DNA of 64,000 bases from Anaerolineae bacterium (lineage in GTDB: Bacteria > Chloroflexota > Anaerolineae > JACIWP01). Numbering within the stretch: position 1 is the stretch's first letter; every line of letters begins with the position of its first letter. Position numbers and translations under genes: made by a program. The notes beneath the pieces were generated by a model that searched no databases, was not told the DNA's origin, and saw only the letters and a list, made by a program, of their open reading frames with translations. This document shows, one piece after another, positions 1-64,000 of the stretch. The stretch lies in NCBI GenBank assembly GCA_028275445.1, contig JAPWUQ010000001.1, positions 3,161 to 67,160 of the forward strand, in the 5' to 3' direction.

Positions 1-582
1 AGGGTCTTTCTGGCCCGGCCGGCTTTCCACGCCGGAGGAAACGTCCACCCCCCAGGGATGGAGCCGGCGCACCGCTTCTGCAACATTATCCGGCGTCAGC
101 CCGCCGGCGATGATGAGCCGCGCCGGCGGTACAGCCGAGAGGTCCATCTCCTCCCACGCCCAACGCTGTCCCGTGCCGCCGGCCCGCTGGGGATGATAGC
201 TGTCCAGCAGATAGGCCCAGGCGTCAAAGCTCAGCAGTTCCTCCCACGGCACCGCGCCCCGCACCCGATGGGCACGGATAACCGGACGGGGCAACGCCCG
301 GGCATAGGCCGGCGGTTCCGCCCCATGCAGTTGCACCAGGTCCAGCCTGCACTGCTCCGCGATCTTCTCGACCTCGGATGCCGGCGCATCGGCGAACACC
401 CCGACGCAGAGCGCCTGACAGCCTTCCCCCCGCAAAGCGTTGATGATGGCGGATGCCTGCGCCGGCGCAATACAGCGCGGGCTGGCCGGCACAAAGATAA
501 AGCCCAGCAGGTCCGCCCCGGCCTGCCAGGCCGTGCGGGCATCATCCAGGTTGGTCAGGCCGCATATTTTGACCTTCACCAT
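1..582 (-). CDS. trpF: Phosphoribosylanthranilate isomerase (TrpF). The C-terminus runs off the window start, so the gene is partial.
   Basis: The reverse complement of 1-582 reads MVKVKICGLTNLDDAR...LIIAGGLTPDNVAEAV...HPWGVDVSSGVESRPGQKDP, typical TrpF motifs. The ATG at 582-580 overlaps the trpC stop by ATGA. Not listed in the ORF track because there is no stop codon inside the window. Confidence 0.8.
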   Translation of the reverse strand, partial: MVKVKICGLTNLDDARTAWQAGADLLGFIFVPASPRCIAPAQASAIINALRGEGCQALCVGVFADAPASEVEKIAEQCRLDLVQLHGAEPPAYARALPRPVIRAHRVRGAVPWEELLSFDAWAYLLDSYHPQRAGGTGQRWAWEEMDLSAVPPARLIIAGGLTPDNVAEAVRRLHPWGVDVSSGVESRPGQKDP

Positions 583-1373
583 TGGCCGGCCTCCCGCAGT
601 TCCCGCAGCCGCGCGCGCGGATCCGGCGCCGTTACCAGCGCCTCGCCGACGAGTGCCGCCTGCACCCCCCACTCTGCCAGCCGGCGCATATCCGCCGGCG
701 TGCGGATCCCGCTCTCCGCCACCACTATCACTTCCGCCGGGATCATGGGGCGGAGCCGGCGCGTCGTCTCCAGGTCCACGTGAAAATCGCGGAGGTCCCG
801 GTTGTTGATGCCCACCACGCTGGGATGCAGGGACAGGACGCGCCTCAGCTCCTCCTCGTTGTGCACCTCCACCAGAGGCGTCAGGCCCAGCGCCTGCGCC
901 TGGCGGTAGAGCGTCTGCAATGATTCATTCGGCAGGGCGGCGGCGATCAGCAGGACGGCATCCGCGCCGGCCAGGCGCGCTTCCAGGAGCTGATAGGTGT
1001 CAATGATGAAGTCCTTGCGCAGGATGGGAACAGCCAGGCCGGCGCTGTCCAGAACCAGGCGCACCCGCTGTAGGTCTTCCAATGCGCCGTGAAAATGATG
1101 CGGCTCGGTCAGCACCGAGATGGCGGCGGCGCCGGCGCTGGCGTATGCCGCGGCCAGCTCCGCCGGCTGAAGGTCCATGTTGAGCGCGCCGCGGGAAGGC
1201 GAGGCGCGCTTGATTTCGGCGATGATCTGCACCCCCGGGCCCCGCAGTGCCCGGGAAAAATCGCGGGCCGGCGGCGCCCCCGACAGTCTCTCCTCCAACA
1301 TTTCGATGGGGGCATATTCCTGGCGCCGGCGCAGTTCCCGACGGGTATCCTCCAAAATCCGCTCCAGGATCAT
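576..1373 (-). CDS. trpC: Indole-3-glycerol phosphate synthase
   Basis: 265 aa. Contains IIAEIKRASPS...ILRKDFIID...LVEVHNEEEL, a conserved IGPS signature. Its start overlaps the trpGD stop by ATGA. Confidence 0.9.
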   Translation of the reverse strand: MILERILEDTRRELRRRQEYAPIEMLEERLSGAPPARDFSRALRGPGVQIIAEIKRASPSRGALNMDLQPAELAAAYASAGAAAISVLTEPHHFHGALEDLQRVRLVLDSAGLAVPILRKDFIIDTYQLLEARLAGADAVLLIAAALPNESLQTLYRQAQALGLTPLVEVHNEEELRRVLSLHPSVVGINNRDLRDFHVDLETTRRLRPMIPAEVIVVAESGIRTPADMRRLAEWGVQAALVGEALVTAPDPRARLRELREAGQW

Positions 1374-2986
1374 CGTGCCCCTCCGGTAAAGCGCACCAGC
1401 TCCTCCAGCACCCTGGCGGCGCGCCCCGCATCAATGGACTCGGCGGCCATGGCAATGCCCTCTTTGAGGTCCCGCGCCGCGCCGGCCACGTGCAGAGCGG
1501 CGCCGGCATTCAGCAGGACCACATCGCGGCGCGGCCCGCGCTCGCCGGCCAGGACGGCGCGGGCAATGCGGGCATTCTCTTCCGGATCGCCGCCGCGCAG
1601 GGCCTCCAGCGGCGCCGGCGTCAGCCCCAGCGCCTCGCCGGCCAGCTCATACGTGCGCACCACCCCATCGCGCAGGCAGGCGATGAAGTTGATGCCGGCG
1701 GTGCACAGCTCATCCATGCCCTGTGAATTATGCACCACATAGGCCGCACTGGCGCCCAGCTCTCGCAGGACATGGGCGATCACTTCCACCAGCTCCGGGG
1801 CATACACCCCGATAATCTGAAGGGACGCGCCGGCGGGATTGGTCAGCGGCCCCAGGATGTTGAACACGGTGCGCACCCCCATTTCGCGGCGCGGCCCAAT
1901 GGCGTGCTTCATGGCCGGATGCAGAAGGGGCGCGAACAGGAACCCAAACCCGACCTCGTCAATACAGCGCGCCACCTCCTCCGGACTCAGCTCCAGGTTC
2001 ACGCCCAGGGCCTTCAGCACATCGGCACTGCCGCAGCGGCTGGACACGGAGCGGTTGCCGTGTTTGGCGACCGCCACGCCGGCGCCGGCGACCACGAATG
2101 CCGCTGTGGTGGAGATATTGAAGGTCTCCGCACCATCGCCGCCGGTGCCGCAGGTGTCGATGAGCGGCCGGCGCTGGGGCTGGACGCGCGCCGCATAGCC
2201 GCGCATGGCGCGGGCAAAGCCGGCGATCTCGCTGATGGTCTCCCCTTTGGCGCGCAGAGCCGCCAGGAAGGCGCCGATCTGCGCCGGCGTGGCCTGGCCG
2301 GCCATGATGATGCCCATCACCTGCTCCGCTTCCTCGCCGCTGAGATGCTCGCCGCGCAGTACCCGCTCGATGGCCGCCGGCATGCTGATGGACACGGCCG
2401 CGCCCTGCTCCTCCACCACGTCGGACAGCCGGAGGAAATTGCGTAGGATGCGCTTGCCGGCCGGCGTGAGGATGGATTCAGGATGAAACTGCACGCCGAA
2501 GGTCGGCCCTTCCGCATGCTGGAGGGCCATGATCTCCCCCTCTTCGGAGCGGGCGGTGACGCGCAGTTCTTTCGGCAGGGGTTCCTCAACAATGAGGGAA
2601 TGGTAGCGCGTGGCCTCGAAGCTGGTGGGCACGCCGGCGAACAGCGGGCCGCCGTAATGGATGATGCGGGAAACCTTGCCGTGCATCAGGCGGGGCGCCG
2701 GCCCCACCCTCCCTCCGAAGACATGGGCGATGCACTGATGCCCCAGGCACACCCCCAGGACAGGAATACGGCCGTGAAAGCGGCGGATGGCGTCGTTGGA
2801 GATGCCGGCGTCGGTCTCCGGCCGGCCGGGCCCTGGTGAAATCACCAGATGGCTGGGCGCCAACTGCTCCAGCTCCTGCAGGGTCACCTGGTCATTGCGG
2901 AACACCCGCACCTCTGCCCCCAATTCGCCCAGGTACTGGACGATATTGTACGTGAATGAGTCGTAGTTATCGATCACCGCGATCAT
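1370..2986 (-). CDS. trpGD: Bifunctional anthranilate synthase component II (glutamine amidotransferase) / anthranilate phosphoribosyltransferase (TrpG-TrpD fusion)
   Basis: 538 aa. The N-terminal half is a class-I GATase (MIAVIDNYDSFTYNIVQYL...GVCLGHQ...FHPES). The C-terminal half is TrpD (CGTGGDGAETFNISTTAAFVVAGAGVAVAKHGNRSVSSRCGSADVLKALG). AGGGAGG RBS. Sits 13 nt after trpE. Confidence 0.9.
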   Translation of the reverse strand: MIAVIDNYDSFTYNIVQYLGELGAEVRVFRNDQVTLQELEQLAPSHLVISPGPGRPETDAGISNDAIRRFHGRIPVLGVCLGHQCIAHVFGGRVGPAPRLMHGKVSRIIHYGGPLFAGVPTSFEATRYHSLIVEEPLPKELRVTARSEEGEIMALQHAEGPTFGVQFHPESILTPAGKRILRNFLRLSDVVEEQGAAVSISMPAAIERVLRGEHLSGEEAEQVMGIIMAGQATPAQIGAFLAALRAKGETISEIAGFARAMRGYAARVQPQRRPLIDTCGTGGDGAETFNISTTAAFVVAGAGVAVAKHGNRSVSSRCGSADVLKALGVNLELSPEEVARCIDEVGFGFLFAPLLHPAMKHAIGPRREMGVRTVFNILGPLTNPAGASLQIIGVYAPELVEVIAHVLRELGASAAYVVHNSQGMDELCTAGINFIACLRDGVVRTYELAGEALGLTPAPLEALRGGDPEENARIARAVLAGERGPRRDVVLLNAGAALHVAGAARDLKEGIAMAAESIDAGRAARVLEELVRFTGGAR

Positions 2987-2998
2987 GTTCCACCTCCC

Positions 2999-4474
2999 TT
3001 ACTTCATGGGGCCCTGTTCGGCGGCGGTCAGGGCACGCGCAAGGGCCCGCAGTTTGTTCTCCGTCTCCTCATATTCCCGCGCCGGCTCCGAATCGGCGAC
3101 GATGCCGGCGCCGGCCTGCAGGTACACCCGCTGTCCCTTCATCACGAATGTGCGGATGGTGATGCAGGTGTCCATATTGCCCGAGAAGCCGAAGTAGCCC
3201 ACCGCGCCGGCGTAAGGCCCGCGCTGTTCCGGCTCCAGCTCCTCGATGATCTCCATCGCGCGCACTTTGGGCGCGCCAGACACCGTGCCGGCGGGGAAAC
3301 AGGCGCGCAGTACGTCATAGGCGTCGCAGGCGGGGTCCAACTGTCCCTGCACATGGGAGACAATGTGCATGACATGGGAATAGCGCTCCACCTCCATCAT
3401 GGTGGGAGTGGTCACTGTGCCGTAGCGGCACACGCGCCCCAGGTCATTGCGCGCCAGGTCCACCAGCATGACGTGTTCCGCGCGTTCCTTGACGTCCGTC
3501 AGCAGTTCCTGCTCCAGCGCCAGGTCTTCCGCCGGCGTGGCGCCGCGGGGCCGTGTGCCGGCCAGCGGCCGCGTCTCCACTATCCCCTGATCCACCCGCA
3601 CCAGCACCTCCGGCGATGAGCCGATGAGGCGCAGGCCGTCCGGCAGTTCCAGGTAGAACATGTACGGCGACGGGTTGATGCGCCGCAGGGCGCGGTAGAT
3701 GTCGAACGGTTGGGCCCTGGTCAGCCGATGAATGCGGCGGGACAGCACCACCTGGAAGATATCGCCGGCGCGGATATACTCCTTGGCGCGCTTCACCGCT
3801 TCCTCAAAGGCTGGGCGCGGGAAGGCGGTCTCGAAGGGCGGCTCCACGGCCTCCGCCGCCGGCGCCGGCATCCCCAGACCGTTCGGCAGGGGCCGGCGCA
3901 GGCGCGCCACCAGCTCCTCCACCGCCGCCTCCGCTTCCTCGCGCCCCCGGCCCTCCGCCTCCTCGCCGGAAGCGTGGGCGATGACCAACAGCCTCTGTCT
4001 GACGTGGTCATATACCACCAGCCGGTCACACAGGAGGAAGAAGGCCTCGGGCAGGCCCAGGGTATCCGGCTTGATGCTGGGCAGGCGTTCGAAGGAGCGC
4101 ACCAGGTCATAGCTCATGTAGCCCACAGCGCCGCCGGTAAAGCGCGGCAGGTCCGGGATGGGGGTGCCGGCATAGGTCGGCAGATGCTCGCGCAGGACAT
4201 CCAGCACATCGCGGCCGGCCAGCGGCAGTTCCGTCCAGCGCCCCTCTTCCTCGATGATCACCCTGTCGCGCCAGGCCTTGATGGTGCCGCGCGGGTGGGA
4301 GCCGATGATGGAATAGCGCGCCAGGTGTTCTCCCCCTTCCACGCTTTCCAGCAGGAAGGAGGGGCCCAGCCCGCGCAGTTTCAGGTATACCGAGACCGGC
4401 GTCTCGACATCCGCCGGCAGTTCCCGCACCACTGGGCTGAGAACCCGCCGTGCATGCGTAATGCTGGTAATCAT
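2999..4474 (-). CDS. trpE: Anthranilate synthase component I
   Basis: 491 aa. Chorismate-binding family motifs (LLESVEGGEHLARYSIIGSHP...GAVGYMSYD...FQVVLSRR...GAPKVRAMEIIEELE...GAVGYFGFSGNMDTCITIRT). Confidence 0.9.
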   Translation of the reverse strand: MITSITHARRVLSPVVRELPADVETPVSVYLKLRGLGPSFLLESVEGGEHLARYSIIGSHPRGTIKAWRDRVIIEEEGRWTELPLAGRDVLDVLREHLPTYAGTPIPDLPRFTGGAVGYMSYDLVRSFERLPSIKPDTLGLPEAFFLLCDRLVVYDHVRQRLLVIAHASGEEAEGRGREEAEAAVEELVARLRRPLPNGLGMPAPAAEAVEPPFETAFPRPAFEEAVKRAKEYIRAGDIFQVVLSRRIHRLTRAQPFDIYRALRRINPSPYMFYLELPDGLRLIGSSPEVLVRVDQGIVETRPLAGTRPRGATPAEDLALEQELLTDVKERAEHVMLVDLARNDLGRVCRYGTVTTPTMMEVERYSHVMHIVSHVQGQLDPACDAYDVLRACFPAGTVSGAPKVRAMEIIEELEPEQRGPYAGAVGYFGFSGNMDTCITIRTFVMKGQRVYLQAGAGIVADSEPAREYEETENKLRALARALTAAEQGPMK

Positions 4475-4499
4475 CCTTCACCTCCCCATTACAGGCATA

Positions 4500-4898
4500 T
4501 AATCAAAAACCCCTCGTCCGATCGACGCCCAGCGAGTGCTGGACGTATGACGGGACGAGGGGTTTGCAACCACCCCGCGGTGCCACCCGAATTAGGCGGC
4601 CGGCGTACGGCTGGAAACAAAAAACCCGTCGAGAGACGGGTTTTCATCGGCCGGCCAACCTCTCTCAGCGGATACGAGGACTCGCCATCGGCCCACGGAT
4701 GGGAGCCTGATATCCCGCGCTCTGATAACGGTAGCGTTTCCGGTGCGGACTACTCGGGCGTTACCGCCCTTTCGGCGCACGACTCGCAGGCCCATTCCGC
4801 CGCGTCGTGGACATCGGGCTCGCACCTTCCCCCGACTCTCTGGGTCCCGGTGCGCGGCGTACTCTTCCTGGTCATCGTCTTTGGCATGTGCGATTGTT
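4500..4898 (-). promoter_or_regulatory. T-box riboswitch leader, tRNA-responsive transcription attenuation, upstream of trpE. It contains a Stem III-like hairpin at 4624-4650, the T-box sequence at 4575-4593 and the terminator at 4505-4562.
   Basis: The minus strand reads AAUUCGGGUGGCACCGCGG at 4593-4575, against the T-box consensus AAUUAGGGUGGNACCGCG. A GC hairpin (AAAACCCGUC..GACGGGUUUU) lies about 25 nt upstream and the terminator follows. The 5' domain contains a GAA-UGG-G triplet context (about 4792-4794) that could be the Trp specifier, but it was not folded. Confidence 0.6.
4505..4562 (-). terminator. Intrinsic terminator of the T-box leader. The stem is CCCCUCGUCCCG...CGGACGAGGGG, followed by UUUUU.
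   Basis: On the minus strand an 11-12 bp GC-rich stem (plus-strand 4551-4562 pairing with 4510-4520) is followed by a U5 run (plus-strand 4505-4509 AAAAA). Its 5' arm overlaps sequence immediately 3' of the T-box motif. This is the classic mutually exclusive antiterminator/terminator layout. Confidence 0.6.
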
Positions 4899-4905
4899 GA
4901 ATTAT

Positions 4906-4933
4906 ATTATAGCCGGCCGGCGCCGGCTGTCAA
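4906..4933 (-). promoter_or_regulatory. Sigma70-type promoter for the T-box/trp operon (TTGACA-N16-TATAAT)
   Basis: The minus strand reads cattTGACAgccggcgccggccggcTATAATataat. Perfect -35 and -10 hexamers with a 16-nt spacer. The predicted transcription start is near 4898. Confidence 0.55.
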
Positions 4934-4967
4934 ATGGGCGAATTTGAGGGCGTGGGACACGTGATCC

Positions 4968-5024
4968 GGTGACAGTCACTGATGACAGTCACCGGTGACA
5001 GTCACCTGGCAGGTGACTGTCACC
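4968..5024. repeat. Array of four 11-bp palindromic sites, GTGAC-N-GTCAC, between divergent promoters
   Basis: GTGACAGTCAC at 4969-4979. ATGACAGTCAC at 4982-4992. GTGACAGTCAC at 4995-5005. GTGACTGTCAC at 5013-5023. Spacings are 13, 13 and 18 bp. The same 13-mer GGTGACAGTCACC recurs at 15979-15991. Confidence 0.7.
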
Positions 5025-5045
5025 AAACGGATGATACACCAAATC

Positions 5046-5074
5046 GTGCAGTTCGAGCAAGCCTGTGGTATAAT
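5046..5074 (+). promoter_or_regulatory. Extended -10 promoter (TGGTATAAT) for the 5127 gene
   Basis: tgTGgTATAAT at 5064-5074. The -35 is weak (GTGCAG). Confidence 0.4.
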
Positions 5075-5126
5075 ATGCTAAACGTTTCGGCTCTGTCGGG
5101 TATCCGGATGCCAAGGAGAAAGGTAG

Positions 5127-5867
5127 ATGTCCGCCCCGTTCCGTTTCTTTCCCACGGGTGCGCTGATCTTGCTGGCCGTGATGACAGCGATCAGCGCCGT
5201 GGCCCTGGTGGTGCAGTGGCGAGAGGCGAAGCACGCCCCTTTTTTCCTCCTGCGCTATGAGGCGGCCAAGCGCGCTCGCCGGCTGTTCCTGCTCACGGTC
5301 CTGCTGGTCATTGGCATGGGAATCACCGGTTGGCTGACCATACAATACCTGAGACATCCGACGGGAGCGCCGGCCCGGCCCGCTGTGACGCCGGCGGTCT
5401 TGCCTACGCCGACGACGGCCGGCGGCGAGGCCGGCACCCAACCCCCTCCCACTCCCACGCACACCCGGATGCCCTCTCCCACTCCGACGCCTCCGGTGAC
5501 CCCGACCCCCTCCTCTCGTCCGATGACTCGCTCTCCTGGCGCCAGCTTTACCTTCATCACCTTTGCGCAGGGCGTATCCGCATCCAACGAACCCCTTATG
5601 CCAGGGCAAGTCTTCTCCCTCCCGCTGGAACGGCCGATCTATGCCTTTTTCCGCTTCGCGGAGATGGAAAACGGCACCCCATGGCGGGCAGTATGGCGCA
5701 AAGGCTCGGTGGAGCTGGTATCCGACGAGTTCCAATGGGAGTGGGGGCGCTACGGAACCGCATACGTGTATTTCCTGCCGCCGGGCGGGTTTGATGCCGG
5801 CGCCTATTCCCTGCAGTTGTATATCGGCGATGACCTGCAGTTCGAGGCCAGCTTCGAGGTCCAATAA
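5127..5867 (+). CDS. Hypothetical membrane-anchored protein with a Thr/Pro-rich linker and a C-terminal beta-rich domain
   Basis: 246 aa. AGGAGA RBS. A transmembrane segment lies near the N-terminus and a TPTPT linker follows. The C-terminal domain (..PIYAFFRFAEMENGTPWRAVWRK...YSLQLYIGDDLQFEASFEV) resembles the C-terminal domain of the lipoprotein at 32861-33265. Confidence 0.6.
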   Translation: MSAPFRFFPTGALILLAVMTAISAVALVVQWREAKHAPFFLLRYEAAKRARRLFLLTVLLVIGMGITGWLTIQYLRHPTGAPARPAVTPAVLPTPTTAGGEAGTQPPPTPTHTRMPSPTPTPPVTPTPSSRPMTRSPGASFTFITFAQGVSASNEPLMPGQVFSLPLERPIYAFFRFAEMENGTPWRAVWRKGSVELVSDEFQWEWGRYGTAYVYFLPPGGFDAGAYSLQLYIGDDLQFEASFEVQ

Positions 5868-5897
5868 CGCAACAAAGCAGTTCACCAGGAGGGAACC

Positions 5898-6191
5898 ATG
5901 TCCGCCGAAATCCCAGCGGATTCGCCGCCCGCTCACGACAAGCAGAAGGTCATCCTCTATACCAAGCCCGACTGCCCAGACTGCTTCAATGCCAAGCGCT
6001 TCCTGAACAATCGAAATATCCCCTTTGAGGTCCGGGACATCACTGACCCGCAGGCGGTGGAGGAACTGCTGGCGCTCCTTGGGCCAGGCCAGTACGCGAC
6101 CCCTATTATCGTCTTGGGAGAGCACGTGTTCGTAGGGTTCGAGGTCAACCGCCGGCATATCGAGAACGTGCTCGAGCAAATGTCCCGGTGA
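5898..6191 (+). CDS. Glutaredoxin-like / NrdH-like small redox protein (CPDC active site)
   Basis: 97 aa. VILYTKPDCPDCFNAKRFL...ATPIIVLGEHVFVGF is a thioredoxin-fold CxxC motif. AGGAGGG RBS. Confidence 0.8.
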   Translation: MSAEIPADSPPAHDKQKVILYTKPDCPDCFNAKRFLNNRNIPFEVRDITDPQAVEELLALLGPGQYATPIIVLGEHVFVGFEVNRRHIENVLEQMSR

Positions 6192-6311
6192 AACCACGCA
6201 TGGTGCGGTGATCGGGCCGCATGCGCCATATCTGAACCGCCGGCCAGGCGTCTACACTTTCAGATTACTTGTCGGCGCACGGCTGACAAAGTCTCCAGGA
6301 GGTTATTACCT

Positions 6312-8513
6312 ATGCACCAACCGCATCCGCGCGATCCTGGACACGGCCGCTGGGTCCGGCTCGGCATATGCGCCGGCCTGCTCATGGCCGGCATCCTGGC
6401 CTTTTCCCTTCTTTACATCCCACCCGCCTCCCTGGCCGTACCGCCCACCGCACATACCTTCTACGGGACGGTACAGCTCAGCGGCCAGAACGTCCCAGAC
6501 GGCACGCTCATCACCGCATATGTGTATGATGGGAGCAACATTGTTATCTGCGGCACCACTACGACTTTCACGCCGGCCCCGCCGGCGCCGCAGGTTTCTG
6601 TGTACACCCTGCCCGTGACCGGCGATGACCCCGAGACTTCCAACAAAGAGGGCGCGGCCGAAGGCGATACCGTCCATTTCCGCATCGGCCCGTGGGATAA
6701 CGGCGTGGACGCGGATCAGACCGGCATCTGGCATTCCGCCGATTTCACGGAGCTGAACCTGACCGGCACTGCACTCCCGACGCCGACCCCTACCCATACG
6801 AATTCGCCCACCGCCACCCCCACCGGCCCGACACCGACCTTTACGCCGACGCACACCCACACCCCAACGCCCACGGCAACAGCGACGCATACCCCCACCC
6901 CCACCGTCAGCCCGACGCCAACCGGCCCGACCCCTACGCCCACGCCTTCTCCGATGCCGACCTTTGTCTGCCTCCAGCAGGGGAGCGCCGGCTATACCGG
7001 GACCACGGATACCTACCTGGACCTGGCCAACCCCACCACTCCGTATGGCTCGGCCAATAAGATGTACGTGAAGACCCAAGAGATCGTCAACTCGTTGGTG
7101 CGGTTTGATCTGAGCAACCTGCCGGCGAACATCACCGTCGTCACCGCCACCATGAAGATACTCGTGCTGGACCGCACCCCGGATAAGCCCATCACCCTGC
7201 GCGCCTACCGCGTCGCGAAGCACTGGAACGAGGACGAGGCCACCTGGTACAACGCCACCTCCACCACCCTCTGGTCGGCGCCCGGCTGTCAAGCCCCCGG
7301 CGCGGATTACTCGGATATCGGCGTGGTCGAGCTGGCCGGCTTCGACGGGGAGGGGGTCTGGGCCACCTTTGACCTGACGAATATGGTGCGCCATTGGGTC
7401 ACCTATCCCGCGGAAAACCACGGGGTAGTGATCAAGGGATATCGTTATCAAGACCAGACCACCACATACACCTTCTGGTCCTCCGAGGTCTCCAATGTCG
7501 GACTGCGGCCCCAGCTCTGCGTCGGCTACCTGATGCCGACCCCGACACCCACGGCCACTCCAACCAACACGCCGACCTTCACCCCCACACCCACGCCGAC
7601 CCATACCGCCACGCCAACGGCCACGCCGACCCCGACCAATACCATGACGCCCACGCCCACCTCTACGGCCACTCCTACCACCGGCATCATCCGGGGACTG
7701 GTATGGAATGACCAGAACGGCGATGCGGTGCGGCAGGAGGGCGAGCCGCCGCTCGCCGGCGTCACCATCGGCATCCGCTACCTGGGCATCGAGTTCGACA
7801 CCCGGGTGACCGCCGGCGATGGCTCCTTCGTCTTCGCCGGCCTGCTCCCCGGCGATTACACCGTGCGCGCCTACGATATCCCTGGCTTCGCCTGGACCAC
7901 CCCCAATATGGCCATCATCCCGGTGCAGGCCAACACCACCAACTTCATCGAGTTCGGGGCCTGGATACCGCCCACCGCTACCGCCACCCCGACGGCGACC
8001 AGCACGGCCACCAGCACCGCCACGCCGACGCCGACACCCACTGCTACGCCCACCCCGTGTCCGGACGCCTATGAGCCGGACGACAGCATGCTCCAGGCCA
8101 AATGGATCGAGGCCGGCGGCCAGCCCCAGACGCATAACCATCATCAGTCCGGCGATGTGGACTACCTGAAGTTCGTGGGCATTGCCGGCCAGACCTTCCG
8201 CATCCGCACCTTTGCCCTGGGCGGCGCAGGGAACGACACCGTCCTGACCCTGCTGGACAGCGCCGGCGCGGTCCTCGCCCAGAACGACGATGACCCGCTG
8301 AACCCGCCGGCGTCGCGCATTGACTTCACCTGCCCGGAGACCGGCACCTATTTCCTGCGCGTGGAGCAGAAATCGCCGGCGGTGGGCGGGTGCAGTATCA
8401 CCTATCAGATAGAGGTGCGCACCTGGGTGCCCACCCCCACGCCCACCCCGACCCCCACGCTGGCCAAACGCGGCTGGCTGCCGCTGGTGATCAAGGACGT
8501 ACAGGGAAGGTAG
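6312..8513 (+). CDS. Large secreted multidomain protein with Thr/Pro-rich linkers, a carboxypeptidase-regulatory-like domain and a C-terminal pre-peptidase (PPC) domain
   Basis: 733 aa. AGGAGG RBS. N-terminal signal anchor. Repeated PTPTPT linkers. GDYTVRAY beta-sandwich. C-terminal CPDAYEPDDS...DVDYLKF...TFRIRT...DTVLTLLDSAGAVLAQNDDD matches a bacterial PPC domain. The central block is DNRLRE-like, but that assignment is not certain. Confidence 0.8.
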   Translation: MHQPHPRDPGHGRWVRLGICAGLLMAGILAFSLLYIPPASLAVPPTAHTFYGTVQLSGQNVPDGTLITAYVYDGSNIVICGTTTTFTPAPPAPQVSVYTLPVTGDDPETSNKEGAAEGDTVHFRIGPWDNGVDADQTGIWHSADFTELNLTGTALPTPTPTHTNSPTATPTGPTPTFTPTHTHTPTPTATATHTPTPTVSPTPTGPTPTPTPSPMPTFVCLQQGSAGYTGTTDTYLDLANPTTPYGSANKMYVKTQEIVNSLVRFDLSNLPANITVVTATMKILVLDRTPDKPITLRAYRVAKHWNEDEATWYNATSTTLWSAPGCQAPGADYSDIGVVELAGFDGEGVWATFDLTNMVRHWVTYPAENHGVVIKGYRYQDQTTTYTFWSSEVSNVGLRPQLCVGYLMPTPTPTATPTNTPTFTPTPTPTHTATPTATPTPTNTMTPTPTSTATPTTGIIRGLVWNDQNGDAVRQEGEPPLAGVTIGIRYLGIEFDTRVTAGDGSFVFAGLLPGDYTVRAYDIPGFAWTTPNMAIIPVQANTTNFIEFGAWIPPTATATPTATSTATSTATPTPTPTATPTPCPDAYEPDDSMLQAKWIEAGGQPQTHNHHQSGDVDYLKFVGIAGQTFRIRTFALGGAGNDTVLTLLDSAGAVLAQNDDDPLNPPASRIDFTCPETGTYFLRVEQKSPAVGGCSITYQIEVRTWVPTPTPTPTPTLAKRGWLPLVIKDVQGR

Positions 8514-8565
8514 GACGAGTTCTGACGGCAGTCACTGCAGGGGCGCATGCCGCCTGAGCGAACGG

Positions 8566-8604
8566 CTCCCCTTGATCCTCCCGCCGGCGGGGGATCAAGG
8601 GGAG
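8566..8604. other. Long GC-rich palindromic hairpin, CTCCCCTTGATCC-CCCGCCGGCGGG-GGATCAAGGGGAG, downstream of the secreted-protein gene. Possible terminator or structured element.
   Basis: About 16 bp of stem with one bulge and a GCCGGC loop. No U-run follows on either strand. Confidence 0.3.
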
Positions 8605-8768
8605 CTTGCGCTATCCCCCGCCCGTGCATGCGCAGAAGGGGAAACGGGGGCTGAGCCCGGACCCTGCCAATGCGGCTCTTTCCGCACCCTCATGTGCAGG
8701 GTGTTTGCGGCATGGCGGCCGGCATGCTATGATATTGGACGACGACAAAATGTTGGGGGAGGCGAACG

Positions 8769-9716
8769 ATGGGGACAGAGCACAAGCCTACTGTCGGGTT
8801 CATCGGGCTGGGCATCATGGGCAAGCCCATGGCGAGCAACCTCCTGCGCGCCGGCTATCCCCTGGTGGTGCACAACCGCAGTCGGGCGCCGGTGGATGAG
8901 CTGGCCGGCATGGGCGCCGAGCCGGCATGGTCCCCGCGGGAAGTGGCGGGGCGGGCGAGCGTCATTATCCTGATGCTGCCCAATTCCCCGCATGTACGGC
9001 AGGTCGCCGCCGGCCCCGACGGCCTGTTCGAGGGCATTGCGCGCGGCAGTGTCATTATTGACTGCAGTTCCATTTCCCCACGGGTCACGGCGGAGCTGGC
9101 AGGGCAGGCCGCCGGCCTGGGGGTGGACTGGCTGGATGCGCCGGTGACAGGTGGGCCGCAGGGAGCGACGTCCGGCACCCTTACGTTCATGGTGGGCGGG
9201 CCGGCGCAGGCCCTGGAACGCGTGCGCCCCATCCTGCACGCCATGGGCAAAACCATCGTGCACATCGGCGAACGGCCCGGGAGCGGCCAGATCGCCAAGG
9301 CCTGCAATCAGGTGGCCGTGGCACTGGAACTGCAGGCAGTATGCGAGTCCTTACTGCTGGCGCAGGCCGCCGGCGTCGACCCGGCCAAGGTCTACGAGGC
9401 CATGCGCGGCGGAGCCGCCGGCTCCTGGCAGATGGATGTGCAGGGGCCTAAAATCCTCCAGCGCCGGCATGACCCCATCTTCAAGGCCTGGATGCATCTC
9501 AAGGACCTGGAGATCGCGCTGGAGACGGCGAGCGATGCCCATGTGCCCCTGCCCGGGACGGCGCTGGTGGCCCAATTGTACCATTCCGTCCTGCGCGCCG
9601 GCCGCGGCGACGAGAACATCAGCACGCTCATCCATGCGCTGGAGGAGCTGGCCGGGGTGCGTGTGGCCGCCGGCGAGCCGGCGGAAGATAGCGCGCCGCT
9701 CCATCACTGCGACTAG
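8769..9716 (+). CDS. NAD(P)-dependent 3-hydroxyisobutyrate dehydrogenase / 2-hydroxy-3-oxopropionate reductase family oxidoreductase
   Basis: 315 aa. N-terminal Rossmann motif VGFIGLGIMGKPMASNL. HIBADH-family core (DAPVTGGPQGATSGTLTFMVGG, GSGQIAKACNQ). Confidence 0.85.
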   Translation: MGTEHKPTVGFIGLGIMGKPMASNLLRAGYPLVVHNRSRAPVDELAGMGAEPAWSPREVAGRASVIILMLPNSPHVRQVAAGPDGLFEGIARGSVIIDCSSISPRVTAELAGQAAGLGVDWLDAPVTGGPQGATSGTLTFMVGGPAQALERVRPILHAMGKTIVHIGERPGSGQIAKACNQVAVALELQAVCESLLLAQAAGVDPAKVYEAMRGGAAGSWQMDVQGPKILQRRHDPIFKAWMHLKDLEIALETASDAHVPLPGTALVAQLYHSVLRAGRGDENISTLIHALEELAGVRVAAGEPAEDSAPLHHCD

Positions 9717-9745
9717 CCGGCAGAGGGCCTGATAGGTCTCCCCCA

Positions 9746-11317
9746 ATGTGTCCCCTTTCTCGCCGGCGGGCTGTATCCTGGATGCTTCTGCTGGCAGTGT
9801 GGATTGCCCTGGCTTCGGGGCTTTCCCGCTCGTCCGCGGATGACGGCGCCCGCCCCCAACAGTGGATCGTCTACATCACCGCCGGCACCCCCCAGCTCCG
9901 CACCCAGCTCATCCGCCAGGGCCTGGATATCGTCTCCGTGGACCTGCAGGGAGTGACGGCCCGCCTGACGCCGGCCCAACTGCGGGCGCTGGAGCAGGCC
10001 GGCTTCCTCTGCCAGGTGCTGGAGGCCGGCGCCCAATCCATCCCAGTGGACGATCTCTACCACTCCCTCGCCGAGACCGAGGCGGAACTGCAGGCGGTCG
10101 CGGCCCAGCACCCCGACATCGCCCGGCTGGAGGTGATCCGCTGGAGCGTGGAGGGCCGGCCCATCTATGCCCTCAAGGTCAGCGACCGCGCGCAGGAGGA
10201 TGAATGGTCAGAGCCGGCGGTGCTTATCTTTGCCCTGGCGCACGCCCGGGAGCATCTGAGCACGGAGATGGCCCTGGACATTCTCCATATGCTGATCGAA
10301 GGGTATGGGCGATCGGGCGAGATCACCAACCTGGTGCATCAGCGCGAGATATGGATTATCCCCGATCTCAATCCCGACGGTGACGTGTACGATACGGAGA
10401 GCGGGTACTACCGATTCTGGCGCAAGAACCGCCGGCCCAACCCCGGCGGCTCCTTCGGGGTGGACCTGAACCGCAATTTCGGCTATCGCTGGGGATGCTG
10501 TGGCGGCTCCAGCCCATCCCCGTGGGAAGAGACCTACCGCGGGCCGGCGCCCTTCTCCGAACCCGAAAGCACAGCACTGCGCGATTTCGTCGAGTCCCAC
10601 CCCAACATCACCGTCTCGCTCAGCCTGCATTCGTACGGTGAATGGATCCTCTGGCCGTATGGGTACACGTACGAATCCCCGCCGGCCGACATGCGCCCAC
10701 AGGACTATGAGGCGTTCCGCCGGCTGGCCGGGGCCATGGCCGATCTGAACGGCTATCGCGCCATACAGGCCAGCCAGTTATACTTGGCCGATGGGACCGC
10801 CGATGACTGGCTGTATGGGGCGCAGGGGATCTTCGCCTTCACCTTTGAGCTGTATCCCCGCACGCCGAACCCAGGGTTCTATCCGCCCGGCACCGTCATC
10901 CCGGCGGAGACGGCGCGCAATCGGCCGGCGGTGCTGTATCTCCTGCGCATGGCGGACAATCCCCGCAAGGTGGTGGGAGAAGGGGGCGACCTGACCCCGC
11001 CGCAGGTGGCGCTGACTGCGCCGGCGGCCGGCGCATACGTTTCCGGTCCGCTTGCCATTTCGGCGGATGCCAGCGACGACATCGGGGTTACGCTGGTGGA
11101 GTTTATTGCGGATGGCCGGACGCTGGGACTGGATGAGGAGCCGCCTTTCGCGCTGGTGTGGGAGGATGTGCCGGCGGTGGGGAGCGCGCGGGTCTGGGTG
11201 CGTGCCTATGACGCCGGCGGGAACACGGCCGAATCCCCGCCCGTGCTGGTGCACTTTGCCGGCTCTCCGCCCGGCTACTTCCCCATTGTACAGCGCCAGT
11301 CCGTGACAAGCCCATGA
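9746..11317 (+). CDS. Secreted M14-family zinc carboxypeptidase with a C-terminal Ig-like domain
   Basis: 523 aa. The zinc ligand motif is HAREH (H-x-x-E, as in M14 peptidases). NPDG and HSYGE motifs are present. N-terminal signal peptide. The start codon is uncertain because no clear RBS was found. Confidence 0.8.
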   Translation: MCPLSRRRAVSWMLLLAVWIALASGLSRSSADDGARPQQWIVYITAGTPQLRTQLIRQGLDIVSVDLQGVTARLTPAQLRALEQAGFLCQVLEAGAQSIPVDDLYHSLAETEAELQAVAAQHPDIARLEVIRWSVEGRPIYALKVSDRAQEDEWSEPAVLIFALAHAREHLSTEMALDILHMLIEGYGRSGEITNLVHQREIWIIPDLNPDGDVYDTESGYYRFWRKNRRPNPGGSFGVDLNRNFGYRWGCCGGSSPSPWEETYRGPAPFSEPESTALRDFVESHPNITVSLSLHSYGEWILWPYGYTYESPPADMRPQDYEAFRRLAGAMADLNGYRAIQASQLYLADGTADDWLYGAQGIFAFTFELYPRTPNPGFYPPGTVIPAETARNRPAVLYLLRMADNPRKVVGEGGDLTPPQVALTAPAAGAYVSGPLAISADASDDIGVTLVEFIADGRTLGLDEEPPFALVWEDVPAVGSARVWVRAYDAGGNTAESPPVLVHFAGSPPGYFPIVQRQSVTSP

Positions 11318-11447
11318 AACGCCAACAGGGGGCCCGGCGTTGGGCCCCCTGTTGGTCGAGGCGAAAGGAGGGAGTACGGGTAATTTTCGATTGGGATGGG
11401 GCTCCCATGCACTGCGAAGCGCACGGCTTCGCTTACCAGGAGACCCC

Positions 11448-11654
11448 TCAGGTACTGCCAGAACTACAGGAACTGCCGGCGGAGAAGCTCGAACTGCTCT
11501 TACTGCCGCCCACCCCGAACAGGGAAAGCGCCTTATGCACGTGCTGGGAGCCGCACTTCGGGCAGGTCACGCCTTTGTCGGCGTTCTGCATGGATTGGAC
11601 GAACTTCTCGAAGCGCTCGTGGCACTCGTCGCACTGATATTCGTAGATCGGCAT
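11448..11654 (-). CDS. FmdB-family zinc-ribbon protein
   Basis: 68 aa. MPIYEYQCDECHERFE...VTCPKCGS is the canonical FmdB CxxC...CxxC ribbon. The C-terminal tail is Ser/Gly-rich. Confidence 0.8.
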   Translation of the reverse strand: MPIYEYQCDECHERFEKFVQSMQNADKGVTCPKCGSQHVHKALSLFGVGGSKSSSSFSAGSSCSSGST

Positions 11655-11680
11655 AGCTGTCCCTCCTGGATGGCGGCGGG

Positions 11681-12022
11681 CTAGAAGCGGGCCGGCAGGC
11701 CCTGCCGGCGCCGGTCCTCATCCGCCAGGAAGATAAGCTGATAAGCATCCACGTTGCCGGCGCCGCGCAGTTGGCCGTTCACCAACACCAGCGGGTACGA
11801 GAGCCGCTGGCGTTGGGCCTGTTCCAGCACCTGCTGGAAGCGCTGGCGGGTATCCGGCTGGTCCACGTCGTGGAATTCGACGGACACCTCTTCACCATAG
11901 ATATTCTTCAGGAATTGGCGGGCGATGGCGGTGGTCTCCTCCGAAGACCGCGCCGGCCCTCAACCCCACTGACAGACTTCCTCCGTGCGTGTGCCCAGAA
12001 CCGTGATGTAGGTGTAGACCAT
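11681..12022 (-). CDS. Candidate selenoprotein. A thioredoxin-fold small redox protein, DUF1462/YuzD-like or Rdx-like, with an in-frame TGA (plus-strand 11960-11962) at codon 21.
   Basis: ATG at 12022 with AGGAGG 6 nt upstream. The N-terminus reads MVYTYITVLGTRTEEVCQWG-[TGA]-GPARSSEETTAIARQFLKNIYGEEVSVEFHDVDQ... and the frame stays open for 92 more codons to the stop at 11681. The TGA sits where a Trx-fold places the second redox residue (C-x-x-x-U after beta1, before helix 1). A hairpin GCG-c-GGUCU[UCGGAGG]AGACC-ac-CGC starts 7 nt after the UGA. The ORF track lists only the 3' 68-aa part from a GTG. Confidence 0.45.
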
Positions 12023-12064
12023 GCTGTGCCTCCTCTTGTATACCCTACCAGGGTAGTGCATGCT

Positions 12065-12093
12065 ATTATATCGGGGTGGGGATGGATTGTCAA
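12065..12093 (-). promoter_or_regulatory. Perfect consensus sigma70 promoter (TTGACA-N17-TATAAT) driving the candidate-selenoprotein/FmdB operon
   Basis: The minus strand reads tTTGACAatccatccccaccccgaTATAATagc. Predicted transcription start near 12058, which is 36 nt upstream of the ATG at 12022. Confidence 0.6.
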
Positions 12094-12295
12094 ATTCGGC
12101 GGGCACTGCGCACGGGTTCAACGCCCCAGGCACGGATGGCGCGATATCCAACGACCAGAAGATATAGAGTATATACAAGGTGTGTATGCGCCTCCCCAGC
12201 ACCCACTTCGCAGGGCCGCTTGCCAAAACCTGTACAGCGCGGGTATACTTTGGAGGCAGAAGCGCCGGCGGCACAGCCGGCAGGGAGGGAAAGCG

Positions 12296-13522
12296 TTGAT
12301 ACCGAAGAACTTCCCCGGTCGAGGCAGGGTGGCGGTGCTGAAGACTTCGCCGCAGACAGTGCTCGAGGATTACGCGCGCCTGATGCGTCTGGCCGGCTAC
12401 GAGGAAGCCCTGCCCAAAGATGCAGAGACCATCCTCAAGGTCAACATTTCCTGGCAGACCTGGTACCCGGCCTGTTCCACCGCGCCCTGGCAGTTGGAAG
12501 GGGTGATCCGCACCCTGCTGGCCGACGGATACGCCGGCCTCATCGCCGCCCATAACCGCACCGCAGTGGTGGACGCCTATATCGGCGAGCGCAATAACAA
12601 ACACAAGGACATTATTGACGCCTATGGCGTCCGCAACGTGCACCTGTACGAACCGCATGTCGCCTGGGTGCACTATACCCCCAAGTCCCCCATGCTGGTG
12701 CTGGACAAAATCTTCCCCGAGGGCATCTATATCCCGGAGCTGTTCATCGGCCGCAATATGATTCATCTGCCCACGGTGAAAACCCACGTCTTCACCACCA
12801 TCAGCGGGGCGATGAAGAACGCCTTCGGCGGCCTGCTGGGCGAGAAACGGCACTGGACCCATGGGGTCATTCACGAGACGCTGGTGGACCTGCTTTCCAT
12901 CCAGCATGAGATTCACGCCGGCCTCTTCGCTGTCATGGATGGGACGTTCGCCGGCGACGGGGCCGGCCCCCGCGCCATGCGCTGGCACGAGAAAGATATC
13001 ATCCTCGCCTCTGCCGACCAGGTGGCGATAGATGCCGTATCCGCCAAGCTCCAGGGCTTCGACCCCATGTCCATCCCCTTCATCCGCATCGCCCATGAGA
13101 TGGGGTTGGGGGTGGGTGACCCCCGCGACATCGAGGTGGTAGGATATGATATCTCGGGGGAAAACTGGGGCTTTGTGCTGGAGGATACCCTGGCCAGCCT
13201 CGGCCAAAAGGCCATCTATCAGGGGCCGCTCAAACCGTTCGAAGGGCTACTGCTCCGCACGCCGCTGGCGCCGTGGTCCTTCTTCGCTTCCAAACTGTAT
13301 TACGACGTCTACTGGTACCCACGGGTGGGCCGGCCCAGGGTGGAAGCGGCCCTGCAGACCAGGTGGGGCCGGCTCTTCCAATCCTACGGCAGTGGCGAAG
13401 TGACCATGCCCGGCATGGACACCCGCACGGCGGCGCTGGCCGCCGGCGGCTTAGCCTCGGTACTCCTGCTGACCCTGGCGACGTACGTATACCGCCGGCG
13501 GCAAAAGGGGAAAGGAATCTGA
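12296..13522 (+). CDS. DUF362 domain protein with a C-terminal transmembrane anchor
   Basis: TTG start with GGGAGGG RBS 6 nt upstream. The 5' part of the listed ORF (11771-) overlaps the minus-strand genes and is not coding. The conserved DUF362 core is present (KVNISWQ...HLPTVKTHVFTTISGAMKNAFGGL...IDAVSAKLQGFDP). Hydrophobic C-terminal helix. Confidence 0.7.
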   Translation: MIPKNFPGRGRVAVLKTSPQTVLEDYARLMRLAGYEEALPKDAETILKVNISWQTWYPACSTAPWQLEGVIRTLLADGYAGLIAAHNRTAVVDAYIGERNNKHKDIIDAYGVRNVHLYEPHVAWVHYTPKSPMLVLDKIFPEGIYIPELFIGRNMIHLPTVKTHVFTTISGAMKNAFGGLLGEKRHWTHGVIHETLVDLLSIQHEIHAGLFAVMDGTFAGDGAGPRAMRWHEKDIILASADQVAIDAVSAKLQGFDPMSIPFIRIAHEMGLGVGDPRDIEVVGYDISGENWGFVLEDTLASLGQKAIYQGPLKPFEGLLLRTPLAPWSFFASKLYYDVYWYPRVGRPRVEAALQTRWGRLFQSYGSGEVTMPGMDTRTAALAAGGLASVLLLTLATYVYRRRQKGKGI

Positions 13523-13525
13523 AAC

Positions 13526-14554
13526 ATGGACAGTGCCCAGTGGCTGGCGGCGGCCATCGCGGCCTTTCTGGCGGCGGCAGTACCGACCTTCCTGTACATC
13601 CTGCTGATTCGCTGGCTGGACCGCTACGAGAAGGAGCCGGCCTGGCTGTTGGCGGCGGCCTTCCTGTGGGGCGCCATGCCGGCGGTCATCATCTCCCTCA
13701 TCTTTGAGTTCGTCCTCGGCCTGCCGTGGCAGTTAGCCGGCACGACGCTCCTGACCGCCTTCGTGGAGGCCAGCCTGATCGCGCCGGTGGTGGAGGAAGT
13801 GGTCAAGGCGCTGGCGCTGTGGGGCCTGCTGACGCTGTTCCGGGCGGAGTTCGATGACGTGCTGGACGGCGTCATTTACGGCGCGCTCATCGGCTTTGGC
13901 TTCGCCATGACCGAGCACTTCTTTTATCTGCTGGGAAGCTTTGGGGAGGGCGGTTTCTCCTCCCTGGCGGTCACGGCGGTTCTGCGGGTGGGGGTCTTCG
14001 GGTTCACCCACGCCGTGTTCACCGCCATCACCGGCGCCGGCTTTGGCTATGCCCGCAATGCACCGAACCGGGCCGCCGGCCGTCTGGTCGTGCTGGTCGC
14101 ACTGGCCGGCGCCATCGCCTTCCACGCCGTGCACAATTTCGGCGCCACCCTGGTGCAGGCCGCCCCGGGCGCGCTGGTCCTGAGCCTGGCCAATAATACG
14201 GCCGGCATCCTCCTGGTGGCGGTGATTGTGGTGCTGGCGCTGAGCCAGGAGAAGCGCTGGATCGCCGAAGAGCTGAAGGACGAGATCGGGGTCAGCCTGA
14301 ACGAGGAAGGGTATGCCGTGCTCATCCGCCGGCGGGCCGGCGTGGCCCGGCGCATGGGCAAGCTGGCCTGCGTGGCCGGCATCCGGGTCACCAAGATGGC
14401 CGAACTGCGCCGGCTGGCGACGGAGCTGGCCTTTAAGAAGGCGCAGTACCGCGCCGGCGACCGCTCGCCGAAGCTGGAGGAAACGATTGCCCGCTTGCGC
14501 CAGGAGCTGATCGCCCTGCAGGATGCGTTTGCCTGTCCCACCGATTTGGGGTAA
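13526..14554 (+). CDS. PrsW-family intramembrane metalloprotease
   Basis: 342 aa, polytopic membrane protein. PrsW signature residues are present (EExxK in VEEVVKALAL; FGFAMTEHFFY; HAVHNFG). Confidence 0.8.
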   Translation: MDSAQWLAAAIAAFLAAAVPTFLYILLIRWLDRYEKEPAWLLAAAFLWGAMPAVIISLIFEFVLGLPWQLAGTTLLTAFVEASLIAPVVEEVVKALALWGLLTLFRAEFDDVLDGVIYGALIGFGFAMTEHFFYLLGSFGEGGFSSLAVTAVLRVGVFGFTHAVFTAITGAGFGYARNAPNRAAGRLVVLVALAGAIAFHAVHNFGATLVQAAPGALVLSLANNTAGILLVAVIVVLALSQEKRWIAEELKDEIGVSLNEEGYAVLIRRRAGVARRMGKLACVAGIRVTKMAELRRLATELAFKKAQYRAGDRSPKLEETIARLRQELIALQDAFACPTDLG

Positions 14555-14604
14555 CATTCCCCGGGAAATTCGGTATACGGTATGCTGGACGAAAGGAGGA
14601 TGCG

Positions 14605-14991
14605 ATGATGCGCAGGATCAGGATCACCGCCGGCGGCATCAGCGTGACCGCCGAGCTGAACGATTCCCCGACCGCTGATGCGATCTGGAACGCCCTGCCG
14701 TTGGAGGCACGGGGGAGCACCTGGGGCGATGAAATCTACTTCTCCATCCCCGTGCATCTGCCGCAGGCCAGGGACGCGAAGGAAGTGGTCGAGCTGGGTG
14801 ATCTGGGATACTGGCCGCCGGGGAACGCCTTCTGCATCTTCTATGGGCCGACGCCGGCCAGCCTGGGGAACGAGATCCGGCCGGCCAGCCCAGTCAACGT
14901 CTTCGGCCGCATCGTGGATGACCCGACCGTGTTCCGCAAACTGCGCGGCAGTGTCAACGTGCGGGTGGAGCGCCTGGAAGAGCGGTCTTGA
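14605..14991 (+). CDS. Cyclophilin-like fold protein (DUF3830/TM1367-like)
   Basis: 128 aa. IRITAGGISVTAELNDSPTADAIWNALP...GDLGYWPPGNAFCIFYG matches the conserved pattern of this family. Confidence 0.7.
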   Translation: MMRRIRITAGGISVTAELNDSPTADAIWNALPLEARGSTWGDEIYFSIPVHLPQARDAKEVVELGDLGYWPPGNAFCIFYGPTPASLGNEIRPASPVNVFGRIVDDPTVFRKLRGSVNVRVERLEERS

Positions 14992-15026
14992 CAGACACGG
15001 GGACAATATTTTCACAGGAGGACGCC

Positions 15027-15953
15027 ATGAACAGGGGCTGGGATGGCATTTGCAAGGTGGGCATCGTGCAGTTCATGATCTTCCCCGAGGTGATGCGCGG
15101 GGAGGGGCCGGTGGTGGAGACCATCACGAAGATCGCCGCGGATGACTTCTTCGGCGCCATGGAGATCACCCATATCGCGGACCCGGAGGCGCGCCGGCAA
15201 GTGGCCGGCATCCTCGCCGCCTCGCACATGGCCCTGGGCTTCGGCGCCCAGCCCATGCTCCTCGCGAACAAGCTGGACCTGAACCATCCCGAGGAGGCGG
15301 AGCGGCGCAAAGCGGTGGACCTGATGAAGGCGGCCATAGATGAAGCGGCCGAGCTGGGCATCGGGCGGGTGGCGTTTTTGAGCGGCAAGGACCCCGGCGA
15401 GGCCCAGCGCGAGCGCGCCCTGGACCTGTTGGTGGATTCCACAAAGGAGCTGTGCGAGTACGCCAAAAGCAGGGGTGTGTTCCTGATCTGTGAGACCTTC
15501 GATTATGACGTGGAGAAGCGCGCTCTGATTGGGCCGGCGCGGCTGGCGGCGCGCTATGCCGAGCGGGTGAAAGCGCAGTACGACAACTTCGGCCTGATGT
15601 ATGACTTGAGCCACGTCCCTCAGCTTCGCGAGGACTCGCTGGAAGGGCTGTCCATCCTGAAGCCGCACTTGGCGCACGTGCACGTGGGCAACTGCCAACT
15701 GCGCAACCCGAACCATCCTTCCTACGGCGACCAGCATCCGCGCTTCGGCATCCCCGACGGCGAGAACGATGTCCCCGAGCTGACAGCCTTCCTGAAAGCG
15801 CTGTTCCAGGTGGGGTATCTCCAGGAACATCCGAAGGGAGACCTGCCCGTCGTGGCCTTTGAGGTGAAGCCGATGAAGGGAGAGCTTTCGGAGGTGGTCC
15901 TGGCGAATGCCAAGCGCGTGTGGCGCGAGGCCTGGGGCCGGCTGGAGCTGTAG
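15027..15953 (+). CDS. Sugar phosphate isomerase/epimerase (xylose-isomerase-like TIM barrel) family protein
   Basis: Start placed at the ATG at 15027 with AGGAGGA RBS. TIM-barrel motifs are present (FLICETFDY, HVHVGNCQL...). The listed ORF begins 39 nt earlier and overlaps the previous gene. Confidence 0.8.
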   Translation: MNRGWDGICKVGIVQFMIFPEVMRGEGPVVETITKIAADDFFGAMEITHIADPEARRQVAGILAASHMALGFGAQPMLLANKLDLNHPEEAERRKAVDLMKAAIDEAAELGIGRVAFLSGKDPGEAQRERALDLLVDSTKELCEYAKSRGVFLICETFDYDVEKRALIGPARLAARYAERVKAQYDNFGLMYDLSHVPQLREDSLEGLSILKPHLAHVHVGNCQLRNPNHPSYGDQHPRFGIPDGENDVPELTAFLKALFQVGYLQEHPKGDLPVVAFEVKPMKGELSEVVLANAKRVWREAWGRLEL

Positions 15954-15978
15954 CTCCGTCGTTTCCGGTGGCACTTCA

Positions 15979-16010
15979 GGTGACAGTCACCATACAGGTG
16001 ACTGCCACCT
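15979..16010. repeat. Second locus carrying the GTGACAGTCAC palindrome (one perfect and one degenerate copy)
   Basis: GGTGACAGTCACC at 15979-15991 and GGTGACTGCCACC at 15997-16009. Lies in the isomerase/larA intergenic region. Confidence 0.6.
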
Positions 16011-16160
16011 GTTTGTCTCTCCCGCAGAGCATGGTAGAATAGCAAAGGAAAGAAAGGGTCTGGCTTGCGAGCGCGCCAGGGTTTGAAGCTTGAGTTTCAG
16101 TGAAAGCTTCCCCGGTGCCCCTATAGTAGGAGGATGCAGGGGTATCACCCCTACCCCTGG

Positions 16161-16186
16161 CCCCTTCCCCGCCGGCGGGGAAGGGG
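16161..16186. other. GC-rich palindrome, CCCCTTCCCCGCCGGCGGGGAAGGGG, followed by GTTTGGGG. Possible weak terminator of the isomerase gene.
   Basis: Perfect 26-nt palindrome with a GCCGGC centre. Only three U follow it. Confidence 0.3.
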
Positions 16187-16297
16187 TTTGGGGATGGGGT
16201 CATTCGACCCAGGTCTTATGAGCATGCTGTCTCCAGCATTCTTACCTGATGATAGTACAACGGCCGTGGGCTGTGTCCCCGGGCCGGGAGGAAAACC

Positions 16298-17602
16298 ATG
16301 CGAGTAGCAATCGCCTACGGACGCGGAGAGCTGGAGATTGACCTGCCGGACGATGTGCCGGTGCAGGTGATCACGCCGGCGGAGACGCCCGGCCTGCCGG
16401 ACGAACGGGCGGCACTGCTGGAGGCTATGCGGCACCCGATCGGCTGTCCGCCCCTGCGCGAGATCATCCCCGCCGGCGCCCGCGTGGCGGTCGTCTTCAG
16501 CGACATCACCCGCCCCATGCCCAATGACCGCGTCCTGCCGGTCCTGCTGGAGGAGATCGAATCTGCCGGCGCCGGGGAAATCATCCTCATCAACGCGCTG
16601 GGCACGCACCGGCCGAATTCCCCGGAGGAGCTGGAGCGCATGCTGGGCCAGGAGGTCGTCTCCCGCTACCCCATCATCCAGCATGACCCCTTCGCCGAGG
16701 GTGAGCTGAAGTATCTGGGGGAAAGCTCCGTCGGACATCCGCTGTGGGTCAACCGCACGTTCGCCGAGGCGGATGTGCGGATATTGACCGGCTTCATCGA
16801 GCCGCACATGTTCGCCGGCTTCAGCGGAGGGCCGAAAGCGGTGCTGCCGGGCATCGCCGGCGAGCGCACCATCTTGCTCAACCACAGCGCGCCCATGCTG
16901 AGCCATCCTCAGGCCACCTGGGGGGTGACCCGCGGCAATCCCATCTGGGAAGAGATGCTGGAGATGGCGGTGCTGGCCAACCCCGATTTCCTGCTGAACG
17001 TGACGCTGAACGCCCGCCGGGAGATCACCGGCGTCTTCGCCGGCGCCCTACGGCCGGCCCATGCGCGCGGCGTGGCCTTTGCGCGCGAACATGCTATGGT
17101 GCCCGTGCGCCAGCGCTTCGATATCGTCATTACCAGCAACGCCGGCTATCCCCTGGATATGAACGTGTATCAGGCGGTAAAGGGGATGTCGGTGGCCGCC
17201 GAGGTGGTCAAGCCGGGCGGACATATCATCGTTGCCGCCGAGTGCTGGGACGGCGTGCCGGACCACGGCGAGTACAAGCGCCTCCTGCATGCCGGCCGCG
17301 ATCCCGCCCATCTGCTGGAGATGATGAGCCGGCCGGATTTCCTGGTGCGCGACCAATGGGAAGTGGCCATTCAGGCCCGCGTGCAGGTGATGGCGCACGT
17401 GTATCTCAAGTGCTCGTATCTTTCGGACGAAGAGGTGCGCAAGATCCACCTGACGCCCTGTCATGATATCGGGGCGCTGGTGCGAGAGCTGGTGCGGGAA
17501 CTGGGGTCTCCCAGCATCTGCGTACTGCCGCAGGGGCCGTTGGTGGTGCCGTACCTGCCCTCATCCGAGACTTCCCATGCCGCGAAGGGGGTGGAGCCAT
17601 GA
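16298..17602 (+). CDS. larA: LarA-like lactate racemase domain protein (nickel-pincer-cofactor-dependent 2-hydroxyacid racemase/epimerase family)
   Basis: 434 aa. N-terminal DUF2088 and LarA core (ARVAVVFSDITRPMP...GTHRPNS...GFIEPHMFAGFSGGPK...). Confidence 0.85.
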   Translation: MRVAIAYGRGELEIDLPDDVPVQVITPAETPGLPDERAALLEAMRHPIGCPPLREIIPAGARVAVVFSDITRPMPNDRVLPVLLEEIESAGAGEIILINALGTHRPNSPEELERMLGQEVVSRYPIIQHDPFAEGELKYLGESSVGHPLWVNRTFAEADVRILTGFIEPHMFAGFSGGPKAVLPGIAGERTILLNHSAPMLSHPQATWGVTRGNPIWEEMLEMAVLANPDFLLNVTLNARREITGVFAGALRPAHARGVAFAREHAMVPVRQRFDIVITSNAGYPLDMNVYQAVKGMSVAAEVVKPGGHIIVAAECWDGVPDHGEYKRLLHAGRDPAHLLEMMSRPDFLVRDQWEVAIQARVQVMAHVYLKCSYLSDEEVRKIHLTPCHDIGALVRELVRELGSPSICVLPQGPLVVPYLPSSETSHAAKGVEP

Positions 17603-18102
17603 GAATCGCGATCCTATCGGACACGCACGACAATATCTGGGTGCTGGAGAAGGTGCTGGACGAGATCGCCGGCGCCGATGCCCTGATCTTTTGCGGGGAT
17701 TTCTGCGCGCCCTTCACCCTGGCCATGATGGCGGAGCGCTTCCGCGGGCACGTCCACTGCGTGGCCGGCAACAACGACGGCGACCCTCTCCTGCTGAGCC
17801 AGGTGGCCGGCCGGGCCGGCAACGTGACCCTGCACGGCGCCTTCGCCGAGCTGACGTTGGGCGGCCGGCGCATCTTCGTGAACCATTACCCGCCCATCGC
17901 GGAGGCGGTGGCCGCCAGCGGGCTGTACGACCTGGTCTGCTATGGGCACAATCATCAGGCGGAGATACGGCGCATCGGGCGCACCCTGCTGGTAAACCCT
18001 GGGGAAGTGATGGGGCGCTTCGGGCATTCGACGTATGCCATCTATGATACGGAGGCCGGCGAGGCCAGCCTGCACGAGGTTCCCTGGCCGGCCGGGGGAT
18101 GA
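17599..18102 (+). CDS. YfcE/MJ0936-family metallophosphoesterase
   Basis: 167 aa. MRIAILSDTHDN...CGDF...GHNHQ are metallophosphoesterase motifs. ATGA overlap with larA. Confidence 0.8.
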   Translation: MRIAILSDTHDNIWVLEKVLDEIAGADALIFCGDFCAPFTLAMMAERFRGHVHCVAGNNDGDPLLLSQVAGRAGNVTLHGAFAELTLGGRRIFVNHYPPIAEAVAASGLYDLVCYGHNHQAEIRRIGRTLLVNPGEVMGRFGHSTYAIYDTEAGEASLHEVPWPAGG

Positions 18103-18173
18103 GCCGGCCCGATAAAACGCTACAGCCCCCGTCGGCGCGCCGGCGGGGGCTGTATAACTTCATGCATCCCGCA

Positions 18174-19643
18174 TCAGGAAAGCTCTTTCAACAGGCCGGT
18201 CTGGGCGTTGAACTCCTGGATCAGCTCGTCAATGACGGACACCTGCTTGTGGATGTTGGACCAGTAGTCGCGGTCGTACCACTGGGCCTGGATCTCCTCG
18301 TAGGTCTTGCCCTGCTGTTCCACCCAGGTATAGTATTTGAGGTTGTGGATGCGCCGGCGGTCCCAGTAGCCCAGCTCCTCCATGAATTCCACGCCCATGC
18401 CCAGCAGGTAGCGGGCGTAATCGGCCGCGGCATGGCGCTCGGTGTACTCGCCGCGCGCCTCGCGCAGTTCCCGCACGCGGCTCTGGTACAGCTCCATGGA
18501 GTCGGTGAGCACGGTCAGCACGATGTCGTTCTCGCCCAGCTCGTACCACTTGGCGAACTTGATGGAGGAGAGCAGGTTGGCGATGCCGGAGATGCCCAGC
18601 AGGTCGAGCTGATTCACCAGGGACTCGGGCACGCCCTGTTTGACCAAGTAGGCGCGGCCGGCCGGCTCGTTGAACAGGCGCACCAGGCTCATGCAGGCCT
18701 CGTCGTCAATGGCCATCACCAGGTCGGTGTTCTTCATATTGTGGATCCAGGGCACGTGCTTGTCGCCGATGCCCTCGATGCGGTGCCCGCCGAAGCCGTT
18801 CAGCAGGAGGGTGGGGCACTGGAGCGCCTCGCTGGCGGCGACTTTGCTGGTAGGGAAGATTTCTTTGAGATAGTCGCCGCAACCGATGGTGCCGGCGGAA
18901 CCGGTGGTCAGCACCACGCCGCGATATTCATCCCGCGGCCCCATTTCCTTTTCCAGCACTTCCTGCATGGCATGGCCGGTGACGTAATAATGCCAGAGGT
19001 GGTTGCCGAACTCGTCGAACTGGTTGAAAATGACCACGTCATTGCGGGTGCGGCGAAGCTCCCAGCACTTGTCGAAGATTTCCTTGACGTTGCTCTCACA
19101 GCCGGGGGTGGCGATGACCTCGCCGGCCAGGCGCGACAGCCATTCGAAGCGCTCCCGGCTCATCTCCTCCGGCAGGATGGCGATGGAATCGCACCCCAGC
19201 AGAACGGAGTTGTACGCGCCGCCGCGGCAGAAGTTGCCGGTGGAGGGCCAGACCGCTTTCTGCCAGGTGGGGTCAAACTGGCCGGTCACCAACCGCGGCA
19301 CCAGACAGCCAAAGGTAGCGCCGACCTTGTGCGCGCCGGTGGGGAACCATTTGCCGACCAGGGCGATGATGCGGGCCGGCACACCGGTCAGTGAAGACGG
19401 GAACTCGATGTAGTTGACGCCGTTGAAGCCGCCGCCGAAGGGTACCGGCTCGTTCTTCCAGGTGATGCGGAAGAGGTTCAGGGGGTTGACGTCCCACAGG
19501 CCGACTTTCTTGAGCTGGGCCTTGATGGCATCGGGGATGAGGTCCGGGTTGCGCTGTTGCTCGAAGGTGGGGATGATGATGCGGCGCTCGCGAGCGCGCT
19601 GGACGGCACGGCGCAGGACTTCCTGGTTGATGGTCAGGTCCAT
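18174..19643 (-). CDS. PLP-dependent enzyme of the TrpB-like (fold-type II) superfamily. An unusually long 489-aa paralogue of unknown specificity.
   Basis: PTGAHKVGATFGCLV aligns with the TrpB HTGAHKINNALGQ motif around the PLP lysine. TTGSAGTIGCGDY aligns with the TrpB GGGSNA(I/M)G loop. It carries long N- and C-terminal extensions. Confidence 0.75.
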   Translation of the reverse strand: MDLTINQEVLRRAVQRARERRIIIPTFEQQRNPDLIPDAIKAQLKKVGLWDVNPLNLFRITWKNEPVPFGGGFNGVNYIEFPSSLTGVPARIIALVGKWFPTGAHKVGATFGCLVPRLVTGQFDPTWQKAVWPSTGNFCRGGAYNSVLLGCDSIAILPEEMSRERFEWLSRLAGEVIATPGCESNVKEIFDKCWELRRTRNDVVIFNQFDEFGNHLWHYYVTGHAMQEVLEKEMGPRDEYRGVVLTTGSAGTIGCGDYLKEIFPTSKVAASEALQCPTLLLNGFGGHRIEGIGDKHVPWIHNMKNTDLVMAIDDEACMSLVRLFNEPAGRAYLVKQGVPESLVNQLDLLGISGIANLLSSIKFAKWYELGENDIVLTVLTDSMELYQSRVRELREARGEYTERHAAADYARYLLGMGVEFMEELGYWDRRRIHNLKYYTWVEQQGKTYEEIQAQWYDRDYWSNIHKQVSVIDELIQEFNAQTGLLKELS

Positions 19644-19850
19644 AGCAATACCTCCGTAAAGTGAAGAGATCAGGGTTTCTGAACAATTTGGTCCAGAAGG
19701 TTAAGAGAGCCGGCGGCCCCAGCCCATTTGTCTGAGGTCTGACATATTATACCATGCAAGTGCGGGGACGTCAAACCGAGGGGATGGGGCCGGCGGTTGG
19801 CTCTCCTCCCGCGTGCAGGGAGGGGCTATCTTCTCCACCGACCCTCTGCT

Positions 19851-19878
19851 TTGCGCTTCCCATGCCCCGGGGTATAAT
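19851..19878 (+). promoter_or_regulatory. Promoter for dinG (TTGCGC-N16-TATAAT)
   Basis: cTTGCGCttcccatgccccggggTATAATacg. Confidence 0.4.
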
Positions 19879-19950
19879 ACGTGGGCGACCTGTGGACAGG
19901 CACAGGATCACCTGGAACGGGGCCGCGCGCCCCCTAGAATCGAAGGCATC

Positions 19951-22794
19951 GTGGAGCAGGAAACCTACGTCGCGCTGGACCTGGAGACCACCGGGCTTTC
20001 TCCAGAGCGAGACCGCATCATTGAGATCGGGATGGTGAAGTTCACGCCCCAGGGCGTGCTGGACACCTTCGCCACCTTTGTGAACCCTGGCCGGCCCATC
20101 CCCTTCCAGATCACCCAGCTCACCGGCATCCGGGATCGCGATGTGCGCGACGCGCCGACCCTGGAGACCCTCCTGCCTGCCATCCGCTCCTTCATCGGCA
20201 AAAGCACCCTGATCGGGCACAACATCGGGTTCGACATCTCGTTCCTGGCGGCCGCCGGCCTGCGCCTGCGCAATCCCTCGATCGACACCTTCGCCCTGGC
20301 CGGCATCGTCTGGCCGCACGCCGCCCGCTATAACCTGGCCACCCTGGCCGCGGAAATGGGCATTACCCCGCAGGCTTCCCACCGCGCCTTGGAGGACGCG
20401 GACACCGCCCGGCAGTTGTTCCTGGCACTGCTGGAGCGCGCCCGCCAGCTCCCGCTCAGCCTGATCCAGGACATCAACCGCCTGGCCGAGGGGACCGGCT
20501 GGCCGCTGGCCGGCATCTTCCGCTCCATCGAACATGCGCGCACCCGCAGTGGTTTCGCCCGCGCCACCCTGGCGGACCAACTGCGCGCCAAGGGCCTGCT
20601 GGATGACAGCGGGGCGGTAGCCCTGCTGGAAGATGTCGAGGCGGTGGAGGAAGTAACGCCGGCGCCGGACCTGGTTTCTTTCGACATCGAAGCGCAAAAG
20701 GCGCTCTTCCTGCCCGACGGCCTGCTGGCACAGCAGTTCCCCGGCTATGAGTTCCGCCCCCAACAGGTGACCATGCTCGAGGCGGTGGCGGAGACACTGC
20801 GGGACGGCGGGGTGCTGATGATCGAGGCCGGCACCGGCACCGGCAAAACCCTGGCGTACCTGGTGCCGGCGGCCTACTACGCCGTGTCGCAGGGCAAGCG
20901 CGTCGTCATCTCCACCAACACCATTAACCTGCAGGACCAAATTTATCAGAAGGATATCCCTGACCTCCAGCGCATCCTGCCCTTCCCGTTCCGCGCGGCG
21001 GTGCTCAAAGGCCGATCCAACTACCTTTGCCTGCGCAAGCTCCAGACCATGAAGCAGTCCCGGCAGTTGTCCGCCGATGAGGTGCATGCTCTGGTGCGCA
21101 TCCTCATCTGGGCGCAGAGCACGGCCACCGGCGACCAGGCGGAGCTGATGCTCCCCAACGACACCGATAAAGCGGTCTGGTCGTACCTCTCGGCGGAATC
21201 CGAGACCTGCTTGAACGAGGAATGCCGGTACTTTCAGCGCGGCAGTTGCTTCCTTCAGCGGGCACGCCAGCGGGCCGCCGGCTCTCACCTCATCATCGTC
21301 AACCATTCCCTCCTGCTGGCCGACGCGGCCGTCGAGAACGCGGTCCTGCCGGAATATGACTGCCTGATCGTGGACGAGGCCCATCACCTGGAGGACGCTA
21401 CCACCAAACAGCTCAGCTTTCATGTCTCTCAGCCGGCCATCGAGCAGGAGCTGGGCTGGCTGACCGGCTCCTCTCGCGGGCGCGGCTTTCAAGGGCTTTT
21501 GCATGAGGCAGTTGCCCTGCTCTCCCCGCATCTGGCGCCGGATTCGCGTGCGGAGCTGATGCGGTTAAGCCAGGAGATCGCCGGCCTCGCCGAGCAGGTG
21601 CGCGACGCCGCGCAGTCGCTTTTCTCGTCCCTGGCGGCCTTCGCCGAGCACCAGAACGATACCTCGGGGGATTACAGCCTGCGCCTGCGCATCACCGATG
21701 CCCTGCGGGTCCAGCCGCGCTGGTCCCAGATCGAGATAATGTGGGACAATACGGCAGTGCTGATCAGCGGACTGCGGGAGCGCCTGCGCCGGCTGGGGCA
21801 GATGGCGGTGGAAGCAGCCTCCCTGGACGACGTGGAAGGTCTGCCGGAGCTCATCCGCGACCTGGCCGGCCGCGCCGAATTCTGGAACCTGATCCAGTCG
21901 GAAGTCACCGCCATATTGACAAGCTCGCGTGCCAATCGGGTGGACTGGCTGGAAATACTGCCGGAGGCCAACACCGCCTCCCTGCACTCCGCGCCCCTGC
22001 ATGTGGGGGAGATGATTTACGAGTATCTGCTGAGCCGCCGGCATGCGGTGGTGTTCACCTCCGCGACCCTGCGCGCCGGCGAGGATTTCTCCTTCCTGCG
22101 CGAGCGGCTGGGCATCCTCGATGCCCGCGAGGTGGCGCTGGATTCGCCCTTTGACTACCGCGCCTCCACGCTCATCTACTGCCCGACGGACATGCCGGAG
22201 CCGTCCCAGCCCTTCTACCTGGCCAGCGTGGCGCGGGCCATCGAGCAGGTGGCGCTGGCCCTGCGCGGCCGCACGTTGGTGCTCTTCACCTCGTACCACC
22301 AACTGCGCAAGGCGCTGGAGCTGGTGGGGCCGGCCCTGCACGAGGCCGGCATCACCATCCTGGCACAGGGCAATGGGTCTTCCCGCACCCAGCTCCTCCA
22401 GCAGTTCAAGGAAAGCTCCGATACGGTGCTCTTCGGCACGCGCAGTTTCTGGGAGGGCATTGATGTGGTGGGGCCGGCGCTGAGCTGTGTCATTATCACC
22501 CGCCTGCCCTTCGCCGTGCCTACCGAACCCATCTTCGAGGCGCGTTCCGAAGCCTTCGAAGACCCCTTCCAGCAGTACTCGGTGCCCGATGCCATCCTGC
22601 GTTTCCGCCAGGGGTTCGGCCGGCTGATCCGCAGTCACACCGATCGCGGTGTGGTCGTCATCCTGGACCGCCGCGTGCTCAGCAAGCGCTACGGTCAGAT
22701 GTTCCTCAAAGCCCTGCCTTCCTGCACGGTCGAGCACGGCCCGCTGGACTTCGTCGGCCACCGCGCCGCCCAATGGGTCGGGTCACGGAGCTGA
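19951..22794 (+). CDS. dinG: DinG-family ATP-dependent helicase with an N-terminal DnaQ-like 3'-5' exonuclease domain
   Basis: The exonuclease domain carries the DEDDh motifs (ALDLETTGL...GHNIGFDISFL...HRALEDA). The helicase domain carries FRPQQ...GTGTGKTLAYL...DEAHHL, then a C-terminal RecA-like part. The start is set at the GTG at 19951, downstream of the promoter; the ATG at 19813 lies upstream of the promoter. Confidence 0.8.
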   Translation: MEQETYVALDLETTGLSPERDRIIEIGMVKFTPQGVLDTFATFVNPGRPIPFQITQLTGIRDRDVRDAPTLETLLPAIRSFIGKSTLIGHNIGFDISFLAAAGLRLRNPSIDTFALAGIVWPHAARYNLATLAAEMGITPQASHRALEDADTARQLFLALLERARQLPLSLIQDINRLAEGTGWPLAGIFRSIEHARTRSGFARATLADQLRAKGLLDDSGAVALLEDVEAVEEVTPAPDLVSFDIEAQKALFLPDGLLAQQFPGYEFRPQQVTMLEAVAETLRDGGVLMIEAGTGTGKTLAYLVPAAYYAVSQGKRVVISTNTINLQDQIYQKDIPDLQRILPFPFRAAVLKGRSNYLCLRKLQTMKQSRQLSADEVHALVRILIWAQSTATGDQAELMLPNDTDKAVWSYLSAESETCLNEECRYFQRGSCFLQRARQRAAGSHLIIVNHSLLLADAAVENAVLPEYDCLIVDEAHHLEDATTKQLSFHVSQPAIEQELGWLTGSSRGRGFQGLLHEAVALLSPHLAPDSRAELMRLSQEIAGLAEQVRDAAQSLFSSLAAFAEHQNDTSGDYSLRLRITDALRVQPRWSQIEIMWDNTAVLISGLRERLRRLGQMAVEAASLDDVEGLPELIRDLAGRAEFWNLIQSEVTAILTSSRANRVDWLEILPEANTASLHSAPLHVGEMIYEYLLSRRHAVVFTSATLRAGEDFSFLRERLGILDAREVALDSPFDYRASTLIYCPTDMPEPSQPFYLASVARAIEQVALALRGRTLVLFTSYHQLRKALELVGPALHEAGITILAQGNGSSRTQLLQQFKESSDTVLFGTRSFWEGIDVVGPALSCVIITRLPFAVPTEPIFEARSEAFEDPFQQYSVPDAILRFRQGFGRLIRSHTDRGVVVILDRRVLSKRYGQMFLKALPSCTVEHGPLDFVGHRAAQWVGSRS

Positions 22795-22795
22795 T

Positions 22796-25639
22796 ATGCG
22801 TCCCCTGTGCCCGCGCGCTGCCCGGCTCCTCTCACGACGGGATGCCCCGCCGGCCGGCATCTTGCTGGCCGGCCTGCTCCTGCGCCTGCTCCGCCTGAAC
22901 TTCCAGCCGCTCTGGTTCGACGAAGGCTACAGCTTCTACTTCGCTCATCTGCCGGTGCCGGCACTGCTGGCCGCCACGGCGGTGGACATTCACCCGCCGC
23001 TATATTACCTGGTGCTGAAGGCCTGGCTGGCGCTCACCGATCCCCTCCTGCCGGCGGTCATCGGCGCGCGCCTGCTTTCCGTGCTGTGGGGCACAGCAAC
23101 CATCCCGCTCCTGTGGGCCATCGGCCGGCGCCTTGGCCGGGGGCGCGCCGGCCTGCTGGCCGCCGGCCTGCTGGCCATCTCCCCGTTCCATATCTATTAC
23201 TCGCAAGAAGTGCGCATGTACGGCATGGTGACCTGCCTGGGCGCCCTGGGGGTGTGGCTGACCCTGGAGGCGCTGGAGCGCCGGCAGGCCGTCTGGTGGG
23301 CCGGCGCCGGCCTGGCGCTGTTGGCCGCCCTGTACACGCAGTATTACGCCGTCTTCATCGTCCTGGCGCTGACGATTTTCCTGGCCGTGAGCCGGCGCGG
23401 CCGAGAGGCCTGGCGCGCCTGGGGCGCGGTGCTGGCCGGCATCACCCTGGCCTATCTGCCCTGGGTATGGTACACCGCGCCGCGCCTGATCACCTACGTG
23501 CGGTACAAGGTGAGCATGGACAAAGACCTGCCCCTGGCGCCGTGGGAGTTCCTGCGGCGCGTCCTGCTGGCATACGGCGCCGGCCATCTGGAGGGCCGTT
23601 GGCAGAACTGGTGGCCGGCGGGGCTGGTGCCGACGGTTCTCGTGCTGGCCGGCGCGGCCTGGCTCCTGCTCCGCAGGCGCCGGCATCCAGCGCAGGGGAC
23701 GATCCTGGCGCTGGGCCTCTCCTGGTGGTTGATCCCCTGGCTGGGCGGGTATCTCATCAACCTTATCGCCCCCTTCAATCCGCCGCGCAGTGAGCGGTTG
23801 GAGCTGATCGCTTTGCCGGCCTTCCTCCTGCTGGGCGGCGAGGCGCTGGCGGCCGCCCTGGAGCAGGCCCGGCCGGCAGTACGCCGCACTGCCCTGGCCG
23901 GCCTGGCGCTGTGCGTGGTCACCGCCGGCCTCTCCCTGGCCGGTTTTTACACCGTGCCGCGCTATCCGCAGGAGGACTACCGCGACATCGCCCAATTCAT
24001 CGCCGCGCGGGGCCGGCCGGATGACGCCGTCATCTGCGTTTTCCCCTGGCAGGTCGGGTATTTCCAGGCCTATTTGGACTCGCCGCCGGCGCTGATCGAG
24101 ACCCCCTCGCAGATATACCCGCAGGCGCGCCAGTTTTGGGCGGATGACCCGGCGCGCATGGCGCGGGAGCTGGATGCCCTCCTGCAGGAGCACGGCCGGC
24201 TGTGGATGCCGGCGTACCTCACCACCGGCAGTCGGCTGGAAGGGATGGCGCTCGATTATCTGGACGCGCATGCCGTGCGCGCCTACAGCCGCTGGTACGG
24301 CACGACGCTGTTGACCATGTACGTCCCTGTGCCGGCGCTCGTGCCGTCTGCCGGCGGTGTGGATTTCGCCGGCGTCGTGCGGGCGGCGGACATCCTCCTC
24401 AGCAGTGAACCTCTCCCGTCCGCATATGGCAGTGCAGTGGTGCAGGTGACGTGGCAGAGCGCCGTGCGGCCGGACGAGGATTATCACATCGTCTTTCGGC
24501 TGGCCGATGACCGGGGCCGCACCTGGGCGCAGTGGGACCGGGAGCCGCTCTGGGGCCGGCGGCCCTTTTCCGCCTGGGGAGCGGGGGACCGCCTCACGGA
24601 GCGCTACGGCCTTCTGCTGGATGCCGGCCTGCCCCCAGGCACATATCAGCTCCGGCTGAGCCTGCGCCGGCCGGACGGGACCCCCCTGCCGGTCCAGAGC
24701 GCGTCCTCGACGGAAATCCCTACGGAGGCACTGCTGGGCGCGGTGGAAGTGACGCGGCCGGCCCAGCCGGTGCCGCCGGCGGCGGTGGCGGCGCCGCACC
24801 AGGTCCGGGCCGACCTGGGGGGAGCCGTGCGGCTGATCGCGTATGATCTGCCGCCGGCGCCCTGGAAACCGGGGGATACCGTTGAGATCCTCCTGTTCTG
24901 GCAGTGCCTGAACGCGCCCGGGGAAGAGCTGGTGACCTTCGTCCAGCTCCTGGACCGGGAGGGCCGGCTGATGGCCGCCGCCGAGATGCCCCCCACCGCC
25001 GGCTTTTTCCCGACATCCCGCTGGCAGGCCGGCGATATCATTCGCGACCGTCAGGAGCTGACCCTGCCGGCCGCCCTGCCGGATGGGACGTACCAGCTTA
25101 TCGCCGGCTTGTTCCGCGCCTCGGACCGGGCGCGTCTCCCCGTGACGGCGGGATTGGGCCGCGGCAGAGATTATGTCCCATTGGGGCGCGTGGGCGTGGT
25201 GGGCCGGCCTCATTCCTTCACGCCGCCGCAGGCGGCCCAGCCCATGAACGTGCGCTTCGGCGACCTGGCGGAGCTGGTGGGCTATGATTGGCGCATCCAG
25301 CCGTCCGCCGGCGGGCCGTACCTGGCACTGACGCTGTACTGGCATGCTCTGCGCGATGGGGATCGGCGGTATAAGGTCTTTGTGCACGCCTTCGACGACC
25401 AGGGAGTGATGGTCGGCCAGCATGACGGTGTGCCCGGCGCCGGCCAGTTTCCCACCAGCGGCTGGGTGGCCGGCGAGTATATCGCGGACGAGCATCCGGT
25501 GCTTCTGCCGGCGGGCTTCGCGACAGACCATCTGGGGAAATTATGGGTGGGGCTGTACGACGATACGGGGCGTCTGCCGGCCTTTACCTCCGACGGCCGG
25601 CCGCTCGGCGATCATGTGGAGATCACCCTCGCCCGGTAG
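22796..25639 (+). CDS. Glycosyltransferase family 39 (ArnT/PMT-like) membrane protein with three tandem C-terminal beta-domain repeats of about 125 aa
   Basis: The N-terminal polytopic region has the GT39 DE motif (PLWFDEGYSFYFA). The C-terminal 400 aa consist of three related repeats (..RLIAYDLPP..W.PGDT..I.L.W....P.........L.D..G....Q.D..P.....PTS.W..G..I.D......P..LP.G.Y.L..GL...). Confidence 0.8.
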   Translation: MRPLCPRAARLLSRRDAPPAGILLAGLLLRLLRLNFQPLWFDEGYSFYFAHLPVPALLAATAVDIHPPLYYLVLKAWLALTDPLLPAVIGARLLSVLWGTATIPLLWAIGRRLGRGRAGLLAAGLLAISPFHIYYSQEVRMYGMVTCLGALGVWLTLEALERRQAVWWAGAGLALLAALYTQYYAVFIVLALTIFLAVSRRGREAWRAWGAVLAGITLAYLPWVWYTAPRLITYVRYKVSMDKDLPLAPWEFLRRVLLAYGAGHLEGRWQNWWPAGLVPTVLVLAGAAWLLLRRRRHPAQGTILALGLSWWLIPWLGGYLINLIAPFNPPRSERLELIALPAFLLLGGEALAAALEQARPAVRRTALAGLALCVVTAGLSLAGFYTVPRYPQEDYRDIAQFIAARGRPDDAVICVFPWQVGYFQAYLDSPPALIETPSQIYPQARQFWADDPARMARELDALLQEHGRLWMPAYLTTGSRLEGMALDYLDAHAVRAYSRWYGTTLLTMYVPVPALVPSAGGVDFAGVVRAADILLSSEPLPSAYGSAVVQVTWQSAVRPDEDYHIVFRLADDRGRTWAQWDREPLWGRRPFSAWGAGDRLTERYGLLLDAGLPPGTYQLRLSLRRPDGTPLPVQSASSTEIPTEALLGAVEVTRPAQPVPPAAVAAPHQVRADLGGAVRLIAYDLPPAPWKPGDTVEILLFWQCLNAPGEELVTFVQLLDREGRLMAAAEMPPTAGFFPTSRWQAGDIIRDRQELTLPAALPDGTYQLIAGLFRASDRARLPVTAGLGRGRDYVPLGRVGVVGRPHSFTPPQAAQPMNVRFGDLAELVGYDWRIQPSAGGPYLALTLYWHALRDGDRRYKVFVHAFDDQGVMVGQHDGVPGAGQFPTSGWVAGEYIADEHPVLLPAGFATDHLGKLWVGLYDDTGRLPAFTSDGRPLGDHVEITLAR

Positions 25640-25646
25640 GGGCCTG

Positions 25647-26390
25647 TTATTCCTCTCGCTCTGCCACCAGGAAGTGGGACAATCCGAAGAAGCGCAGAGG
25701 GGTGCGCTCCAAGAAGTGGAAGAGGGCGCGTATCAGCCGGCCGGCGCGCGGCCAGCGCGCCACCAGGTTGTCAAAGCCGGGGTAAATCTGGGTGTGGTAC
25801 ACGATACGCAGGGGCGTGCCGGCCAGCAGGCCGCGGATTTGCCGGCGCGTGTATGCCCGGGCATGCGGACAAAGGCGGTTCCGCCAGCGGTCCGGCAGGT
25901 AATTGACCAGCGGGATGTTGCCGAAGTGATAGCGGCCGCGCCACTCGATGCCGTGGGTCTCGAAGGGGTACCAGCGGTTGGGGACGAAGATGATCACGCG
26001 GCCGCCGGGCCGTACACAGCGCGCCATCTCCTGTACAGCGCGCCGGTCATCCGCCACATGCTCCAGCACCTCGTGGGAAAAGATGACGTCGAAGGATGCC
26101 GGCGCGAAGGGCAGGGATTCCACCGCGGCCACACATACCCGTCTGGTCACCGCAAGCGCCTCGGCGGCGCGATCCGCCTCGATCTCCACGCCGTACGCCG
26201 CCGCGCCGCGCCCTTGAAAGGCGGCCATATAGGTGCCCACGCCACAGCCGGCGTCCAGCACGCGCTGGCCCTGCAGTCCTGCCCACCGCTCCACCAGAGC
26301 CAGCCGGCGCTCCTGGCCGGCGCGCCATACAAAGCTGGGCGCCCCGCGCCGCTGGAATGTCTCCTGGATGGAACCCGCACGGCTTGTCAT
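25647..26390 (-). CDS. Class I SAM-dependent methyltransferase
   Basis: Motif I VLDAGCGVGTY. Start at the ATG at 26390, overlapping the upstream stop by ATGA. Confidence 0.8.
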   Translation of the reverse strand: MTSRAGSIQETFQRRGAPSFVWRAGQERRLALVERWAGLQGQRVLDAGCGVGTYMAAFQGRGAAAYGVEIEADRAAEALAVTRRVCVAAVESLPFAPASFDVIFSHEVLEHVADDRRAVQEMARCVRPGGRVIIFVPNRWYPFETHGIEWRGRYHFGNIPLVNYLPDRWRNRLCPHARAYTRRQIRGLLAGTPLRIVYHTQIYPGFDNLVARWPRAGRLIRALFHFLERTPLRFFGLSHFLVAEREE

Positions 26391-27157
26391 CTTTCTATCC
26401 TTTCGCCGGCGCCGTCGCCATCGTTCAGCCGGGCGTACAGGTCGCACAGGCTGTGATAGAGGCGCTGGCAGGTCTGCTGAATGCCCTCGCGCGGCCCCCG
26501 GCCGTCCTCATAGAACACTGCCGTGCCGGCCAGGATCTGCCGGCGGCCGGCGTGCACCGCAATGGGATAGACCGGCAGTCGTCCGCCGAATTCCCGCTCG
26601 TACATGCGGCATAACCCCACGAAACCACAGCGAAAATGATGGATGCCCAGCTCCGGGTGCGCCGGCTGGAGGTTGTCCTCCGGGAAGATGAGCAGTATCT
26701 GGCCCTCGGCCAGGAGTTGAAGACTGCGGCGGAAGGCGCTGATGGTGCGATCGCGGTTCTGGTCCACCGGCACACTGCCGATGCCGTTGATGATGCCTAC
26801 GGCGATGCGCGCCACGATGTGGGAGACCAGCATGCCGGCCGGCCCGGAGAGCCCCCAGACGGGATGGACGAAATCGTCATATAGGTAGCGGGGCGCCCGG
26901 CGCGGGTCGGTCATTTCGCCGATGACCCAGGGATACAGGCGCTGGGGCAGGGAAAGGATGGCCTCCACCGGGCCGATACTGCCCAGATGATTGGCAATGA
27001 TGATCGCCGGCCCCTGCGCCGGCAGGCGGTGCAGGCCAATCACCCGATAGCGAAACGGACGGCCCAACAGTTTCAGGAGGCGGTACAGGCGATCCGGGTG
27101 ACGATGTGTTGGCATGGATGCAGAAGGCCCCCTCATGACAGCCGGCTTCGGCGGCAT
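26387..27157 (-). CDS. Lysophospholipid acyltransferase (PlsC-like) family protein
   Basis: 256 aa. AIIIANHLGSIGP, FPEDN and PVYPIAVH blocks are consistent with the 1-acylglycerol-3-phosphate acyltransferase fold. The catalytic HX4D is not canonical, so the call is tentative. Confidence 0.6.
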   Translation of the reverse strand: MPPKPAVMRGPSASMPTHRHPDRLYRLLKLLGRPFRYRVIGLHRLPAQGPAIIIANHLGSIGPVEAILSLPQRLYPWVIGEMTDPRRAPRYLYDDFVHPVWGLSGPAGMLVSHIVARIAVGIINGIGSVPVDQNRDRTISAFRRSLQLLAEGQILLIFPEDNLQPAHPELGIHHFRCGFVGLCRMYEREFGGRLPVYPIAVHAGRRQILAGTAVFYEDGRGPREGIQQTCQRLYHSLCDLYARLNDGDGAGERIER

Positions 27158-27228
27158 GCATGGGCCTTATCTTAAAGAATTTCGGCGGCTTTGGCAAGTC
27201 TGGTGGGTGGAAGGTTGGGGCTGGATAG

Positions 27229-27414
27229 TCACGCCGGCGGGGAGCCCAGCAGTCGCGCCAGCGCCAGGCGCACCAGGTCGGAGATGCTGAGATGCCGGCG
27301 CGTGGCTTCCAGCTCCAGCTCCCGCAGTTCGTCCAGGCTGACGCGGAAGGAAACCATTTTGGAGCGCGAGCGGACGGGCCGGTGGATCCAGCGCTGTTCG
27401 CCGTAGCGGTTCAT
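27229..27414 (-). CDS. Ribbon-helix-helix (CopG-like) DNA-binding protein
   Basis: 61 aa. KMVSFRVSLDELRELELEATRRHLSISDLVRLALARLL is an RHH beta-strand plus two helices. AGGAGGG RBS. Confidence 0.5.
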   Translation of the reverse strand: MNRYGEQRWIHRPVRSRSKMVSFRVSLDELRELELEATRRHLSISDLVRLALARLLGSPPA

Positions 27415-27463
27415 CTTCTCCCTCCTTTCGGCCGCTGGTGGGCGCCCGAGGTCCCTGCATGAA

Positions 27464-27509
27464 TAGAACGTTTGTTCTACATTATACGCGGGGGCCGGCG
27501 GATTGTCAA
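27464..27509 (-). promoter_or_regulatory. Perfect consensus promoter (TTGACA-N17-TATAAT, plus-strand 27481-27509) with a TAGAAC-N4-GTTCTA operator palindrome (27464-27479) overlapping the transcription start. Drives the RHH gene.
   Basis: The minus strand reads tTTGACAatccgccggcccccgcgTATAATgTAGAACaaacGTTCTAttc. Classic autorepressor layout. Confidence 0.55.
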
Positions 27510-27573
27510 ATCCGCGCCACCCGCCCTGGACCAGGGACAGCCGCCTACGGCCTGTTTAGGACAAAAGTAGGCC

Positions 27574-27602
27574 TTGCCAGGTTGCAAAGCGTACATTATA
27601 AT
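27574..27602 (+). promoter_or_regulatory. Promoter for the Ser/Thr kinase operon (TTGCCA-N17-TATAAT)
   Basis: cTTGCCAggttgcaaagcgtacatTATAATcgg. Confidence 0.5.
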
Positions 27603-27678
27603 CGGGCTGTCAGCCGAGCCTGTCAGGCGCTCGGGTGCTGGAGCCTGTGCATTGACAGGGTGAAAAGGAAGGGGCGCA

Positions 27679-29568
27679 TTGGAGACGCGTCGCGACGTTT
27701 CCGCCAAGACAGCCGAACAATCCGCCGGCACGCACCTCCAGCCCGGCCAGGTCCTGCACGGGCGCTATCAAATCCTGCGGGTGCTGGGCACCGGCGGCAT
27801 GAGCGCGGTCTATGAGGCGCGCGACCTGAACTTCCCCAATGTGGTGCGCCGCTGTGCCGTCAAGGAGATCGCCATCGCCCCGACCAAGCCCCTGGTGCTG
27901 GCCCAACAGCGGGAGCTGTTCGAGCGCGAGGCCAACCTGCTGGCCAGCCTGAGCCACCCGGCCATCCCCAAGATTTACGACTTCTTCAACGAAGAGGAAT
28001 ACAGCTACCTGGTGCTGGAGCTGATCCATGGGGAGGACCTGGAGACCATCCTGCGCCGGCACGGCGGCCCCCTCCCCCAGTCCATCGTCGTGCGCTGGGC
28101 CATCGAAATCTGCGAGGTCCTGCACTTCCTCCACACCCGTCAGCCCGAGCCCATCGTCTTCCGCGACATGAAACCCTCCAACGTCATGCTCAACGAGTAC
28201 GGGCATATCGTGCTCATTGACTTCGGCATCGCCAAGATATTCCGCGGGGAAGAGCGCGGCACCATGATCGGCACCGAGGGCTATTCCCCGCCCGAACAGT
28301 ACCGCGGCATTGCCACGCCCCAGAGCGACATCTATTCCCTGGGCGCGACATTGCACCACCTCCTGAGCGGGTGCGACCCGACCAAGGAGGCGCCGTTCAC
28401 CTTCCATCAGCGGCCCCTGCGGCAGTACAACCCCACCGTGTCGCCGGAGCTGGAAGCCATCATCATGCGCGCCCTGGCGTATGAGGCGAGCGAGCGCTTC
28501 TCGACGGCCGAGGAGATGCGGCGCGCCTTACTGCCGCTCGCCGGCCGCGCCGGCCAGCCCGACCCGGCCCTCTTCCCCACAGTGCGCATCTCCAGCGAGC
28601 CGGCGGTCCAGCCCCTCTGGACCTTCCGCTGTGAGGACGAGGTGCGCTCATCCCCGCGCGTGGCCGACGGGGTGCTCTATATCGGATGCTACGACCACAA
28701 CCTTTATGCCCTGCGCGCCGACAACGGCCAGTTGCTGTGGAAGTTCCCGACCGAAGGGGGCATCGCCGCCACGCCGGCCCCCTGGGAGGACCTGGTCATC
28801 ATCGGCTCGGAGGACGGCGCGCTGTACGCGGTGCTGGCCGCCAGCGGCCGGCAGGTCTGGCGCTTCCCCACGCAGGGGCGGGTGCGCTCTTCCGCCCGCA
28901 TCGCCTATAACCACGCCTTCTTCGGCTCGGATGACGCGCATATCTACGCCGTGCAGGCCCGCAGTGGCAAACTGCTCTGGAAAGCGGTTACCAGCGGACC
29001 GGTGCGCTCCTCGCCGGCCATCGCCGATGAAATGCTGGTCGTGGGGAGCGAGGACGGATACGTGTATGCCCTCCAGCTCCAGCGGGGGACCCTCCTCTGG
29101 CGCTATTTCTGCGGCGGCGGTGTCGTTTCCTCGCCCCTGCTCTGGGAGGGCATGGTCATCGTCGGCTCCACCGACCGCTACCTGTACGCCCTGGATGTTC
29201 ATTCGGGCTGGCCGGTGTGGCGCTTCCGCGCCGAGAAACCCATCATCTCCTCGCCGGCCGGCATGGGCGATACCATCTACGTCGGCTCCGCGGACGGCAA
29301 CCTGTATGCCCTCGAGTCGGGGAGCGGACGTCTGCGCTGGAAATACAGCACGGGGGGACAGGTCAACTCCTCCCCGGCGGTCGCCGGCGAAGCGGTCTAT
29401 GTCGGCTCCAGCGACGGCGGTGTCTATTGCCTGGATGCCCGCACCGGGAAACTGCGCTGGAAGTTCGAGACCCAGGGGCCGGTCGTTTCCTCCCCGCTGG
29501 TGCATGAGGGAGTGGTCTTCATCGGCTCATTGGATCATCATGTGTACGCCCTGCCGGCCGCCGGCTGA
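27679..29568 (+). CDS. Hanks-type Ser/Thr protein kinase fused to a PQQ-repeat beta-propeller
   Basis: 629 aa. Kinase subdomains (GTGGMSAVYEARD, HRDMKPSNVML, DFGIAK, GTEGYSPPEQ). C-terminal repeats of the form LYxGSxDGxLYAL...G..LW. Confidence 0.85.
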   Translation: METRRDVSAKTAEQSAGTHLQPGQVLHGRYQILRVLGTGGMSAVYEARDLNFPNVVRRCAVKEIAIAPTKPLVLAQQRELFEREANLLASLSHPAIPKIYDFFNEEEYSYLVLELIHGEDLETILRRHGGPLPQSIVVRWAIEICEVLHFLHTRQPEPIVFRDMKPSNVMLNEYGHIVLIDFGIAKIFRGEERGTMIGTEGYSPPEQYRGIATPQSDIYSLGATLHHLLSGCDPTKEAPFTFHQRPLRQYNPTVSPELEAIIMRALAYEASERFSTAEEMRRALLPLAGRAGQPDPALFPTVRISSEPAVQPLWTFRCEDEVRSSPRVADGVLYIGCYDHNLYALRADNGQLLWKFPTEGGIAATPAPWEDLVIIGSEDGALYAVLAASGRQVWRFPTQGRVRSSARIAYNHAFFGSDDAHIYAVQARSGKLLWKAVTSGPVRSSPAIADEMLVVGSEDGYVYALQLQRGTLLWRYFCGGGVVSSPLLWEGMVIVGSTDRYLYALDVHSGWPVWRFRAEKPIISSPAGMGDTIYVGSADGNLYALESGSGRLRWKYSTGGQVNSSPAVAGEAVYVGSSDGGVYCLDARTGKLRWKFETQGPVVSSPLVHEGVVFIGSLDHHVYALPAAG

Positions 29569-29609
29569 CAGGGGAACACCACCATCACACGGGATATGGG
29601 TTCAACGCT

Positions 29610-30476
29610 ATGGGCAAGAAACGCCGGACTACAACCGAGGAAGCGGAAACGCCGCCGGCTCCCGCGCCGGTGACGGCGGAGGAAAGCGGCATCCCCTGCG
29701 CGCGGGCGCTCTTCAGCATGGCCAGCCACATCGGCATGGTGCGCGAGGAGAACGAGGACAGCGCCTTCGCCTGGCTCCAGCATCTTTCCACCCATGAGGG
29801 ACTGCAGACCGTCGGGCTGTTCATGGTGGCAGACGGCATGGGCGGGCACCTGCACGGGGAAGCGGCCAGCCGGCTGGCCGTGCAGACCGCCGGCGAAAGC
29901 CTCCTGCGGCACGTCATTCTGCCCTCGCTCAGCTCGGAGGCCATGACGCCGGCGGTGCCCATCCAGGAGGCCATCGCCGAGGCCTTTCAGGCCGCCCATC
30001 AGCGCCTGCAGGAGAAAGTGCCGGACGGGGCAACCACCCTCACCATCGTACTGCTGATGGGGAAGCGCATCTATGTCGGGCACGCCGGCGACTGCCGGCT
30101 CTATCTCCTGCGCGGCGGCGAGCTTCGCCAACTGACGCGCGATCATTCGCTCCTGCACCGGCTGTTCGAGCTGGGGCAGATTGACCCGGAAGAGCTGGAG
30201 GCGCTGGACCAGGATGCCCGCCGCAACGCCCTTTATCGGGCAGTGGGTCAGCCCAACCCGTTGGAAATTGACCTGGCCTCTCACAGCCTGCTGGCCGGCG
30301 ATGGGCTGGTATTGTGCTCGGACGGGCTGTGGGGCGCGGTGCCGCGCGCGGAGATGAAGGACATCCTCCAGCAGGCCCCCACGCCGGCGGATGCCTGCCA
30401 GGCGCTGGTGGCGGCGGCCAATGCACACGGCGGGCCGGACAATATCACCGTTATTGTGGTGCATCCCGCGGGATAG
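29610..30476 (+). CDS. PP2C-family Ser/Thr phosphatase
   Basis: 288 aa. GMVREENEDS...VADGMGGH...GTTLT...VGHAGDCRLYL...CSDGLW...DNITVIVV are the PP2C metal-binding motifs. Confidence 0.85.
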   Translation: MGKKRRTTTEEAETPPAPAPVTAEESGIPCARALFSMASHIGMVREENEDSAFAWLQHLSTHEGLQTVGLFMVADGMGGHLHGEAASRLAVQTAGESLLRHVILPSLSSEAMTPAVPIQEAIAEAFQAAHQRLQEKVPDGATTLTIVLLMGKRIYVGHAGDCRLYLLRGGELRQLTRDHSLLHRLFELGQIDPEELEALDQDARRNALYRAVGQPNPLEIDLASHSLLAGDGLVLCSDGLWGAVPRAEMKDILQQAPTPADACQALVAAANAHGGPDNITVIVVHPAG

Positions 30477-30512
30477 GGCGCGGAAAAGGATGGAGGGATT
30501 GGGAGCAACAGC

Positions 30513-32018
30513 ATGACCTTTTCCGCATGGGACAGGAGCACAGGGGAACGGGGCGAAGAGGATTACTACCGCATCCTGGGGGTGGAGGATGACGCCTCGC
30601 AGGAGGAGATTCGCGCCGCGTACCGGGACTTAGTGCGGCAGTATCACCCGGACGCCGGCCTGGTCAAAGGGACAGCCTTCCTCTTCCGCCAGATCCAGCA
30701 GGCCTACGAGACCTTGAGCGACCCACAGCGCCGGCAGGAATACGACGAGCGCCTGCGGCGGGAAGGGAAGCGACCGCCGCGGCTGTTCGCGCTGGATGTC
30801 CTGCCCGGGCCGGCGGAACTGGCCTGCGTGGACGAGCCTCAGCTCCTGTACTTGCTCATCACCCTGACGCCGCTGGCGAACCGCCCCGAGCCTGATACGC
30901 GCCTCAATCTCTGCCTGGTGATTGACTGCAGTACCTCCATGAAGGGGGAGCGGTTGGCCGCTGTGCGGGAGGCCATCCTACACCTGGTGGAGGAAATGCA
31001 GTCCGATGACATACTCTCCTTGGTGGCCTTTTCCGACACTGCGCAGGTGCTCCTGCCCCCACAGCATACCCCGCCGTCGCGCGTCCTGCGGCCCCTTCTG
31101 GCATCCCTGACCGCCGACGGTGGGACGGAGATATTCCAGGGCCTGCAGGCCGGCCTGTCCCTGGTGGGGCACACCCGTTCCGACCACCAAATCAACCATC
31201 TCTTACTGCTCACGGACGGTCACACCTATGGGGACGCGCAGAAGTGCCTGCTGGCAGCGCGATCCGCGGCGCGGCAGGATATCGGCATCTCTGCCTTCGG
31301 CGTCGGCCATGACTGGAACGAGGACTTTTTGGACCATTTGACGGCGGCCGCCGGCGGACAGGTGGTCTTCATCGAAAACCCTGCCGGCATCGGGCGCGCC
31401 TTTCTGGAACATCTGCGCCAACTGAAAGAGGCCTGGATCACCGACCTGACCATGCGGCTGTACTATACGCCGGCCGCCCGCTTCAAGGCGGCCTTTGCCC
31501 TGACACCCGAACTGCGGATGCTGGAGGAGATAGATGGGGAGCTGGCGCTGGGGAGCCTGCAGTATACCCGCCCGCGCCATGTGCTGGTGGAAAGCATCGT
31601 CAGCCCCCTTGAAGAAGGGACGCATCGGGTGCTTCAGGTGGAAGCGGCCAGCATGGCGCCGGCCTACGGCACGCCGGCGGTTCAGCGCAAGGTCGTGCGG
31701 GTGCCCTTCCGCTCCCAGGGCGTCACCCGGCCGTTGATGCCGGCGGCCATCGTGGAAGCGGCCCAGAAGGTCTCCCTGCTCCGGATGCAGAAGCTGATCG
31801 AGGAAGAAGCACGGCAGGGACGGGTGCCGCAGGCCACCACCCTGTTGGAAGGGCTGGCGACCCGTCTGATGCGGGAAGGTCAGGACGAGCTGGCCGGCGT
31901 GCTTATACAGGAGGCGCGCCTGCTGGCGGAGACCGGCCGGCTTTCCCCCGCCGGCGCCAAGCGCTTGCGCTTCGGCACGCGTGCTCTCCAGCCACTGCTC
32001 CCCGGCGGAACAGAGTGA
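30513..32018 (+). CDS. J-domain (DnaJ N-terminal) protein fused to a von Willebrand factor A domain
   Basis: 501 aa. J domain (DYYRILGV...YRDLVRQYHPD). vWA MIDAS motif (VIDCSTSMKGERL...LLLTDGHTYGD). Confidence 0.8.
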   Translation: MTFSAWDRSTGERGEEDYYRILGVEDDASQEEIRAAYRDLVRQYHPDAGLVKGTAFLFRQIQQAYETLSDPQRRQEYDERLRREGKRPPRLFALDVLPGPAELACVDEPQLLYLLITLTPLANRPEPDTRLNLCLVIDCSTSMKGERLAAVREAILHLVEEMQSDDILSLVAFSDTAQVLLPPQHTPPSRVLRPLLASLTADGGTEIFQGLQAGLSLVGHTRSDHQINHLLLLTDGHTYGDAQKCLLAARSAARQDIGISAFGVGHDWNEDFLDHLTAAAGGQVVFIENPAGIGRAFLEHLRQLKEAWITDLTMRLYYTPAARFKAAFALTPELRMLEEIDGELALGSLQYTRPRHVLVESIVSPLEEGTHRVLQVEAASMAPAYGTPAVQRKVVRVPFRSQGVTRPLMPAAIVEAAQKVSLLRMQKLIEEEARQGRVPQATTLLEGLATRLMREGQDELAGVLIQEARLLAETGRLSPAGAKRLRFGTRALQPLLPGGTE

Positions 32019-32028
32019 GGAGGCGGGT

Positions 32029-32535
32029 ATGCCGGTCTGCCCCACCTGCGGCCAGCCGTATATCCTGAACACCATTTTCTGCGAGCAGTGCGGCACCGCC
32101 CTACAGCCCCTGCACCAGACAGAAGGGTTCGCATCCGCCGGCACCCGCGCCTCCACCGGCCCTGCGCCGGCGGTGGTGCTGGAAATGCTGTCCGGCGCAC
32201 ACCAGTTTCGGCTCCCAACGGACGCACTGCCGGCCGTCATCGGGCGCGCCGATGCCGGCCAGACGAGCCGGCCGCAGGTGGACCTGGCGCCCTACGGCGG
32301 GCTGGAGCGCGGGGTCTCGCGCCAGCATGCCCGGCTGTTATGGCGGGACGGCCGCCTGATGATAGAGGATCTGGCCAGCACCAACGGCACCTGGGTCAAT
32401 GACGTGCGGCTGGCTCCCAATGTGCCTCATCCTCTGCGGGATGGGGACATCCTGCGGCTGGGCACCCTGCGCCTGCGGGTGCAGGTGCGCGCCGGCGGTA
32501 CGGCTCTCGAACATCATGCTTCCGAACGCAAATAA
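32029..32535 (+). CDS. FHA-domain protein with an N-terminal zinc ribbon
   Basis: ATG at 32029 with GAGGAGG RBS. CPTCGQ...CEQCG ribbon. FHA core (GR...VSRQHARLLWRDGRLMIEDLASTNGTWVN). Confidence 0.8.
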   Translation: MPVCPTCGQPYILNTIFCEQCGTALQPLHQTEGFASAGTRASTGPAPAVVLEMLSGAHQFRLPTDALPAVIGRADAGQTSRPQVDLAPYGGLERGVSRQHARLLWRDGRLMIEDLASTNGTWVNDVRLAPNVPHPLRDGDILRLGTLRLRVQVRAGGTALEHHASERK

Positions 32536-32550
32536 GGGACGGGTGAAGCG

Positions 32551-32799
32551 ATGGGATATACGGTGCTGATTCATCTGCCAAATGAAGACCCGGTTCTGGC
32601 CGAGATGGAGGAACTGCCGCCCCCCAATGCCACGTACATCATCTGCACGGAGGCACGCCGGCGCGATGGCAAGCCCCTGCATTATCTGACGCCGGAGGCC
32701 ACTGCCTTCATCTTCCCGCTCTCGCGCATCTCATTTATCGAGATCCTGCCTGGTGAGGCGGAGCGCGGCGAGCTTTTGGAGTTCTTCCGCGAGGAATAA
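32551..32799 (+). CDS. Small hypothetical protein (82 aa)
   Basis: Codon-biased ORF immediately downstream of the FHA gene, with its own AAGCGATG context. No recognisable motif. Confidence 0.45.
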   Translation: MGYTVLIHLPNEDPVLAEMEELPPPNATYIICTEARRRDGKPLHYLTPEATAFIFPLSRISFIEILPGEAERGELLEFFREE

Positions 32800-32860
32800 C
32801 GCGTCGGCGGAGGAACCGACCTTCCCGCGGGTTTGGCCCCGCGGGAAGGTCTTGAGTTCA

Positions 32861-33265
32861 TCAGCGGACCTCGAACTCCAATGTCTTGGCCACTTTGTCG
32901 TTCAGGTAAATGTCCACCTTGTACTTGCCGGCAGGCCAGGGGTTGGTGTTGGACAGGTTGAACAATACCTGCCCACTGCCCGAGACAAACTCGGTCTCAT
33001 TGATCACGTAGTTCGGCTCGACACTCTCGGCTTCCACAGCGGTCCACACTGCCTTAAGTTTGGTGTCATCCGGCGCGTTGCGCAGGTTGACCTGGGCGTA
33101 GAATACCTCATCCGGGGCGAAGACAGTAGTGCGGTTCTTACCCGCCTCATCGTTGGACATCCAGGCGTCGCCGATGTTGGCGGTAGAGAAGCTGACCTCA
33201 CAAGCCGCCAGCGACAGGACGAGGACGACGAGTCCTATCAGCATGAAAACTTTCCCGACTTTCAT
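32861..33265 (-). CDS. Lipoprotein (LAAC lipobox) with a C-terminal beta domain related to that of the 5127 protein
   Basis: ATG at 33265 with GGGAGG RBS. MKVGKVFMLIGLVVLVLSLAAC is a signal peptide plus lipobox. The C-terminal ...FYAQVNLRN...KAVW...YKVDIYLNDKVAKTLEFEV resembles 5127-5867. Confidence 0.6.
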   Translation of the reverse strand: MKVGKVFMLIGLVVLVLSLAACEVSFSTANIGDAWMSNDEAGKNRTTVFAPDEVFYAQVNLRNAPDDTKLKAVWTAVEAESVEPNYVINETEFVSGSGQVLFNLSNTNPWPAGKYKVDIYLNDKVAKTLEFEVR

Positions 33266-33429
33266 TGGAACCTCCCGTTTCATTTGGTGTGATTGTCTCC
33301 AGCGAAACGCTGAAACCGCTGTGCGTCCCCGCCGGCGGCACTCCATACGGCCTTACAAATAAAATTGTAACATAATTTTCTAAAAAAGTCAATAATTTGG
33401 GATAATAACCGCGCGCCGCCTTCGCCGGC

Positions 33430-33458
33430 TTGACGCGCCGCGGAACCTCCCCTATAAT
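33430..33458 (+). promoter_or_regulatory. Promoter for rnz (TTGACG-N17-TATAAT)
   Basis: cTTGACGcgccgcggaacctccccTATAATccc. Confidence 0.5.
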
Positions 33459-33502
33459 CCCCTTGTCAGCGGACCTTGATAACCCGTGGTGAGGCAACGG
33501 CC

Positions 33503-34462
33503 GTGTTCGAAATCTTATTCCTGGGGACATCCGCCGCCATTCCCACCCCAGAGCGCACCCCTTCGGCAACGCTCATCCGGTACGGCGGCCGGCATTATCT
33601 CGTGGACTGCGGCGAGGGAACCTATCAACGGCTGGCCCAGGCGCGCGCCGCCGGCCTGACCGACGCACAGCCCGGCGTCAACCTGCGGCAGGTCTTCTTC
33701 ACCCATGACCACCTGGACCATCTGCTGGGCATCGGCGGCCTGCTCTTCTCACTCCGCATGGCGAACCTCAAGCCCCGCCCGCGCCTGAGCATTTACGGCG
33801 GCAGTACCACCCTGGACCGGGTGCGCATCCTGGCCACCCTGATCCGCTCCCCGGAGGCGCGCGACCCGGGGGTGGACATCGAATATTTCGCCGTATCGCG
33901 CGGGGTGCTGATCGAGGATGGGGAGCTGGTCATCTCGGCGTTCCGCACCAACCACACCGCGCGGCCCTGCTTCGGCTATATCTTCGAGGAGCGGCCGCGC
34001 CGGCATTTCCGGCCGGAGCTGGCGGAGCGGTTGGGGGTGCCGGCCGGCCCCTGGCGCGAGCGCCTCATGGCCGGCGAGACCATCACCCTGCCCGACGGGG
34101 AAGTCATCCACCCGGACCAGGTCCTCTCCGACCCCGTGCCCGGCGCCAAGGTGGTCATCAGCGGCGACATCGCCTTCACCCACTCGCTGGCCCGCATCGC
34201 GCAGGGGGCCGACCTGCTCATCACCGAGGCGACTTTCTCCTCGGACCAGGCGCACCTGGCGGAGGCCAGCGGGCACATGACGCCGGCGCAGGCCGCCACC
34301 ATCGCCGCCGAGGCCAAGGTGCGCCTGCTGTGCCTGACCCACATCGGCGATGCCTATCGCGGGCGCGAGGCGGAACTGCTGGCGGAAGCGCGGGCTATCT
34401 TCCCGAACACGATACTGCCCTCCGATCTGGAGCGCATCACTGTGGAGCGCCGCGCTCCGTAG
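33503..34462 (+). CDS. rnz: Ribonuclease Z (metallo-beta-lactamase fold, tRNA 3' processing)
   Basis: VFEILFLGTSAAIPT...YLVDCGEGT...FFTHDHLDHLLGIGGL...GDIAFT match RNase Z / MBL motifs. GTG start at 33503 assumed. Confidence 0.8.
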   Translation: MFEILFLGTSAAIPTPERTPSATLIRYGGRHYLVDCGEGTYQRLAQARAAGLTDAQPGVNLRQVFFTHDHLDHLLGIGGLLFSLRMANLKPRPRLSIYGGSTTLDRVRILATLIRSPEARDPGVDIEYFAVSRGVLIEDGELVISAFRTNHTARPCFGYIFEERPRRHFRPELAERLGVPAGPWRERLMAGETITLPDGEVIHPDQVLSDPVPGAKVVISGDIAFTHSLARIAQGADLLITEATFSSDQAHLAEASGHMTPAQAATIAAEAKVRLLCLTHIGDAYRGREAELLAEARAIFPNTILPSDLERITVERRAP

Positions 34463-34622
34463 CCGGCGCATCCCGCTCGTCCAACAACCTCTCCAGCTCC
34501 TCCTCCAGCTCTTCCCACTGCTGGTGCAGGGCCGGCGGCACGGAATGCTTCGGCCAGCGCCGGCGCAGTTCCTCCAGCTCCTTCCGAATCTCAGCAATGC
34601 GCTGTTCCCGTTCCCGCTCCAT
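34437..34622 (-). CDS. Small coiled-coil hypothetical protein (about 61 aa)
   Basis: MEREREQRIAEIRKELEELRRRWPKH... The upstream part of the listed ORF is Arg/Gly-rich and unlikely to be coding. Convergent with rnz, overlapping it by 26 nt. Confidence 0.3.
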   Translation of the reverse strand: MEREREQRIAEIRKELEELRRRWPKHSVPPALHQQWEELEEELERLLDERDAPATERGAPQ

Positions 34623-34791
34623 ACCGCATACCTCCCGCCGGCACATATGTGGTGAAAAAAACCGCCTCAGACCATTGTGGGGCAAGCCGCCCCACCCCCG
34701 AATCCCTCTCCCGCCGGCGAAGAAGGGGGTATACCACCGCCTCACATCCTTGGGGGGCCAAAATGGGTGAACACTTCTCTGGACCACCCGT

Positions 34792-34820
34792 TTGACAAGA
34801 TCGCCCCGCTCGGATACAAT
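34792..34820 (+). promoter_or_regulatory. Promoter for the ferredoxin gene (TTGACA-N17-TACAAT)
   Basis: tTTGACAagatcgccccgctcggaTACAATatt. Confidence 0.5.
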
Positions 34821-34886
34821 ATTTCTACCCTATACCAGTATACCCTATATGGCGGGGCCTGTCAAGGCCCTGGGGAGGCTGGCCTG

Positions 34887-35111
34887 ATGAGCACGTGGCG
34901 CTGGAATACCCAGGAGAAGGATGTGCCGGTGGTGGACATAGAACGCTGTCGCGCCTGCCGGCGGTGTGCCGCCCGCACCGTCTGCCGCACCAAGGCCATT
35001 GTACAGCTTGACCCGGGCGAGCCGCCGATGATTGACGCCGGCCGCTGTTTCGGCTGTCTGGTCTGCGCGCCGGCCTGCCCCGCCGGCGCTATCGGCCCGC
35101 GCCGCGGGTAA
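34887..35111 (+). CDS. 2x[4Fe-4S] ferredoxin
   Basis: 74 aa. GGGGAGG RBS. CRACRRCAARTVC and CFGCLVCAPACP cluster motifs. Confidence 0.7.
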   Translation: MSTWRWNTQEKDVPVVDIERCRACRRCAARTVCRTKAIVQLDPGEPPMIDAGRCFGCLVCAPACPAGAIGPRRG

Positions 35112-35276
35112 CCCCAAGGCCTGTACCCTCCGCCCTCCCCCGTATCTCCGCAAACTCAACCGAAATTTGACCCCATCTTCATCAAATCTTAACAGCCCCT
35201 GGCTAAGATATATCTTGCGCGGGTGAACTCCCGGCAAATACACCTTTGGAGTTCCTGGCATGGAAAGGAGGTGGCA

Positions 35277-35831
35277 ATGACGAAACGACGAACAATCCTG
35301 GTAATCAGTGTGCTGGCGGTCATGGCGCTGGCCAGCCTGGTGCTGGTGGGAACGGCCCTGGCGCAGACGCCCACGCCGGCCCCGAGCACTCCCACCACGC
35401 CGGCGCCCTTCTGGGGCAAAGGCTGGGGGCGGGGCTTCGGATGCTGGGGCGGCAACTGGGCCGAGTTCGATGCCATCGCGAAGGCGTTGAACCTGACCCC
35501 CACTCAGCTCTTCGAACAGCTCCACAGCGGCAAGACCCTGGAGGAGATTGCGCAAGCCCAGGGTGTGGACATCAGCAAGGTCCAGGAGGCCGCGCAGGCC
35601 GCCCGGGTGCAGGCCATGAAGGACGCCATCAATCAGGCGGTGAAGGACGGCAAGATCACGCAGGATGAGGCGGATTGGTTACTGCAGGGGTTGGAGAAAG
35701 GATATCTGCCCGGCCGATGGGGCCGCGGGGGCTTTGGGCACGGCATGCGTGGATGGGGATTCAAGGCAACCCCCACCACTCCCAGCCGGCTGACGCCCTC
35801 CACCTCCAGCGGCACGGGCACCGCGCTGTAA
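35277..35831 (+). CDS. Secreted hypothetical protein with Gly/Trp-rich ends and a helical core
   Basis: ATG at 35277 with AAAGGAGG RBS. Signal peptide. Central LTPTQLFEQLHSGKTLEEIAQAQGVDISKV...KDGKITQDEADWLLQGLEKGY. Confidence 0.6.
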   Translation: MTKRRTILVISVLAVMALASLVLVGTALAQTPTPAPSTPTTPAPFWGKGWGRGFGCWGGNWAEFDAIAKALNLTPTQLFEQLHSGKTLEEIAQAQGVDISKVQEAAQAARVQAMKDAINQAVKDGKITQDEADWLLQGLEKGYLPGRWGRGGFGHGMRGWGFKATPTTPSRLTPSTSSGTGTAL

Positions 35832-35949
35832 ACCCGTGAGCCGGGGAACCCGCGATGACCATACCGGCGCCGTACGCGCCAGGGCGAGGAGGGGAACAAA
35901 CCGTTTGTTCCCCTCCTCATTGTGAAGGACGAGCAGGAGGTGCAGAAGC

Positions 35950-36687
35950 ATGGAGCAGCCAGTCATTGACGTGCGGGATGTGGTGAAGATTTACCGTATG
36001 GGGAGCGTGGAGGTGCCGGCCCTGCGGGGGGTCAGCCTGCAGATCTTCCCTGGCGAGCTGGTGGCCATCATGGGCCCCTCGGGGTCCGGCAAATCCACGC
36101 TGATGAATATCCTGGGCTGTCTGGACCGTCCCACCTCCGGAACCTATTATCTGGATGGGCAGGAGGTCAGCCGGCTGGATGACAACGCGCTGGCCCACAT
36201 CCGCAACAAGAAAATTGGGTTTGTCTTTCAGACCTTCAACCTTCTGCCCCGCCTTTCGGCGCTGGCGAACGTGGAACTGCCCTTGATTTACGCCGGCGTC
36301 ACCAATGGGCGGGAGCGCTGTATCGCCGCGCTGGAGCTGGTGGGGCTGGGCGACCGGATCCATCATCGCCCCAACGAGCTTTCCGGCGGCCAACAGCAGC
36401 GCGTGGCCATTGCCCGCGCCCTGGTCAATGACCCCAGCATCATCCTGGCCGATGAGCCCACTGGCAACCTGGACTCGAAGGCCGGCCGCGAGATTATGCG
36501 CATCTTCCAGCAGTTGAACGCCGAACGCGGCATCACTATCGTGATCGTGACCCATGACGCGGATATCGCCCGGCACACGCGCCGCATCCTGCGCATGCAG
36601 GATGGGTTGATGGTGGCGGACGAACCCGTGGAGAACCCGCGCTGGCTGTTGGAAGAAGAGCCGGCGCCGGCGGCTGTCAGTTCCTGA
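35950..36687 (+). CDS. ABC transporter ATP-binding protein, MacB/LolD-type
   Basis: Walker [13 protein letters not shown] signature [15 protein letters not shown]. Walker [12 protein letters not shown]. Confidence 0.9.
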
Positions 36688-36709
36688 TACCCCGAAGGAG
36701 GAGAGAAAA

Positions 36710-37174
36710 ATGAAACTCACACGCACGGTCCAATATATCATCGCGGCATTAGTGCTCATCATCGTCGCCGGCGGGAGCTTTTACGCCGGCACGCTGTACG
36801 GCAAGAACCAGGCGCAGGCCGCCCTGCGCGCCGCCAGACAGCGGGGCATGCCCTTCGCCCAGGGCACGCCGGGCGCCCGGCAGTTCCAGGGACGCGGCAT
36901 GGTCTTCGGCACCATTGAAGAGGTAGGCAGTGACGGCTCCCTAGTGGTGAAAGATAACAACGGTAATCGGGTGAAGGTGCGGGTCACCGACACCACTCTC
37001 ATCGAGAAGACCATATCGGCGGCGCCGGCGGACCTGCAGAGCGGTGAAGCGGTCATGATCTCCGGTACCAGCGAGCAGGACGGCAGTATCACGGCGCGTT
37101 CAGTGCAGGTTGTGCCGGCGGGCCGGCTGGGCTTCGGCGCTCCCGGCGCTCCGGGTACCGCCGGCGGACAATAA
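36710..37174 (+). CDS. Small membrane-anchored DUF5666-like protein
   Basis: 154 aa. N-terminal transmembrane helix. Repeated G(T/S)V.(E/S)V....L.V... motifs. GAAGGAGG RBS. Confidence 0.55.
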   Translation: MKLTRTVQYIIAALVLIIVAGGSFYAGTLYGKNQAQAALRAARQRGMPFAQGTPGARQFQGRGMVFGTIEEVGSDGSLVVKDNNGNRVKVRVTDTTLIEKTISAAPADLQSGEAVMISGTSEQDGSITARSVQVVPAGRLGFGAPGAPGTAGGQ

Positions 37175-37186
37175 GGAGCGTGGGAG

Positions 37187-38848
37187 ATGAAGCGCGGAGC
37201 GGTCCGGGCATTATGGATCGTGGGATTAGTGATCCTGCTGGGGGCCGGCGGGTTCTGGTTCTATCAGAGCCGGGCAGCATCGCAGGGCACCAGCAGTTCC
37301 ACCTCCAGCGGCACCTACACCCAGATCGTCGAGGTGACCCGCGGCGACCTGACGGCAACGGTGAGCGTGGTAGGCCAGCTCCAGGCGGTGCGCCAGGTGG
37401 AGATGACCTTCGAGCACATGAGCGGGACGGCGGAGCTGAAGGAATTGAACGTGAAGGTGGGGCAGGAGGTCAAGGCCGGCGACCTGCTGGCCGCCATCGA
37501 CCCCACCCCCTACCAGCAGGCGCTGGAGGAAGCCCAGGCCGCCCTCCAGGCGGCCGAGGAAACGCTCAAAGACCTGGAGACCCCCCCGACCGAGCTGGAG
37601 ATCGCCCAGGCCGACCTGGCCGTCGCCAAGGCCCAGGTCCAGCTCGAACAGGCCAGGGCCAAGCTGGAGGATCTACTCCATCCGGATATCGCCGAGCTGG
37701 AGACCAAACTGGCGCAGGCGAAGACCAGCCTGGCCCAGGCGCAGGATAACCTGGCCTCCCTGCAGCAGCAGGAATCATCCTTTAAAGACAAGCTCCAGAA
37801 GCTTCTGGATGCCGAGGCCAAGGCCTATGACCAGTACAGCCGGCTGGCGAGCGAACAGTACTCCGACGAGTACCACCAGGACCGCCTGCAGTTGGCGCTG
37901 AACAAATTCTTGGACGCCCAAGACGCCCGCATCACCGCCGAGATACAGCGGCAGATCGACCTGCTGAAGGCACAGCTCCAGGTTATCCAGGCGGAGCAGT
38001 CGGTGGCGGATGCGGAGGAGGCGTTGGCGGAGGCGCGCGCCGGCGGCGATGCGGTGGCGGTAGCCCAAGCCCGGGTGGCGGTGCAGGAGGCAGAGGTGGC
38101 CCTGCAGAAGGCCCAGCAGGACCGCGACGACCTGACGAAAGGGCCGGATGAGACAAAGCTGGCAACCGCCCGGGCGGATGTGGAGAAGAAGCGGCTGGCG
38201 TTCCAGGACGCCCAGCAGGCGCTGGAGGGCACCAAGCTGGTGGCGCCGTTCGACGGCACGGTGCTGGCCGTGAACGTAAGCGCCGGGGACCGGGTCTCCC
38301 CCAACACGGTGGTCCTGGTGCTGGCCGACCTGCGGGAGCTGGAGGTGGTGGCCTCGGTGGATGAAACAGCCATCCGCCAGGTGCAGGCAGGCCAGCCGGC
38401 GGTGATCACCTTCGACGCCCTCCCCGGCAAGGAGTTCCAGGGCCAGGTGAAGGAGGTGCCCCTGCAGGGCCAACTCCAGGGAGGCGTCACCGTGTATGCC
38501 GTCCCCATCACCCTGGAGGGGGCGGAGGGACAGCCCCTGCTGGTGGGCATGACCGCGAACGTGGTCATCCAGGTGGGGCAGGTGAAGAATGCCCTGCTGG
38601 TGCCGGCGCTGGCCCTGCAGAGGGTGAGCGGGGCCTATCAGGTGCTGGTGGACGCCGGGAACGGTGAGACGGTGGCAGTGCCGGTGGAGGTGGGCTTGAG
38701 CGATGGGACGTACACCCAGATCGTGCGCGGGCTGAACGAGGGCGACCGCGTGGTGGTGCAGATGACCGCCGGCCAGTCCAATCTCTTCGGACAGCTTCGG
38801 GGCATGATGGGCGGCATGATGGGCTTCACCGGCTCGCGGATGAGGTAA
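37187..38848 (+). CDS. HlyD-family membrane-fusion (periplasmic adaptor) protein, copy 1
   Basis: 553 aa. N-terminal transmembrane segment. Long coiled-coil (QQALEEAQAALQAAEE...). C-terminal beta-barrel domains (VVASVDETAI...AVITFDALPGKEFQGQV...) typical of MacA/HlyD adaptors. Confidence 0.85.
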   Translation: MKRGAVRALWIVGLVILLGAGGFWFYQSRAASQGTSSSTSSGTYTQIVEVTRGDLTATVSVVGQLQAVRQVEMTFEHMSGTAELKELNVKVGQEVKAGDLLAAIDPTPYQQALEEAQAALQAAEETLKDLETPPTELEIAQADLAVAKAQVQLEQARAKLEDLLHPDIAELETKLAQAKTSLAQAQDNLASLQQQESSFKDKLQKLLDAEAKAYDQYSRLASEQYSDEYHQDRLQLALNKFLDAQDARITAEIQRQIDLLKAQLQVIQAEQSVADAEEALAEARAGGDAVAVAQARVAVQEAEVALQKAQQDRDDLTKGPDETKLATARADVEKKRLAFQDAQQALEGTKLVAPFDGTVLAVNVSAGDRVSPNTVVLVLADLRELEVVASVDETAIRQVQAGQPAVITFDALPGKEFQGQVKEVPLQGQLQGGVTVYAVPITLEGAEGQPLLVGMTANVVIQVGQVKNALLVPALALQRVSGAYQVLVDAGNGETVAVPVEVGLSDGTYTQIVRGLNEGDRVVVQMTAGQSNLFGQLRGMMGGMMGFTGSRMR

Positions 38849-40468
38849 CGGGGGAGAAGAGCTATGAAGCACTGGAAGCGCATTCTGGCGATCGTCATTG
38901 GCATAGCGGTGGTTGCAGCCGGCGGGTTCTGGTTCTATCAGAGCCGGGCGGCGTCGCAGGGCACCAGCAGTTCCACCTCCAGCGGCACCTACACCCAGAT
39001 CGTCGAGGTGACCCGCGGCGACCTGACGGCAACGGTGAGCGTGGTAGGCCAGCTCCAGGCGGTGCGCCAGGTGGAGATGACCTTCGAGCACATGAGCGGG
39101 ACGGCGGAGCTGAAGGAATTGAACGTGAAGGTGGGGCAGGAGGTCAAGGCCGGCGACCTGCTGGCCGCCATCGACCCCACCCCCTACCAGCAGGCGCTGG
39201 AGGAAGCCCAGGCCGCCCTCCAGGCGGCCGAGGAAACGCTCAAAGACCTGGAGACCCCCCCGACCGAGCTGGAGATCGCCCAGGCCGACCTGGCCGTCGC
39301 CAAGGCCCAGGTCCAGCTCGAACAGGCCAGGGCCAAGCTGGAGGATCTACTCCATCCGGATATCGCCGAGCTGGAGACCAAACTGGCGCAGGCGAAGACC
39401 AGCCTGGCCCAGGCGCAGGATAACCTGGCCTCCCTGCAGCAGCAGGAATCATCCTTTAAAGACAAGCTCCAGAAGCTTCTGGATGCCGAGGCCAAGGCCT
39501 ATGACCAGTACAGCCGGCTGGCGAGCGAACAGTACTCCGACGAGTACCACCAGGACCGCCTGCAGTTGGCGCTGAACAAATTCTTGGACGCCCAAGACGC
39601 CCGCATCACCGCCGAGATACAGCGGCAGATCGACCTGCTGAAGGCACAGCTCCAGGTTATCCAGGCGGAGCAGTCGGTGGCGGATGCGGAGGAGGCGTTG
39701 GCGGAGGCGCGCGCCGGCGGCGATGCGGTGGCGGTAGCCCAAGCCCGGGTGGCGGTGCAGGAGGCAGAGGTGGCCCTGCAGAAGGCCCAGCAGGACCGCG
39801 ACGACCTGACGAAAGGGCCGGATGAGACAAAGCTGGCAACCGCCCGGGCGGATGTGGAGAAGAAGCGGCTGGCGTTCCAGGACGCCCAGCAGGCGCTGGA
39901 GGGCACCAAGCTGGTGGCGCCGTTCGACGGCACGGTGCTGGCCGTGAACGTAAGCGCCGGGGACCGGGTCTCCCCCAACACGGTGGTCCTGGTGCTGGCC
40001 GACCTGCGGGAGCTGGAGGTGGTGGCCTCGGTGGATGAAACAGCCATCCGCCAGGTGCAGGCAGGCCAGCCGGCGGTGATCACCTTCGACGCCCTCCCCG
40101 GCAAGGAGTTCCAGGGCCAGGTGAAGGAGGTGCCCCTGCAGGGCCAACTCCAGGGAGGCGTCACCGTGTATGCCGTCCCCATCACCCTGGAGGGGGCGGA
40201 GGGACAGCCCCTGCTGGTGGGCATGACCGCGAACGTGGTCATCCAGGTGGGGCAGGTGAAGAATGCCCTGCTGGTGCCGGCGCTGGCCCTGCAGAGGGTG
40301 AGCGGGGCCTATCAGGTGCTGGTGGACGCCGGGAACGGTGAGACGGTGGCAGTGCCGGTGGAGGTGGGCTTGAGCGATGGGACGTACACCCAGATCGTGC
40401 GCGGGCTGAACGAGGGCGACCGCGTGGTGGTGCAGATGACCGCCGGCCAGTCCAATCTCTTCGGACAG
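37244..40468 (+). repeat. Direct tandem repeat: two units of about 1.55 kb (37244-38794 and 38918-40468, period 1674 bp), roughly 99.9% identical
   Basis: Direct comparison shows only 2 mismatches in the first 60 nt and identical sequence thereafter. The ORF track shows identical antisense ORFs in both units. Confidence 0.8.
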
Positions 40469-40531
40469 ATGCGCGCCTTCATGGGACCGGAAGCGGGCGG
40501 ACCGCCGCCGGCGGCCCCAGGCGCCCGGTAA
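38864..40531 (+). CDS. HlyD-family membrane-fusion protein, copy 2. Near-identical tandem duplicate of copy 1.
   Basis: 555 aa. Identical to copy 1 from residue about 20 to about 535. Differs only in the N-terminal transmembrane segment and the C-terminal tail. Confidence 0.85.
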   Translation: MKHWKRILAIVIGIAVVAAGGFWFYQSRAASQGTSSSTSSGTYTQIVEVTRGDLTATVSVVGQLQAVRQVEMTFEHMSGTAELKELNVKVGQEVKAGDLLAAIDPTPYQQALEEAQAALQAAEETLKDLETPPTELEIAQADLAVAKAQVQLEQARAKLEDLLHPDIAELETKLAQAKTSLAQAQDNLASLQQQESSFKDKLQKLLDAEAKAYDQYSRLASEQYSDEYHQDRLQLALNKFLDAQDARITAEIQRQIDLLKAQLQVIQAEQSVADAEEALAEARAGGDAVAVAQARVAVQEAEVALQKAQQDRDDLTKGPDETKLATARADVEKKRLAFQDAQQALEGTKLVAPFDGTVLAVNVSAGDRVSPNTVVLVLADLRELEVVASVDETAIRQVQAGQPAVITFDALPGKEFQGQVKEVPLQGQLQGGVTVYAVPITLEGAEGQPLLVGMTANVVIQVGQVKNALLVPALALQRVSGAYQVLVDAGNGETVAVPVEVGLSDGTYTQIVRGLNEGDRVVVQMTAGQSNLFGQMRAFMGPEAGGPPPAAPGAR

Positions 40532-40546
40532 AAGGAGGGCTATACC

Positions 40547-41770
<1,224 letters not shown>

Positions 41771-41784
41771 GCAGGAGCGAGGTA

Positions 41785-42315
41785 ATGCGCACGTCTGACG
41801 GGCCTGGGCGCCGGCATGCCGGCGCCCCGTTCCCGGCCTGGATCAACAAGGTGCTGGCACGGCTCAGGACGGCGACGCGGCAGGAACTGCGAGAAGCCGG
41901 CGCGGCTGGTGGGGGAGGTCCCCAGCAGGAGGCGGGCGGCTTGCCGGCGGTCATCGGCCTGGTTACAATAGATGCATGCCCGGTGCGGGCGCTGTCCCTG
42001 GCTCTTCAGGAGGCCGGCTTTCGGGTGCGCCGGCTGGGCGAGGATGTGGATCATCTGCCGGCGGAGGAGTTGGCGGATGTATCGGTGTTCCTCGTATGCG
42101 GAAGCGTCTGTCCGGAGGTGTATCAGGCCCTGCGCCGGCGCAGTTCCGCCCGCATCCTGGCGCTGGTGCCGGGCGGCGAGGGGGAGGTGTTGGAGGCCCT
42201 GAGCGCCGGCGCGGATGACTCGCAGAAGCTGGGCATCAGCGAGCAGGAGATCGCGGCGCGCATCTACGCGCTCCTGCGCCGCGCCGGCAGGCCGCGTTCT
42301 GCAGGACAGGTGTGA
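41785..42315 (+). CDS. Receiver-like (pseudo-receiver) domain protein lacking the phospho-acceptor Asp
   Basis: VIGLVTIDAC...DVSVFLVCGS...ILALVPG...ARIYALLRR follows the CheY-fold pattern, but the LDLMLP aspartate position reads FLVCGS. ATG at 41785 with GGAG RBS. Confidence 0.45.
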   Translation: MRTSDGPGRRHAGAPFPAWINKVLARLRTATRQELREAGAAGGGGPQQEAGGLPAVIGLVTIDACPVRALSLALQEAGFRVRRLGEDVDHLPAEELADVSVFLVCGSVCPEVYQALRRRSSARILALVPGGEGEVLEALSAGADDSQKLGISEQEIAARIYALLRRAGRPRSAGQV

Positions 42316-42321
42316 GGCGGT

Positions 42322-43014
42322 ATGAACAAGAGCATTTTGGTGGTGGATGACGACCCGAAGATCGTGGAAATCGTCTCGCTGTACCTGAAGCGGGAGGGCT
42401 ATCGGGTGCTGGCCGCCTACGACGGGAGGCAGGCGCTGGAGATGGCGCGCGAGAAAAGGCCCGACCTCATCGTGCTGGACCTGATGCTGCCGGGGCTGGA
42501 CGGCATGGATGTCTGCCGGCTGTTGCGCGACGAGTCCGACGTCCCCATCCTGATGCTGACCGCCCGCGCCTCCGATGAGGATAAACTGCGCGGCTTCGAC
42601 GTCGGGGCGGACGATTACCTGACCAAGCCCTTCAACCCGCGCGAGCTGGTGGCGCGCGTGCGCGCCATCCTGCGGCGTGCAGAGGGAGAACAGGAACCGC
42701 CGCGCGATCTGCGCTTCGGAGACCTGGAGATCAGCGTGATGCGGCACGAGGTGCGCCTGCGCGGCAGTCCGGTGAATTTGACGCCCACCGAGTTTCGCAT
42801 CCTGACGACGATGGCACAGGAGCCGGGCCGGGCTTTCAGCCGGGTGGAACTGCTGGAGCGCGCCTTCGGGTACGATTATGAGGGGTTGGAGCGGACGGTA
42901 GATGTGCATATCATGAACATCCGCCGCAAGATCGAGCCGGAGCCGCGCCGGCCGCGCTATATCGTCACCGTGCCCGGCGTGGGCTACCGCTTTGAGGGGG
43001 AACATGTGGAATAG
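42322..43014 (+). CDS. OmpR-family response regulator
   Basis: [12 protein letters not shown]...[14 protein letters not shown]...[20 protein letters not shown] plus a winged-helix C-terminal part. Confidence 0.9.
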
Positions 43015-44347
43015 CCTGCGTGTGCGGCTGTTGATGGCCATTATCCTGGTGGTGCTGGTGGCGGTAACGGTCACCGCGGTGGTGGCCGGCCGGCGCACCA
43101 CCGGCGAATTCCAGCGCTACGTGGCGCGGGGAGGGCCGATTCCTTTCGCGCGCTATGCCGGCTTCCTGGCCCGCTCCTATGACCTGCGCCGGAGCTGGGA
43201 AGCGGTACAGCCGGAGGTCGAGCGCATCGGGCAGATCAGCGGGATGCGGGTGGTGGTGGCGGACGCGGAAGGCCGCATCGTGGCGGATTCGGAGAGCGCG
43301 CTGATCGGCAAATCGGCCGCCGGCCGCTGGCAGGTGCCGGCCGTCGAGATACTCGTCGGCGGCCGGCCGGTGGGCTTCCTGTACATGATCCCGCCGACCG
43401 AGCCTCGCGAGTCGGAACGGGCCTTCCTGCAAGCCGTCAACCGCTCCATTTTGTTCGGCGCGCTGTTCGCCGGCGCGGTGGCGATACTGGTCACCCTGGG
43501 CATGTCGGACCGCATCCTGCGGCCCATCGAGCGGCTGACGGCCGCCGCCCAGCGCATGGAGAAGGGGGACCTCTCGGTGCGGGTGCCGGTGGATTCGCAG
43601 GATGAAATCGGCAAGCTCGCCCATGCCTTCAACGCTATGGCCAGCAGTCTGGCCATGCAGGAACAGCTTCGCCGCAATCTGGTCAGCGATGTGGCCCATG
43701 AACTGCGCACGCCGCTGACCAACCTGCGGGGATACCTGGAGGCCGTGCGGGATGGGCTGATACAGCCGGACGCCGGCCTCATCGACAACCTCTACGAGGA
43801 GACCATGCTGTTGAATCGGCTGGTTTCGGACCTCCATGAGCTGGCTCAGGCGGAGGCCGGCCAGCTCAACCTGGTGCGCCGGCCGGTGCGGGTGGATGAG
43901 ATCGTGCACCGCGTGGCTGAGGCGTTCAACTGGCAGGTGGAAAGCAAGGGGCTGACACTGCGGGTGGATGTGCCGGCGGACCTGCCGCTGGTGGACGTGG
44001 ACCCGGAGCGCATCGGACAGGTCCTGCGCAACCTGCTCTCCAACGCCATCCTGCACACGCCGGCCGGCGGCGAGATCGATATCGTCGCCCGCGCCGGCGG
44101 AAAATGGGTGACGGTAGCGGTCAAGGACACCGGGGAGGGCATCCCGCCAGAGCATCTGCCCTTTGTCTTCGACCGCTTCTATCGGGTGGACAAATCCCGC
44201 TCGCGCCTGACCGGCGGCGTCGGCCTGGGGCTGGCCATTGCCAAGCAGTTGGTCGAGGCCCACGGCGGCGACATTCACGTGGAAAGCCGGGTCGGAGAGG
44301 GCAGTACCTTCACCTTCACCCTCCCTATCGCGGAAGATAAGGGCTAA
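42992..44347 (+). CDS. Sensor histidine kinase (transmembrane, HAMP, HisKA, HATPase)
   Basis: H-box [12 protein letters not shown]1 and G2 boxes ([25 protein letters not shown]). Confidence 0.85.
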
Positions 44348-44390
44348 CCCCCCGGCCGGCCTGGGGAGGTGCCCGCGCCGGCGCGCCGGC

Positions 44391-44419
44391 TTGCCAGGGT
44401 TCCCCCTGCGATGTATAAT
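44391..44419 (+). promoter_or_regulatory. Promoter (TTGCCA-N17-TATAAT) for the 44469 gene
   Basis: cTTGCCAgggttccccctgcgatgTATAATgaa. Confidence 0.5.
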
Positions 44420-44468
44420 GAAAGTTGCATAAACCTGCACGTGCATCGCAAGATGCCAGGAGGGGAAC

Positions 44469-45002
44469 ATGCTGTTGGCCAGCTACGAGCCGGAGGTCAT
44501 CCTGCCGCCGTGCGATTTCACCCGCGAGACAGTGAGCGCCATCGGGCACATTGCCGGCGACATCAGCCCCGTCTTTCCATACCTGAACGCCATCATCCCA
44601 GGAGCGGAATATCAGCCGGCCGGCCAGGTCCTGCGCTTCAAATGGGAAGGGCACCTGGTGACCCTGCGGCCGAACGAGATGGCGGCCGCCGGCTTCACCG
44701 ACGCCAACGAGGCGGTGGAGTTCCTGGCGCGCCTGCAGCAGCTCATCAACGACACCTGGGAGCGCCGGCATACCATCCAGCCCAGCACCGTCCAGCGCAA
44801 ACGGCTGGTGGCCACCGATGTGTACCGCCTCCTGCCGCGCACCAACTGCAAGGCCTGCGGTCAGCCCACCTGCTTCACTTTCGCCGCCAAACTGACCCTG
44901 GGTGAGGTGACCCTGGACGCCTGCCCGGCCCTGGCCGAGCCGCAGTATGCCGAACAGCGGATGAAATTACAAGAAATGGTCGCCAACGCGGTCTTCATCT
45001 GA
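44469..45002 (+). CDS. Small (Fe-S)-binding protein with a C-terminal RnfB/CdhE-type Fe-S cluster domain (PF04060-like)
   Basis: 177 aa. TNCKACGQPTCFTFAAKL...LDAC is a four-Cys motif of the RnfB N-terminal / corrinoid-FeS protein type. The N-terminal 120 aa are unassigned. Confidence 0.55.
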   Translation: MLLASYEPEVILPPCDFTRETVSAIGHIAGDISPVFPYLNAIIPGAEYQPAGQVLRFKWEGHLVTLRPNEMAAAGFTDANEAVEFLARLQQLINDTWERRHTIQPSTVQRKRLVATDVYRLLPRTNCKACGQPTCFTFAAKLTLGEVTLDACPALAEPQYAEQRMKLQEMVANAVFI

Positions 45003-45307
45003 TGAAGGACGGACGTATGGAATCTGCACCTCCGGAAGAAGAATTCGATTCCCCTGCGGAAGATGAACAGTTGTCCGAGGAAGAGATCCTCGCCATGGAC
45101 CCCGAGGAGCGCCGGCGCCGGCTCCTCTCCTGCTCCTGCATCAAGGACCCCTATGCCGATCTGCCGCCGGAAGCCCGGCCGGCCGGTCCATCCCCCATGC
45201 GCGGCCTGCGCAAAGTCACCTGCCCCGGATGCGGCAAGACCTACTGGACGAACCGGGACACCGACTGGTGTTTTGACTGTGAGCCCCGCCGGCCCAGCGC
45301 CGGCTGA
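45002..45307 (+). CDS. Hypothetical acidic protein with a C-terminal CPGCG...CFDC zinc ribbon
   Basis: 101 aa. The alternative start MESAPP at 45017 has a better AAGGA RBS. Confidence 0.4.
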   Translation: MKDGRMESAPPEEEFDSPAEDEQLSEEEILAMDPEERRRRLLSCSCIKDPYADLPPEARPAGPSPMRGLRKVTCPGCGKTYWTNRDTDWCFDCEPRRPSAG

Positions 45308-45421
45308 CCCAGCCTCGCGCCCCTCTTTCCGCCCGTCGCGCCTGTAAGAACCGTTCGGTGGTGCAACCCGCCCGCCGTTCCATCACCTCCTGGTCATCCG
45401 TGGTATAATGGGCCGGCAGAC

Positions 45422-46837
45422 ATGAGGGGACGCGCGATGACATTGCGGACACTGCGGGCCGCCGGCCTGTTCCTGCTGGTGATACTGCTGGCCCTGACGG
45501 CATCCGCGCCGGCGGATTGGCGTTTGATCGAGGCGCTCCGGCAGGGCGATGCGCATTTCGCCCGCGGCGAGTATTACGCCGCCCTGCAGGCCTATGCCCG
45601 GGCGGCGGCGCTCGCGCCGGCCAGCCAGGAGGTGCTCCTGCGCGCGGCGCAGGCCCACCTGGCGCGCCATGAGATCGGCCCGGCGGTGCATTTGCTGGGA
45701 AAGCTTTACCCGTATGCTCGCGGCGAACGCCGGCAGAGGGTCCTGGAGGGGCTGGGCCAGGCGGCGTTCCTGCAGGGGGAATGGGACGATGCCCGGCGCT
45801 GGTGGGAGCGGGCGCTGGGGGCCGGCGAGTCCGCCCCTGCCCATCGCGGGCTGGCGAAGCTGGCTGAGGCGGCCGGCGAGGATGCGGAGGCTGTGCGGCA
45901 TTGGGAAGCCCTGCGCACGCTGGCCCCGGACGACCCGGAGGCGCTCTGTCATCTGGCATGGCTCTCGCTGGCGCGTGCGGAAGGAGATGACCTGGATGCC
46001 CTGGCGCGCGCCGCGGCTTCCAGCGCCCCCTGCGCCCAGGCCGCCGGCGAAGTGCTTCAGATATTCGCACGCTCAGCGTCGGACGCGCACGCCTTCGCGC
46101 AGGCCGGCATCCTCCTCTTCCAGCAGGGGGAGCATGGGTTCGCCCTGCGCATGCTGGAGCGGGCGGTGGCCCTGGAGCCGGCCTATGCGGAGGCGCATGC
46201 GTACCGCGGTGCAGTGCTGGCGGAGCTGGGCCGGCCGGCCAGCGCGGCCTTCCAGCGTGCCCTCGAGCTGGACCCCGAATGTGTGCTGGCGCATTACTTT
46301 CTCGGCCGCTATCATCTGCGTTTCGGGCTGAGCGGGCCGGCGCGCCAGGAGTTTCAGACCGTCCTGCGCCTGGACCCGGACAATCCGGCGGTGCATGTGG
46401 ACATCGCGCTGACCTATGCCATGGAGGGGGATTACGCCGGCGCGCAGGCGGAGCTGGAGGAGGCGCGCCGGCTGGCCCCTGATGATCCGGCCCTCGCGCT
46501 GGCGGCGGCCCGTTTTTACGTGGAGCGGGCATATCAATTGCGGGAAAAGGGCATCCCTATTGCCCGGGAGGCCGTTCAGCTCAGCGGCGGCTCCGCGGAG
46601 GCGCTGGACCTGCTGGGCTGGGCCTATTACCTGGCCGGCGAGCTTCGGCCGGCGGTGGAGGTGCTGTCCCTGGCGGTGGAGCGTGATCCGCGGTATGCCG
46701 GCGCCTGGGCGCACCTGGGAGCGGCGCGCCTGGCCGGCGGGGACAGGGAGGGCGGCACCGAGGCCCTCCAGCGGGCAGTGGACCTGGCGCCGGGCAGCGC
46801 GGTGGCGCGCTGGGCACGGTCGTTGTTAGGGGAATAG
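45422..46837 (+). CDS. TPR-repeat protein with an N-terminal signal anchor
   Basis: 471 aa. Multiple 34-aa TPR units (YYAALQAYARAAALAP, AEAHAYRGAVLAELGRPASAAFQRALELDP, ...). Confidence 0.75.
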   Translation: MRGRAMTLRTLRAAGLFLLVILLALTASAPADWRLIEALRQGDAHFARGEYYAALQAYARAAALAPASQEVLLRAAQAHLARHEIGPAVHLLGKLYPYARGERRQRVLEGLGQAAFLQGEWDDARRWWERALGAGESAPAHRGLAKLAEAAGEDAEAVRHWEALRTLAPDDPEALCHLAWLSLARAEGDDLDALARAAASSAPCAQAAGEVLQIFARSASDAHAFAQAGILLFQQGEHGFALRMLERAVALEPAYAEAHAYRGAVLAELGRPASAAFQRALELDPECVLAHYFLGRYHLRFGLSGPARQEFQTVLRLDPDNPAVHVDIALTYAMEGDYAGAQAELEEARRLAPDDPALALAAARFYVERAYQLREKGIPIAREAVQLSGGSAEALDLLGWAYYLAGELRPAVEVLSLAVERDPRYAGAWAHLGAARLAGGDREGGTEALQRAVDLAPGSAVARWARSLLGE

Positions 46838-46844
46838 GCGGCCG

Positions 46845-49256
46845 TCAGGGCCAGGCAATCTTGGTCAGCAGGATGGCGTCACCCAGCGGACTGCCGTGCT
46901 CGTCGAACGCCGGCAGTCTCTGCATCGTCTCCAGTTGATACAGCCCCATAATAAGGGAGTACTCGCCGGCCGGCGTGTCCATCTCGATGGGCAGGCGGTA
47001 GGCGTCAATGACCACCTCCCCCTTGTCCCAGATGGAGGTGGGATAGGAGCCGCCGCGCGGCTGGCTGTCCGCCTGCGAGACAATGGCCCCGGTGCTGTCC
47101 ACCAGATGGACGAAGGTGGTGTAATTGATGGGCATTTCTCGGAGCGCCTGCCACTCCAGGGTCAGCAGGATGGACTGCCCCTCCTTGCGAAGCTCATATC
47201 CCCAAAGCTGAATGACATCCCCAAAGCGCACCTGGAGCGGATGGGGCATGATGCGGGGGGTGCTCTCGATGGTGGTCTTCACCCCGACAAAGCCCAGGCG
47301 GGCATCGCCGAGCCGCTCCATGGAAGGGTACAGGTAAAGGCCGGCGAAAAGCTGATACGGGCCGGGTGGGAGGTCCGCCGGCACGGTGAAGTGATGGGTG
47401 TCCACCAGCCGCTCGCCGGGCTTCCACAGGCGGGTGGGGTAATAATCCCCGCCGGGCAGATGGTCACTGCCGGCCACACGGTTGCCGGCCTGGTCCAGGA
47501 GCTGGACGAAACTGCTGTAGTTGGCATTCATGCGCCCCAGCGGTTCCCAGTAGAGGGTTACTGTCAGGTCCTGCCCCGGGACGACGCTGTAGGGCGAGTG
47601 GTCATATCCCACCAGTCGTATCACGCCGCCGATGGTCACATCCGCCGGCCGCTGAGGGGGGCTGTCCGCCGCATACCCCGTGACCTGCACGAGGCCACTG
47701 CCGGCGGGCGTCAGGCGGTATTTCACCTCGATGCCGGGCATGGGCTTAATGAGATAGACCGGCCGGCCGCTGGTCAGCGCCTGGTCCACCACCTGCCCGA
47801 TATCCTCCCACGCAGGGTCGTTCATCACCACCTGCGGGAAGAGGCCGATGAGGTCCGTGCGCTGGCCCTCGATGTACTGGAAATACCACAGGGGCATGAT
47901 TTCATCGCGGTCATTGCTGATGAGCACCGCGCCGGCCGGCAGGGGTTGGGCCAGGATGCGCTTCCAGAAGAGCCAGGCCTGCCAGTCAGTATGGCGGTCA
48001 ACGTGGGGAAGCGTTTGGAAGAAGAGGTACACGGGCAGGGCAAAGGTTACTGCCAGCACCACCAGGCCGGCGAAATGGTGGGAGCCCACGCTGAAGCGTC
48101 CGAAGTGCAGGAGACCGTTGCGCGCGGAGCGGGTCCGCAGGCGCACCATCAGGTCGCCGGCTTGCCGGCAGAGCCAGGCCGTGCCGAGGCCCATCCAAAT
48201 CGCCCAGATCTGATACACAGGGATGAAAAAGACGGCGATGTCGCCAATGTCATAGACGAGGTTGAAGCCCAGCAGAGGGAGGAAGGCGCCGGCGGTGAGG
48301 GCGAGCAGGAGCCAGCGCCGCTCCCGAATCAGCCAGACGAAACCCAGCAGGCCAAGGATAATACCCACCGGGGTGAACTGCTGATTCAACAGGCCGATGG
48401 CCATTTCCAGCCGCGCCGGCGTGAGCAGTCGTAGGCGCACGGCGCCCTCGAACGAGCGCCCCAGCACATAGTTGAGGAAGCCGGCCAGGGATGGGTCATA
48501 CAGCCGCAGTGGCTTTTCTGGGCGCAGGGGGATTTCCAGGTACGGCGTGGCCGGCGCGCGAATAGGCACGTATAAATAGACCAGCAAGGGAAGCAGGGCC
48601 GGCGCCAGGAGCCAGGCCAGATGCTTCCACTCCAGCCGCTTCTCCCGACTGCCGGCCTCCGCCAGCCAGATGGTCAGGACGATGGCCGGCAGCCACAGGA
48701 TGATGGTGCGGTGATGGGCCAGCCCAAGGCCGAAGAACAGCGCGGTGGGGATCAGGCCCTTCCAGCCGCGATCTCCCTGGAGCCAACCCAGGAGCGTGTA
48801 GAGCAGGCCGGCGATAAGCAGGGCATTGAGCGCATATACCTCGGCGATCACCGCCTGGCTCCAGAAAGTAAGGGAGAAAGCCAGGAGCAGGGCAGAGAGG
48901 AGGGCGATGCCGCGGTGCAGGCCAGGATGGCGCAGGAAGCCGGCGATACGGATGACGCGCAGGGCGACCAGGTACATGACCGCCACAGCCGCGGCGGCGA
49001 ACACCGCCGACAGCAGGTTCATCTTGTAGGCCGGCGTGCCGAAGGGATAGAGTTGGCTCCACAACCAGCCCAGGATGAGATACAGGGGATAGCCGGTAGG
49101 GTGAGCGATGGCCGCCAGAGGAGCGGCGAACTGGAATTCGCCGGCATCCGCCATCAGCACCGAGGGGGCCAGGGTGGCAGAATACACGCAAAGGCTCAGC
49201 AGTCCGGACGCGGCGGCAATGATGTGGTCGCTGAAGCGGCGAATCCAATCTCCCAT
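46845..49256 (-). CDS. DUF2723 (TMEM260-like) polytopic membrane glycosyltransferase-like protein with two tandem C-terminal beta-domain repeats
   Basis: Start placed at the ATG at 49256 (MGDWIRRF..., AGGAAAG RBS). The DUF2723 N-terminal motif is present (AGEFQFAAPLAAIAHPTGYPLY). The C-terminal repeats resemble those of the GT39 protein at 22796-25639. Confidence 0.75.
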   Translation of the reverse strand: MGDWIRRFSDHIIAAASGLLSLCVYSATLAPSVLMADAGEFQFAAPLAAIAHPTGYPLYLILGWLWSQLYPFGTPAYKMNLLSAVFAAAAVAVMYLVALRVIRIAGFLRHPGLHRGIALLSALLLAFSLTFWSQAVIAEVYALNALLIAGLLYTLLGWLQGDRGWKGLIPTALFFGLGLAHHRTIILWLPAIVLTIWLAEAGSREKRLEWKHLAWLLAPALLPLLVYLYVPIRAPATPYLEIPLRPEKPLRLYDPSLAGFLNYVLGRSFEGAVRLRLLTPARLEMAIGLLNQQFTPVGIILGLLGFVWLIRERRWLLLALTAGAFLPLLGFNLVYDIGDIAVFFIPVYQIWAIWMGLGTAWLCRQAGDLMVRLRTRSARNGLLHFGRFSVGSHHFAGLVVLAVTFALPVYLFFQTLPHVDRHTDWQAWLFWKRILAQPLPAGAVLISNDRDEIMPLWYFQYIEGQRTDLIGLFPQVVMNDPAWEDIGQVVDQALTSGRPVYLIKPMPGIEVKYRLTPAGSGLVQVTGYAADSPPQRPADVTIGGVIRLVGYDHSPYSVVPGQDLTVTLYWEPLGRMNANYSSFVQLLDQAGNRVAGSDHLPGGDYYPTRLWKPGERLVDTHHFTVPADLPPGPYQLFAGLYLYPSMERLGDARLGFVGVKTTIESTPRIMPHPLQVRFGDVIQLWGYELRKEGQSILLTLEWQALREMPINYTTFVHLVDSTGAIVSQADSQPRGGSYPTSIWDKGEVVIDAYRLPIEMDTPAGEYSLIMGLYQLETMQRLPAFDEHGSPLGDAILLTKIAWP

Positions 49257-49315
49257 AGGCGGCTTTCCTGCCGGAATGACCCTCCCTCGCGGCCGTAATG
49301 CGGTCAAGCGGTGAC

Positions 49316-49343
49316 ATTATAACATAATCTGGTCAGATGCCAA
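49316..49343 (-). promoter_or_regulatory. Promoter for the DUF2723 gene (TTGGCA-N16-TGtTATAAT)
   Basis: The minus strand reads tTTGGCAtctgaccagattatgtTATAATgtc. Confidence 0.4.
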
Positions 49344-49441
49344 ACGAACAGGATGAGGGGATGCCGGCATTTATCGTCTGGCAGTTCAAGCCGGCTCTGG
49401 AGAAACCTGCGCCGGCAGGCCTCGCAGATGTCGCCGCGGCC

Positions 49442-51610
49442 TCAGCCGCCGAGCTGTGTCCGGCTCGATAAGCCCAGCACATGCTGGAGCGTGCGGACCA
49501 CGTCGGAGATGTCGAAGGGCTTCGCCAGGGCGGCGGCGAACCCCCATTCCTGATAGCGGCAGAAGGCCGGGTCATCCTGCAGGCCGCTGGTGACGATCAA
49601 CCGCGCATCGGGGTCTCGCTGGAGGATTTGCTGGGCGGCCTGCTTGCCGTCCATGCCGGCGCCGGCGATGGCCAGGTCCACGATGACGGCGTGGAACGGC
49701 TGGCCGGCGGCGCGCGCCTTCTCGAAGCGGGCGAGGGCCTCCTCGCCAGTACGGGCGCACTCGACGTAATAGCCCAGATAGCTCAGGGCCAGGCTCAGGG
49801 AGATGCAGAGCGCCTCATCGTCATCCAGCACCAGGACGCGGTGCTGATGTCCTGCCGCTGGACGCTTCATGATAGGCGCGGCGGTGGTAGACGAAGCAGG
49901 CTCGGCCGCCGGCAGGTAGATGTGGAATGTGCTCCCCTGGTTGGGGATAGATTCCACGGTCAAATGCCCGCCGTGACGCTGGACCACGCTGTGCGCCACG
50001 GACAGCCCCAGCCCGGTGCCGTTGGGTCGGGTGGTGAAATAGGGGTCAAAGATGTGCGGCAGGTCGTCGGGCCGAATGCCCGGGCCGTAATCGCGGATGG
50101 CGATGTGGACATACGGGCCGGCCGGCAGTGGCAGGGCGCTGTTCTCCGGCAGAAAGAGATTTTCCGCAACGATGTCCACCACACCCTGCTGGGACATGGC
50201 CTGCACCGCGTTGAGGACCAAGTTGCTGATCGCCTGGTTCATCTGGGTGACATCCATGGAGATGGGCCACAGGTCCGGCGGGAGGGAAAGCCGGCAGGTG
50301 ACCGATGTGCCGCTGGTTGCCAGCTCCGCGGCGCCGGCGATGACGTCGGCGATGTCCCCGGGCCGGCGCTCCGGCTCGCGGCCGCTGGAGAAGAGAAGCA
50401 GTTGCTCCGTGAGCGATTGGGCCAGCTTGATGGCCTGCCGCACGCGCCGGATGGCCTCGCGGGCCTCCGCCGGCTGGTCCAGGCACAGCTCCGCCAGGGA
50501 GACATTGGTCAGGATGGAGGAGAGATAATTGCGGAAGTCGTGGGCGATGCCGCTGGCGACCTTGGCCAGCGAGCCCAGGCGCAGGGCGCGCTGGCGCTCC
50601 TCTTCCATCTTGCGCTGTTCGGTGATATCGCGGAAGACCACGACGGCGCCGAGGGCGCGGCCGGCGTCATCGCGGATGGGAGCGATAGTCTCCAGCACTA
50701 CATGCTCCCGACCATCCTTGCCGACCAGCACACACTCGTAGCGCTCCAGCGGCTTCGGCCGGCCGTCGGCCAGCACGGCCAGCGTCCCAGGCGGCAGGAC
50801 CTCCCGGCTTACCGGATCCAGGGTGTGCATCACCTGGTCCATGGGGAGTCCGAGCGCCTCTTCCTGGCGCCAGCCGGTCAGCTCCTCGGCGATGGGATTC
50901 ATCAACAGCACCCTGCCGTCCACGTCGGAGGTGATGACGCCTTCGCCGATGGAGCGCAGGGTGACGCGCAGGCGCTCTTTCTCTGCGGCCAGCGCCATCT
51001 CGGCCTCTTTGCGGGCGGTGATATCTTGGACATAGACGACCACATAGGGGACGCCGGCCAGATGGACCAGGCGCGTGCCCACTTCCGTCGGGAAGATCGA
51101 ACCGTCTTTGCGTTTGGCTTTCGCCTCCACCATGGCCCAGCCATCTCGAAGCTCCCGCTCAACGAAGGCGGGGAAGGTTTGGGCGATCTCGGGCGGCACC
51201 ACGTCGGCGGCACGCTTCCCGCACAATTCCTCTTTGGTATAGCCCAGCATTTCGGCGGCGCGGTCGTTGCATTCGACGATGGTGCCGTCGAGCAGTTCGA
51301 GGAGGACGCCGGCCGGCGCCGCCTCAAAGAGGGCGCGGTATTTGGCCTCGCTTTCCTCAAGCTGCCGGCGGACGCGCGCACGCGCCTCCCATAGGACAGT
51401 GCTTTCCAGCGCCACCATCAGTCCGAGAAACACCAGGATCCCCCGCAGGACATACTCGTGGGGACGGAGGGAAAGCAGTGACTGCCAGAGGGTCTGCGAG
51501 GTGTAGCGCGCGTCGAGGACAGCATCCGCGAGCCAGATCAGGATGACGCAGGCCAGGCTGAGCAGCATCACCTGGACATAGGTGCGGTACTGTGGTTTCA
51601 TGGTATCCAT
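49442..51610 (-). CDS. Hybrid sensor histidine kinase / response regulator with PAS domains
   Basis: 722 aa. N-terminal transmembrane segment. Two PAS-like blocks. HisKA H-box GIAHDFRNYLS. HATPase. C-terminal receiver (VLVLDDDEALCISL...DLAIAG). Confidence 0.85.
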   Translation of the reverse strand: MDTMKPQYRTYVQVMLLSLACVILIWLADAVLDARYTSQTLWQSLLSLRPHEYVLRGILVFLGLMVALESTVLWEARARVRRQLEESEAKYRALFEAAPAGVLLELLDGTIVECNDRAAEMLGYTKEELCGKRAADVVPPEIAQTFPAFVERELRDGWAMVEAKAKRKDGSIFPTEVGTRLVHLAGVPYVVVYVQDITARKEAEMALAAEKERLRVTLRSIGEGVITSDVDGRVLLMNPIAEELTGWRQEEALGLPMDQVMHTLDPVSREVLPPGTLAVLADGRPKPLERYECVLVGKDGREHVVLETIAPIRDDAGRALGAVVVFRDITEQRKMEEERQRALRLGSLAKVASGIAHDFRNYLSSILTNVSLAELCLDQPAEAREAIRRVRQAIKLAQSLTEQLLLFSSGREPERRPGDIADVIAGAAELATSGTSVTCRLSLPPDLWPISMDVTQMNQAISNLVLNAVQAMSQQGVVDIVAENLFLPENSALPLPAGPYVHIAIRDYGPGIRPDDLPHIFDPYFTTRPNGTGLGLSVAHSVVQRHGGHLTVESIPNQGSTFHIYLPAAEPASSTTAAPIMKRPAAGHQHRVLVLDDDEALCISLSLALSYLGYYVECARTGEEALARFEKARAAGQPFHAVIVDLAIAGAGMDGKQAAQQILQRDPDARLIVTSGLQDDPAFCRYQEWGFAAALAKPFDISDVVRTLQHVLGLSSRTQLGG

Positions 51611-51675
51611 CTACCAGAAAAGTACGTCACCGATCCGCACCTCTCGCGGGGTCTCCTCATCCCACCCACATACCA

Positions 51676-51704
51676 ATTGTAAGCCGATGAGCAGAAAATG
51701 ACAA
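51676..51704 (-). promoter_or_regulatory. Promoter for the hybrid kinase (TTGTCA-N17-TACAAT)
   Basis: The minus strand reads cTTGTCAttttctgctcatcggctTACAATtgg. Confidence 0.45.
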
Positions 51705-51798
51705 GTTGGCGAAAGAGCAGTCAGGTAAATCTGTGTAGCTGTCAGTGTGACAATATAGCTGAAAGATACCCCTCCCTTGACAGCGGGGAGATGCCCCG

Positions 51799-52743
51799 TT
51801 AGCGGTACCGCAGGAATTCGGGGCCGCCGGCATCCAGGCCGGCGCTCACCTGCAAAGCCCCACGTGGGCAGGCGAATATACATTCCATGCAAAAAATGCA
51901 TTCCGTCGAAAGCACCCGCTGGCGCCGGCGCACGTACTCGAACACCTGAATATCCATCGGGCAGGCGCGCAGGCAGGCGCCGCATCCGTCGCATCGGTCG
52001 GCATCGCCGGCGATCTTCAACATGCTCGCGCGCGCCGGCAGTTTCTGGAGCGTGGGGATGGGGCATAGATATTTGCAGAAGGCGCGGTTGTCCCGCAGAA
52101 TGACGGCCAGGGCTATGCCGGCAGTATAGTACAGGGCGTTGCCTGCCAACAGCCAGTGGAGTTCCTCCAATCCCTGCTCGGCCGGCCGATATCCGCGCCC
52201 AAACCAGAGCCACAGCACCAGCCCCAGGCTGAGCGCAAAGTGCAGGTAGCGCAGGAAACCCCACGGCGCCGGCAGTCGCCCGGGCAACCGCCGGCGGAAG
52301 GGGAACAAGTCCAGGATCATGGCCGTCCAGCAGGACCATCCGCACCATCCCCGCTGAAAGATCAACGGCCCGACGATCTTGGCCACCAGGTAATGGATGA
52401 CCGAGCCGGCGAAAGTGCCGGCCAGCAGGTAAAAGAAAAAGCCCTCCAACTGCATGTTCTCGCGCTGGAGAAGGCCCAGGAAGACCAGCATATAGGAACC
52501 CACCAGGAACTGCGCCAGCCGGCGGCCCCAGGGCTTCTGCCGGCGCGGTGCGAGGATGAAGGCCGTCATCCCAAGCCCGACGGCTGAGCCGATGTAACCG
52601 AAGTTGAAGAGGTAAAAGGGCCGGCCGGTGGCGCGCCATAGGGCGATGCCCAGGCCCCAGAAGAGCACCATCATGCCCAGCGGTATGCGCAATGCCGGCC
52701 ACTTCTTTTCCTGCCGGCGCGCCGGCGCAGGTGACCCCGACAT
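51799..52743 (-). CDS. NapH/MauN-like polytopic membrane 4Fe-4S ferredoxin
   Basis: 314 aa. CGWSCW and CKYLCP membrane-embedded Cys motifs. The C-terminal CDGCGACLRACP...CIFCMECIFACP are two ferredoxin-type clusters. Confidence 0.75.
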   Translation of the reverse strand: MSGSPAPARRQEKKWPALRIPLGMMVLFWGLGIALWRATGRPFYLFNFGYIGSAVGLGMTAFILAPRRQKPWGRRLAQFLVGSYMLVFLGLLQRENMQLEGFFFYLLAGTFAGSVIHYLVAKIVGPLIFQRGWCGWSCWTAMILDLFPFRRRLPGRLPAPWGFLRYLHFALSLGLVLWLWFGRGYRPAEQGLEELHWLLAGNALYYTAGIALAVILRDNRAFCKYLCPIPTLQKLPARASMLKIAGDADRCDGCGACLRACPMDIQVFEYVRRRQRVLSTECIFCMECIFACPRGALQVSAGLDAGGPEFLRYR

Positions 52744-52752
52744 GGACTGGAC

Positions 52753-54039
52753 TCACTCCGGCCGCAGGACTGGACAGAGATCGCCGCCGTGGGTGATGAC
52801 CAGCACTTTCGCATGCTCCCCCTGGCGGGCGAAGGCACGCGCCAGGCCGGCCTCGATGCTCTCCGCCGGCGCATGCCCTACTACCGCCAGATCATCATCG
52901 CACAACCCGCTGGTCACCATCTGCACATAGGCCAGCTCATTGACCCGCGCCGCCACGACGGCGGTGTTCAGCCCCGTCCAATCCGTAAAGCCCCGGCGCG
53001 CCGCCTCGTGGCGGATGGCCTTGGAAGGCAGTCCTTGCGCCAGCCGCATGGCCTCCAGATGGTGAGGGTTGGTGGAGATCCCCTCCCAGCACGGGGAGAC
53101 AAGGATGATATCGCCGCCGCGCTTGACCACCAGCTCGGCGGCATAGAGCGCCTTGACGCCCTGCCAGTAGTCCAGGTCCGCAGGATGCGAGGAGATGACC
53201 ACGATGTCCGGCATGACCGGCACCGGCCGCACCCAGATCGGGGTCGCCAGCTCGACGGCGCGCCGGTGCGAGTGATAGGGGTCGCCGGCCACGACGTGCA
53301 CCACTTCTGCCTGGGCATTCAGCACGGTGTTGATCATACAGTCCAGCCGCACCCTCTGGACAATCGCCTCGATCTCCTGGCGGACGGGATTATCCAGCCG
53401 GCCCAGGTGCGGCACCGGGCTGTACATGTTCAGCGCATGGGTATGATGCGTGGTCTCCTCGCCGCAGACGCCCGGCTGGATGATTTTCGCGCCGCCGGAC
53501 CAGCCGGCCAAGCAGTGCGGCACCGTGTTGCCCACCGCCACCACCAAATCAGCCTCCACCACGCGGCGGTTCACCACAATGGGAGTGCCGTTGGGCGTGG
53601 TGCCCAGGTACACCAGGTTGGCCCGGTCCATGGCGTCGTGATTGATGACGGGATAGGCGGATATGACCTGCCGGCCCACCTTGCGCTCGATCTCCGCCGG
53701 CGTCATGGGCCGATGGGTGCCGGTCGCGATGAGAATCTCGATGTGAAGGTTTCTGCCGGCGGCCTCCAGCTCCTCCAGCAAAGGAGGGAGCAGGATGTGC
53801 TGGGGGGTGGGACGGGTCATGTCATCCACGATGATGACGATGCGCTGGCCGGCCCGCACGAGGTCCCGCAGGGGCGGCCGGCCCACCGGCTCCCGCAGGG
53901 CCTGCCGAACGAGGGCGGCGGGATCCGCCGCGGCCGGCACGTCCGCCGGCGTCATGACGCCGAGCAGGTTGCGGCGGGGCAGACGGAAGGAAAGGTTGGT
54001 ATCCCCATACGGCAGTGGAATCACGATGTCATCGGACAT
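52753..54039 (-). CDS. larA: LarA-like lactate racemase domain protein, second paralogue
   Basis: 428 aa. RIVIIVDDMTRPTP...ATGTHRPMT...GNTVPHCLAGWSGGAK resembles the LarA core and the 16298 gene. Confidence 0.8.
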   Translation of the reverse strand: MSDDIVIPLPYGDTNLSFRLPRRNLLGVMTPADVPAAADPAALVRQALREPVGRPPLRDLVRAGQRIVIIVDDMTRPTPQHILLPPLLEELEAAGRNLHIEILIATGTHRPMTPAEIERKVGRQVISAYPVINHDAMDRANLVYLGTTPNGTPIVVNRRVVEADLVVAVGNTVPHCLAGWSGGAKIIQPGVCGEETTHHTHALNMYSPVPHLGRLDNPVRQEIEAIVQRVRLDCMINTVLNAQAEVVHVVAGDPYHSHRRAVELATPIWVRPVPVMPDIVVISSHPADLDYWQGVKALYAAELVVKRGGDIILVSPCWEGISTNPHHLEAMRLAQGLPSKAIRHEAARRGFTDWTGLNTAVVAARVNELAYVQMVTSGLCDDDLAVVGHAPAESIEAGLARAFARQGEHAKVLVITHGGDLCPVLRPE

Positions 54040-54073
54040 GGGGCTTCACCAGGTGTATGGATAGGGGCCGTGC

Positions 54074-55387
54074 TCACAGCCGGCCGATAAAGCGTCCGGG
54101 CGAAAGGATGCCGGCAGGGTCAAAGCGCGCCTTGAGCGCCTGCATCAGCGGCCAATCGGAGCGGGGCGTGCCCCAGACGTCCAGATGCACCTTATGTTCC
54201 GCCGGGATGCGTTCGATGATGGCATGGCCGCCCATCTCGCCGGCCAGCGACTGCAGGGTCGAGGCGATCAGCGAAAGGTGCGCATCCCGCGCCTGCGCCA
54301 TCAGGTACAGCACGCCCAGGCCGGGGCGCGCCAACAGGTTCAGGCTGGCCTGGCCCTCCGCCTCCAGGTGCTGGACGGCGGACCAGAGACTGCCTACTGC
54401 CGAGATGGGCACATACAGGCGCACCACCAGGGGTTCCGGCGAAACGGCCGGCATATCCTGCACCAGCCGGCGGATCTGCTGGCCCTCTGGTTCCTCGTCG
54501 GCCAACTGCTCCACATGGCGGGCCTGCACGCTGGCGGCCATGGCGCTCAGGTCCCGGTACTGCCGCTGGATGACCTCCGGCGTCCCCTCCAACCCGATGA
54601 CGCCCCACAGGGATACGTCCGAGCGGTTCGGCACCACGCGCCCCTGCACCAGGTCGAGGGAAGTGGGCAGGAGGACGGAATCGAGCACCTGCTGGACGAA
54701 GGCAAAGGCATCGCCGGCGCGGTCAAAGCCGATCAGCATCCAGCGGCGCTCGGGCGGCATGGGGAAGAGCCGGCAGGTCACGCGCGTGATGACGCCCAGG
54801 GTGCCGTAGGAACCGATAAAGGCGCGGGTCAGGTCATAGCCGGCGACGTTCTTGACCGTTTTCCCGCCCACATCGATCACCTCACCGTTCGCCAGCGCCA
54901 CCTGCATTCCCAGCACGATATCGCGCGCCGCGCCGTAGCGCAGGCGGGATGGGCCGAAGGCATTGGCGGCCACCACGCCCCCCAGCGTTGCCCGTTCGGC
55001 CGCCGGCGGGTCCAGGGGCAGGAGCTGTCGCTTGCCTTCGACAAGCTCCTGCAGGGCGCGCAGGGTACAGCCGGCGCCGGCGGTCAGCGTCAAATTCGGC
55101 GCGTCATAATCCACAATCTCGTCCAGCGCGCCCAGGTCCAGCGCCACGTCGTAGCGCCGGGGGATATTGCCGATACCCATCTGCGTGCCGCTTCCCCAGG
55201 GGATGACCCCCCAGCCCTCGCGCGAGCACAGCGCCAGCAGTTCCCCCACCTCGCCGGCATCCTGGGGTCGCGCCACGATGGACGGCCGGCGGCCGTCCAC
55301 CTCACATGCGGAACAGAGGTCCGATGTGATCACCTGCTGTGGTGAAAGCACACGTTCCAGCTTGGTCAGCATCTCTTCGGGGTTCAT
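54074..55387 (-). CDS. glcE: FAD-binding oxidase, GlcE-like subunit
   Basis: 437 aa. FAD-binding PCMH domain (ARPQDAGEVGELLALCSREGWGVIPWGSGTQM). Confidence 0.8.
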   Translation of the reverse strand: MNPEEMLTKLERVLSPQQVITSDLCSACEVDGRRPSIVARPQDAGEVGELLALCSREGWGVIPWGSGTQMGIGNIPRRYDVALDLGALDEIVDYDAPNLTLTAGAGCTLRALQELVEGKRQLLPLDPPAAERATLGGVVAANAFGPSRLRYGAARDIVLGMQVALANGEVIDVGGKTVKNVAGYDLTRAFIGSYGTLGVITRVTCRLFPMPPERRWMLIGFDRAGDAFAFVQQVLDSVLLPTSLDLVQGRVVPNRSDVSLWGVIGLEGTPEVIQRQYRDLSAMAASVQARHVEQLADEEPEGQQIRRLVQDMPAVSPEPLVVRLYVPISAVGSLWSAVQHLEAEGQASLNLLARPGLGVLYLMAQARDAHLSLIASTLQSLAGEMGGHAIIERIPAEHKVHLDVWGTPRSDWPLMQALKARFDPAGILSPGRFIGRL

Positions 55388-56802
55388 GATGGAACTCCCA
55401 CGCTGGTTTGCGGCAGGACTTTGCCGGGGTTTAACAGGTCAATCGGGTCAAAGGCTTCTTTCACCCACCGCATGGCCTGGATGGCGGCCGGCGAGGCGAT
55501 CAGCGGCATGCCGTGGATTTTCTCCAGCCCGATGCCGTGTTCGCCGGTGATGGTGCCACCGGCCTCCACACAAATGCGCATAATCTCCGCGCCGGCGCGC
55601 TCCACCAGCTCCAGAATGCCCTCCTCGCGCGGGTCAAAGAGAATGAGCGGGTGCAGGTTGCCGTCGCCGGCGTGGAAGACGTTGCCGATGGGCAGGCCGT
55701 AGCGCTGGCCGATCTCCCGCACCTGGCGCAGGACCTGCGGGAGGGCGGTGCGGGGCACCGTGCCGTCGTTGACCAGGTAGGCCGGCTTGATACGGCCCGT
55801 GGCGCCGAAGGCACCGCGCCGGCCGGCCCACAGCTTATCCCGCTCCTCCGCGCTCCGCGCCACCTGCACCGCCCGGGCGCGGTTGCGCCGGCAGATCTCC
55901 ACGATCTGCTCGGCGATCTCTTCCATGCCGTCCTTCAGACCGTCCAGCTCGATGATGAGCACCGCCTCGGCGTCGGTAGGATAGCCGGCATGGGTGGCCT
56001 CCTCGACGGCGCGCATCATCAACTGGTCCATCATCTCCAGCGTGGCCGGCACAATGCCGGCGGCGATGATGTCGGATACCGCCTGGCTGGCACCGTCCAG
56101 GTCGTCGAAAATGGCGAGCATGGTCTTGATGGCCTCGGGCACATGCAGGAGGCGCACCGTCACCGCGGTAACGACTCCCAGGGTGCCCTCGGAACCGACC
56201 AACAGGCCCACCAGGTCATAGCCGGGCGTGTCAAACGCTTTGCCGCCGAGCTGGATCACCCGGCCGTCGTACAGCACCACTTCCAGTCCCAGCACATGGT
56301 TGGTGGTGACGCCGTACTTCAGGCAGTGGGGGCCGCCGGCGTTCTCCGCCACATTGCCGCCCAGGGTGGAGACCTTCTGGCTGGCCGGGTCCGGCGCGTA
56401 CAGGTAGCCGTACGGCGCAAGGATCTCCTGCAGTGCCAGGTTGTACAGGCCGGCCTCCACCACGGCGCGCTGATTGGGGATATCAATCTCGCGCACCTTT
56501 GTCATGCGCGAAAGGGTCAGCACAATGCCGCCCTGGGAGGCCACAGAGCCTCCGCTCAGGTTAGTGCCGCCCCCGCGCGGGATGACGGGGATGCGGTGGG
56601 CATGTGCCAGCGCCATAATGCGGGAGACCTGCTCCGTGCTCTCCGGGAAAACCACCACATCCGGCCGGCCGGAATGGATGGACGCGTCATAGGCATAGAG
56701 CAGGAGGTCCTCCGGGTCCGTCAGCACATGTTCCGGGCCAACAATTTCCCGCAAGGCATGAAGGATGCTCTCGTCTATCATCGCACTGCTCCCTGCCGGC
56801 AT
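55384..56802 (-). CDS. glcD: FAD-linked oxidase, GlcD-like (glycolate/D-lactate dehydrogenase catalytic subunit)
   Basis: Start at 56802, overlapping the glcF stop by ATGA. VVFPESTEQVSRIMALAHAHRIPVIPRGGGTNLSGG is the FAD-binding motif. C-terminal FAD-oxidase_C domain. Confidence 0.85.
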   Translation of the reverse strand: MPAGSSAMIDESILHALREIVGPEHVLTDPEDLLLYAYDASIHSGRPDVVVFPESTEQVSRIMALAHAHRIPVIPRGGGTNLSGGSVASQGGIVLTLSRMTKVREIDIPNQRAVVEAGLYNLALQEILAPYGYLYAPDPASQKVSTLGGNVAENAGGPHCLKYGVTTNHVLGLEVVLYDGRVIQLGGKAFDTPGYDLVGLLVGSEGTLGVVTAVTVRLLHVPEAIKTMLAIFDDLDGASQAVSDIIAAGIVPATLEMMDQLMMRAVEEATHAGYPTDAEAVLIIELDGLKDGMEEIAEQIVEICRRNRARAVQVARSAEERDKLWAGRRGAFGATGRIKPAYLVNDGTVPRTALPQVLRQVREIGQRYGLPIGNVFHAGDGNLHPLILFDPREEGILELVERAGAEIMRICVEAGGTITGEHGIGLEKIHGMPLIASPAAIQAMRWVKEAFDPIDLLNPGKVLPQTSVGVPS

Positions 56803-57974
56803 CAGGCCGGCTCCTCCAGGGTGGACAGCAGTAGCTCCGCCACATCCATGACGGGCATGCGCAGGCGCTGACGCCGTGCGGCCATGCCCAGGGTGCGCTG
56901 GCACTGCTGGCAGGCCGTCACGATCACCTCTGCCTTGACCCGCTGGGCCTGGGCCAGCCGGCGGCCGGCGATCTGCGCTGAAAGCTCCGGGTCAATGGAT
57001 TCCAGGTTCCCGCCGCCCCCACAGCAGGTGGCCAGGGCGTGATGGGTGGACATTTCCACCAGCTCCACCCCTGGCAGGGAAGTGATGACATGGCGCGGGG
57101 CATCGTAGACGCCGCTCTTGCGGCCCAGGTCGCAGGGGTCATGATAGGTCACGCGCAGGGGGCCGGCAGTGTCCCCGGCCCGGCGCAGTGCCGGCGGGTG
57201 GGCCGGCACAATGCGCCCTTCGTCTATCAGCGCCGCCAGCAGTTCCGTGGCATGCACCACCTGGAAGGAGGCCGGCGGATACTTCAGCTTCCAGGTATGG
57301 TAGCAGGAGGGACAGGAAGTGATCAGCCAGCGTGCCCCCAATGCTTCCACGGCGCGGATATTATGCTCGATGAGCGGCTCCACATCGCGGCCGGCGGAGA
57401 TGAGGGGATAGCCACAGCACCATTCCTCGCCGCCCAGGGTGGTAAAGGTGACGCCGGCGCGCTGGAGCACCTGGACGAAGGCCTGGGGGATGCTGTAGAC
57501 CATGGGATACAGGCTGGCGACGCACCCGACGAAGAAGACCGCTTCCGCCGGCTGGCCGGCGGGCACCTCCAGGTTCATGTTCTCCTGCCACAAGGTGCGG
57601 TGCGTATTGTCCTCGCCGGCGATGTTGTGGCTGGTGAACACGCGCTCCTCCAGCGCCCGGAGCGGGGCCGGCAGGGCATCCACATGGGCCAGCCAGCGGC
57701 GCGCCCCCTCGAAGATCTCGTCAGTGCGGACACCGCTCAGGCAGGTTTGCTGGCACAGCCGGCAGTCCAGACAGCGGTACACGTAATAGCTCAGCTTGGG
57801 GCTGAGGTCCAGCCGGCCGTTCAGCACCGAGAGCAGTAGCTGAATCTTGCCGCGCGCCACCGCCGATTCCATGCGCAGGGCATCGTACGTCGGGCATGCC
57901 GCCTGACAGAAGCCGCATCGCGTACAGCGGAGCATTTCATCCATATAGGGGGCGAGCAGTTCCTTGAAGTCCAC
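56802..57974 (-). CDS. glcF: GlcF-like iron-sulfur subunit (2x4Fe-4S plus CCG domains)
   Basis: GTG at 57974 with GGAGGTG RBS. The Arg-rich 5' extension of the listed ORF was rejected. CTRCGFCQAACP and CLDCRLCQQTC ferredoxin motifs. Two CCG (CxxCG...C) cysteine-rich domains. Confidence 0.8.
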   Translation of the reverse strand: MDFKELLAPYMDEMLRCTRCGFCQAACPTYDALRMESAVARGKIQLLLSVLNGRLDLSPKLSYYVYRCLDCRLCQQTCLSGVRTDEIFEGARRWLAHVDALPAPLRALEERVFTSHNIAGEDNTHRTLWQENMNLEVPAGQPAEAVFFVGCVASLYPMVYSIPQAFVQVLQRAGVTFTTLGGEEWCCGYPLISAGRDVEPLIEHNIRAVEALGARWLITSCPSCYHTWKLKYPPASFQVVHATELLAALIDEGRIVPAHPPALRRAGDTAGPLRVTYHDPCDLGRKSGVYDAPRHVITSLPGVELVEMSTHHALATCCGGGGNLESIDPELSAQIAGRRLAQAQRVKAEVIVTACQQCQRTLGMAARRQRLRMPVMDVAELLLSTLEEPA

Positions 57975-58005
57975 CCCGCACCTCCGTTGACAGGTCCTTG
58001 GGATG

Positions 58006-58041
58006 CACAGCCCCAGCCTGTGGTTGGGGGCTGGGGCTGTG
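58006..58041. other. 13-bp perfect inverted repeat (CACAGCCCCAGCC...GGCTGGGGCTGTG) between the aminotransferase and glcF
   Basis: Stable stem-loop in the 75-nt intergenic gap. No U-run. Possible processing site or attenuator. Confidence 0.3.
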
Positions 58042-58048
58042 TGATGTC

Positions 58049-59209
58049 TCAGCTCAGGAACACCTTCTGGGCGGCGGCCACGCCGGCGCCGTGCTCGAAG
58101 GCGTAGCCGCTGGCGGCCAGGGCGCTCTCCAGCGCGCCCATCACCGCCAGGATATCGGCCGGCGTGTGGGCGCCCATGTGTCCGATGCGGAAATACTGCG
58201 CCCGGCAGGCGGGATGCAGTCCGCCGGCCACGATGACGCCGGCGGCTCCGATCTTCCCCACCAGCGAGGCATCCACCCCTTCGGGATAATACGGCGCGGT
58301 CATCGTATGGGCCCGGCAGTGCTCGCGCGGCAGTTGGCGCAGGCCGAGCGCCGTGACGCCGGCCTTGCAGGCGTCGCTGAGCTTGCGGTGCCGGGCAATG
58401 CGTGCCTCCATGCCCTCGGCCAGGATCTGTCCCAGGCTGACGTTGAGGGCGGCGACGAGGTTGACCGCCGGCGTGCCAAAGTAGGCCGGCTTGCGCGCCT
58501 CGTAGGCCTCCATGATGGGCAGCCAATTGCCGAAATCGGCGTAGTAATTGCAGACGGGTGTCTTGCGCTTGCGCCAGGCTTCCAGGGCGCGCGGGCCGGC
58601 CACCACCAGCGCCAACCCCGGTGGGGCGCCAACGGCCTTCTGGGAAGCGGTCAGCGCCAGGTCCACCCCCCATTCGTCCATGCGCAGTTCCTCGCCGGCG
58701 ACCGAGCAGACGCCGTCCACCACGGCCAGCGCGCCGTATTGGCGTGCCAACGCCGCCACGCCCTTCACGTCCGCCAGCACGCCGGTGGAGGTATCCACCT
58801 GGGTGACCGTGACGAGCTTATAGGAATGGGATCGCAGGGCCGCTTCCACCTGCTCCAGGGCCGGCATGTCGCCGACCTCAGCCCGCACATGGTCCACCTG
58901 CGCGCCGTAGCGCTCCATCAGGGCGCCGAAGCGGTCGCCGAAGTAACCCGTGTTCACCACCAGCGCCCGATCGCCCGGCTCGATCAGGTTGGCGCCGGCC
59001 ATGTCCATGGCCAGGGTGCCGGTGCCGGCGACGATAAAGGGCTGGCCGCTGGGGGACATGAACACCTCGCGCATGCGTTCCAGCGCCTGGCCGAACTGCT
59101 CCATAAACCAGGGGTCCAGGTGGCTGGTGGTGGGTTTCCCCATCTCCCGCAGTACCGCCGGGTCGAACTCGATCGGGCCGGGAATCATCAGCAGTTTTCG
59201 ACCTTTCAT
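58049..59209 (-). CDS. Class-V aminotransferase of the serine-glyoxylate / alanine-glyoxylate type
   Basis: Start MKGRKLLMIPGP with GGAGAG RBS. PLP-lysine region (TASQKAVGAPPGL). AGXT-family layout. Confidence 0.85.
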   Translation of the reverse strand: MKGRKLLMIPGPIEFDPAVLREMGKPTTSHLDPWFMEQFGQALERMREVFMSPSGQPFIVAGTGTLAMDMAGANLIEPGDRALVVNTGYFGDRFGALMERYGAQVDHVRAEVGDMPALEQVEAALRSHSYKLVTVTQVDTSTGVLADVKGVAALARQYGALAVVDGVCSVAGEELRMDEWGVDLALTASQKAVGAPPGLALVVAGPRALEAWRKRKTPVCNYYADFGNWLPIMEAYEARKPAYFGTPAVNLVAALNVSLGQILAEGMEARIARHRKLSDACKAGVTALGLRQLPREHCRAHTMTAPYYPEGVDASLVGKIGAAGVIVAGGLHPACRAQYFRIGHMGAHTPADILAVMGALESALAASGYAFEHGAGVAAAQKVFLS

Positions 59210-59258
59210 GCGCCTCTCTCCTAAAGAAAATGGGGGCATACCCGCCGGCCGGCTGTTT

Positions 59259-59510
59259 TCATCCCCCGCCGATGGTCGGCGGCAGGATGTCAATCACATC
59301 GCCATCTTGAACCACATAATCCGGGGGCAGGGGTTTGGCCTCTTTCAGATAGCGGTTTGCCCAGCGCGGGGGGATGCCGATGCGCTCGCGAATCTGATCT
59401 ATCGTCGTACCTTCCTCGACCTGCAGGGTGAGGTGGCCGTCGTAGCCGTGTTCCTGAGCGAACTTGCGCAGAATGGAATAGAGCCGGATGTGCACGGTTG
59501 CCGGCGACAT
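59259..59510 (-). CDS. MoaD/ThiS-family ubiquitin-like sulfur-carrier protein (ends in Gly-Gly)
   Basis: 83 aa with a beta-grasp pattern. C-terminal ...LPPTIGGG. Confidence 0.65.
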   Translation of the reverse strand: MSPATVHIRLYSILRKFAQEHGYDGHLTLQVEEGTTIDQIRERIGIPPRWANRYLKEAKPLPPDYVVQDGDVIDILPPTIGGG

Positions 59511-59591
59511 CGTACCTCCTTGATCCAGCGCGTGAAACTCGGGATAATTATAACCCGGTTTTGCCGCGCCGCCAAACCGTGCGAAGTCAGC

Positions 59592-60728
59592 TCATGGCCG
59601 GTAATGCGCCGCCTCATCGAGCATGGCCCAGATGTTTTCCGGCGGGACATCGTCCTGGATGTTGTGCACCGCCGCCAGCACGTACCCGCCCGAGTGGTTC
59701 ATCACATCAATGGTATGGCGGACGGCGGCCCGCACCTCTTCCGGGGTGCCGCGCGGCAGGAGCCGTTGGGTGTCAATGCCGCCCCAGAAGGCCATGCGGC
59801 CGGCAAAGCGGGCTTTCAGGTTCTCCGGCGACATGCCGGCGGCGGACACCTGCATTGGGTTCAGCGCATCCACCCCGATCTCGATGTAATCCTCCACCAG
59901 ATCCACAATGCTCCCGCAGGCATGCACGACGATCTTGGCGTCCGTCCAGCGCCGGATCAGCTCCATATAGCGGCGGTGAAAGGGCTTTACCATTTTGCGG
60001 TACAGCTCCAGGCTTAAGAGCGGCCCCGTCTGGATGCCCATGTCGTCGGAGACCATGACCACGTCCACATAAGGGCCGACTTCCTGAAGGAAGCGCTCCA
60101 GCCGGCGGAACTGGATCTGCGCCACCTTCTCCAGCAGTGCCAGGGCAAAGGATGGGTCCAGCAGGAGGTCCATCAGGAAGCGCGCCGTGCCCCTCAGCCA
60201 GCAGGCGCGGTCGAAGAGGGTGGTGTCCAGCGTCGAGGCGCAGACGGCGTAATCAGTATCCTCATGGAGCTGACGCGCTTTCTCGCGCAGGCCGGCGTAG
60301 CGCCCCTCATCCTCCACATCCGGCCCCTCGAAGCGCTCGACATCCGCCAGCGTGGCCTCGGCCAGGGGATGGGCGATCATGTCGAACTGCGGCCAGCCGG
60401 CCGGCCGGCGGTAGGTGATGCCCCATTCATCCACAAAGGTGGATTCATCCAGCCAGCGCGTGCGCGAGCGCGCCGGCGGGTTGATGAACAGCGGCCGGGT
60501 ATCCACGGGCAGGAGCCGCAGGACAGCTTCGTCCATCTCCACGATCTCGAAGGCCAGGTTGATGACCTTGGGAGAGGTAATGGGCACTCCCAGAAACTCG
60601 GCCAGGCGCAGATATGCACCGGTGCAAATGGTGCTGTTGGGCGTGCCGCCGAGGTCAATGGGCACGCGGTCCACTTCCTGGTGGTTGAGCGCCGCCAGCA
60701 CCCTTTGGCGTGGGGTCATGCTCGCCAT
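59592..60728 (-). CDS. Uroporphyrinogen-decarboxylase-family protein (URO-D / MtaA-like)
   Basis: Start MASMTPRQRVLAALNHQEVDRVPID with AGGAGGGG RBS. URO-D-fold blocks (PIDLGGTP, VHACG, NPMQ). Confidence 0.75.
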   Translation of the reverse strand: MASMTPRQRVLAALNHQEVDRVPIDLGGTPNSTICTGAYLRLAEFLGVPITSPKVINLAFEIVEMDEAVLRLLPVDTRPLFINPPARSRTRWLDESTFVDEWGITYRRPAGWPQFDMIAHPLAEATLADVERFEGPDVEDEGRYAGLREKARQLHEDTDYAVCASTLDTTLFDRACWLRGTARFLMDLLLDPSFALALLEKVAQIQFRRLERFLQEVGPYVDVVMVSDDMGIQTGPLLSLELYRKMVKPFHRRYMELIRRWTDAKIVVHACGSIVDLVEDYIEIGVDALNPMQVSAAGMSPENLKARFAGRMAFWGGIDTQRLLPRGTPEEVRAAVRHTIDVMNHSGGYVLAAVHNIQDDVPPENIWAMLDEAAHYRP

Positions 60729-60922
60729 ATTCCCCTCCTGTCCCAGAAGTGTTATGATGATCTGACCATCCGAACGGAATGTACCACAACGTCGCCGGCG
60801 TGTCAAAGCCGGGCGAGGCCGAGAGGCCCTCACCCACGGATGGGACATGGGCCGGCTTTCCCGGCCCCCCGCTCGATCGGTTGAGGGGAAGGTACGGTCC
60901 TTTGTGCGGCAAGTCGGGGGAA

Positions 60923-60951
60923 TTGAACCTCTGCATTTCTTGTGCTATACT
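60923..60951 (+). promoter_or_regulatory. Promoter (TTGAAC-N17-TATACT) for the Trm112-like gene
   Basis: aTTGAACctctgcatttcttgtgcTATACTacg. Confidence 0.5.
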
Positions 60952-60994
60952 ACGGCCGGCAAATACCAATGCCCAGCCGCAAGGAGGCCATCTC

Positions 60995-61216
60995 ATGATT
61001 GACCAGGAACTGCTCTCCATCCTGCGCTGTCCCCACTGCGCCCCGCAGGGTCAGGAGGGACTGCTGGAGCTGGTGAAAGAGTGCTGGCTGGTGTGCCAGG
61101 AGTGCGGCCGCAAGTACCCGATCATTGATGATATCCCGTTCATGCTGGAGGAGATCGGGAACCGCTGGAGCACGACGCCGGCGGATCAACTGCCCGTGCC
61201 TCCGCCCAAGGGTTGA
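60995..61216 (+). CDS. Trm112-like / UPF0434-family small zinc-finger protein
   Basis: 73 aa. AAGGAGG RBS. LLSILRCPHC...LVCQECGRKYPIIDDIPFML is the Trm112 pattern. Confidence 0.7.
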   Translation: MIDQELLSILRCPHCAPQGQEGLLELVKECWLVCQECGRKYPIIDDIPFMLEEIGNRWSTTPADQLPVPPPKG

Positions 61217-61221
61217 CGAAC

Positions 61222-62490
61222 ATGAAGCGATCTCGCTGGTGGTTTCCCCTTGTCCTGGTGCTGTTCATCCTCCTGCTGGCAGCGCCGGCCGGCCTGGTAT
61301 GGGGCCAGGGCGCCGGCATCCAGGTGCTTGATTCCAGCGCCAACTACTCCTTCGCCAAGGAAGTCCGCTTCCGCCTGACGGCGCAGAGTGATGCCGATAT
61401 CCAATCGGTCATCCTCTTCTACCGGGTGGGGGACAGCCGCGTGGTCACACGCGCCTATCCGGAATTCCAGCCCGGCCGGCAGGTGCAGGCCGAGTGGCGC
61501 TGGCAGTTGTTCCCCGGCTCGCTGTATCCCGGCGCCCTCATCGCATATTACTGGCAGATCAGCGACGCCGCCGGCCGGCAAACCCGCACTACCCCCTATT
61601 CCTTCATCTATCAGGATGACCGCTTCGACTGGCAGGAATATGCCCGCGACCTGGTGCACGTCTACGCCTACCGCGACGCCAGGAAAGCCGAAGGGCTTCT
61701 CCAGCAGGCCCTGCAGGTGCTGGAGAAGCTGGAACAGGAGATCGGGGTCACCCTCGAACAGCCCATCCACATTTACGTCTACGCCAACCGAAACGATATG
61801 CGCCTGGCCCTGCCCTCGCGCAGTGAGCGCTACGACGAGATGACGGTGACGCTGGGGATGGTGGTCGCCGATGACACGCTCTTGCTACTGGGCAGTGAGC
61901 CAGACCTGGAACAGACCCTGGCCCATGAGCTGAGCCATATCGTGGTCGGCCTGGCGACGAAGAACCCGTTCGGCGACCTGCCGCGCTGGCTGGACGAGGG
62001 GCTGGCCATGTACGCCGAGGGGGAACTGCCGGCGCGCAACCGCCGCGCCCTCGAACAGGCCATCCAGCAGGATGACCTCATCTCCGTCCGCTCCCTCTCC
62101 GGCTACAGCGGCGACCCCGCCAAGGTGGACCTGTTTTACGCCGAGTCGTACAGCCTGGTGAAGTTCTTGCTGGATACCTACGGGCGTGAGAAAATGGTCG
62201 CGCTCCTGCAGGAGTTCAAGCAGGGGGCGTACCAGGAGGATGCCCTGCAGAAGGTGTACGGCTTCGGGCTGGACGAGCTGGACCGCCAGTGGCGGAAGAG
62301 CCTGGGGCTGGGGCCGCGGCAACTGCCGGCCGCAGGCACCCCATCCCCTTCGGCAGAGGCCGCCGGCACCCCGCCAGCTCCCTCCACGCCGGTGCCCTCC
62401 CCCGGGGTCTGCGGATTGAGCATCCTGCCGGGCGTTGGCCTGCTGGGGATATACCTCGCCGCGCGCCGGCGCGCCCGCACACCGTCGTAG
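61222..62490 (+). CDS. Secreted MA-clan zinc metallopeptidase-like protein (HELSH motif) with a C-terminal membrane anchor
   Basis: Signal peptide. HELSHIVVG...WLDEGLAMYAE gives HExxH plus a downstream Glu. Pro/Ser/Thr-rich stalk and a C-terminal transmembrane helix. Confidence 0.65.
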   Translation: MKRSRWWFPLVLVLFILLLAAPAGLVWGQGAGIQVLDSSANYSFAKEVRFRLTAQSDADIQSVILFYRVGDSRVVTRAYPEFQPGRQVQAEWRWQLFPGSLYPGALIAYYWQISDAAGRQTRTTPYSFIYQDDRFDWQEYARDLVHVYAYRDARKAEGLLQQALQVLEKLEQEIGVTLEQPIHIYVYANRNDMRLALPSRSERYDEMTVTLGMVVADDTLLLLGSEPDLEQTLAHELSHIVVGLATKNPFGDLPRWLDEGLAMYAEGELPARNRRALEQAIQQDDLISVRSLSGYSGDPAKVDLFYAESYSLVKFLLDTYGREKMVALLQEFKQGAYQEDALQKVYGFGLDELDRQWRKSLGLGPRQLPAAGTPSPSAEAAGTPPAPSTPVPSPGVCGLSILPGVGLLGIYLAARRRARTPS

Positions 62491-62544
62491 CGCAGGAGGC
62501 GGGGGCCGGCCGGGGGCGAGGTGCGTACCACACTTCCGCCATAG

Positions 62545-62572
62545 TTGACAATATCGTCCCCTGGTATACAAT
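62545..62572 (+). promoter_or_regulatory. Promoter (TTGACA-N16-TACAAT) for the XRE-cupin regulator
   Basis: gTTGACAatatcgtcccctggtaTACAATatg. Confidence 0.45.
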
Positions 62573-62597
62573 ATGCATACCGCACAGGAGGGACGAG

Positions 62598-63194
62598 ATG
62601 ATTGGACCGCAGGACCCAGAAGAAACGTATCCGACCGACCGCAATGTGGGGCTTCATATCGGGGAGCGCATCCGCGCCCGGCGCAAGGAAATGGGCCTGA
62701 GCCTGCGCGACCTGGCCAAGATGACCGATCTAAGCCCCACCTTCATCAATAACCTGGAGCGCGGCATCGGCAACCCGACCCTGGCCTCCATCCGGCGCAT
62801 CGCCAACGCCCTCAAGCTCCCGATTTATCAGCTCATGGGGGAGCCGCCCAATCACACGCCCATCGTGCGCTATCACCGGCGGGCGCGCATGACCTTCCCG
62901 CCGGGCAATGTCACGTATGAGATCGTCACGCCGCAGTTGACGCGCGACCTGGTGGTGTTCGAGGTCAAGGCGCGGGCCGACGCCGGCAATATGGTCCAAC
63001 AGCCGCTGGCAGAACCCTCCGAAGAGTGCATCCTGGTGCTCGCCGGCCGCATCGAGGTCACCATCGCCGGCGAGCGCTACGAGCTGGCCGCCGGCGACAG
63101 CATCTACTTCGAGAACCGCTTCCTGGAGAGCGTGCGCGCCCTGGGGGATGAGGAAGCGCGCTACCTGTCCATCATCAGCCGGCCCAAGCGCTGA
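62598..63194 (+). CDS. XRE-family helix-turn-helix transcriptional regulator with a C-terminal cupin domain
   Basis: ATG at 62598 with AGGAGGG RBS. HTH (IRARRKEMGLSLRDLAKMTDLSPTFINNLERG). Cupin beta-barrel (ECILVLAGRIEVTIAGERYELAAGDSIYFE). Confidence 0.8.
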   Translation: MIGPQDPEETYPTDRNVGLHIGERIRARRKEMGLSLRDLAKMTDLSPTFINNLERGIGNPTLASIRRIANALKLPIYQLMGEPPNHTPIVRYHRRARMTFPPGNVTYEIVTPQLTRDLVVFEVKARADAGNMVQQPLAEPSEECILVLAGRIEVTIAGERYELAAGDSIYFENRFLESVRALGDEEARYLSIISRPKR

Positions 63195-63328
63195 ATCCAT
63201 AAAGGCGATCATCACCACAACTGTGCCGGCGCATCAATCTGCGCCTCCATCTCTCGCGCCCTATCCCCCCGCCGCGGCCGCGCGCCTCTCCGGAAAAGGC
63301 TGTCAGTCGGCGGTCGAACCTGTGCCCC

Positions 63329-64000
63329 CTACTCCATATACGGCGCCTTGTTGATCAGCCAGTCCAGCATCGCCGGGTCCTCGGGGATGTCCTCCATCAG
63401 CGCGACGATCTCCTGATTGTGCTCCGCCAGCCGGCCCTGCCCATCGAACACCGCCGTCACCAGCCCCAGATACCGGCCGGCATGCCCGGGTGACGGCACA
63501 TCCGCATGCACCAGGAACGCCTCCCCCACCATCTCGCCGTCGGGCAGGGGCTCGACCCCGCCGCTCACGGCGATATCAATGCCCTGCACCGCCTGAAGGA
63601 GCTGGCGCGTCTGGCTGGCCGGCGTGTGCGTCAGCAGGATGACGATGTCGCTGGTCGCGGCGACCTCCGGCACCAGCCGGCGCAGGGTCTCCAGCGGGTC
63701 GTCAATGATGAACCCCGGCACATCCGCCTTCTCGGTCAGCCCGATGATGGCGACACGATGCCCGCCGATTTCCCGCACCACATAGGCCTGTGCCAACAGC
63801 TCGCCCGTGCCGGCGGCGCGCACGTTGGCCGACAGGAAGGCAAAGCGCGCCTCGGCCATCCGCTTGCGCAGTACCTCTTCCCCCAACGCCAGGTCCTTCG
63901 GCCCCAGCGCCGCGGCGTCATAGCCCAGCCGGTTCATTGCCTCGACGCTCGTGGCGCCTTTGGAACGGTCCGCCAGATTTCCATCCCCCACCAGGCTGTC
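63329..64000 (-). CDS. Metallophosphatase/5'-nucleotidase-like protein. Partial: the N-terminus lies beyond the window end.
   Basis: The open frame continues to position 64000 with no start in the window. N-terminal calcineurin-like phosphoesterase fragment (..VGDGNLADRS..) followed by a 5'-nucleotidase-C-like part. Confidence 0.55.
   Translation of the reverse strand, partial: DSLVGDGNLADRSKGATSVEAMNRLGYDAAALGPKDLALGEEVLRKRMAEARFAFLSANVRAAGTGELLAQAYVVREIGGHRVAIIGLTEKADVPGFIIDDPLETLRRLVPEVAATSDIVILLTHTPASQTRQLLQAVQGIDIAVSGGVEPLPDGEMVGEAFLVHADVPSPGHAGRYLGLVTAVFDGQGRLAEHNQEIVALMEDIPEDPAMLDWLINKAPYME

What the first reader, a model, noticed from the sequence alone, without database searches (positions are those of the whole stretch)
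4968..5024. Array of four GTGAC-N-GTCAC palindromes between divergent promoters, repeated 11 kb away
Four copies of an 11-bp palindrome sit in the 110-bp gap between the trp/T-box promoter (minus, -35 at 4928-4933) and the promoter of the 5127 gene. Three copies are at 13-bp spacing (GTGACAGTCAC at 4969 and 4995, ATGACAGTCAC at 4982). The fourth is 18 bp further (GTGACTGTCAC at 5013). The exact 13-mer GGTGACAGTCACC occurs again at 15979-15991, with a degenerate partner (GGTGACTGCCACC) 18 bp downstream, in another intergenic region. A specific GC-neutral 13-mer is expected far less than once in 64 kb, so this is a real motif. It may be a multimeric operator for an unidentified dimeric regulator that controls several promoters. 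Alternatively it may be a short dispersed palindromic repeat family. The 13-bp phasing is unusual for face-of-helix binding and suggests overlapping half-sites.
Basis: seen in the sequence. Interest (0 to 1): 0.6.

Follow-up and report, generated by a model that had tools for sequence, protein, structure and literature searches.

The report
Mobile palindromic repeat, not an operator
The four palindromes are copies of a small hairpin-forming repeat that is scattered between genes in many Chloroflexota genomes and travels with its own dedicated transposase (a REP/RAYT system); they are not the binding sites of a gene regulator, so this is an ordinary, if neat, finding.

Summary
Four GTGAC-N-GTCAC palindromes lie at 4968-5024, and a fifth and sixth at 15979-16009, far above chance.

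The real unit is not the 11-13-bp palindrome. It is a 31-35-nt hairpin, (C)A-GGTGACAGTCACC-T-nnn-A-GGTGACTGTCACC-T(G). The same element, with fixed 18-bp arm spacing and a free loop, occurs in dozens of Chloroflexota MAGs.
- It is almost always extragenic (5 of 58 copies inside ORFs, against 89% ORF coverage).
- About half the copies lie within 30 bp after a stop codon.
- They sit next to unrelated genes (127 Pfam families among 99 neighbours, none enriched).

The element flanks a ~198-aa HUH/Y1 transposase gene of the REP-associated (RAYT) type. Related RAYTs carry hairpins of the same architecture but different sequence.

At site 1 the array is missing from relatives whose downstream promoter is conserved. 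Site 2 is kept, decaying, in 91-92% identical relatives.

Verdict: a REP/TIR-type repeat family with a cognate RAYT, a new member of a known kind. The operator reading is not supported. No RAYT lies in the window itself, and genome-wide copy number could not be counted.

The parts
4968..4980 (.). Arm copy 1, GGTGACAGTCACT (tandem extra arm, 1 mismatch)
   Evidence: In strains L001/L003 this copy reads GGTGACAGTCATC.
4981..4993 (.). Arm copy 2, GATGACAGTCACC (tandem extra arm, 1 mismatch)
   Evidence: It is a perfect GGTGACAGTCACC in strains L001/L003.
4994..5024 (.). Complete REP-type hairpin unit: GGTGACAGTCACC (4994-5006), loop TGGCA (5007-5011), GGTGACTGTCACC (5012-5024)
   Evidence: Both 13-nt arms are identical to those of the family consensus built from 57 copies, and the loop fits its T-nnn-A pattern. 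As single-stranded DNA it folds into a 14-bp stem at -16.3 kcal/mol, z = -6.0. The whole array folds at -25.8 kcal/mol, z = -7.05.
15977..16011 (.). Second, single REP-type hairpin with canonical CA...TG flanks: CA-GGTGACAGTCACC-ATACA-GGTGACTGCCACC-TG (one arm mismatch)
   Evidence: -14.8 kcal/mol, z = -5.6. It starts 23 nt after the stop codon of the AP_endonuc_2 gene (15951-15953). It is present with different decay in relatives L205 and L206.
4906..4933 (-). trp operon promoter TTGACA-16-TATAAT (context, not part of the repeat). The array lies about 34 bp upstream of its -35 element.
4548..4884 (-). T-box leader of trpE (context)
   Evidence: RF00230, 85.5 bits, E 6.6e-19.
5066..5074 (+). 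Extended -10 element TGgTATAAT of the 246-aa membrane-protein gene (5127-5867) (context). Homology with relatives starts at about 5042, 18 bp after the array.
16013..16040 (+). Promoter-like TTGTCT-16-TAGAAT (with TG) of the larA-like gene, directly abutting the site 2 hairpin (context)
   Evidence: It is conserved in L205, L206 and L207.

Best explanation
The palindromes are copies of a repetitive extragenic palindrome (REP-type, or in Di Nocera's terms TIR-type) element. The unit is a 31-35-nt sequence, (C)A-GGTGACAGTCACC-T-nnn-A-GGTGACTGTCACC-T(G). In single-stranded DNA or RNA it folds into a 13-16-bp stem with a short variable loop.

Such units are dispersed between genes in Chloroflexota genomes. 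They also flank, on both sides, the gene of a ~198-aa HUH/Y1 transposase of the REP-associated (RAYT / TnpA-REP) type.

By analogy with E. coli TnpA-REP (inferred, not shown here), the RAYT recognises the folded hairpin on single-stranded DNA, cuts and rejoins at its foot, and thereby spreads and maintains the copies.

Each 13-nt arm of this family is itself a palindrome, so the unit is at once an inverted and a direct repeat. This favours slippage. It explains the two extra arms at 13-bp spacing at site 1 (4968-4993) next to one complete unit (4994-5024). Site 2 (15977-16011) is a single, older, decaying unit.

The array was not placed there to regulate the trp promoter or the promoter of the 5127 gene. 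It occupies a permissive gap at a synteny breakpoint. Any effect on neighbouring transcription would be secondary; examples are a 3' hairpin or terminator at site 2, or cruciform extrusion between the divergent promoters at site 1.
For: Shown directly:
1. The same 31-mer with fixed 18-bp arm spacing occurs in dozens of Chloroflexota MAGs (Anaerolineae/Anaerolineales, Thermoflexales, Caldilineaceae, Promineifilaceae, Herpetosiphon), with several copies per MAG.
2. In the consensus of 57 copies the stem extends to A...T and C...G pairs while the three loop bases are free. This is hairpin-type conservation.
3. Only 5 of 58 copies lie inside ORFs, against 88.8% ORF coverage (P = 1e-44). 29 of 54 lie within 30 bp after a stop codon.
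4. The 99 flanking ORFs hit 127 Pfam families with none enriched. The only recurrent informative family is Y1_Tnp.
5. Y1_Tnp genes are flanked by the element in L006, L032 and L076, and, at 16-bp spacing, in the Actinomycetes locus L069.
6. These proteins best match NCBIfam NF047646 'REP-associated tyrosine transposase' (75.8 and 70.4 bits, cut-off 80). Their best match in the PDB is E. coli TnpA-REP 4ER8 (E 7e-9, against 0.79 for an IS200-type transposase). The HUH motif and the catalytic Tyr are conserved.
7. An independent scan starting from the protein found six close RAYT homologues (L125-L130), all flanked on both sides by the motif. More distant homologues are flanked on both sides by hairpins of the same architecture but different sequence, which indicates co-variation of RAYT and REP.
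8. Two further RAYTs (L209, L210) are likewise flanked. JGI names many members of this protein family 'REP element-mobilizing transposase RayT'.
9. The site 1 array is absent from relatives in which the downstream promoter is conserved (L121, L122, L123/L124). Homology starts at window position 5042.
10. Strains that are 99% identical differ inside the array.
11. Tandem partial duplications of arms (11 or 13 bp) recur in other members of the family.
Against: - No RAYT gene lies in the 64-kb window (tblastn), and I could not show one in this organism's genome.
Two RAYT-bearing contigs have no copies in about 10 kb away from the RAYT, so some genomes carry only the RAYT-flanking copies.
- The element lacks the GTAG or CGTC tag of the classical REP superfamilies.
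- The RAYTs score just under the NCBIfam cut-off.
- Site 2 abuts a conserved promoter and is retained in relatives at 91-92% identity, so a local host function cannot be excluded.
- Transposase action on this hairpin is inferred from E. coli TnpA-REP and was not tested.
Confidence: 0.85

Rival explanations
1. Operator array. A homodimeric helix-turn-helix regulator binds each 13-bp palindrome and co-regulates the divergent trp and 5127-gene promoters, the larA-like promoter, and similar sites elsewhere.
For: - The sites are perfect dyads lying between divergent promoters.
- Site 2 abuts the -35 element of a conserved promoter and is retained in relatives at 91-92% identity.
- The motif is conserved across a phylum, as binding sites of global regulators can be.
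Against: - There is no regulon: 127 Pfam families among 99 neighbouring genes, none enriched.
- 7 of 46 classifiable copies lie between convergent genes, and about half lie within 30 bp after a stop codon, often filling the whole gap between co-directional genes.
- The array is absent upstream of the conserved orthologous promoter in three relatives.
- At site 1 the array lies upstream of both core promoters, at roughly -56 to -126 from the inferred transcription starts.
- The sequence co-varies with a flanking transposase rather than with any regulator.
- No regulator gene lies next to either site in the window.
Confidence: 0.04
2. Primarily an RNA-level element. The hairpin is kept because it acts as an intrinsic terminator or a 3'-end mRNA-stabilising stem-loop between transcription units.
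For: - The stems are strong.
- Half of the copies lie within 30 bp after a stop codon.
- At site 2 the hairpin follows the last gene of an apparent operon. In relatives L205 and L206 it is followed by ATTTTGTTTT. A terminator-like site is called at 15994-16012.
Against: - Terminators do not need an identical 31-nt sequence across orders.
- Site 1 lies between two divergent promoters, where no transcript is expected to end (0 terminator-like sites there).
- Most copies lack a T-tract.
- The sequence identity is explained by the RAYT association.

This is best seen as a possible secondary, co-opted effect of some copies, as is known for E. coli REPs (from established knowledge).
Confidence: 0.08
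3. Chance or compositional palindromes, or an assembly artefact.
For: None beyond the general frequency of short palindromes in GC-rich DNA.
Against: - 8 hits against 1.43 expected, with 0 of 100 shuffles reaching 8.
- The same array appears in five independent assemblies from JGI, ENA and Logan, with single-nucleotide variants.
- More than 115 matching stretches were found in genome collections.
Confidence: 0.01

Closest known systems
REP / BIME elements and their RAYT (TnpA-REP), as in E. coli, Pseudomonas and Stenotrophomonas; 'REPtron' organisation
   Same: - It is a short extragenic hairpin-forming palindrome present in many copies, often in clusters.
- A single small HUH/Y1 transposase gene is flanked on both sides by the same palindrome.
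- Each RAYT lineage has its own REP sequence.
- The best structural relative of the protein is 4ER8, TnpA-REP.
   Different: - It has no GTAG (or CGTC) tetranucleotide at the hairpin foot.
- The stem is nearly perfect, and each 13-nt arm is itself a palindrome.
- The same sequence is shared across several orders of a phylum, whereas classical REPs are usually species- or genus-specific.
- The RAYT scores just under the NCBIfam equivalog cut-off.
TIRtrons / TIRYTs of Di Nocera et al. 2013 (PMC3733652): RAYT-like genes flanked by non-GTAG inverted repeats. Some are self-complementary or 'double palindromic', and some form moderately abundant repeat families arranged as dimers or clusters.
   Same: - It is not GTAG-tagged.
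- Its flanking repeats are self-complementary and are also found dispersed, as dimers and clusters (for the paper's description; for this family).
   Different: - That paper mentions Chloroflexi only for GTAG repeats.
- This sequence family was not found by string search in the paper library.
- Here the flanking hairpins have a fixed 33-nt architecture across a very large RAYT clade (more than 6,000 proteins at E <= 1e-30).
REPINs (REP doublets forming hairpins; Bertels and Rainey 2011)
   Same: It consists of two inverted copies of a short unit separated by a short spacer, which together form the hairpin that behaves as the repeat unit.
   Different: In REPINs each REP is itself an imperfect hairpin of about 20-25 nt and the doublet is about 100 nt. 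Here the whole unit is about 33 nt, and the 'inverted' arms differ only at their central base.

Membership tests
REP (repetitive extragenic palindrome) elements | Short (about 20-40 nt) palindrome able to form a stem-loop | tested here: met
   31-35 nt with a 13-16-bp stem. Folding energy as DNA is -16.3 kcal/mol (site 1 unit) and -14.8 kcal/mol (site 2), z = -6.0 and -5.6. The stem is conserved and the loop is free in 57 copies.
REP (repetitive extragenic palindrome) elements | Extragenic location irrespective of neighbouring gene function | tested here: met
   5 of 58 copies lie inside ORFs against 88.8% ORF coverage, P = 1e-44. Neighbours hit 127 Pfam families with none enriched. Both window sites are intergenic.
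REP (repetitive extragenic palindrome) elements | High copy number within a genome (tens to hundreds) | tested here: inconclusive
   Several perfect copies per MAG lie on different contigs, for example at least 6 in PMV_2.24 and at least 5 in each of AUK198 and Thermoflexales MAG-30. The window has 2 loci in 64 kb. Two RAYT-bearing contigs have none in about 10 kb beyond the RAYT flanks.
REP (repetitive extragenic palindrome) elements | A RAYT gene flanked by the same palindromes (REPtron) | tested here: met
   Met in L006, L032, L076, L069, L125-L130, L209 and L210. Not shown for the window's own genome: there is no RAYT in the 64 kb.
REP (repetitive extragenic palindrome) elements | Conserved GTAG (or CGTC) tag at one end of the hairpin (Di Nocera superfamilies; E. 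coli cleavage context) | tested here: not met
   The consensus CA-GGTGAC...GTCACC-TG contains no GTAG/CTAC or CGTC/GACG. It is therefore not a member of the GTAG or CGTC superfamilies and is closer to the 'TIR' class of PMC3733652.
RAYT / TnpA-REP (HUH Y1 transposases, class 2) | HUH motif and a single catalytic tyrosine in a core of about 150 aa | tested here: met
   H63-Y64-H65 and Y123 (in the motif RYIHxNP) are invariant in alignments A2 and A4. Pfam Y1_Tnp scores 27.7-35.4 bits, above the cut-off of 23.
RAYT / TnpA-REP (HUH Y1 transposases, class 2) | Closer to RAYT than to IS200/IS605 TnpA | tested here: met
   The only NCBIfam hit is NF047646 REP_Tyr_transpos (75.8 and 70.4 bits, just below the cut-off of 80). 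In the PDB, 4ER8 TnpA-REP scores E 7e-9 against 2F4F at E 0.79. JGI names many family members RayT.
RAYT / TnpA-REP (HUH Y1 transposases, class 2) | Binds and cleaves its REP hairpin in single-stranded DNA | not testable with these tools
   This needs biochemistry. It is inferred here from E. coli TnpA-REP.
Transcription-factor operator / regulon motif | Sites positioned at promoters of a functionally coherent, conserved gene set | tested here: not met
   The array is absent upstream of the conserved orthologous promoter in L121-L124.
Rfam RNA families (including Chloroflexi-1 and other structured repeats) | Match to a curated covariance model | tested here: not met
   No family reaches its gathering score in the window. 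Only chance-level miRNA hits overlie 4968-5024 in E-value mode.

The most novel reading that the evidence does not exclude
The window's element may be one member of a large, so far unsystematised REP superfamily that co-evolves with a RAYT clade of more than 6,000 proteins, found in Chloroflexota and also seen in Actinomycetota. Its units share a fixed 33-nt architecture (A + 13-nt arm + T, 3-nt loop, mirror arm), lack the GTAG tag, and usually have arms that are themselves palindromes: 21 of 32 families have at least 80% internal pairing, against 12% of shuffled arms. Such nested dyad symmetry would imply a recognition or propagation mode different from E. coli TnpA-REP. Possibilities include a choice between one long and two short hairpins, or binding to the duplex or cruciform form. 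It would also make these repeats prone to slippage and array formation at promoter-proximal gaps and synteny breakpoints.
Probability: 0.25. Interest if true: 0.5.

Novelty: new member of a known kind. Interest (0 to 1): 0.3.

Why it matters
The result removes a false lead. A striking, statistically real palindrome array between two promoters is selfish or domesticated repeat DNA, not a new regulator's operator.

Practical consequences:
- The family fragments short-read assemblies of Chloroflexota. Contigs start or end at the element, and most contigs carrying this RAYT are about 1 kb.
- It marks synteny breakpoints.
- It can mimic operators and terminators in motif scans.

Scientifically it adds a clear REP-RAYT pair outside the Proteobacteria, where these systems have mostly been studied. 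Its nested-palindrome design could be used to test how RAYTs recognise their substrates.

Tried and rejected
- **Rfam search.** Nothing reached a gathering score in the window. Only chance-level hits overlie the array in E-value mode.
- **Literature string search for GTGACAGTCAC.** It returned only primers and miRNA constructs.
- **Regulon idea.** Rejected from the diversity of neighbouring genes and the placement statistics.
- **Integron attC sites.** I considered this because several small co-directional genes in L006 are each followed by the element. I rejected it because there is no GTTRRRY core, the window copies sit among housekeeping genes, and one of the 'cassettes' is the RAYT itself.
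- **Resemblances recalled from memory.** These were the MqsA-type ACCT-N3-AGGT palindrome, C-protein boxes of restriction-modification systems, CRP-like sites, sigma-54 promoters and DNA uptake sequences. None fits the placement statistics or the transposase association, and none was tested further.
- **Pure terminator reading.** Rejected as the primary explanation (no terminator-like site at site 1).
- **RAYT in the window.** A tblastn search found none.
- **The ~190-bp extra segment in the larA-like leader.** I checked whether it is a repeat; it has no other copy in the window or in the loci.

Full report
**1. The observation**

The sequence is as described.
- Site 1 holds GGTGACAGTCACT (4968-4980), GATGACAGTCACC (4981-4993), GGTGACAGTCACC (4994-5006) and, after TGGCA, GGTGACTGTCACC (5012-5024).
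- Site 2 holds GGTGACAGTCACC (15979-15991), ATACA and GGTGACTGCCACC (15997-16009).

The 11-mer core with up to one mismatch occurs 8 times, against 1.43 expected, and no shuffle out of 100 reached 8. At two mismatches nothing beyond these six copies stands out.

The stated context also holds.
- A consensus promoter, TTGACA-16-TATAAT, lies at 4933-4906 on the minus strand.
- It drives a T-box leader at 4548-4884 (85.5 bits, just under the Rfam gathering score) and then trpE, trpGD and trpC.
- On the other side, a TGgTATAAT element at 5066-5074 precedes a 246-aa membrane protein with no Pfam family, followed by a glutaredoxin.

The window is 66% G+C. The same locus occurs in five independent metagenome assemblies.

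**2. The real unit**

Copy 4 is the reverse complement of copy 3. At both sites the pair forms one 31-nt inverted repeat with arms 18 bp apart.

In Chloroflexota MAGs the spacing is always 18 bp. These MAGs include Anaerolineae/Anaerolineales, Thermoflexales (including Thermoflexus), Caldilineaceae, Promineifilaceae and Herpetosiphon. The match is palindromic over 31-35 bp, and several MAGs contribute copies on different contigs.

The consensus of 57 copies is CA-GGTGACAGTCACC-T-nnn-A-GGTGACTGTCACC-TG. The flanking A/T and C/G positions pair, and the three central bases are free. That is the pattern of a conserved stem-loop.

As single-stranded DNA the site 1 unit folds at -16.3 kcal/mol, site 2 at -14.8 kcal/mol and the whole array at -25.8 kcal/mol (z = -7).

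Other phyla (Actinomycetota, Planctomycetota, Omnitrophota and others) carry the same 13-mer at other spacings of 15-21 bp.

**3. Where the copies sit**

Among 58 perfect Chloroflexota copies, 5 lie inside long ORFs although ORFs cover 88.8% of those loci (P = 1e-44). In addition, 29 of 54 lie within 30 bp after a stop codon.

The flanking gene orientations are 31 co-directional, 8 divergent and 7 convergent, about what random intergenic placement gives.

The 99 flanking ORFs hit 127 Pfam families and none is enriched. This is not a regulon. My ORF calls are crude (longest non-overlapping ORFs), so the individual distances are approximate. The contrasts are large enough not to depend on that.

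**4. The transposase link**

The only recurrent informative family among the neighbours was Y1_Tnp.
- In L006 a 194-aa HUH/Y1 gene (5007-5591, minus strand) has the element 7 bp after its stop, a single arm 19 bp before its start, and an array further upstream.
- L032 and L076 have 60-65% identical proteins next to the element.
- The Actinomycetes locus L069 has a 30% identical one, flanked on both sides by the 16-bp-spaced version.

The proteins keep the HUH motif and the catalytic Tyr. Their only NCBIfam hit is 'REP-associated tyrosine transposase' (75.8 and 70.4 bits; cut-off 80). Their best solved relative is E. coli TnpA-REP 4ER8 (E 7e-9), not an IS200-type transposase.

I then reversed the test and scanned metagenome contigs for relatives of the protein.
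- The six closest (L125-L130) are all flanked on both sides by GGTGAC[A/T]GTCAC hairpins.
- More distant ones (40-60% identity) are flanked on both sides by hairpins of the same 33-nt architecture but different sequence, for example AGGTGCGACGCACT-, AACCTTGCGAAGGTT- and ACCCTCCCGGAGGTT-.
- Two more close homologues fetched by identity are also flanked. L209 carries ten perfect arms upstream of the gene.

The protein family has more than 6,000 members at E <= 1e-30. JGI names many of them 'REP element-mobilizing transposase RayT'. A gene-specific flanking palindrome that also occurs dispersed in the genome is the defining organisation of REP/RAYT systems.

**5. Comparison with relatives of the window's organism**

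*Site 1.* Orthologues of the 246-aa gene at 89%, 86% and 74% protein identity keep the promoter from window position about 5042 onward. They have no palindromes, and each has a different upstream gene: a CRP/B12-type regulator, SHMT, or an ABC-transporter binding protein. The array therefore lies in lineage-specific DNA at a recurrent synteny breakpoint. Strains 99% identical to the window differ at three positions within the junction of copies 1 and 2.

*Site 2.* Relatives at 91-92% nucleotide identity (L205, L206) keep the element. The left arm is intact and the right arm has decayed differently in each lineage. A 74% relative (L208) lacks it. In L205 and L206 the hairpin is followed by ATTTTGTTTT. 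The window has lost those 16 bp, so the hairpin abuts the -35 element of the conserved larA-like promoter.

Copies thus persist and decay over short evolutionary distances and differ in presence over longer ones, as expected for REP-type repeats. The site 2 data alone do not prove mobility.

**6. Mechanism**

*Shown:* family membership by sequence, extragenic dispersal, hairpin potential, and association and co-variation with a RAYT-type gene.

*Inferred from E. coli TnpA-REP:* the RAYT binds the folded hairpin on single-stranded DNA and cuts and rejoins at its foot, which spreads or maintains copies.

*Inferred from the sequence:* each arm is a palindrome, so the unit is also a direct repeat. 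Slipped mispairing can then add arms. Comparable 11- or 13-bp arm duplications occur in other loci.

Possible secondary effects, none tested, are a 3' hairpin or terminator role at site 2 and cruciform extrusion under the negative supercoiling expected between divergent promoters at site 1.

**7. What is known, and what may be new**

REP/RAYT systems are well described. Di Nocera et al. 2013 (PMC3733652) also describe RAYT-like genes flanked by non-GTAG inverted repeats, some of them self-complementary or double palindromic and some dispersed as dimers or clusters. This is the closest published description. They mention Chloroflexi only for GTAG repeats.

This element lacks GTAG and CGTC, so it is not a member of those two superfamilies. 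I found no paper containing its sequence.

One feature may deserve follow-up. In 21 of 32 distinct hairpin families flanking this RAYT clade the arm is itself a near-palindrome, against 12% of shuffled arms. I classify the finding as a new member of a known kind.

**8. Limits**
- No RAYT was found in the window, and none could be tied to this organism.
- No whole-genome copy count was possible.
- ORF calling in the fetched loci was heuristic.
- The transposition chemistry is by analogy with E. coli TnpA-REP.

Noticed in passing
window 4548-4884 (-): The T-box leader upstream of trpE scores 85.5 bits (E 6.6e-19), below Rfam's gathering score of 93. It is therefore invisible in a gathering-threshold scan.
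   Followed up: partly
window 15207-15298 (-): ARAGORN calls a 92-nt tRNA-Ala (cgc) that lies entirely inside the AP_endonuc_2 ORF (14988-15953). It is probably a false positive.
   Followed up: no
window about 16100-16290: The leader of the larA-like gene carries about 190 bp that relatives at 91-92% identity (L205, L206) lack. The segment includes a 26-nt G+C-rich palindrome at 16161-16186. It has no other copy in the window or in the fetched loci. Its nature is unknown.
   Followed up: partly
window 4978-4984, compared with L001 6877-6883 and L003 9852-9858: Strains 99% identical to the window differ at three positions in the junction of arm copies 1 and 2. All three are C>T or G>A transitions within the canonical CCGG (window CACTGATG, L001/L003 CATCGGTG). 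This is compatible with cytosine deamination in a hairpin loop or at a methylated CCGG, which is speculative.
   Followed up: no
L004 and L005 position 1; L207 position 1: Short-read contigs start exactly at the element (L004 and L005 begin with GTGACAGTCACC; L207 begins just right of site 2). Most contigs carrying this RAYT are only about 1 kb. The repeat appears to fragment assemblies.
   Followed up: partly
window about 5042, compared with L121, L122 and L123: The gene upstream of the 246-aa membrane-protein gene differs in every lineage examined: trp operon, SHMT, ABC-transporter binding protein, or CRP/B12-type regulator. This is a recurrent synteny breakpoint right next to the array.
   Followed up: partly
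L006 2-4171; L129 about 3690 onward; L210 9006-11695; L209 about 10660 onward: RAYT genes of this REP type repeatedly sit next to an Eco57I/MmeI-type DNA methyltransferase gene. In L210 the RAYT lies between two fragments of such a gene. This suggests a conserved genomic position or an insertion into that gene.
   Followed up: no
L209 9583-9983: Ten perfect 13-mers form a tandem array in which the unit also duplicates the ribosome-binding region and first codons of the RAYT gene (…tctctgaaggatatcccatgccctacg…).
   Followed up: no
L008 271-681: A second, more distant Y1_Tnp-like gene is flanked by an unrelated G+C-rich hairpin (gccgccgtcctcggcggcgg). It sits in the same locus as a copy of the GGTGAC element at 7434-7464, so this may be a second REP/RAYT pair in one genome.
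   Followed up: no

What the first reader, a model, noticed from the sequence alone, without database searches (positions are those of the whole stretch)
11681..12093. Candidate selenoprotein: a thioredoxin-fold ORF with an in-frame UGA at the redox position, a SECIS-like hairpin and a perfect promoter
A strong AGGAGG-ATG start at 12022 opens a frame that hits TGA at codon 21 (plus-strand 11960-11962) and then continues for 92 more sense codons to 11681. The ORF track reported only the 3' 68-aa fragment. The read-through product is MVYTYITVLGTRTEEVCQWG-U-GPARSSEETTAIARQF...VSVEFHDVDQ...YPLVLVNGQLRGAGNVDAYQLIFLADE. That is a beta1 / C-x-x-x-U / alpha1 / beta2 arrangement. It places the UGA exactly where thiol-disulfide oxidoreductases carry their second redox residue, and Cys-to-Sec swaps are common there. 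A hairpin GCG-c-GGUCU[UCGGAGG]AGACC-ac-CGC starts 7 nt after the UGA, which is compatible with a bacterial SECIS. The gene is first in a two-gene operon with an FmdB zinc-ribbon gene. It is driven by a perfect TTGACA-N17-TATAAT promoter. The alternatives are a recent nonsense mutation or pseudogene, or a 20-codon upstream ORF followed by a GTG-initiated downstream protein.
Basis: partly seen in the sequence, partly recalled or inferred. Interest (0 to 1): 0.75.

Follow-up and report, generated by a model that had tools for sequence, protein, structure and literature searches.

The report
Uncatalogued thioredoxin-fold selenoprotein gene
A small gene in an uncultured Anaerolineae bacterium is read through an internal UGA stop codon, almost certainly as selenocysteine, and it belongs to a large, misannotated Chloroflexi family of thioredoxin-like redox proteins that I did not find in the selenoprotein catalogue I could read.

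Summary
The selenoprotein reading is strongly supported.

- **Conservation of the UGA.** The UGA at codon 21 is kept in all 12 independent assemblies of this species and its relatives. Substitutions on both sides of it are almost all synonymous in this frame.
- **Family.** The read-through product hits Pfam DUF1462 (YuzD) above threshold. Full-length homologues carry Cys exactly at the UGA position (C-x3-C-G against C-x3-U-G).
- **Other lineages.** Distant homologues found by protein similarity also have TGA there. Two database entries that show Trp at that position are mistranslated TGA.
- **Hairpin.** A 17-nt hairpin (7 bp, triloop G-[G/U]-N) sits 17 nt after the UGA and meets the published bacterial SECIS rules. 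A metagenome scan that allowed TGA, TGC or TGT before this hairpin returned 120 of 120 TGA, spanning about 40 protein clusters.
- **Divergent clades.** They keep the same register with changed but still paired stems.
- **Neighbours.** In 23 related loci the adjacent gene is a second TGA-containing gene of a known selenoprotein family (U-x-x-C). Thioredoxin-system genes are common neighbours.

Not shown: selA, selB, selD or tRNA-Sec in the source genome. None lies in the window. The family is absent from a 2026 list of 119 prokaryotic selenoprotein families.

The parts
12065..12093 (-). Sigma-70-type promoter: TTGACA (12093-12088), 17-nt spacer, TATAAT (12070-12065)
   Evidence: Scores 12 of 12 in the consensus scan. 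Both hexamers are invariant in six related contigs while the spacer varies. Function is inferred, not shown.
12039..12055 (-). Conserved palindrome TACC-NN-GGTA followed by GGTATA, between the -10 box and the ribosome-binding site. It may be an operator or a 5'-UTR element.
   Evidence: The TACC and GGTA arms and the GGTATA are invariant in six relatives. The two central bases and the surrounding positions vary. Its role is unknown.
12029..12034 (-). Shine-Dalgarno AGGAGG, 6 nt before the ATG
   Evidence: Read directly from the sequence. GGAGG is invariant in relatives.
11681..12022 (-). Complete coding sequence of the 113-residue DUF1462/YuzD-like protein (Met1 ... Cys17 ... Sec21 ... Phe113, TAG stop)
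   Evidence: Translation. Pfam PF07315 gives 29.3 bits against a cutoff of 25 over residues 13-93, with U replaced by C. Variable sites by codon position.
11963..12022 (-). N-terminal 20 codons (beta-1 strand YTYITVLG and Cys17 at 11974-11972). Gene callers miss this segment.
   Evidence: Across six relatives, 11 of 13 variable sites are at third codon positions. 11 codons vary only synonymously and one changes the amino acid. The peptide is identical in 11 of 12 contigs and differs by one residue in the twelfth.
11960..11962 (-). In-frame UGA, proposed selenocysteine codon 21
   Evidence: TGA in all 12 contigs of this species group. TGA in L021, L022, L023, L144, L145 and L146. TGA in 120 of 120 metagenomic matches. 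Cys at this column in the full-length Cys forms.
11933..11949 (-). Core SECIS hairpin GGUCUUC-GGA-GGAGACC. The stem starts 10 nt after the UGA and the triloop starts 17 nt after it.
   Evidence: Fold. No variable site in its six codons among relatives. The same sequence is found in lineages 36-50% identical to the window protein, including L021, which is visibly A+T-richer around the gene. The second loop position is only G or U. Pairs are kept in divergent clades, including two double changes. It meets the published bSECIS rules.
11448..11654 (-). FmdB-family zinc-ribbon gene (CxxC...CxxC), 26 nt downstream with its own GGAGG. Second gene of the operon.
   Evidence: TIGR02605 60.4 bits and PF09723 57.4 bits. 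The same arrangement is seen in L001-L012 and L022. It lies just downstream in 26 of the 81 family loci that have enough sequence.
11322..11355 (.). G+C-rich inverted repeat (two 16-nt arms, 15 of 16 pairs, 2-nt loop) between the convergent FmdB and peptidase M14 genes. Probable transcription stop for the operon.
   Evidence: Seen as a spurious Rfam mir-3923 hairpin match and in the sequence. There is only a weak T-run, so terminator function is inferred.

Best explanation
This is a bona fide selenoprotein gene. From the promoter at 12093-12065 a bicistronic mRNA is made that encodes the DUF1462-like protein and then an FmdB zinc ribbon. Translation starts at the ATG at 12022. At UGA codon 21, the hairpin GGUCUUC-GGA-GGAGACC lies 10 nt downstream, with its loop 17 nt after the UGA. 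I infer that it is bound through its apical G-G/U loop by SelB carrying Sec-tRNA(Sec), and that selenocysteine is inserted instead of termination. The product is a 113-residue thioredoxin-fold protein of the DUF1462/YuzD family, structurally close to ArsD. Cys17 and Sec21 (C-x3-U-G-P) lie in the flexible loop between strand beta-1 and helix alpha-1, where thioredoxins carry CxxC and ArsD carries its thiol ligands. The most likely chemistry is a reversible Cys-Sec selenenylsulfide, which would make the protein a thiol/selenol oxidoreductase fed by the thioredoxin system.

Shown: the conserved UGA, coding constraint on both sides, Cys/UGA pairing, the conserved hairpin that occurs only with TGA, and the fold of a homologue. 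Inferred: SelB binding, actual Sec insertion, and the redox role and its partners.
For: 1. The UGA is not an error or a recent mutation. All 12 independent contigs keep it, including two relatives whose proteins are 86-88% identical.

2. Both flanks are coding in one frame. In ATG..TGA, 11 of 13 variable sites are at third codon positions. In TGA..GTG, 8 of 11 are. There is no ATG, GTG or TTG between the UGA and the GTG 25 codons later.

3. Family membership. PF07315 scores above its gathering threshold, and the match spans the UGA. The best PDB sequence hit is 1xg8.

4. Cys/UGA pairing. P0011, P0027, P0030, P0032, P0036 and P0040 have C-x3-C-G aligned with C-x3-U-G. P0023 and P0037 also have Cys at that column. 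So do P0041-P0049.

5. Independent lineages found by protein similarity have TGA at the same column: L021, L022, L023, L144, L145 and L146. The 'W' in the database proteins P0006 and P0061 is a TGA in the DNA ('translates_to_query: no').

6. Coupling of hairpin and TGA. The pattern TG[ACT]GGNCCNNNNCGGTCTTCGNNGGAGACC gave at least 120 metagenomic stretches. All 120 have TGA and none has TGC or TGT. They cover 95 unique proteins in about 40 clusters at 60% identity, with a median identity to the window protein of 36%.

7. SECIS rules (PMC13188914). The loop is 3 nt, the stem 7 bp, the spacing 17 nt, and the loop is G-[G|U]-N. At the unconstrained second loop position there are 55 G, 18 U, 0 A and 0 C.

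8. Structure is kept in divergent clades. Seven pairs are 100% paired in 22 sequences. Two pairs show changes on both sides (G-C to U-G, U-A to C-G) and two show one-sided changes that keep pairing.

9. [quoted passage not shown]

10. Related contigs look Sec-decoding. In 23 of 77 loci with room upstream, the adjacent gene is a Thioredoxin_2-like protein with TGA in ...EFYSNT-U-x-x-C. It has its own hairpin CCCAUC-GU[G/C]-GAUGGG, with the loop starting 27 nt after the UGA. This family is already listed as a selenoprotein.

11. Context and fold. Common neighbours are TrxA, a TrxB-like reductase and a two-domain Trx/Grx protein. The AlphaFold model of Cys homologue P0030 (pLDDT 81) has a beta-alpha-beta-alpha-beta-beta-alpha fold with the CxxxC in the beta1-alpha1 loop. 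Its best PDB fold matches are 1xg8, thioredoxins and ArsD.
Against: - No selA, selB, selD or tRNA-Sec gene is in the 64-kb window. No other candidate selenoprotein gene is there either. The rest of the source genome (MAG CALIBQ01) could not be read, so the Sec-decoding trait is unproven for this organism.
- No Rfam family matches the hairpin.
- The folding energy of the 66-nt stretch is not exceptional for this G+C content (z = -1.5). The 17-nt core alone folds at -7.4 kcal/mol, just short of the -7.5 rule; with one more base it reaches -7.7.
- The covariation rests on few independent events. The large metagenomic set cannot show covariation in the stem, because the stem was fixed by the search pattern.
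- One family member (L013) has the hairpin but no UGA in the 25 nt available upstream.
- There is no experimental evidence of selenium incorporation.
Confidence: 0.85

Rival explanations
1. The UGA is decoded without the Sec pathway. This could be hairpin-stimulated near-cognate read-through, for example by tRNA-Trp. It could also be insertion of Cys or Ser by an unusual tRNA(Sec)-like tRNA. The product would be a full-length protein without selenium.
For: Sec machinery is not demonstrated for this genome. Two public database entries show Trp at this position. Established knowledge, not tested here: UGA is the leakiest stop codon in bacteria.
Against: The 'Trp' entries are TGA in the DNA, translated with another genetic code. 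No true homologue has Trp there; all full-length forms have Cys. The hairpin matches the SelB-type SECIS geometry and its G-[G/U]-N loop. Related contigs carry a second UGA gene at the U-x-x-C site of a known selenoprotein family. TGA is an ordinary stop for many genes in this window, for example the FmdB gene.
Confidence: 0.08
2. There are two separate translation products: a 20-residue leader peptide ending at the UGA, and a downstream protein started at GTG 11887 (68 aa). The hairpin would act as a regulatory or coupling structure.
For: Gene callers annotate only the 61-81-aa C-terminal fragment in every database. A GTG exists at 11887.
Against: The 24 codons between the UGA and the GTG have no start codon, yet they evolve as coding sequence (8 of 11 variable sites at third positions). 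They encode the conserved GPxRSSxETT...YG segment, which is helix alpha-1 in the fold model of the homologue. The Pfam match begins at residue 13, upstream of the UGA. Cys-form homologues are single uninterrupted proteins of 108-124 aa. The 68-aa fragment would lack strand beta-1, the active-site loop and most of alpha-1 of the thioredoxin fold.
Confidence: 0.03
3. It is a pseudogene, a recent nonsense mutation, or a sequencing or assembly error at TGA.
For: None beyond the presence of the stop codon itself.
Against: The same TGA is present in 12 independent assemblies from different samples. It is also present in more than 120 metagenomic loci down to about 30% protein identity, with purifying selection on both sides.
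Confidence: 0.01

Closest known systems
DUF1462 / YuzD family (Pfam PF07315; structure 1xg8, S. aureus SA0798; B. subtilis YuzD, named a disulfide oxidoreductase by annotators)
   Same: The Pfam score is above threshold over residues 13-93. 1xg8 is the best PDB sequence hit and the best fold hit. The size is similar, and both have a thioredoxin-like fold with a Cys motif after beta-1 and a shared YPL(V/I)..(N/D)G block. IMG already names the truncated fragment 'disulfide oxidoreductase YuzD'.
   Different: Identity to Bacillaceae YuzD loci is only about 28-35%. The second active-site residue is encoded by UGA followed by a SECIS, the motif is C-x(0-4)-U-G-P, and the host is Chloroflexota. No selenoprotein form of this Pfam family appears in the 2026 catalogue.
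ArsD arsenic metallochaperone (Pfam PF06953; structures 3kgk, 3mwh, 3ktb)
   Same: The fold is thioredoxin-like, with thiols in a flexible beta1-alpha1 loop. ArsD structures are among the top fold matches. One Cys-form subclade (CCSSGCCGP) carries precomputed PF06953 hits.
   Different: The window protein gives no PF06953 hit at E <= 10. It has only Cys17 and Sec21, not the Cys12-Cys13-Cys18 triad of ArsD (recalled from the literature). No ars genes are adjacent; the neighbours are thioredoxin-system genes.
Thioredoxin-fold bacterial selenoproteins with CxxU or UxxC motifs (Sec-containing Trx, Grx, thiol:disulfide interchange protein PF13098, Thioredoxin_3 'Sec.1/Sec.2')
   Same: The logic is the same: Sec replaces one Cys of a redox pair at the N-terminus of alpha-1, Cys-containing homologues exist, and the SECIS lies directly after the UGA inside the coding region. 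A PF13098-type U-x-x-C gene sits next to this family in 23 loci.
   Different: The Pfam family is different. The Cys-Sec spacing is variable and longer, with 3 intervening residues in 54 loci and 4 in 34. There is an invariant U-G-P and an almost invariant hairpin sequence.
E. coli fdhF-type bacterial SECIS (minimal 17-nt SelB-binding hairpin; consensus bSECIS model)
   Same: It is a short hairpin inside the coding region, with its stem starting 10 nt after the UGA. The size is 17 nt. The apical loop begins with G followed by G or U. It meets all four published constraints.
   Different: The stem sequence is different, there is no bulged U, and the loop is a triloop. SelB binding has not been tested. 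No Rfam model matches.

Membership tests
Bacterial selenoprotein gene (Sec-UGA plus bSECIS) | The in-frame UGA is conserved in orthologues and distant homologues | tested here: met
   12 of 12 close contigs. Six lineages found by protein similarity. 120 of 120 metagenomic matches.
Bacterial selenoprotein gene (Sec-UGA plus bSECIS) | There is protein-coding constraint in the same frame on both sides of the UGA | tested here: met
   Third-position bias is 11 of 13 variable sites upstream and 8 of 11 between the UGA and the GTG. The N-terminal ..V(L/F)G(N/H)...C.. motif and the GPxRSSxETT motif are conserved family-wide.
Bacterial selenoprotein gene (Sec-UGA plus bSECIS) | Homologues have Cys aligned with the UGA | tested here: met
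   Cys at the aligned column in P0011, P0023, P0027, P0030, P0032, P0036, P0037 and P0040, and in P0041-P0049.
Bacterial selenoprotein gene (Sec-UGA plus bSECIS) | The bSECIS model is met: 3-9 nt apical loop, 4-16 bp upper stem, G in the first two loop positions, 16-37 nt from UGA to loop, MFE <= -7.5 kcal/mol (PMC13188914) | tested here: met
   The loop is GGA (3 nt), the stem is 7 bp and the spacing is 17 nt. The family's loops are G-[G/U]-N. The MFE is -7.4 for the 17-nt core, -7.7 with one more base, and -25.9 for the 66-nt context, so the energy criterion is borderline for the core alone.
Bacterial selenoprotein gene (Sec-UGA plus bSECIS) | selA, selB, selD and tRNA-Sec are present in the same genome | not testable with these tools
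   None is in the 64-kb window. The other contigs of MAG CALIBQ01 could not be fetched. Indirect support only: related contigs carry a second UGA gene of a known selenoprotein family.
Bacterial selenoprotein gene (Sec-UGA plus bSECIS) | Selenium is incorporated into the polypeptide | not testable with these tools
   This needs 75Se labelling or mass spectrometry.
Pfam DUF1462 / YuzD (PF07315) | The HMM score is at or above the gathering threshold | tested here: met
   29.3 bits against a cutoff of 25, E = 1.1e-6, residues 13-93 on profile positions 5-85 of 93, with U written as C.
Pfam DUF1462 / YuzD (PF07315) | Thioredoxin-like fold with the Cys motif between beta-1 and alpha-1 | tested here: met
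   Tested on Cys homologue P0030, not on the window protein itself. The AlphaFold model has pLDDT 81 and a beta-alpha-beta-alpha-beta-beta-alpha fold, with CxxxC in the loop at residues 17-28. The top Foldseek hit is 1xg8.
ArsD metallochaperone (PF06953) | Pfam match and the three-Cys metalloid site (Cys12, Cys13, Cys18 in E. coli R773 ArsD; recalled) | tested here: not met
   There is no PF06953 hit at E <= 10. Only Cys17 and Sec21 are present. The resemblance is in fold only.
Catalogued prokaryotic selenoprotein families (119 in Table 1 of PMC13188914, 2026) | The family, its Pfam or NCBIfam identifier, or its motif is listed | tested here: not met
   PF07315, PF06953, DUF1462, YuzD, ArsD and CxxxU are all absent from the text and table. 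There is no NCBIfam hit above noise. They are also absent from the BSepDB, deep-Sep and 2022 review main texts.
FmdB zinc-ribbon family (TIGR02605) - downstream gene | HMM score above cutoff and two CxxC pairs | tested here: met
   60.4 bits against a cutoff of 31.3. CDEC and CPKC are in the sequence. This is the Cys form, not the UxxU selenoprotein form listed.

The most novel reading that the evidence does not exclude
The family is not a simple disulfide oxidoreductase. It would be an ArsD-like carrier in which the flexible Cys...Sec-Gly-Pro loop binds selenium, a metalloid or a soft metal. It would hand that ligand to partners such as the FmdB zinc ribbon, DUF362/ferredoxin proteins or thioredoxin-system proteins. 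It would then be a new, Chloroflexota-wide selenoprotein chaperone class. Its almost invariant 17-nt SECIS also defines the SelB recognition element of this phylum.
Probability: 0.15. Interest if true: 0.65.

Novelty: new member of a known kind. Interest (0 to 1): 0.5.

Why it matters
If the reading is right, it has four consequences.

- **Annotation.** Public databases hold this abundant Chloroflexota protein only as 61-81-residue fragments called 'hypothetical protein' or 'YuzD', or as products with a false Trp at the UGA.
- **Catalogue.** It would add a selenoprotein family (DUF1462/YuzD-like, C-x(0-4)-U-G-P) to the roughly 119 already listed.
- **SECIS model.** It gives a compact SECIS that is conserved at the nucleotide level. 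This would be useful for finding other Sec genes in Anaerolineae and relatives, and for studying SelB recognition outside Proteobacteria and Firmicutes.
- **Function of DUF1462.** It ties a domain of unknown function to the thioredoxin system through gene neighbourhood.

It does not change the concept of how Sec is decoded.

Tried and rejected
- **Rfam.** A search of the region at E <= 10 and of the whole window at gathering scores found no SECIS, tRNA or other real match.
- **ARAGORN.** The single call, a 92-nt 'tRNA-Ala', lies inside a coding region and has no Rfam support, so I treat it as a false positive.
- **Outer stem.** Over 106 unique sequences, extension of the stem is no better than with permuted partners (2.06 against 1.99 +/- 0.07 bp), so I dropped it.
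- **Trp at the UGA position.** I took it seriously until the DNA showed TGA.
- **Sec machinery.** Pfam scans of about 40 window ORFs found no SelA, SelB or SelD. ARAGORN on all loci found no tRNA-Sec. This is uninformative about whole genomes.
- **Other selenoprotein candidates in the window.** A scan for in-frame TGA between coding-like segments found only adjacent genes that happen to share a frame.
- The full read-through sequence could not be submitted to the representative search or the structure predictor. I therefore searched with the 92 residues after the UGA and modelled a Cys homologue.
- **Supplements and DNA.** BSepDB supplements are not held. DNA for P0031 and for one P0023 contig was unavailable.
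- **Hairpin elsewhere.** A near-match to the hairpin at 31364-31380 (2 mismatches) is compatible with chance.
Full report
**Observation.** All coordinates below are on the minus strand.
- The sequence reads TTGACA (12093-12088), a 17-nt spacer, then TATAAT (12070-12065). AGGAGG follows at 12034-12029 and ATG at 12022.
- Twenty sense codons encode MVYTYITVLGTRTEEVCQWG. TGA follows at 11962-11960, then 92 more sense codons and TAG at 11683-11681.
- The mechanical ORF list shows only the GTG-initiated 68-aa tail.
- An FmdB-type zinc-ribbon gene follows 26 nt later.

**Is the UGA real and old?**
- A word-indexed protein search found only three clusters, all called as 66-68-aa fragments.
- I fetched their contigs. 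They gave 12 independent assemblies from different samples, including two relatives whose proteins are 86-88% identical. Every one has the TGA, and the 20-residue N-terminal peptide is essentially unchanged.
- In a six-sequence DNA alignment, 11 of 13 variable sites upstream of the TGA are at third codon positions. Between the TGA and the GTG, 8 of 11 are. That segment contains no start codon.
- The six codons that form the hairpin have no variable site at all. In the rest of the gene, 33 of 68 codons vary.
- This excludes a sequencing error, a recent nonsense mutation and the 'leader peptide plus GTG protein' model. The ribosome must translate across the UGA.

**What protein is it?**
- With U written as C, the product matches Pfam DUF1462 (YuzD) above the gathering threshold, and the match spans the UGA.
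- An exhaustive phmmer search with the 92 residues after the UGA found 38 relatives.
- The full-length ones (108-124 aa) carry C-x3-C-G aligned exactly with the window's C-x3-U-G. Two subtypes (CLISGCG, CCSSGCCGP) also place Cys at that column.
- Most other hits are 61-92-aa proteins that begin just after that column. This suggested they were truncated calls of further UGA genes.
- The DNA confirmed this for every case I could fetch with upstream sequence: L021, L022, L023, L144, L145 and L146.
- Two database proteins (P0006, P0061) show Trp at the position. Their DNA reads TGA, and the look-up tool flags that the gene does not translate to the stored product. They were therefore called with another genetic code.
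- The source organism is an uncultured Anaerolineae MAG (CALIBQ010000057.1).

**The hairpin.**
- The minimum-energy fold is a 7-bp stem GGUCUUC/GGAGACC closed by a GGA triloop. The stem starts 10 nt after the UGA and the loop starts 17 nt after it.
- The same 17 nt occur in lineages only 36-50% identical in protein, including L021, which is visibly A+T-richer around the gene.
- I scanned JGI metagenomes for TG[A/C/T] GGN CCN NNN CGG TCT TCG NNG GAG ACC. This deliberately allowed Cys codons.
- They encode 95 distinct proteins in about 40 clusters at 60% identity. The median identity to the window protein is 36%. A Cys lies 0-4 residues upstream of the UGA in all but one.
- At the two loop positions left free in the pattern, the first is only G (55) or U (18), while the second can be any base.
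- This matches the published bacterial SECIS consensus: a 3-9 nt loop, a 4-16 bp stem, G followed by G or U at the start of the loop, and 16-37 nt between the UGA and the loop (PMC13188914).
- Two divergent clades keep the same register with different stems: GGUCUCC-GGA-GGAGAUC and CUGCCUUC-GGC-GAAGGCGG.
- On a 22-sequence alignment, the seven core pairs are 100% paired. Two pairs changed on both sides and two changed on one side while keeping the pair. These are few independent events, so the covariation is supportive rather than decisive.

**Do these organisms use Sec?**
- The window contains no selA, selB, selD or tRNA-Sec, and no second candidate selenoprotein. I could not read the rest of the MAG. 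This is the main gap.
- Indirect evidence comes from related contigs. In 23 of 77 non-redundant loci with room upstream, the adjacent gene is a membrane-anchored Thioredoxin_2-like protein with TGA in ...VVEFYSNT-U-x-x-C-L.... [quoted passage not shown]
- That gene has its own hairpin, CCCAUC-GU[G/C]-GAUGGG, with the loop starting 27 nt after the UGA. One A-U pair is replaced by G-C in five sequences.
- So two unrelated genes on the same contigs each have a UGA at a redox position, followed by a short stem with a G-U/G-N triloop. This is hard to explain without a Sec system.

**Function.**
- An AlphaFold model of Cys homologue P0030 (pLDDT 81) has a beta-alpha-beta-alpha-beta-beta-alpha thioredoxin fold. 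The CxxxC motif lies in a low-confidence loop between beta-1 and alpha-1.
- The best PDB fold matches are 1xg8 (S. aureus DUF1462), thioredoxins and ArsD. The best sequence match is also 1xg8.
- Across 110 non-redundant Sec-form loci, the frequent same-strand neighbours are a CoA-binding protein (27), the Trx_2-like U-x-x-C protein (23), a two-domain Thioredoxin_3/glutaredoxin protein (21), thioredoxin (18) and a TrxB-like reductase (11). FmdB lies just downstream in 26 of 81 loci with room.
- I therefore favour a Cys17-Sec21 selenenylsulfide redox protein linked to the thioredoxin system. An ArsD-like ligand-carrier role is the less likely alternative.

**Novelty.**
- A 2026 review tabulates 119 prokaryotic selenoprotein families with domain identifiers and motifs. 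It lists no DUF1462, YuzD or ArsD-like family and no C-x3-U motif. It does list the FmdB family as UxxU.
- The BSepDB and deep-Sep papers and a 2022 review do not mention the family in their main texts. NCBIfam has no model for it.
- Public databases hold only fragments, named 'hypothetical protein' or 'YuzD'.
- Within the literature I could search, this is an uncatalogued family of a very well-known kind: a thioredoxin-fold selenoprotein with a canonical bacterial SECIS. I cannot exclude a description in papers outside the held library.

**Verdict.**
- My confidence that this UGA encodes selenocysteine is about 0.85. The remainder is mostly the untested Sec machinery in this MAG.
- Interest is moderate. 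The result is a useful correction to annotation and a new family with a clean SECIS, but not a new mechanism.

Noticed in passing
L024-L143 (e.g. L135, L031, L078): gene immediately upstream of the DUF1462-like gene: A membrane-anchored Thioredoxin_2-like gene has an in-frame TGA in ...VVEFYSNT-U-x-x-C-L... It also has a conserved hairpin CCCAUC-GU[G/C]-GAUGGG, with the loop starting 27 nt after the UGA. It is present in 23 of 77 loci with room upstream. Gene callers report only its 75-aa C-terminal part. It is a second selenoprotein gene on the same contigs.
   Followed up: partly
window 12039-12055 (minus strand): The palindrome TACC-NN-GGTA followed by GGTATA lies between the -10 box and the Shine-Dalgarno sequence. 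Its arms are invariant in six relatives while the central and neighbouring bases vary. It may be an operator for an unknown regulator.
   Followed up: partly
L021 (P0006) and L144 (P0061): Public protein entries show Trp at the Sec position, but the DNA has TGA. These short contigs were evidently called with a genetic code that reads TGA as Trp, which hides the recoding event.
   Followed up: yes
L013:1-60: One family member has the exact hairpin CGGTCTTCGGAGGAGACC but no TGA before it. An in-frame TAA lies 9 codons upstream, right at the contig end. Another frame reads TGT..TGT. It could be a frameshift, a chimeric assembly or a truncated copy; it remains unexplained.
   Followed up: partly
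window 12338-13522 (+); L145:9702-11492; L149:309-870: A DUF362 gene is divergently adjacent to the window gene. In a distant clade of the family, the DUF1462-like gene sits between a small 4Fe-4S ferredoxin gene and a DUF362-ferredoxin gene on the same strand. This may be a functional link.
   Followed up: partly
window 15207-15298 (minus strand): ARAGORN calls a 92-nt 'tRNA-Ala(cgc)' with the anticodon at position 33. It lies inside the ORF 14988-15953 (xylose-isomerase-like TIM barrel) and has no Rfam tRNA match. It is almost certainly a false positive. The same kind of call appears in L025 and L087.
   Followed up: partly
window 37187-38848 and 38864-40531: Two tandem HlyD-type membrane-fusion genes are 95% identical in protein and 97% identical in DNA. 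They lie inside a MacB-type ABC efflux operon (35950-41770), which is followed by a two-component system (42322-44347). This is either a recent tandem duplication or an assembly artefact.
   Followed up: partly
window 11322-11355: A G+C-rich inverted repeat (two 16-nt arms, 15 of 16 pairs, 2-nt loop: CCAACAGGGGGCCCGG..TTGGGCCCCCTGTTGG) lies between the convergent FmdB and peptidase M14 genes. Rfam reports it as a spurious miRNA hit. It is probably a bidirectional terminator.
   Followed up: partly
window 11448-11654: The downstream FmdB zinc-ribbon protein belongs to a family that is itself listed as a selenoprotein family (UxxU) in marine metagenomes. Here it is the all-Cys form, CDEC...CPKC.
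   Followed up: no
window 16298-17602 and 52753-54039: There are two LarA-like (lactate racemase N- and C-domain) genes. The second lies in a cluster with two FAD-linked oxidase genes and a 4Fe-4S protein (51799-56904).
   Followed up: no
window 576-4474 (minus strand): A tryptophan biosynthesis cluster: trpC-like IGPS, a fused glutamine amidotransferase/anthranilate phosphoribosyltransferase, and anthranilate synthase component I.
   Followed up: no

What the first reader, a model, noticed from the sequence alone, without database searches (positions are those of the whole stretch)
37244..40468. Near-perfect 1.67-kb tandem duplication of the MacA/HlyD-like adaptor gene inside a MacB efflux operon
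The two adaptor genes (37187-38848 and 38864-40531) are identical over about 1.55 kb. Only 2 mismatches were seen near the 5' end of the repeat. They diverge only in their N-terminal membrane anchors and C-terminal tails. The operon reads ATPase, DUF5666-like, adaptor, adaptor, permease. Such identity implies a very recent duplication, ongoing gene conversion, or an assembly artefact. If real, it gives two adaptors with different membrane anchors and tails for one pump. The locus is followed by a pseudo-receiver plus an OmpR regulator and histidine kinase pair that probably controls it.
Basis: seen in the sequence. Interest (0 to 1): 0.55.

Follow-up and report, generated by a model that had tools for sequence, protein, structure and literature searches.

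The report
Homogenised old adaptor-gene pair in MacB operon
The two near-identical efflux-pump adaptor genes are not a fresh duplication but an ancient gene pair, normally differing in the tip of a long helical hairpin, that has been overwritten by gene conversion here or mis-joined by the assembler.

Summary
Window 37244-38794 and 38918-40468 (1551 bp, offset 1674) differ at two synonymous sites, inside an ATPase / DUF5666 / adaptor / adaptor / MacB-permease operon.

The "very recent duplication" reading is wrong. Related Chloroflexota (Anaerolineae-type) genomes normally carry two tandem adaptor genes in this operon: 30 loci hold 31 pairs. Every pair combines one "alpha" and one "beta" hairpin-tip cassette of about 116 aa. 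Cassettes are 40-58% identical within a class and about 25% between classes.

Outside the cassette the paralogs are homogenised to very different degrees in different lineages (3' block 68-99.9% nt identity). That is recurrent gene conversion.

The window and one 99.3%-identical contig are the only alpha/alpha pairs. Other contigs of the same species carry the beta cassette in the same frame, behind either membrane anchor. The 123-bp junction occurs in four independent assemblies.

The two-gene layout and the homogenised flanks are therefore real. The identity of the central ~350-480 bp is either a real cassette conversion or short-read mis-phasing across the 412- and 791-bp identical flanks. 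I rate these about even. Long reads would decide.

The parts
35950..36687 (+). ABC transporter ATPase (MacB-type NBD encoded as a separate gene)
   Evidence: Pfam ABC_tran, E=8e-36. It is syntenic in the related loci.
36710..37174 (+). Small DUF5666 protein, a frequent companion of this operon
   Evidence: Pfam DUF5666, E=3e-9. It sits between the ATPase and the adaptors in most related loci.
37187..38848 (+). Adaptor gene A1 (553 aa): anchor N1, shared block R5, alpha hairpin cassette, shared block R3, Gly/Met-rich tail T1
   Evidence: Pfam HlyD_D23, HlyD_3 and Biotin_lipoyl_2. MacA is the best PDB match by sequence and by fold. AF2 mean pLDDT is 84.
37187..37243 (+). N1: copy-specific N-terminal membrane anchor of A1
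   Evidence: It differs from N2 in 33 of 57 alignment columns. AF2 places a helix at residues 3-30. It resembles the N-terminus of the single adaptor in relative L002.
37244..37659 (+). R5: 5' shared block (first halves of the beta-barrel and lipoyl domains, proximal hairpin). Identical to 38918-39333 except at 37276 and 37279.
   Evidence: In strain L001 copy 2 keeps 20 private differences at the equivalent of 37267-37339.
37660..38003 (+). Alpha hairpin cassette of A1 (aa ~158-273, the distal segment of the hairpin including the tip)
   Evidence: The boundaries come from the site table against the beta-bearing same-species copies L052 and L004. It belongs to the alpha class found in 30 related loci. 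AF2 places the hairpin at aa 107-347 with its tip at aa 223-227.
38004..38794 (+). R3: 3' shared block (proximal hairpin, second halves of the lipoyl and beta-barrel domains, membrane-proximal domain). Identical to 39678-40468.
   Evidence: This is the block most often homogenised in relatives, at up to 99.85% nt identity.
38795..38917 (+). Unique 123-bp junction: tail T1 of A1, its stop codon, a 15-nt spacer with a GGAG ribosome-binding site, and anchor N2 of A2
   Evidence: The sequence is shown. It is identical or differs by one base in the window, L001 and L004. L052 carries T1, the spacer and the start of N2 up to its contig end.
38864..40531 (+). Adaptor gene A2 (555 aa): anchor N2, R5, a second alpha cassette (39334-39677), R3, Pro-rich tail T2 (40469-40531)
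   Evidence: A tblastn search with the alpha cassette hits 39332-39679 at 100%. T2 resembles the tail of the single adaptor in L002.
38950..38953 (+). Two copy-2-specific synonymous bases (38950 and 38953, paired with 37276 and 37279). They are relics of an older A2 sequence.
   Evidence: The same G/G alleles occur in copy 2 of L001, L004 and the window, and A/A occurs in every copy 1.
40547..41770 (+). MacB-type permease (periplasmic core domain plus FtsX)
   Evidence: Pfam MacB_PCD, E=2e-48, and FtsX, E=3e-21.
41767..42315 (+). 182-aa receiver-like protein without the acceptor Asp (pseudo-receiver)
   Evidence: It has no Pfam hit. It is 30% identical over 116 aa to the receiver of the adjacent regulator. 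It is conserved in L002/L006, L017 and L053.
42322..44347 (+). OmpR-family response regulator (42322-43014) and HAMP/HisKA histidine kinase (42992-44347), the probable regulators
   Evidence: Pfam. The same pair follows the permease in L015, L019, L023, L033 and L053.

Best explanation
The locus is a MacB-type ABC exporter operon of an Anaerolineae-like Chloroflexota bacterium. As in its relatives, it encodes two paralogous, membrane-anchored, MacA-like adaptor proteins with a very long helical hairpin. The pair is ancient. In relatives one copy carries an 'alpha' distal hairpin segment and the other a 'beta' segment. This suggests that the adaptor ring is built from both kinds, probably alternating as in the two-adaptor pump TriABC (inferred, not shown). 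The parts that sit next to the pump (barrel, lipoyl, membrane-proximal domain, proximal hairpin) are repeatedly homogenised by gene conversion between the tandem copies. The tip cassette, the anchors and the tails stay different. In this species both flanking blocks are already identical. In the window contig the cassette is identical too, so both genes carry alpha. The most likely history is recombination anchored in the identical flanks that copied the alpha cassette over the beta cassette. The minimal tract is 39259-39736 if A2 was the recipient, or 37585-38062 if A1 was. Shown: the old pair, the two cassette classes, the mosaic homogenisation, and beta cassettes in the same species. Inferred: the hetero-oligomer, the direction of conversion, and that alpha/alpha exists in the cell rather than only in the assembly. 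The confidence given (0.5) is for the full statement including a real alpha/alpha state. The 'ancient pair homogenised by gene conversion' part alone I hold at about 0.9.
For: The pair is old and conserved.
- Thirty related loci carry 31 tandem pairs between the ATPase/DUF5666 genes and the permease. Every pair has one alpha and one beta cassette and none is homotypic: 24 alpha-beta loci, 5 beta-alpha loci, and one locus with two alpha-beta operons.
- Many contigs contribute one hit to the alpha-query list and one to the beta-containing query list, judged by matching contig lengths.

Evolution is concerted.
- Within-locus identity profiles show 8-20% identity at the hairpin tip but runs of 84-222 identical residues in the C-terminal half in L013, L015, L017, L018, L019, L030 and L044.
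- Nucleotide identity of the 3' block ranges continuously from 68% to 99.85%, and of the 5' block from 65% to 96%. No nucleotide similarity is ever detectable in the cassette.
- Long-read-style MAGs such as L017 also show 95-96%.

Within this species:
- Copy 2 of strain L001 (99.3% identical to the window) keeps 20 private differences at the equivalent of 37267-37339. The window has lost these except for two bases, so tract ends differ between strains.
- L004 has T1-junction-N2 followed by a beta cassette.
- L052 has N1 followed by the same beta cassette, then T1 and N2.
- This beta cassette is about 86% identical in nucleotides to that of the related species L002, the same as the flanking orthologous divergence.
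- L005 joins a beta-flank allele (37636-37638) to an alpha cassette 22 nt away, which is a fine-scale mosaic.

Protein identity: the MacA-like fold and domains are supported. TriABC is the documented two-adaptor precedent (PMC4338810, PMC4446572).
Against: The alpha/alpha state occurs only in two contigs, the window and L001.

All six same-species contigs are valid walks through one assembly graph in which two anchors enter a shared R5, two cassettes follow, a shared R3 follows, and two tails leave:
- alpha/alpha (window, L001)
- N1-beta-T1-N2 (L052)
- T1-N2-beta (L004)
- N1-alpha-T2 (L003, L005)

R5 (412 bp) and R3 (791 bp) are longer than usual short-read inserts, so the phasing could be arbitrary.

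Five strain-specific substitutions are present in both copies of each strain. Frequent conversion predicts this, but so does an assembler traversing one collapsed node twice.

Every copy-to-copy difference in the window and in L001 lies next to the unique flanks, which fits both readings.

A homotypic pair contradicts the otherwise universal heterotypic rule (0 of 31 pairs). No read data were available.
Confidence: 0.5

Rival explanations
1. Cassette-level assembly artefact. The organism really has one alpha and one beta adaptor, like all relatives. The short-read metagenome assembler dropped or collapsed the beta branch and traversed the R5-alpha-R3 node twice through the T1-N2 loop. That produced an artificial 1551-bp identity.
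For: Same-species contigs disagree on which anchor precedes which cassette, and some skip the loop altogether. L052 has N1-beta, L004 has N2-beta, the window and L001 have alpha behind both anchors, and L003/L005 have N1-alpha-T2. Several contigs of the protein cluster begin inside R3, as expected at an unresolved repeat. There are 0 homotypic pairs among 31 in relatives. All strain SNPs are shared by both copies.
Against: Two independent assemblies of different strains gave the same alpha/alpha path. The alpha/beta branch spans about 480 nt (37585-38062) with equal expected depth. From my recollection of assembler defaults, which I did not test, a branch of that size is not normally removed unless it has much lower coverage. 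The 5' tract boundary really differs between the window and L001, which shows that conversion is active at this locus. L005 shows a read-scale recombinant.
Confidence: 0.42
2. Very recent tandem duplication of a single ancestral adaptor gene, with rapid divergence of the inner ends.
For: The closest other species (L002, adaptor 70% aa identity) has one adaptor with an N-terminus like A1 and a tail like A2. Some same-species contigs show a single N1-alpha-T2 gene.
Against: A simple duplication would make the full 1674-bp unit identical. Instead 123 bp of junction are unrelated at the nucleotide level while the rest is 99.9% identical. Two adaptor genes are the conserved ancestral state in 30 loci. 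The L002 gene carries the beta cassette, so it is best read as a deletion product of recombination between two copies. Its ATPase and regulator genes are each split into two ORFs. Beta cassettes exist in this species.
Confidence: 0.03
3. Whole-duplication assembly artefact: only one adaptor gene exists and the second copy was created by the assembler.
For: Single-copy contigs L003 (49 kb) and L005 exist for the same species.
Against: The junction 38795-38917 is unique sequence. It encodes a distinct tail, a stop codon, a ribosome-binding site and a distinct membrane anchor. It recurs in four independent assemblies. An assembler cannot invent it. Synteny in 30 related loci shows two genes.
Confidence: 0.02

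Closest known systems
MacA of the MacAB-TolC pump (E. coli; PDB 5nik, 3fpp; A. actinomycetemcomitans 4dk0)
   Same: It is the best match in the PDB by sequence and by fold. It shares the domain set (membrane-proximal, beta-barrel, lipoyl, alpha-hairpin), the N-terminal membrane anchor, and pairing with a MacB_PCD/FtsX permease and an ABC ATPase.
   Different: The hairpin here is about 240 aa (aa 107-347), which from memory is roughly twice that of MacA. The ATPase is a separate gene. There are two adaptor genes. No outer-membrane partner was looked for, and many Chloroflexota are thought to lack an outer membrane (from my own knowledge, not tested).
TriA/TriB of the TriABC-OpmH pump of Pseudomonas aeruginosa (PDB 6vej, fused TriAB)
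   Same: Two different adaptor genes lie side by side in one operon, both are needed, and they are thought to form a trimer of heterodimers (PMC4338810, PMC4446572). A 6vej chain matches the C-terminal half by sequence.
   Different: TriABC uses an RND transporter, not MacB. TriA and TriB are 36% identical overall (PMC4338810). In the Chloroflexota pairs the divergence is concentrated in the distal hairpin, and the rest is homogenised up to identity. In the window even the hairpin is identical.
MacAB-like pumps of single-membrane bacteria (Spr0693-0694-0695 of S. pneumoniae, PDB 5xu0; YknXYZ of Bacillus)
   Same: These are adaptors with a hairpin working with a MacB/FtsX-type transporter in cells without TolC. 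5xu0 is a fold match (rank 47), and YknX is described in PMC4446572.
   Different: They have a single adaptor gene and much shorter hairpins.
Concerted evolution of tandem or duplicated bacterial genes by gene conversion (for example tuf genes and rRNA operons; from my own knowledge)
   Same: Paralogs are more alike within a genome than orthologs are between genomes. Tracts are mosaic with variable ends.
   Different: Here a sharply bounded internal segment is exempt in 31 of 31 pairs in relatives. That points to selection for, or a homology barrier around, two distinct hairpin tips.

Membership tests
MacA-type periplasmic adaptor (membrane fusion protein) of MacB ABC exporters | Lipoyl, beta-barrel and membrane-proximal domains with an inserted alpha-helical hairpin | tested here: met
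   Pfam HlyD_D23, HlyD_3 and Biotin_lipoyl_2. The AF2 model has a hairpin at aa 107-347 flanked by beta domains. Foldseek gives MacA 5nik_D at E=8.5e-22. phmmer gives MacA at E=2e-25.
MacA-type periplasmic adaptor (membrane fusion protein) of MacB ABC exporters | Encoded next to a MacB-type permease (MacB_PCD + FtsX) and an ABC ATPase | tested here: met
   Pfam on 35950-36687 and 40547-41770. The same order occurs in more than 30 related loci.
MacA-type periplasmic adaptor (membrane fusion protein) of MacB ABC exporters | Hexameric ring that docks on an outer-membrane channel of the TolC family | not tested
   No TolC-like gene was searched for. Oligomer state cannot be determined with these tools.
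Two-adaptor (TriAB-like) hetero-oligomeric pumps | Two distinct adaptor genes adjacent in one operon | tested here: inconclusive
   Relatives meet this: 31 of 31 pairs are heterotypic alpha/beta. The window has two genes, but they differ only in the anchor and the tail. Same-species contigs carry beta.
Two-adaptor (TriAB-like) hetero-oligomeric pumps | Both adaptors required and present in one complex | not testable with these tools
   This needs genetics or purification of the complex.
Two-adaptor (TriAB-like) hetero-oligomeric pumps | RND-type inner-membrane transporter | tested here: not met
   The transporter is MacB/FtsX-type with a separate ABC ATPase. The locus works like TriAB at most by analogy and is not a member.
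Concerted evolution by gene conversion between paralogs | Paralogs within a genome are far more similar over part of their length than the same regions are between genomes, with the other parts divergent | tested here: met
   The 3' block is 86-99.85% identical within L007, L013, L015, L017, L018, L019, L020, L030 and L044. The baseline in other loci is about 68-77%, and between species it is about 50% aa. In the window the figure is 99.87% over 1551 bp, with the anchors differing in 33 of 57 columns.
Concerted evolution by gene conversion between paralogs | Tract boundaries differ between closely related strains (mosaicism) | tested here: met
   L001 copy 2 keeps 20 differences that the window has lost. 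Two relic bases remain in the window. L005 is a mosaic at the cassette edge.
Recent simple tandem duplication | The whole repeat unit is identical, including both sides of the junction, and the locus is single-copy in relatives | tested here: not met
   Of the 1674-bp unit, 123 bp are unrelated between the copies. Relatives have two genes.

The most novel reading that the evidence does not exclude
The Chloroflexota MacB pump uses an obligate alpha/beta hetero-hexameric adaptor tube about 170 A long. Selection keeps only its distal hairpin segments distinct, while everything else is homogenised. Because the cassettes sit between identical flanks, strains can switch between alpha/beta, alpha/alpha and beta-bearing versions by conversion. 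This would be a natural cassette-swap system that changes the tip of the exit tube, and so its partner or cargo. The window would be a living alpha/alpha variant.
Probability: 0.2. Interest if true: 0.7.

Novelty: new variant of a known kind. Interest (0 to 1): 0.45.

Why it matters
For this window, the practical message is that the striking identity does not mark a new duplication. It should not be used for dating or copy-number inference until long reads confirm it.

The wider result is more interesting. A whole clade of Chloroflexota carries MacB-type exporters with two adaptors that are kept different only in the distal half of an unusually long hairpin, while the rest is swept clean by gene conversion. 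This works as a natural domain-swap experiment. It suggests that the non-equivalence of the two adaptors resides in the hairpin tip, and that the pump-contacting domains are interchangeable.

It also gives a testable model for hetero-oligomeric adaptor rings outside RND pumps, in bacteria that may lack a TolC-type partner.

Tried and rejected
- Exact look-ups of A2 (also listed as P0001) in the contig index found nothing. The window's own 67.5-kb contig could not be retrieved.
- A scan of metagenome contigs for a 26-nt junction word found nothing, because that collection evidently lacks L001 and L004.
- A protein search with the beta cassette alone returned no scored hits, not even the known L002 protein. 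I treat that as uninformative.
- Rfam at gathering thresholds found nothing in the window.
- I first read the locus as 'old paralogs, with A2's beta overwritten by A1', based on L004. I had to soften this when L052 showed beta behind the A1 anchor.
- I tried to infer the ancestral cassette order from tail types. Tails follow gene position rather than cassette class in relatives, and they are inverted in this species. The order remains open.
- I considered that functional constraint alone explains the identical C-terminal halves. I rejected this because identity holds at the nucleotide level (up to 99.85%).
- My reasoning about which branch lengths an assembler would collapse rests on my memory of assembler defaults, not on a test.
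Full report
**1.

At an offset of 1674 bp, window 37244-38794 equals 38918-40468 (1551 bp). The only mismatches are at 37276 and 37279, and both are synonymous. This is the only direct repeat of at least 60 nt in the 64-kb window.

The two ORFs are 37187-38848 (553 aa) and 38864-40531 (555 aa). They differ in three places:
- the first 57/54 nt, which encode the membrane anchor (33 of 57 alignment columns differ)
- the last ~54-63 nt, which encode a disordered tail
- the 15-nt spacer between the genes

Pfam confirms the gene order: ABC ATPase, DUF5666, adaptor, adaptor, MacB_PCD/FtsX permease, a 182-aa ORF, an OmpR-type regulator, and a HAMP/HisKA kinase. The 182-aa ORF is weakly receiver-like and shows no acceptor Asp in the alignment.

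**2. The second gene is not an assembly invention**

The 123 bp between the repeats (38795-38917) are unique sequence. They encode a Gly/Met-rich tail (T1), a stop codon, a GGAG ribosome-binding site and a second, different anchor (N2). The same junction occurs in three further independent metagenome contigs of the same species:
- L001, a 47-kb contig 99.3% identical to the window
- L004, 1.8 kb
- L052, 2.4 kb, which reaches only the first part of N2 before the contig ends

**3. It is not a recent duplication**

A scan of one genome per species returned 45 loci, nearly all from Chloroflexota MAGs labelled Anaerolineae, Anaerolineales, Caldilineales or Ca. Amarolinea. A metagenome scan added more. 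Mapping the operon proteins onto these loci shows that two tandem adaptor genes between the ATPase/DUF5666 and the permease are the rule.

I extracted the 116-aa segment in which the window adaptor differs from the single adaptor of the closest other species (L002, 70% aa identity). I used both versions as probes. Every pair turned out to hold exactly one window-like ("alpha") and one L002-like ("beta") segment:

| Arrangement | Loci |
|---|---|
| alpha then beta | 24 |
| beta then alpha | 5 |
| two alpha-beta operons in one locus | 1 |
| homotypic (alpha-alpha or beta-beta) | 0 |

- Within a class the segment is 40-58% identical across these lineages. Between classes it is about 25%.
- The pair and its two cassette classes therefore predate the radiation of these lineages.
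- A few loci bounded on both sides have a single adaptor, of either class: L006 (= L002), L022, L029, L040 and L055.

**4. What the cassette is**

An AlphaFold model of A1 has mean pLDDT 84.
- It gives a membrane helix at residues 3-30, the usual adaptor beta domains, and a hairpin spanning residues 107-347 with its turn at 223-227.
- Each arm is about 115 residues, with symmetric breaks at 132-135/319-321 and 165-167/285-288.
- If the arms are extended, that is roughly 170 A. This length is an inference, not a measurement.
- The cassette (aa ~158-273; nt 37660-38003 and 39334-39677) is essentially the distal segment, including the tip.

The nearest solved structures are MacA in MacAB-TolC, by both sequence and fold.

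**5. Concerted evolution is the family habit**

Within-locus profiles show the tip at 8-20% identity in every pair. The C-terminal half, however, is 100% identical over 84-222 residues in L013, L015, L017, L018, L019, L030 and L044.

At the nucleotide level:
- The 3' block ranges continuously from 68% to 99.85% identity between the two copies, for example L044 with 1 mismatch in 673, L013 98.2%, L030 96.4%, L020 95.6% and L017 94.9%.
- The 5' block ranges from 65% to 96%.
- The cassette never aligns.

This continuum across lineages, with tracts that always stop at the cassette, is the signature of recurrent gene conversion. Either selection or a lack of homology protects the two tips.

**6. 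The window's species**

Here both flanking blocks are already identical between the copies: R5 (37244-37659) and R3 (38004-38794).

Strain L001 shows that the tract ends move. Its copy 2 keeps 20 private differences at the equivalent of 37267-37339. The window has lost all but the two bases at 38950 and 38953.

The beta cassette exists in this species. L004 reads T1-junction-N2-R5-beta-R3. L052 reads DUF5666-N1-R5-beta-R3-T1-junction-N2. The two beta copies differ from each other at six sites, so they come from different strains. They are about 86% identical to the L002 beta cassette, the same as the flanking orthologous divergence, so beta is resident in the lineage and not imported.

Beta carries linked flank alleles at 37585, 37636-37638 and 38062. 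L005, which carries alpha, has the 37636-37638 beta-flank allele only 22 nt from its alpha cassette. That is a recombinant at read scale.

L003 (49 kb) and L005 show a single N1-alpha-T2 gene. The related species L002 has N1-beta-T2. Both are what a deletion by recombination between the two copies, or an assembler skipping the loop, would produce.

**7. The caveat that matters**

All six same-species contigs are legitimate walks through one graph: two anchors lead into R5, then two cassettes, then R3, then two tails.
- R5 (412 bp) and R3 (791 bp) exceed typical short-read inserts.
- The contigs disagree about which anchor precedes beta.
- The five substitutions that separate the window from L001 inside the repeat are each present in both copies. 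Very frequent conversion predicts that, and so does an assembler passing twice through one collapsed node.
- Alpha/alpha is otherwise unseen (0 of 31 pairs).

In favour of alpha/alpha being real:
- Two independent assemblies of different strains produced it.
- The alpha/beta branch is long (about 480 nt between the linked SNPs).
- Conversion is demonstrably active at this locus.

Without reads I cannot separate the two readings. I put a real alpha/alpha state at about 0.5 and cassette mis-phasing at about 0.4.

**8. How it probably works**

The operon encodes a MacB-type exporter whose adaptor ring is normally built from two paralogs. By analogy with TriA/TriB, the adaptor unit would be a heterodimer and the ring a trimer of dimers (PMC4338810, PMC4446572).
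- The pump-facing domains are interchangeable and are kept identical by conversion.
- The distal hairpin segments are non-equivalent.
- The different anchors and tails persist because they lie outside the homologous blocks.

This assembly model is an inference from conservation, not a demonstration. If the window's alpha/alpha state is real, the ring is homotypic in its hairpins. Single-adaptor relatives suggest this can be tolerated.

**9. Comparison with what is known, and novelty**

The proteins are clear members of the MacA-like adaptor family. The locus is not a member of the TriABC family, because its transporter is not RND, but it may work like it.

Three full-text literature searches found TriABC and fused adaptors as the known cases of non-identical adaptor pairs. 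They found nothing on two-adaptor MacB pumps in Chloroflexota or on domain-resolved concerted evolution of adaptors. These were limited searches, so this is not proof of absence.

I rate the locus as a new variant of a known kind. The finding as originally phrased (a fresh duplication) is not supported.

**10. Scores**

Interest is 0.45. The window feature itself is uncertain at its centre and belongs to an ordinary efflux operon. The family-wide alpha/beta rule with homogenised flanks is a neat, testable result for people who study efflux adaptors.

Noticed in passing
window 15207-15298 (-): ARAGORN calls a 92-nt tRNA-Ala(CGC), which is unusually long. Rfam at gathering thresholds reports no tRNA or any other RNA family in the window. 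It may be a false call or an atypical or intron-bearing gene.
   Followed up: no
L002 (= L006) 4764-5497 and 9466-10156: In the related species that has only a single beta adaptor, the ABC ATPase and the OmpR regulator are each split into two ORFs. Either the operon is decaying after losing one adaptor, or the MAG has indel errors.
   Followed up: partly
window 38795-38848 and 40469-40531; L008, L009, L019, L023, L053: The C-terminal tails come in two kinds: 'GGPPP'-type and Gly/Met-rich. In relatives the kind follows gene position (upstream GGPP-type, downstream Gly-rich) whichever hairpin class the gene carries. In the window species the positions are inverted. This hints at past cassette swaps or a rotation of the array.
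   Followed up: partly
L037 1106-8680: One Anaerolineales MAG has two successive alpha-beta adaptor sets on one contig: alpha, beta, permease, alpha, beta. The whole module was duplicated there while remaining heterotypic.
   Followed up: no
window 41767-42315: The 182-aa ORF after the permease is 30% identical to the receiver domain of the adjacent regulator, but the acceptor Asp falls in an alignment gap. Similar ORFs follow the permease in L002/L006, L017 and L053. It appears to be a conserved pseudo-receiver of unknown role.
   Followed up: partly
L005 equivalent of window 37636-37638 and 37708-37728: The single-copy contig L005 joins the beta-linked flank allele (Val to Ser) to an alpha cassette. 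Inside alpha it also carries three private SNPs, one of which matches beta. This suggests very short conversion patches.
   Followed up: partly
window 33476-35831; L001 4319-6645: The operon is preceded in all close relatives by the same set of genes: a metallo-beta-lactamase-fold protein (precomputed Pfam includes Anti-Pycsar_Apyc1), a small 4Fe-4S ferredoxin, and a 184-aa protein without Pfam hits. I did not examine whether they are functionally linked to the pump.
   Followed up: no
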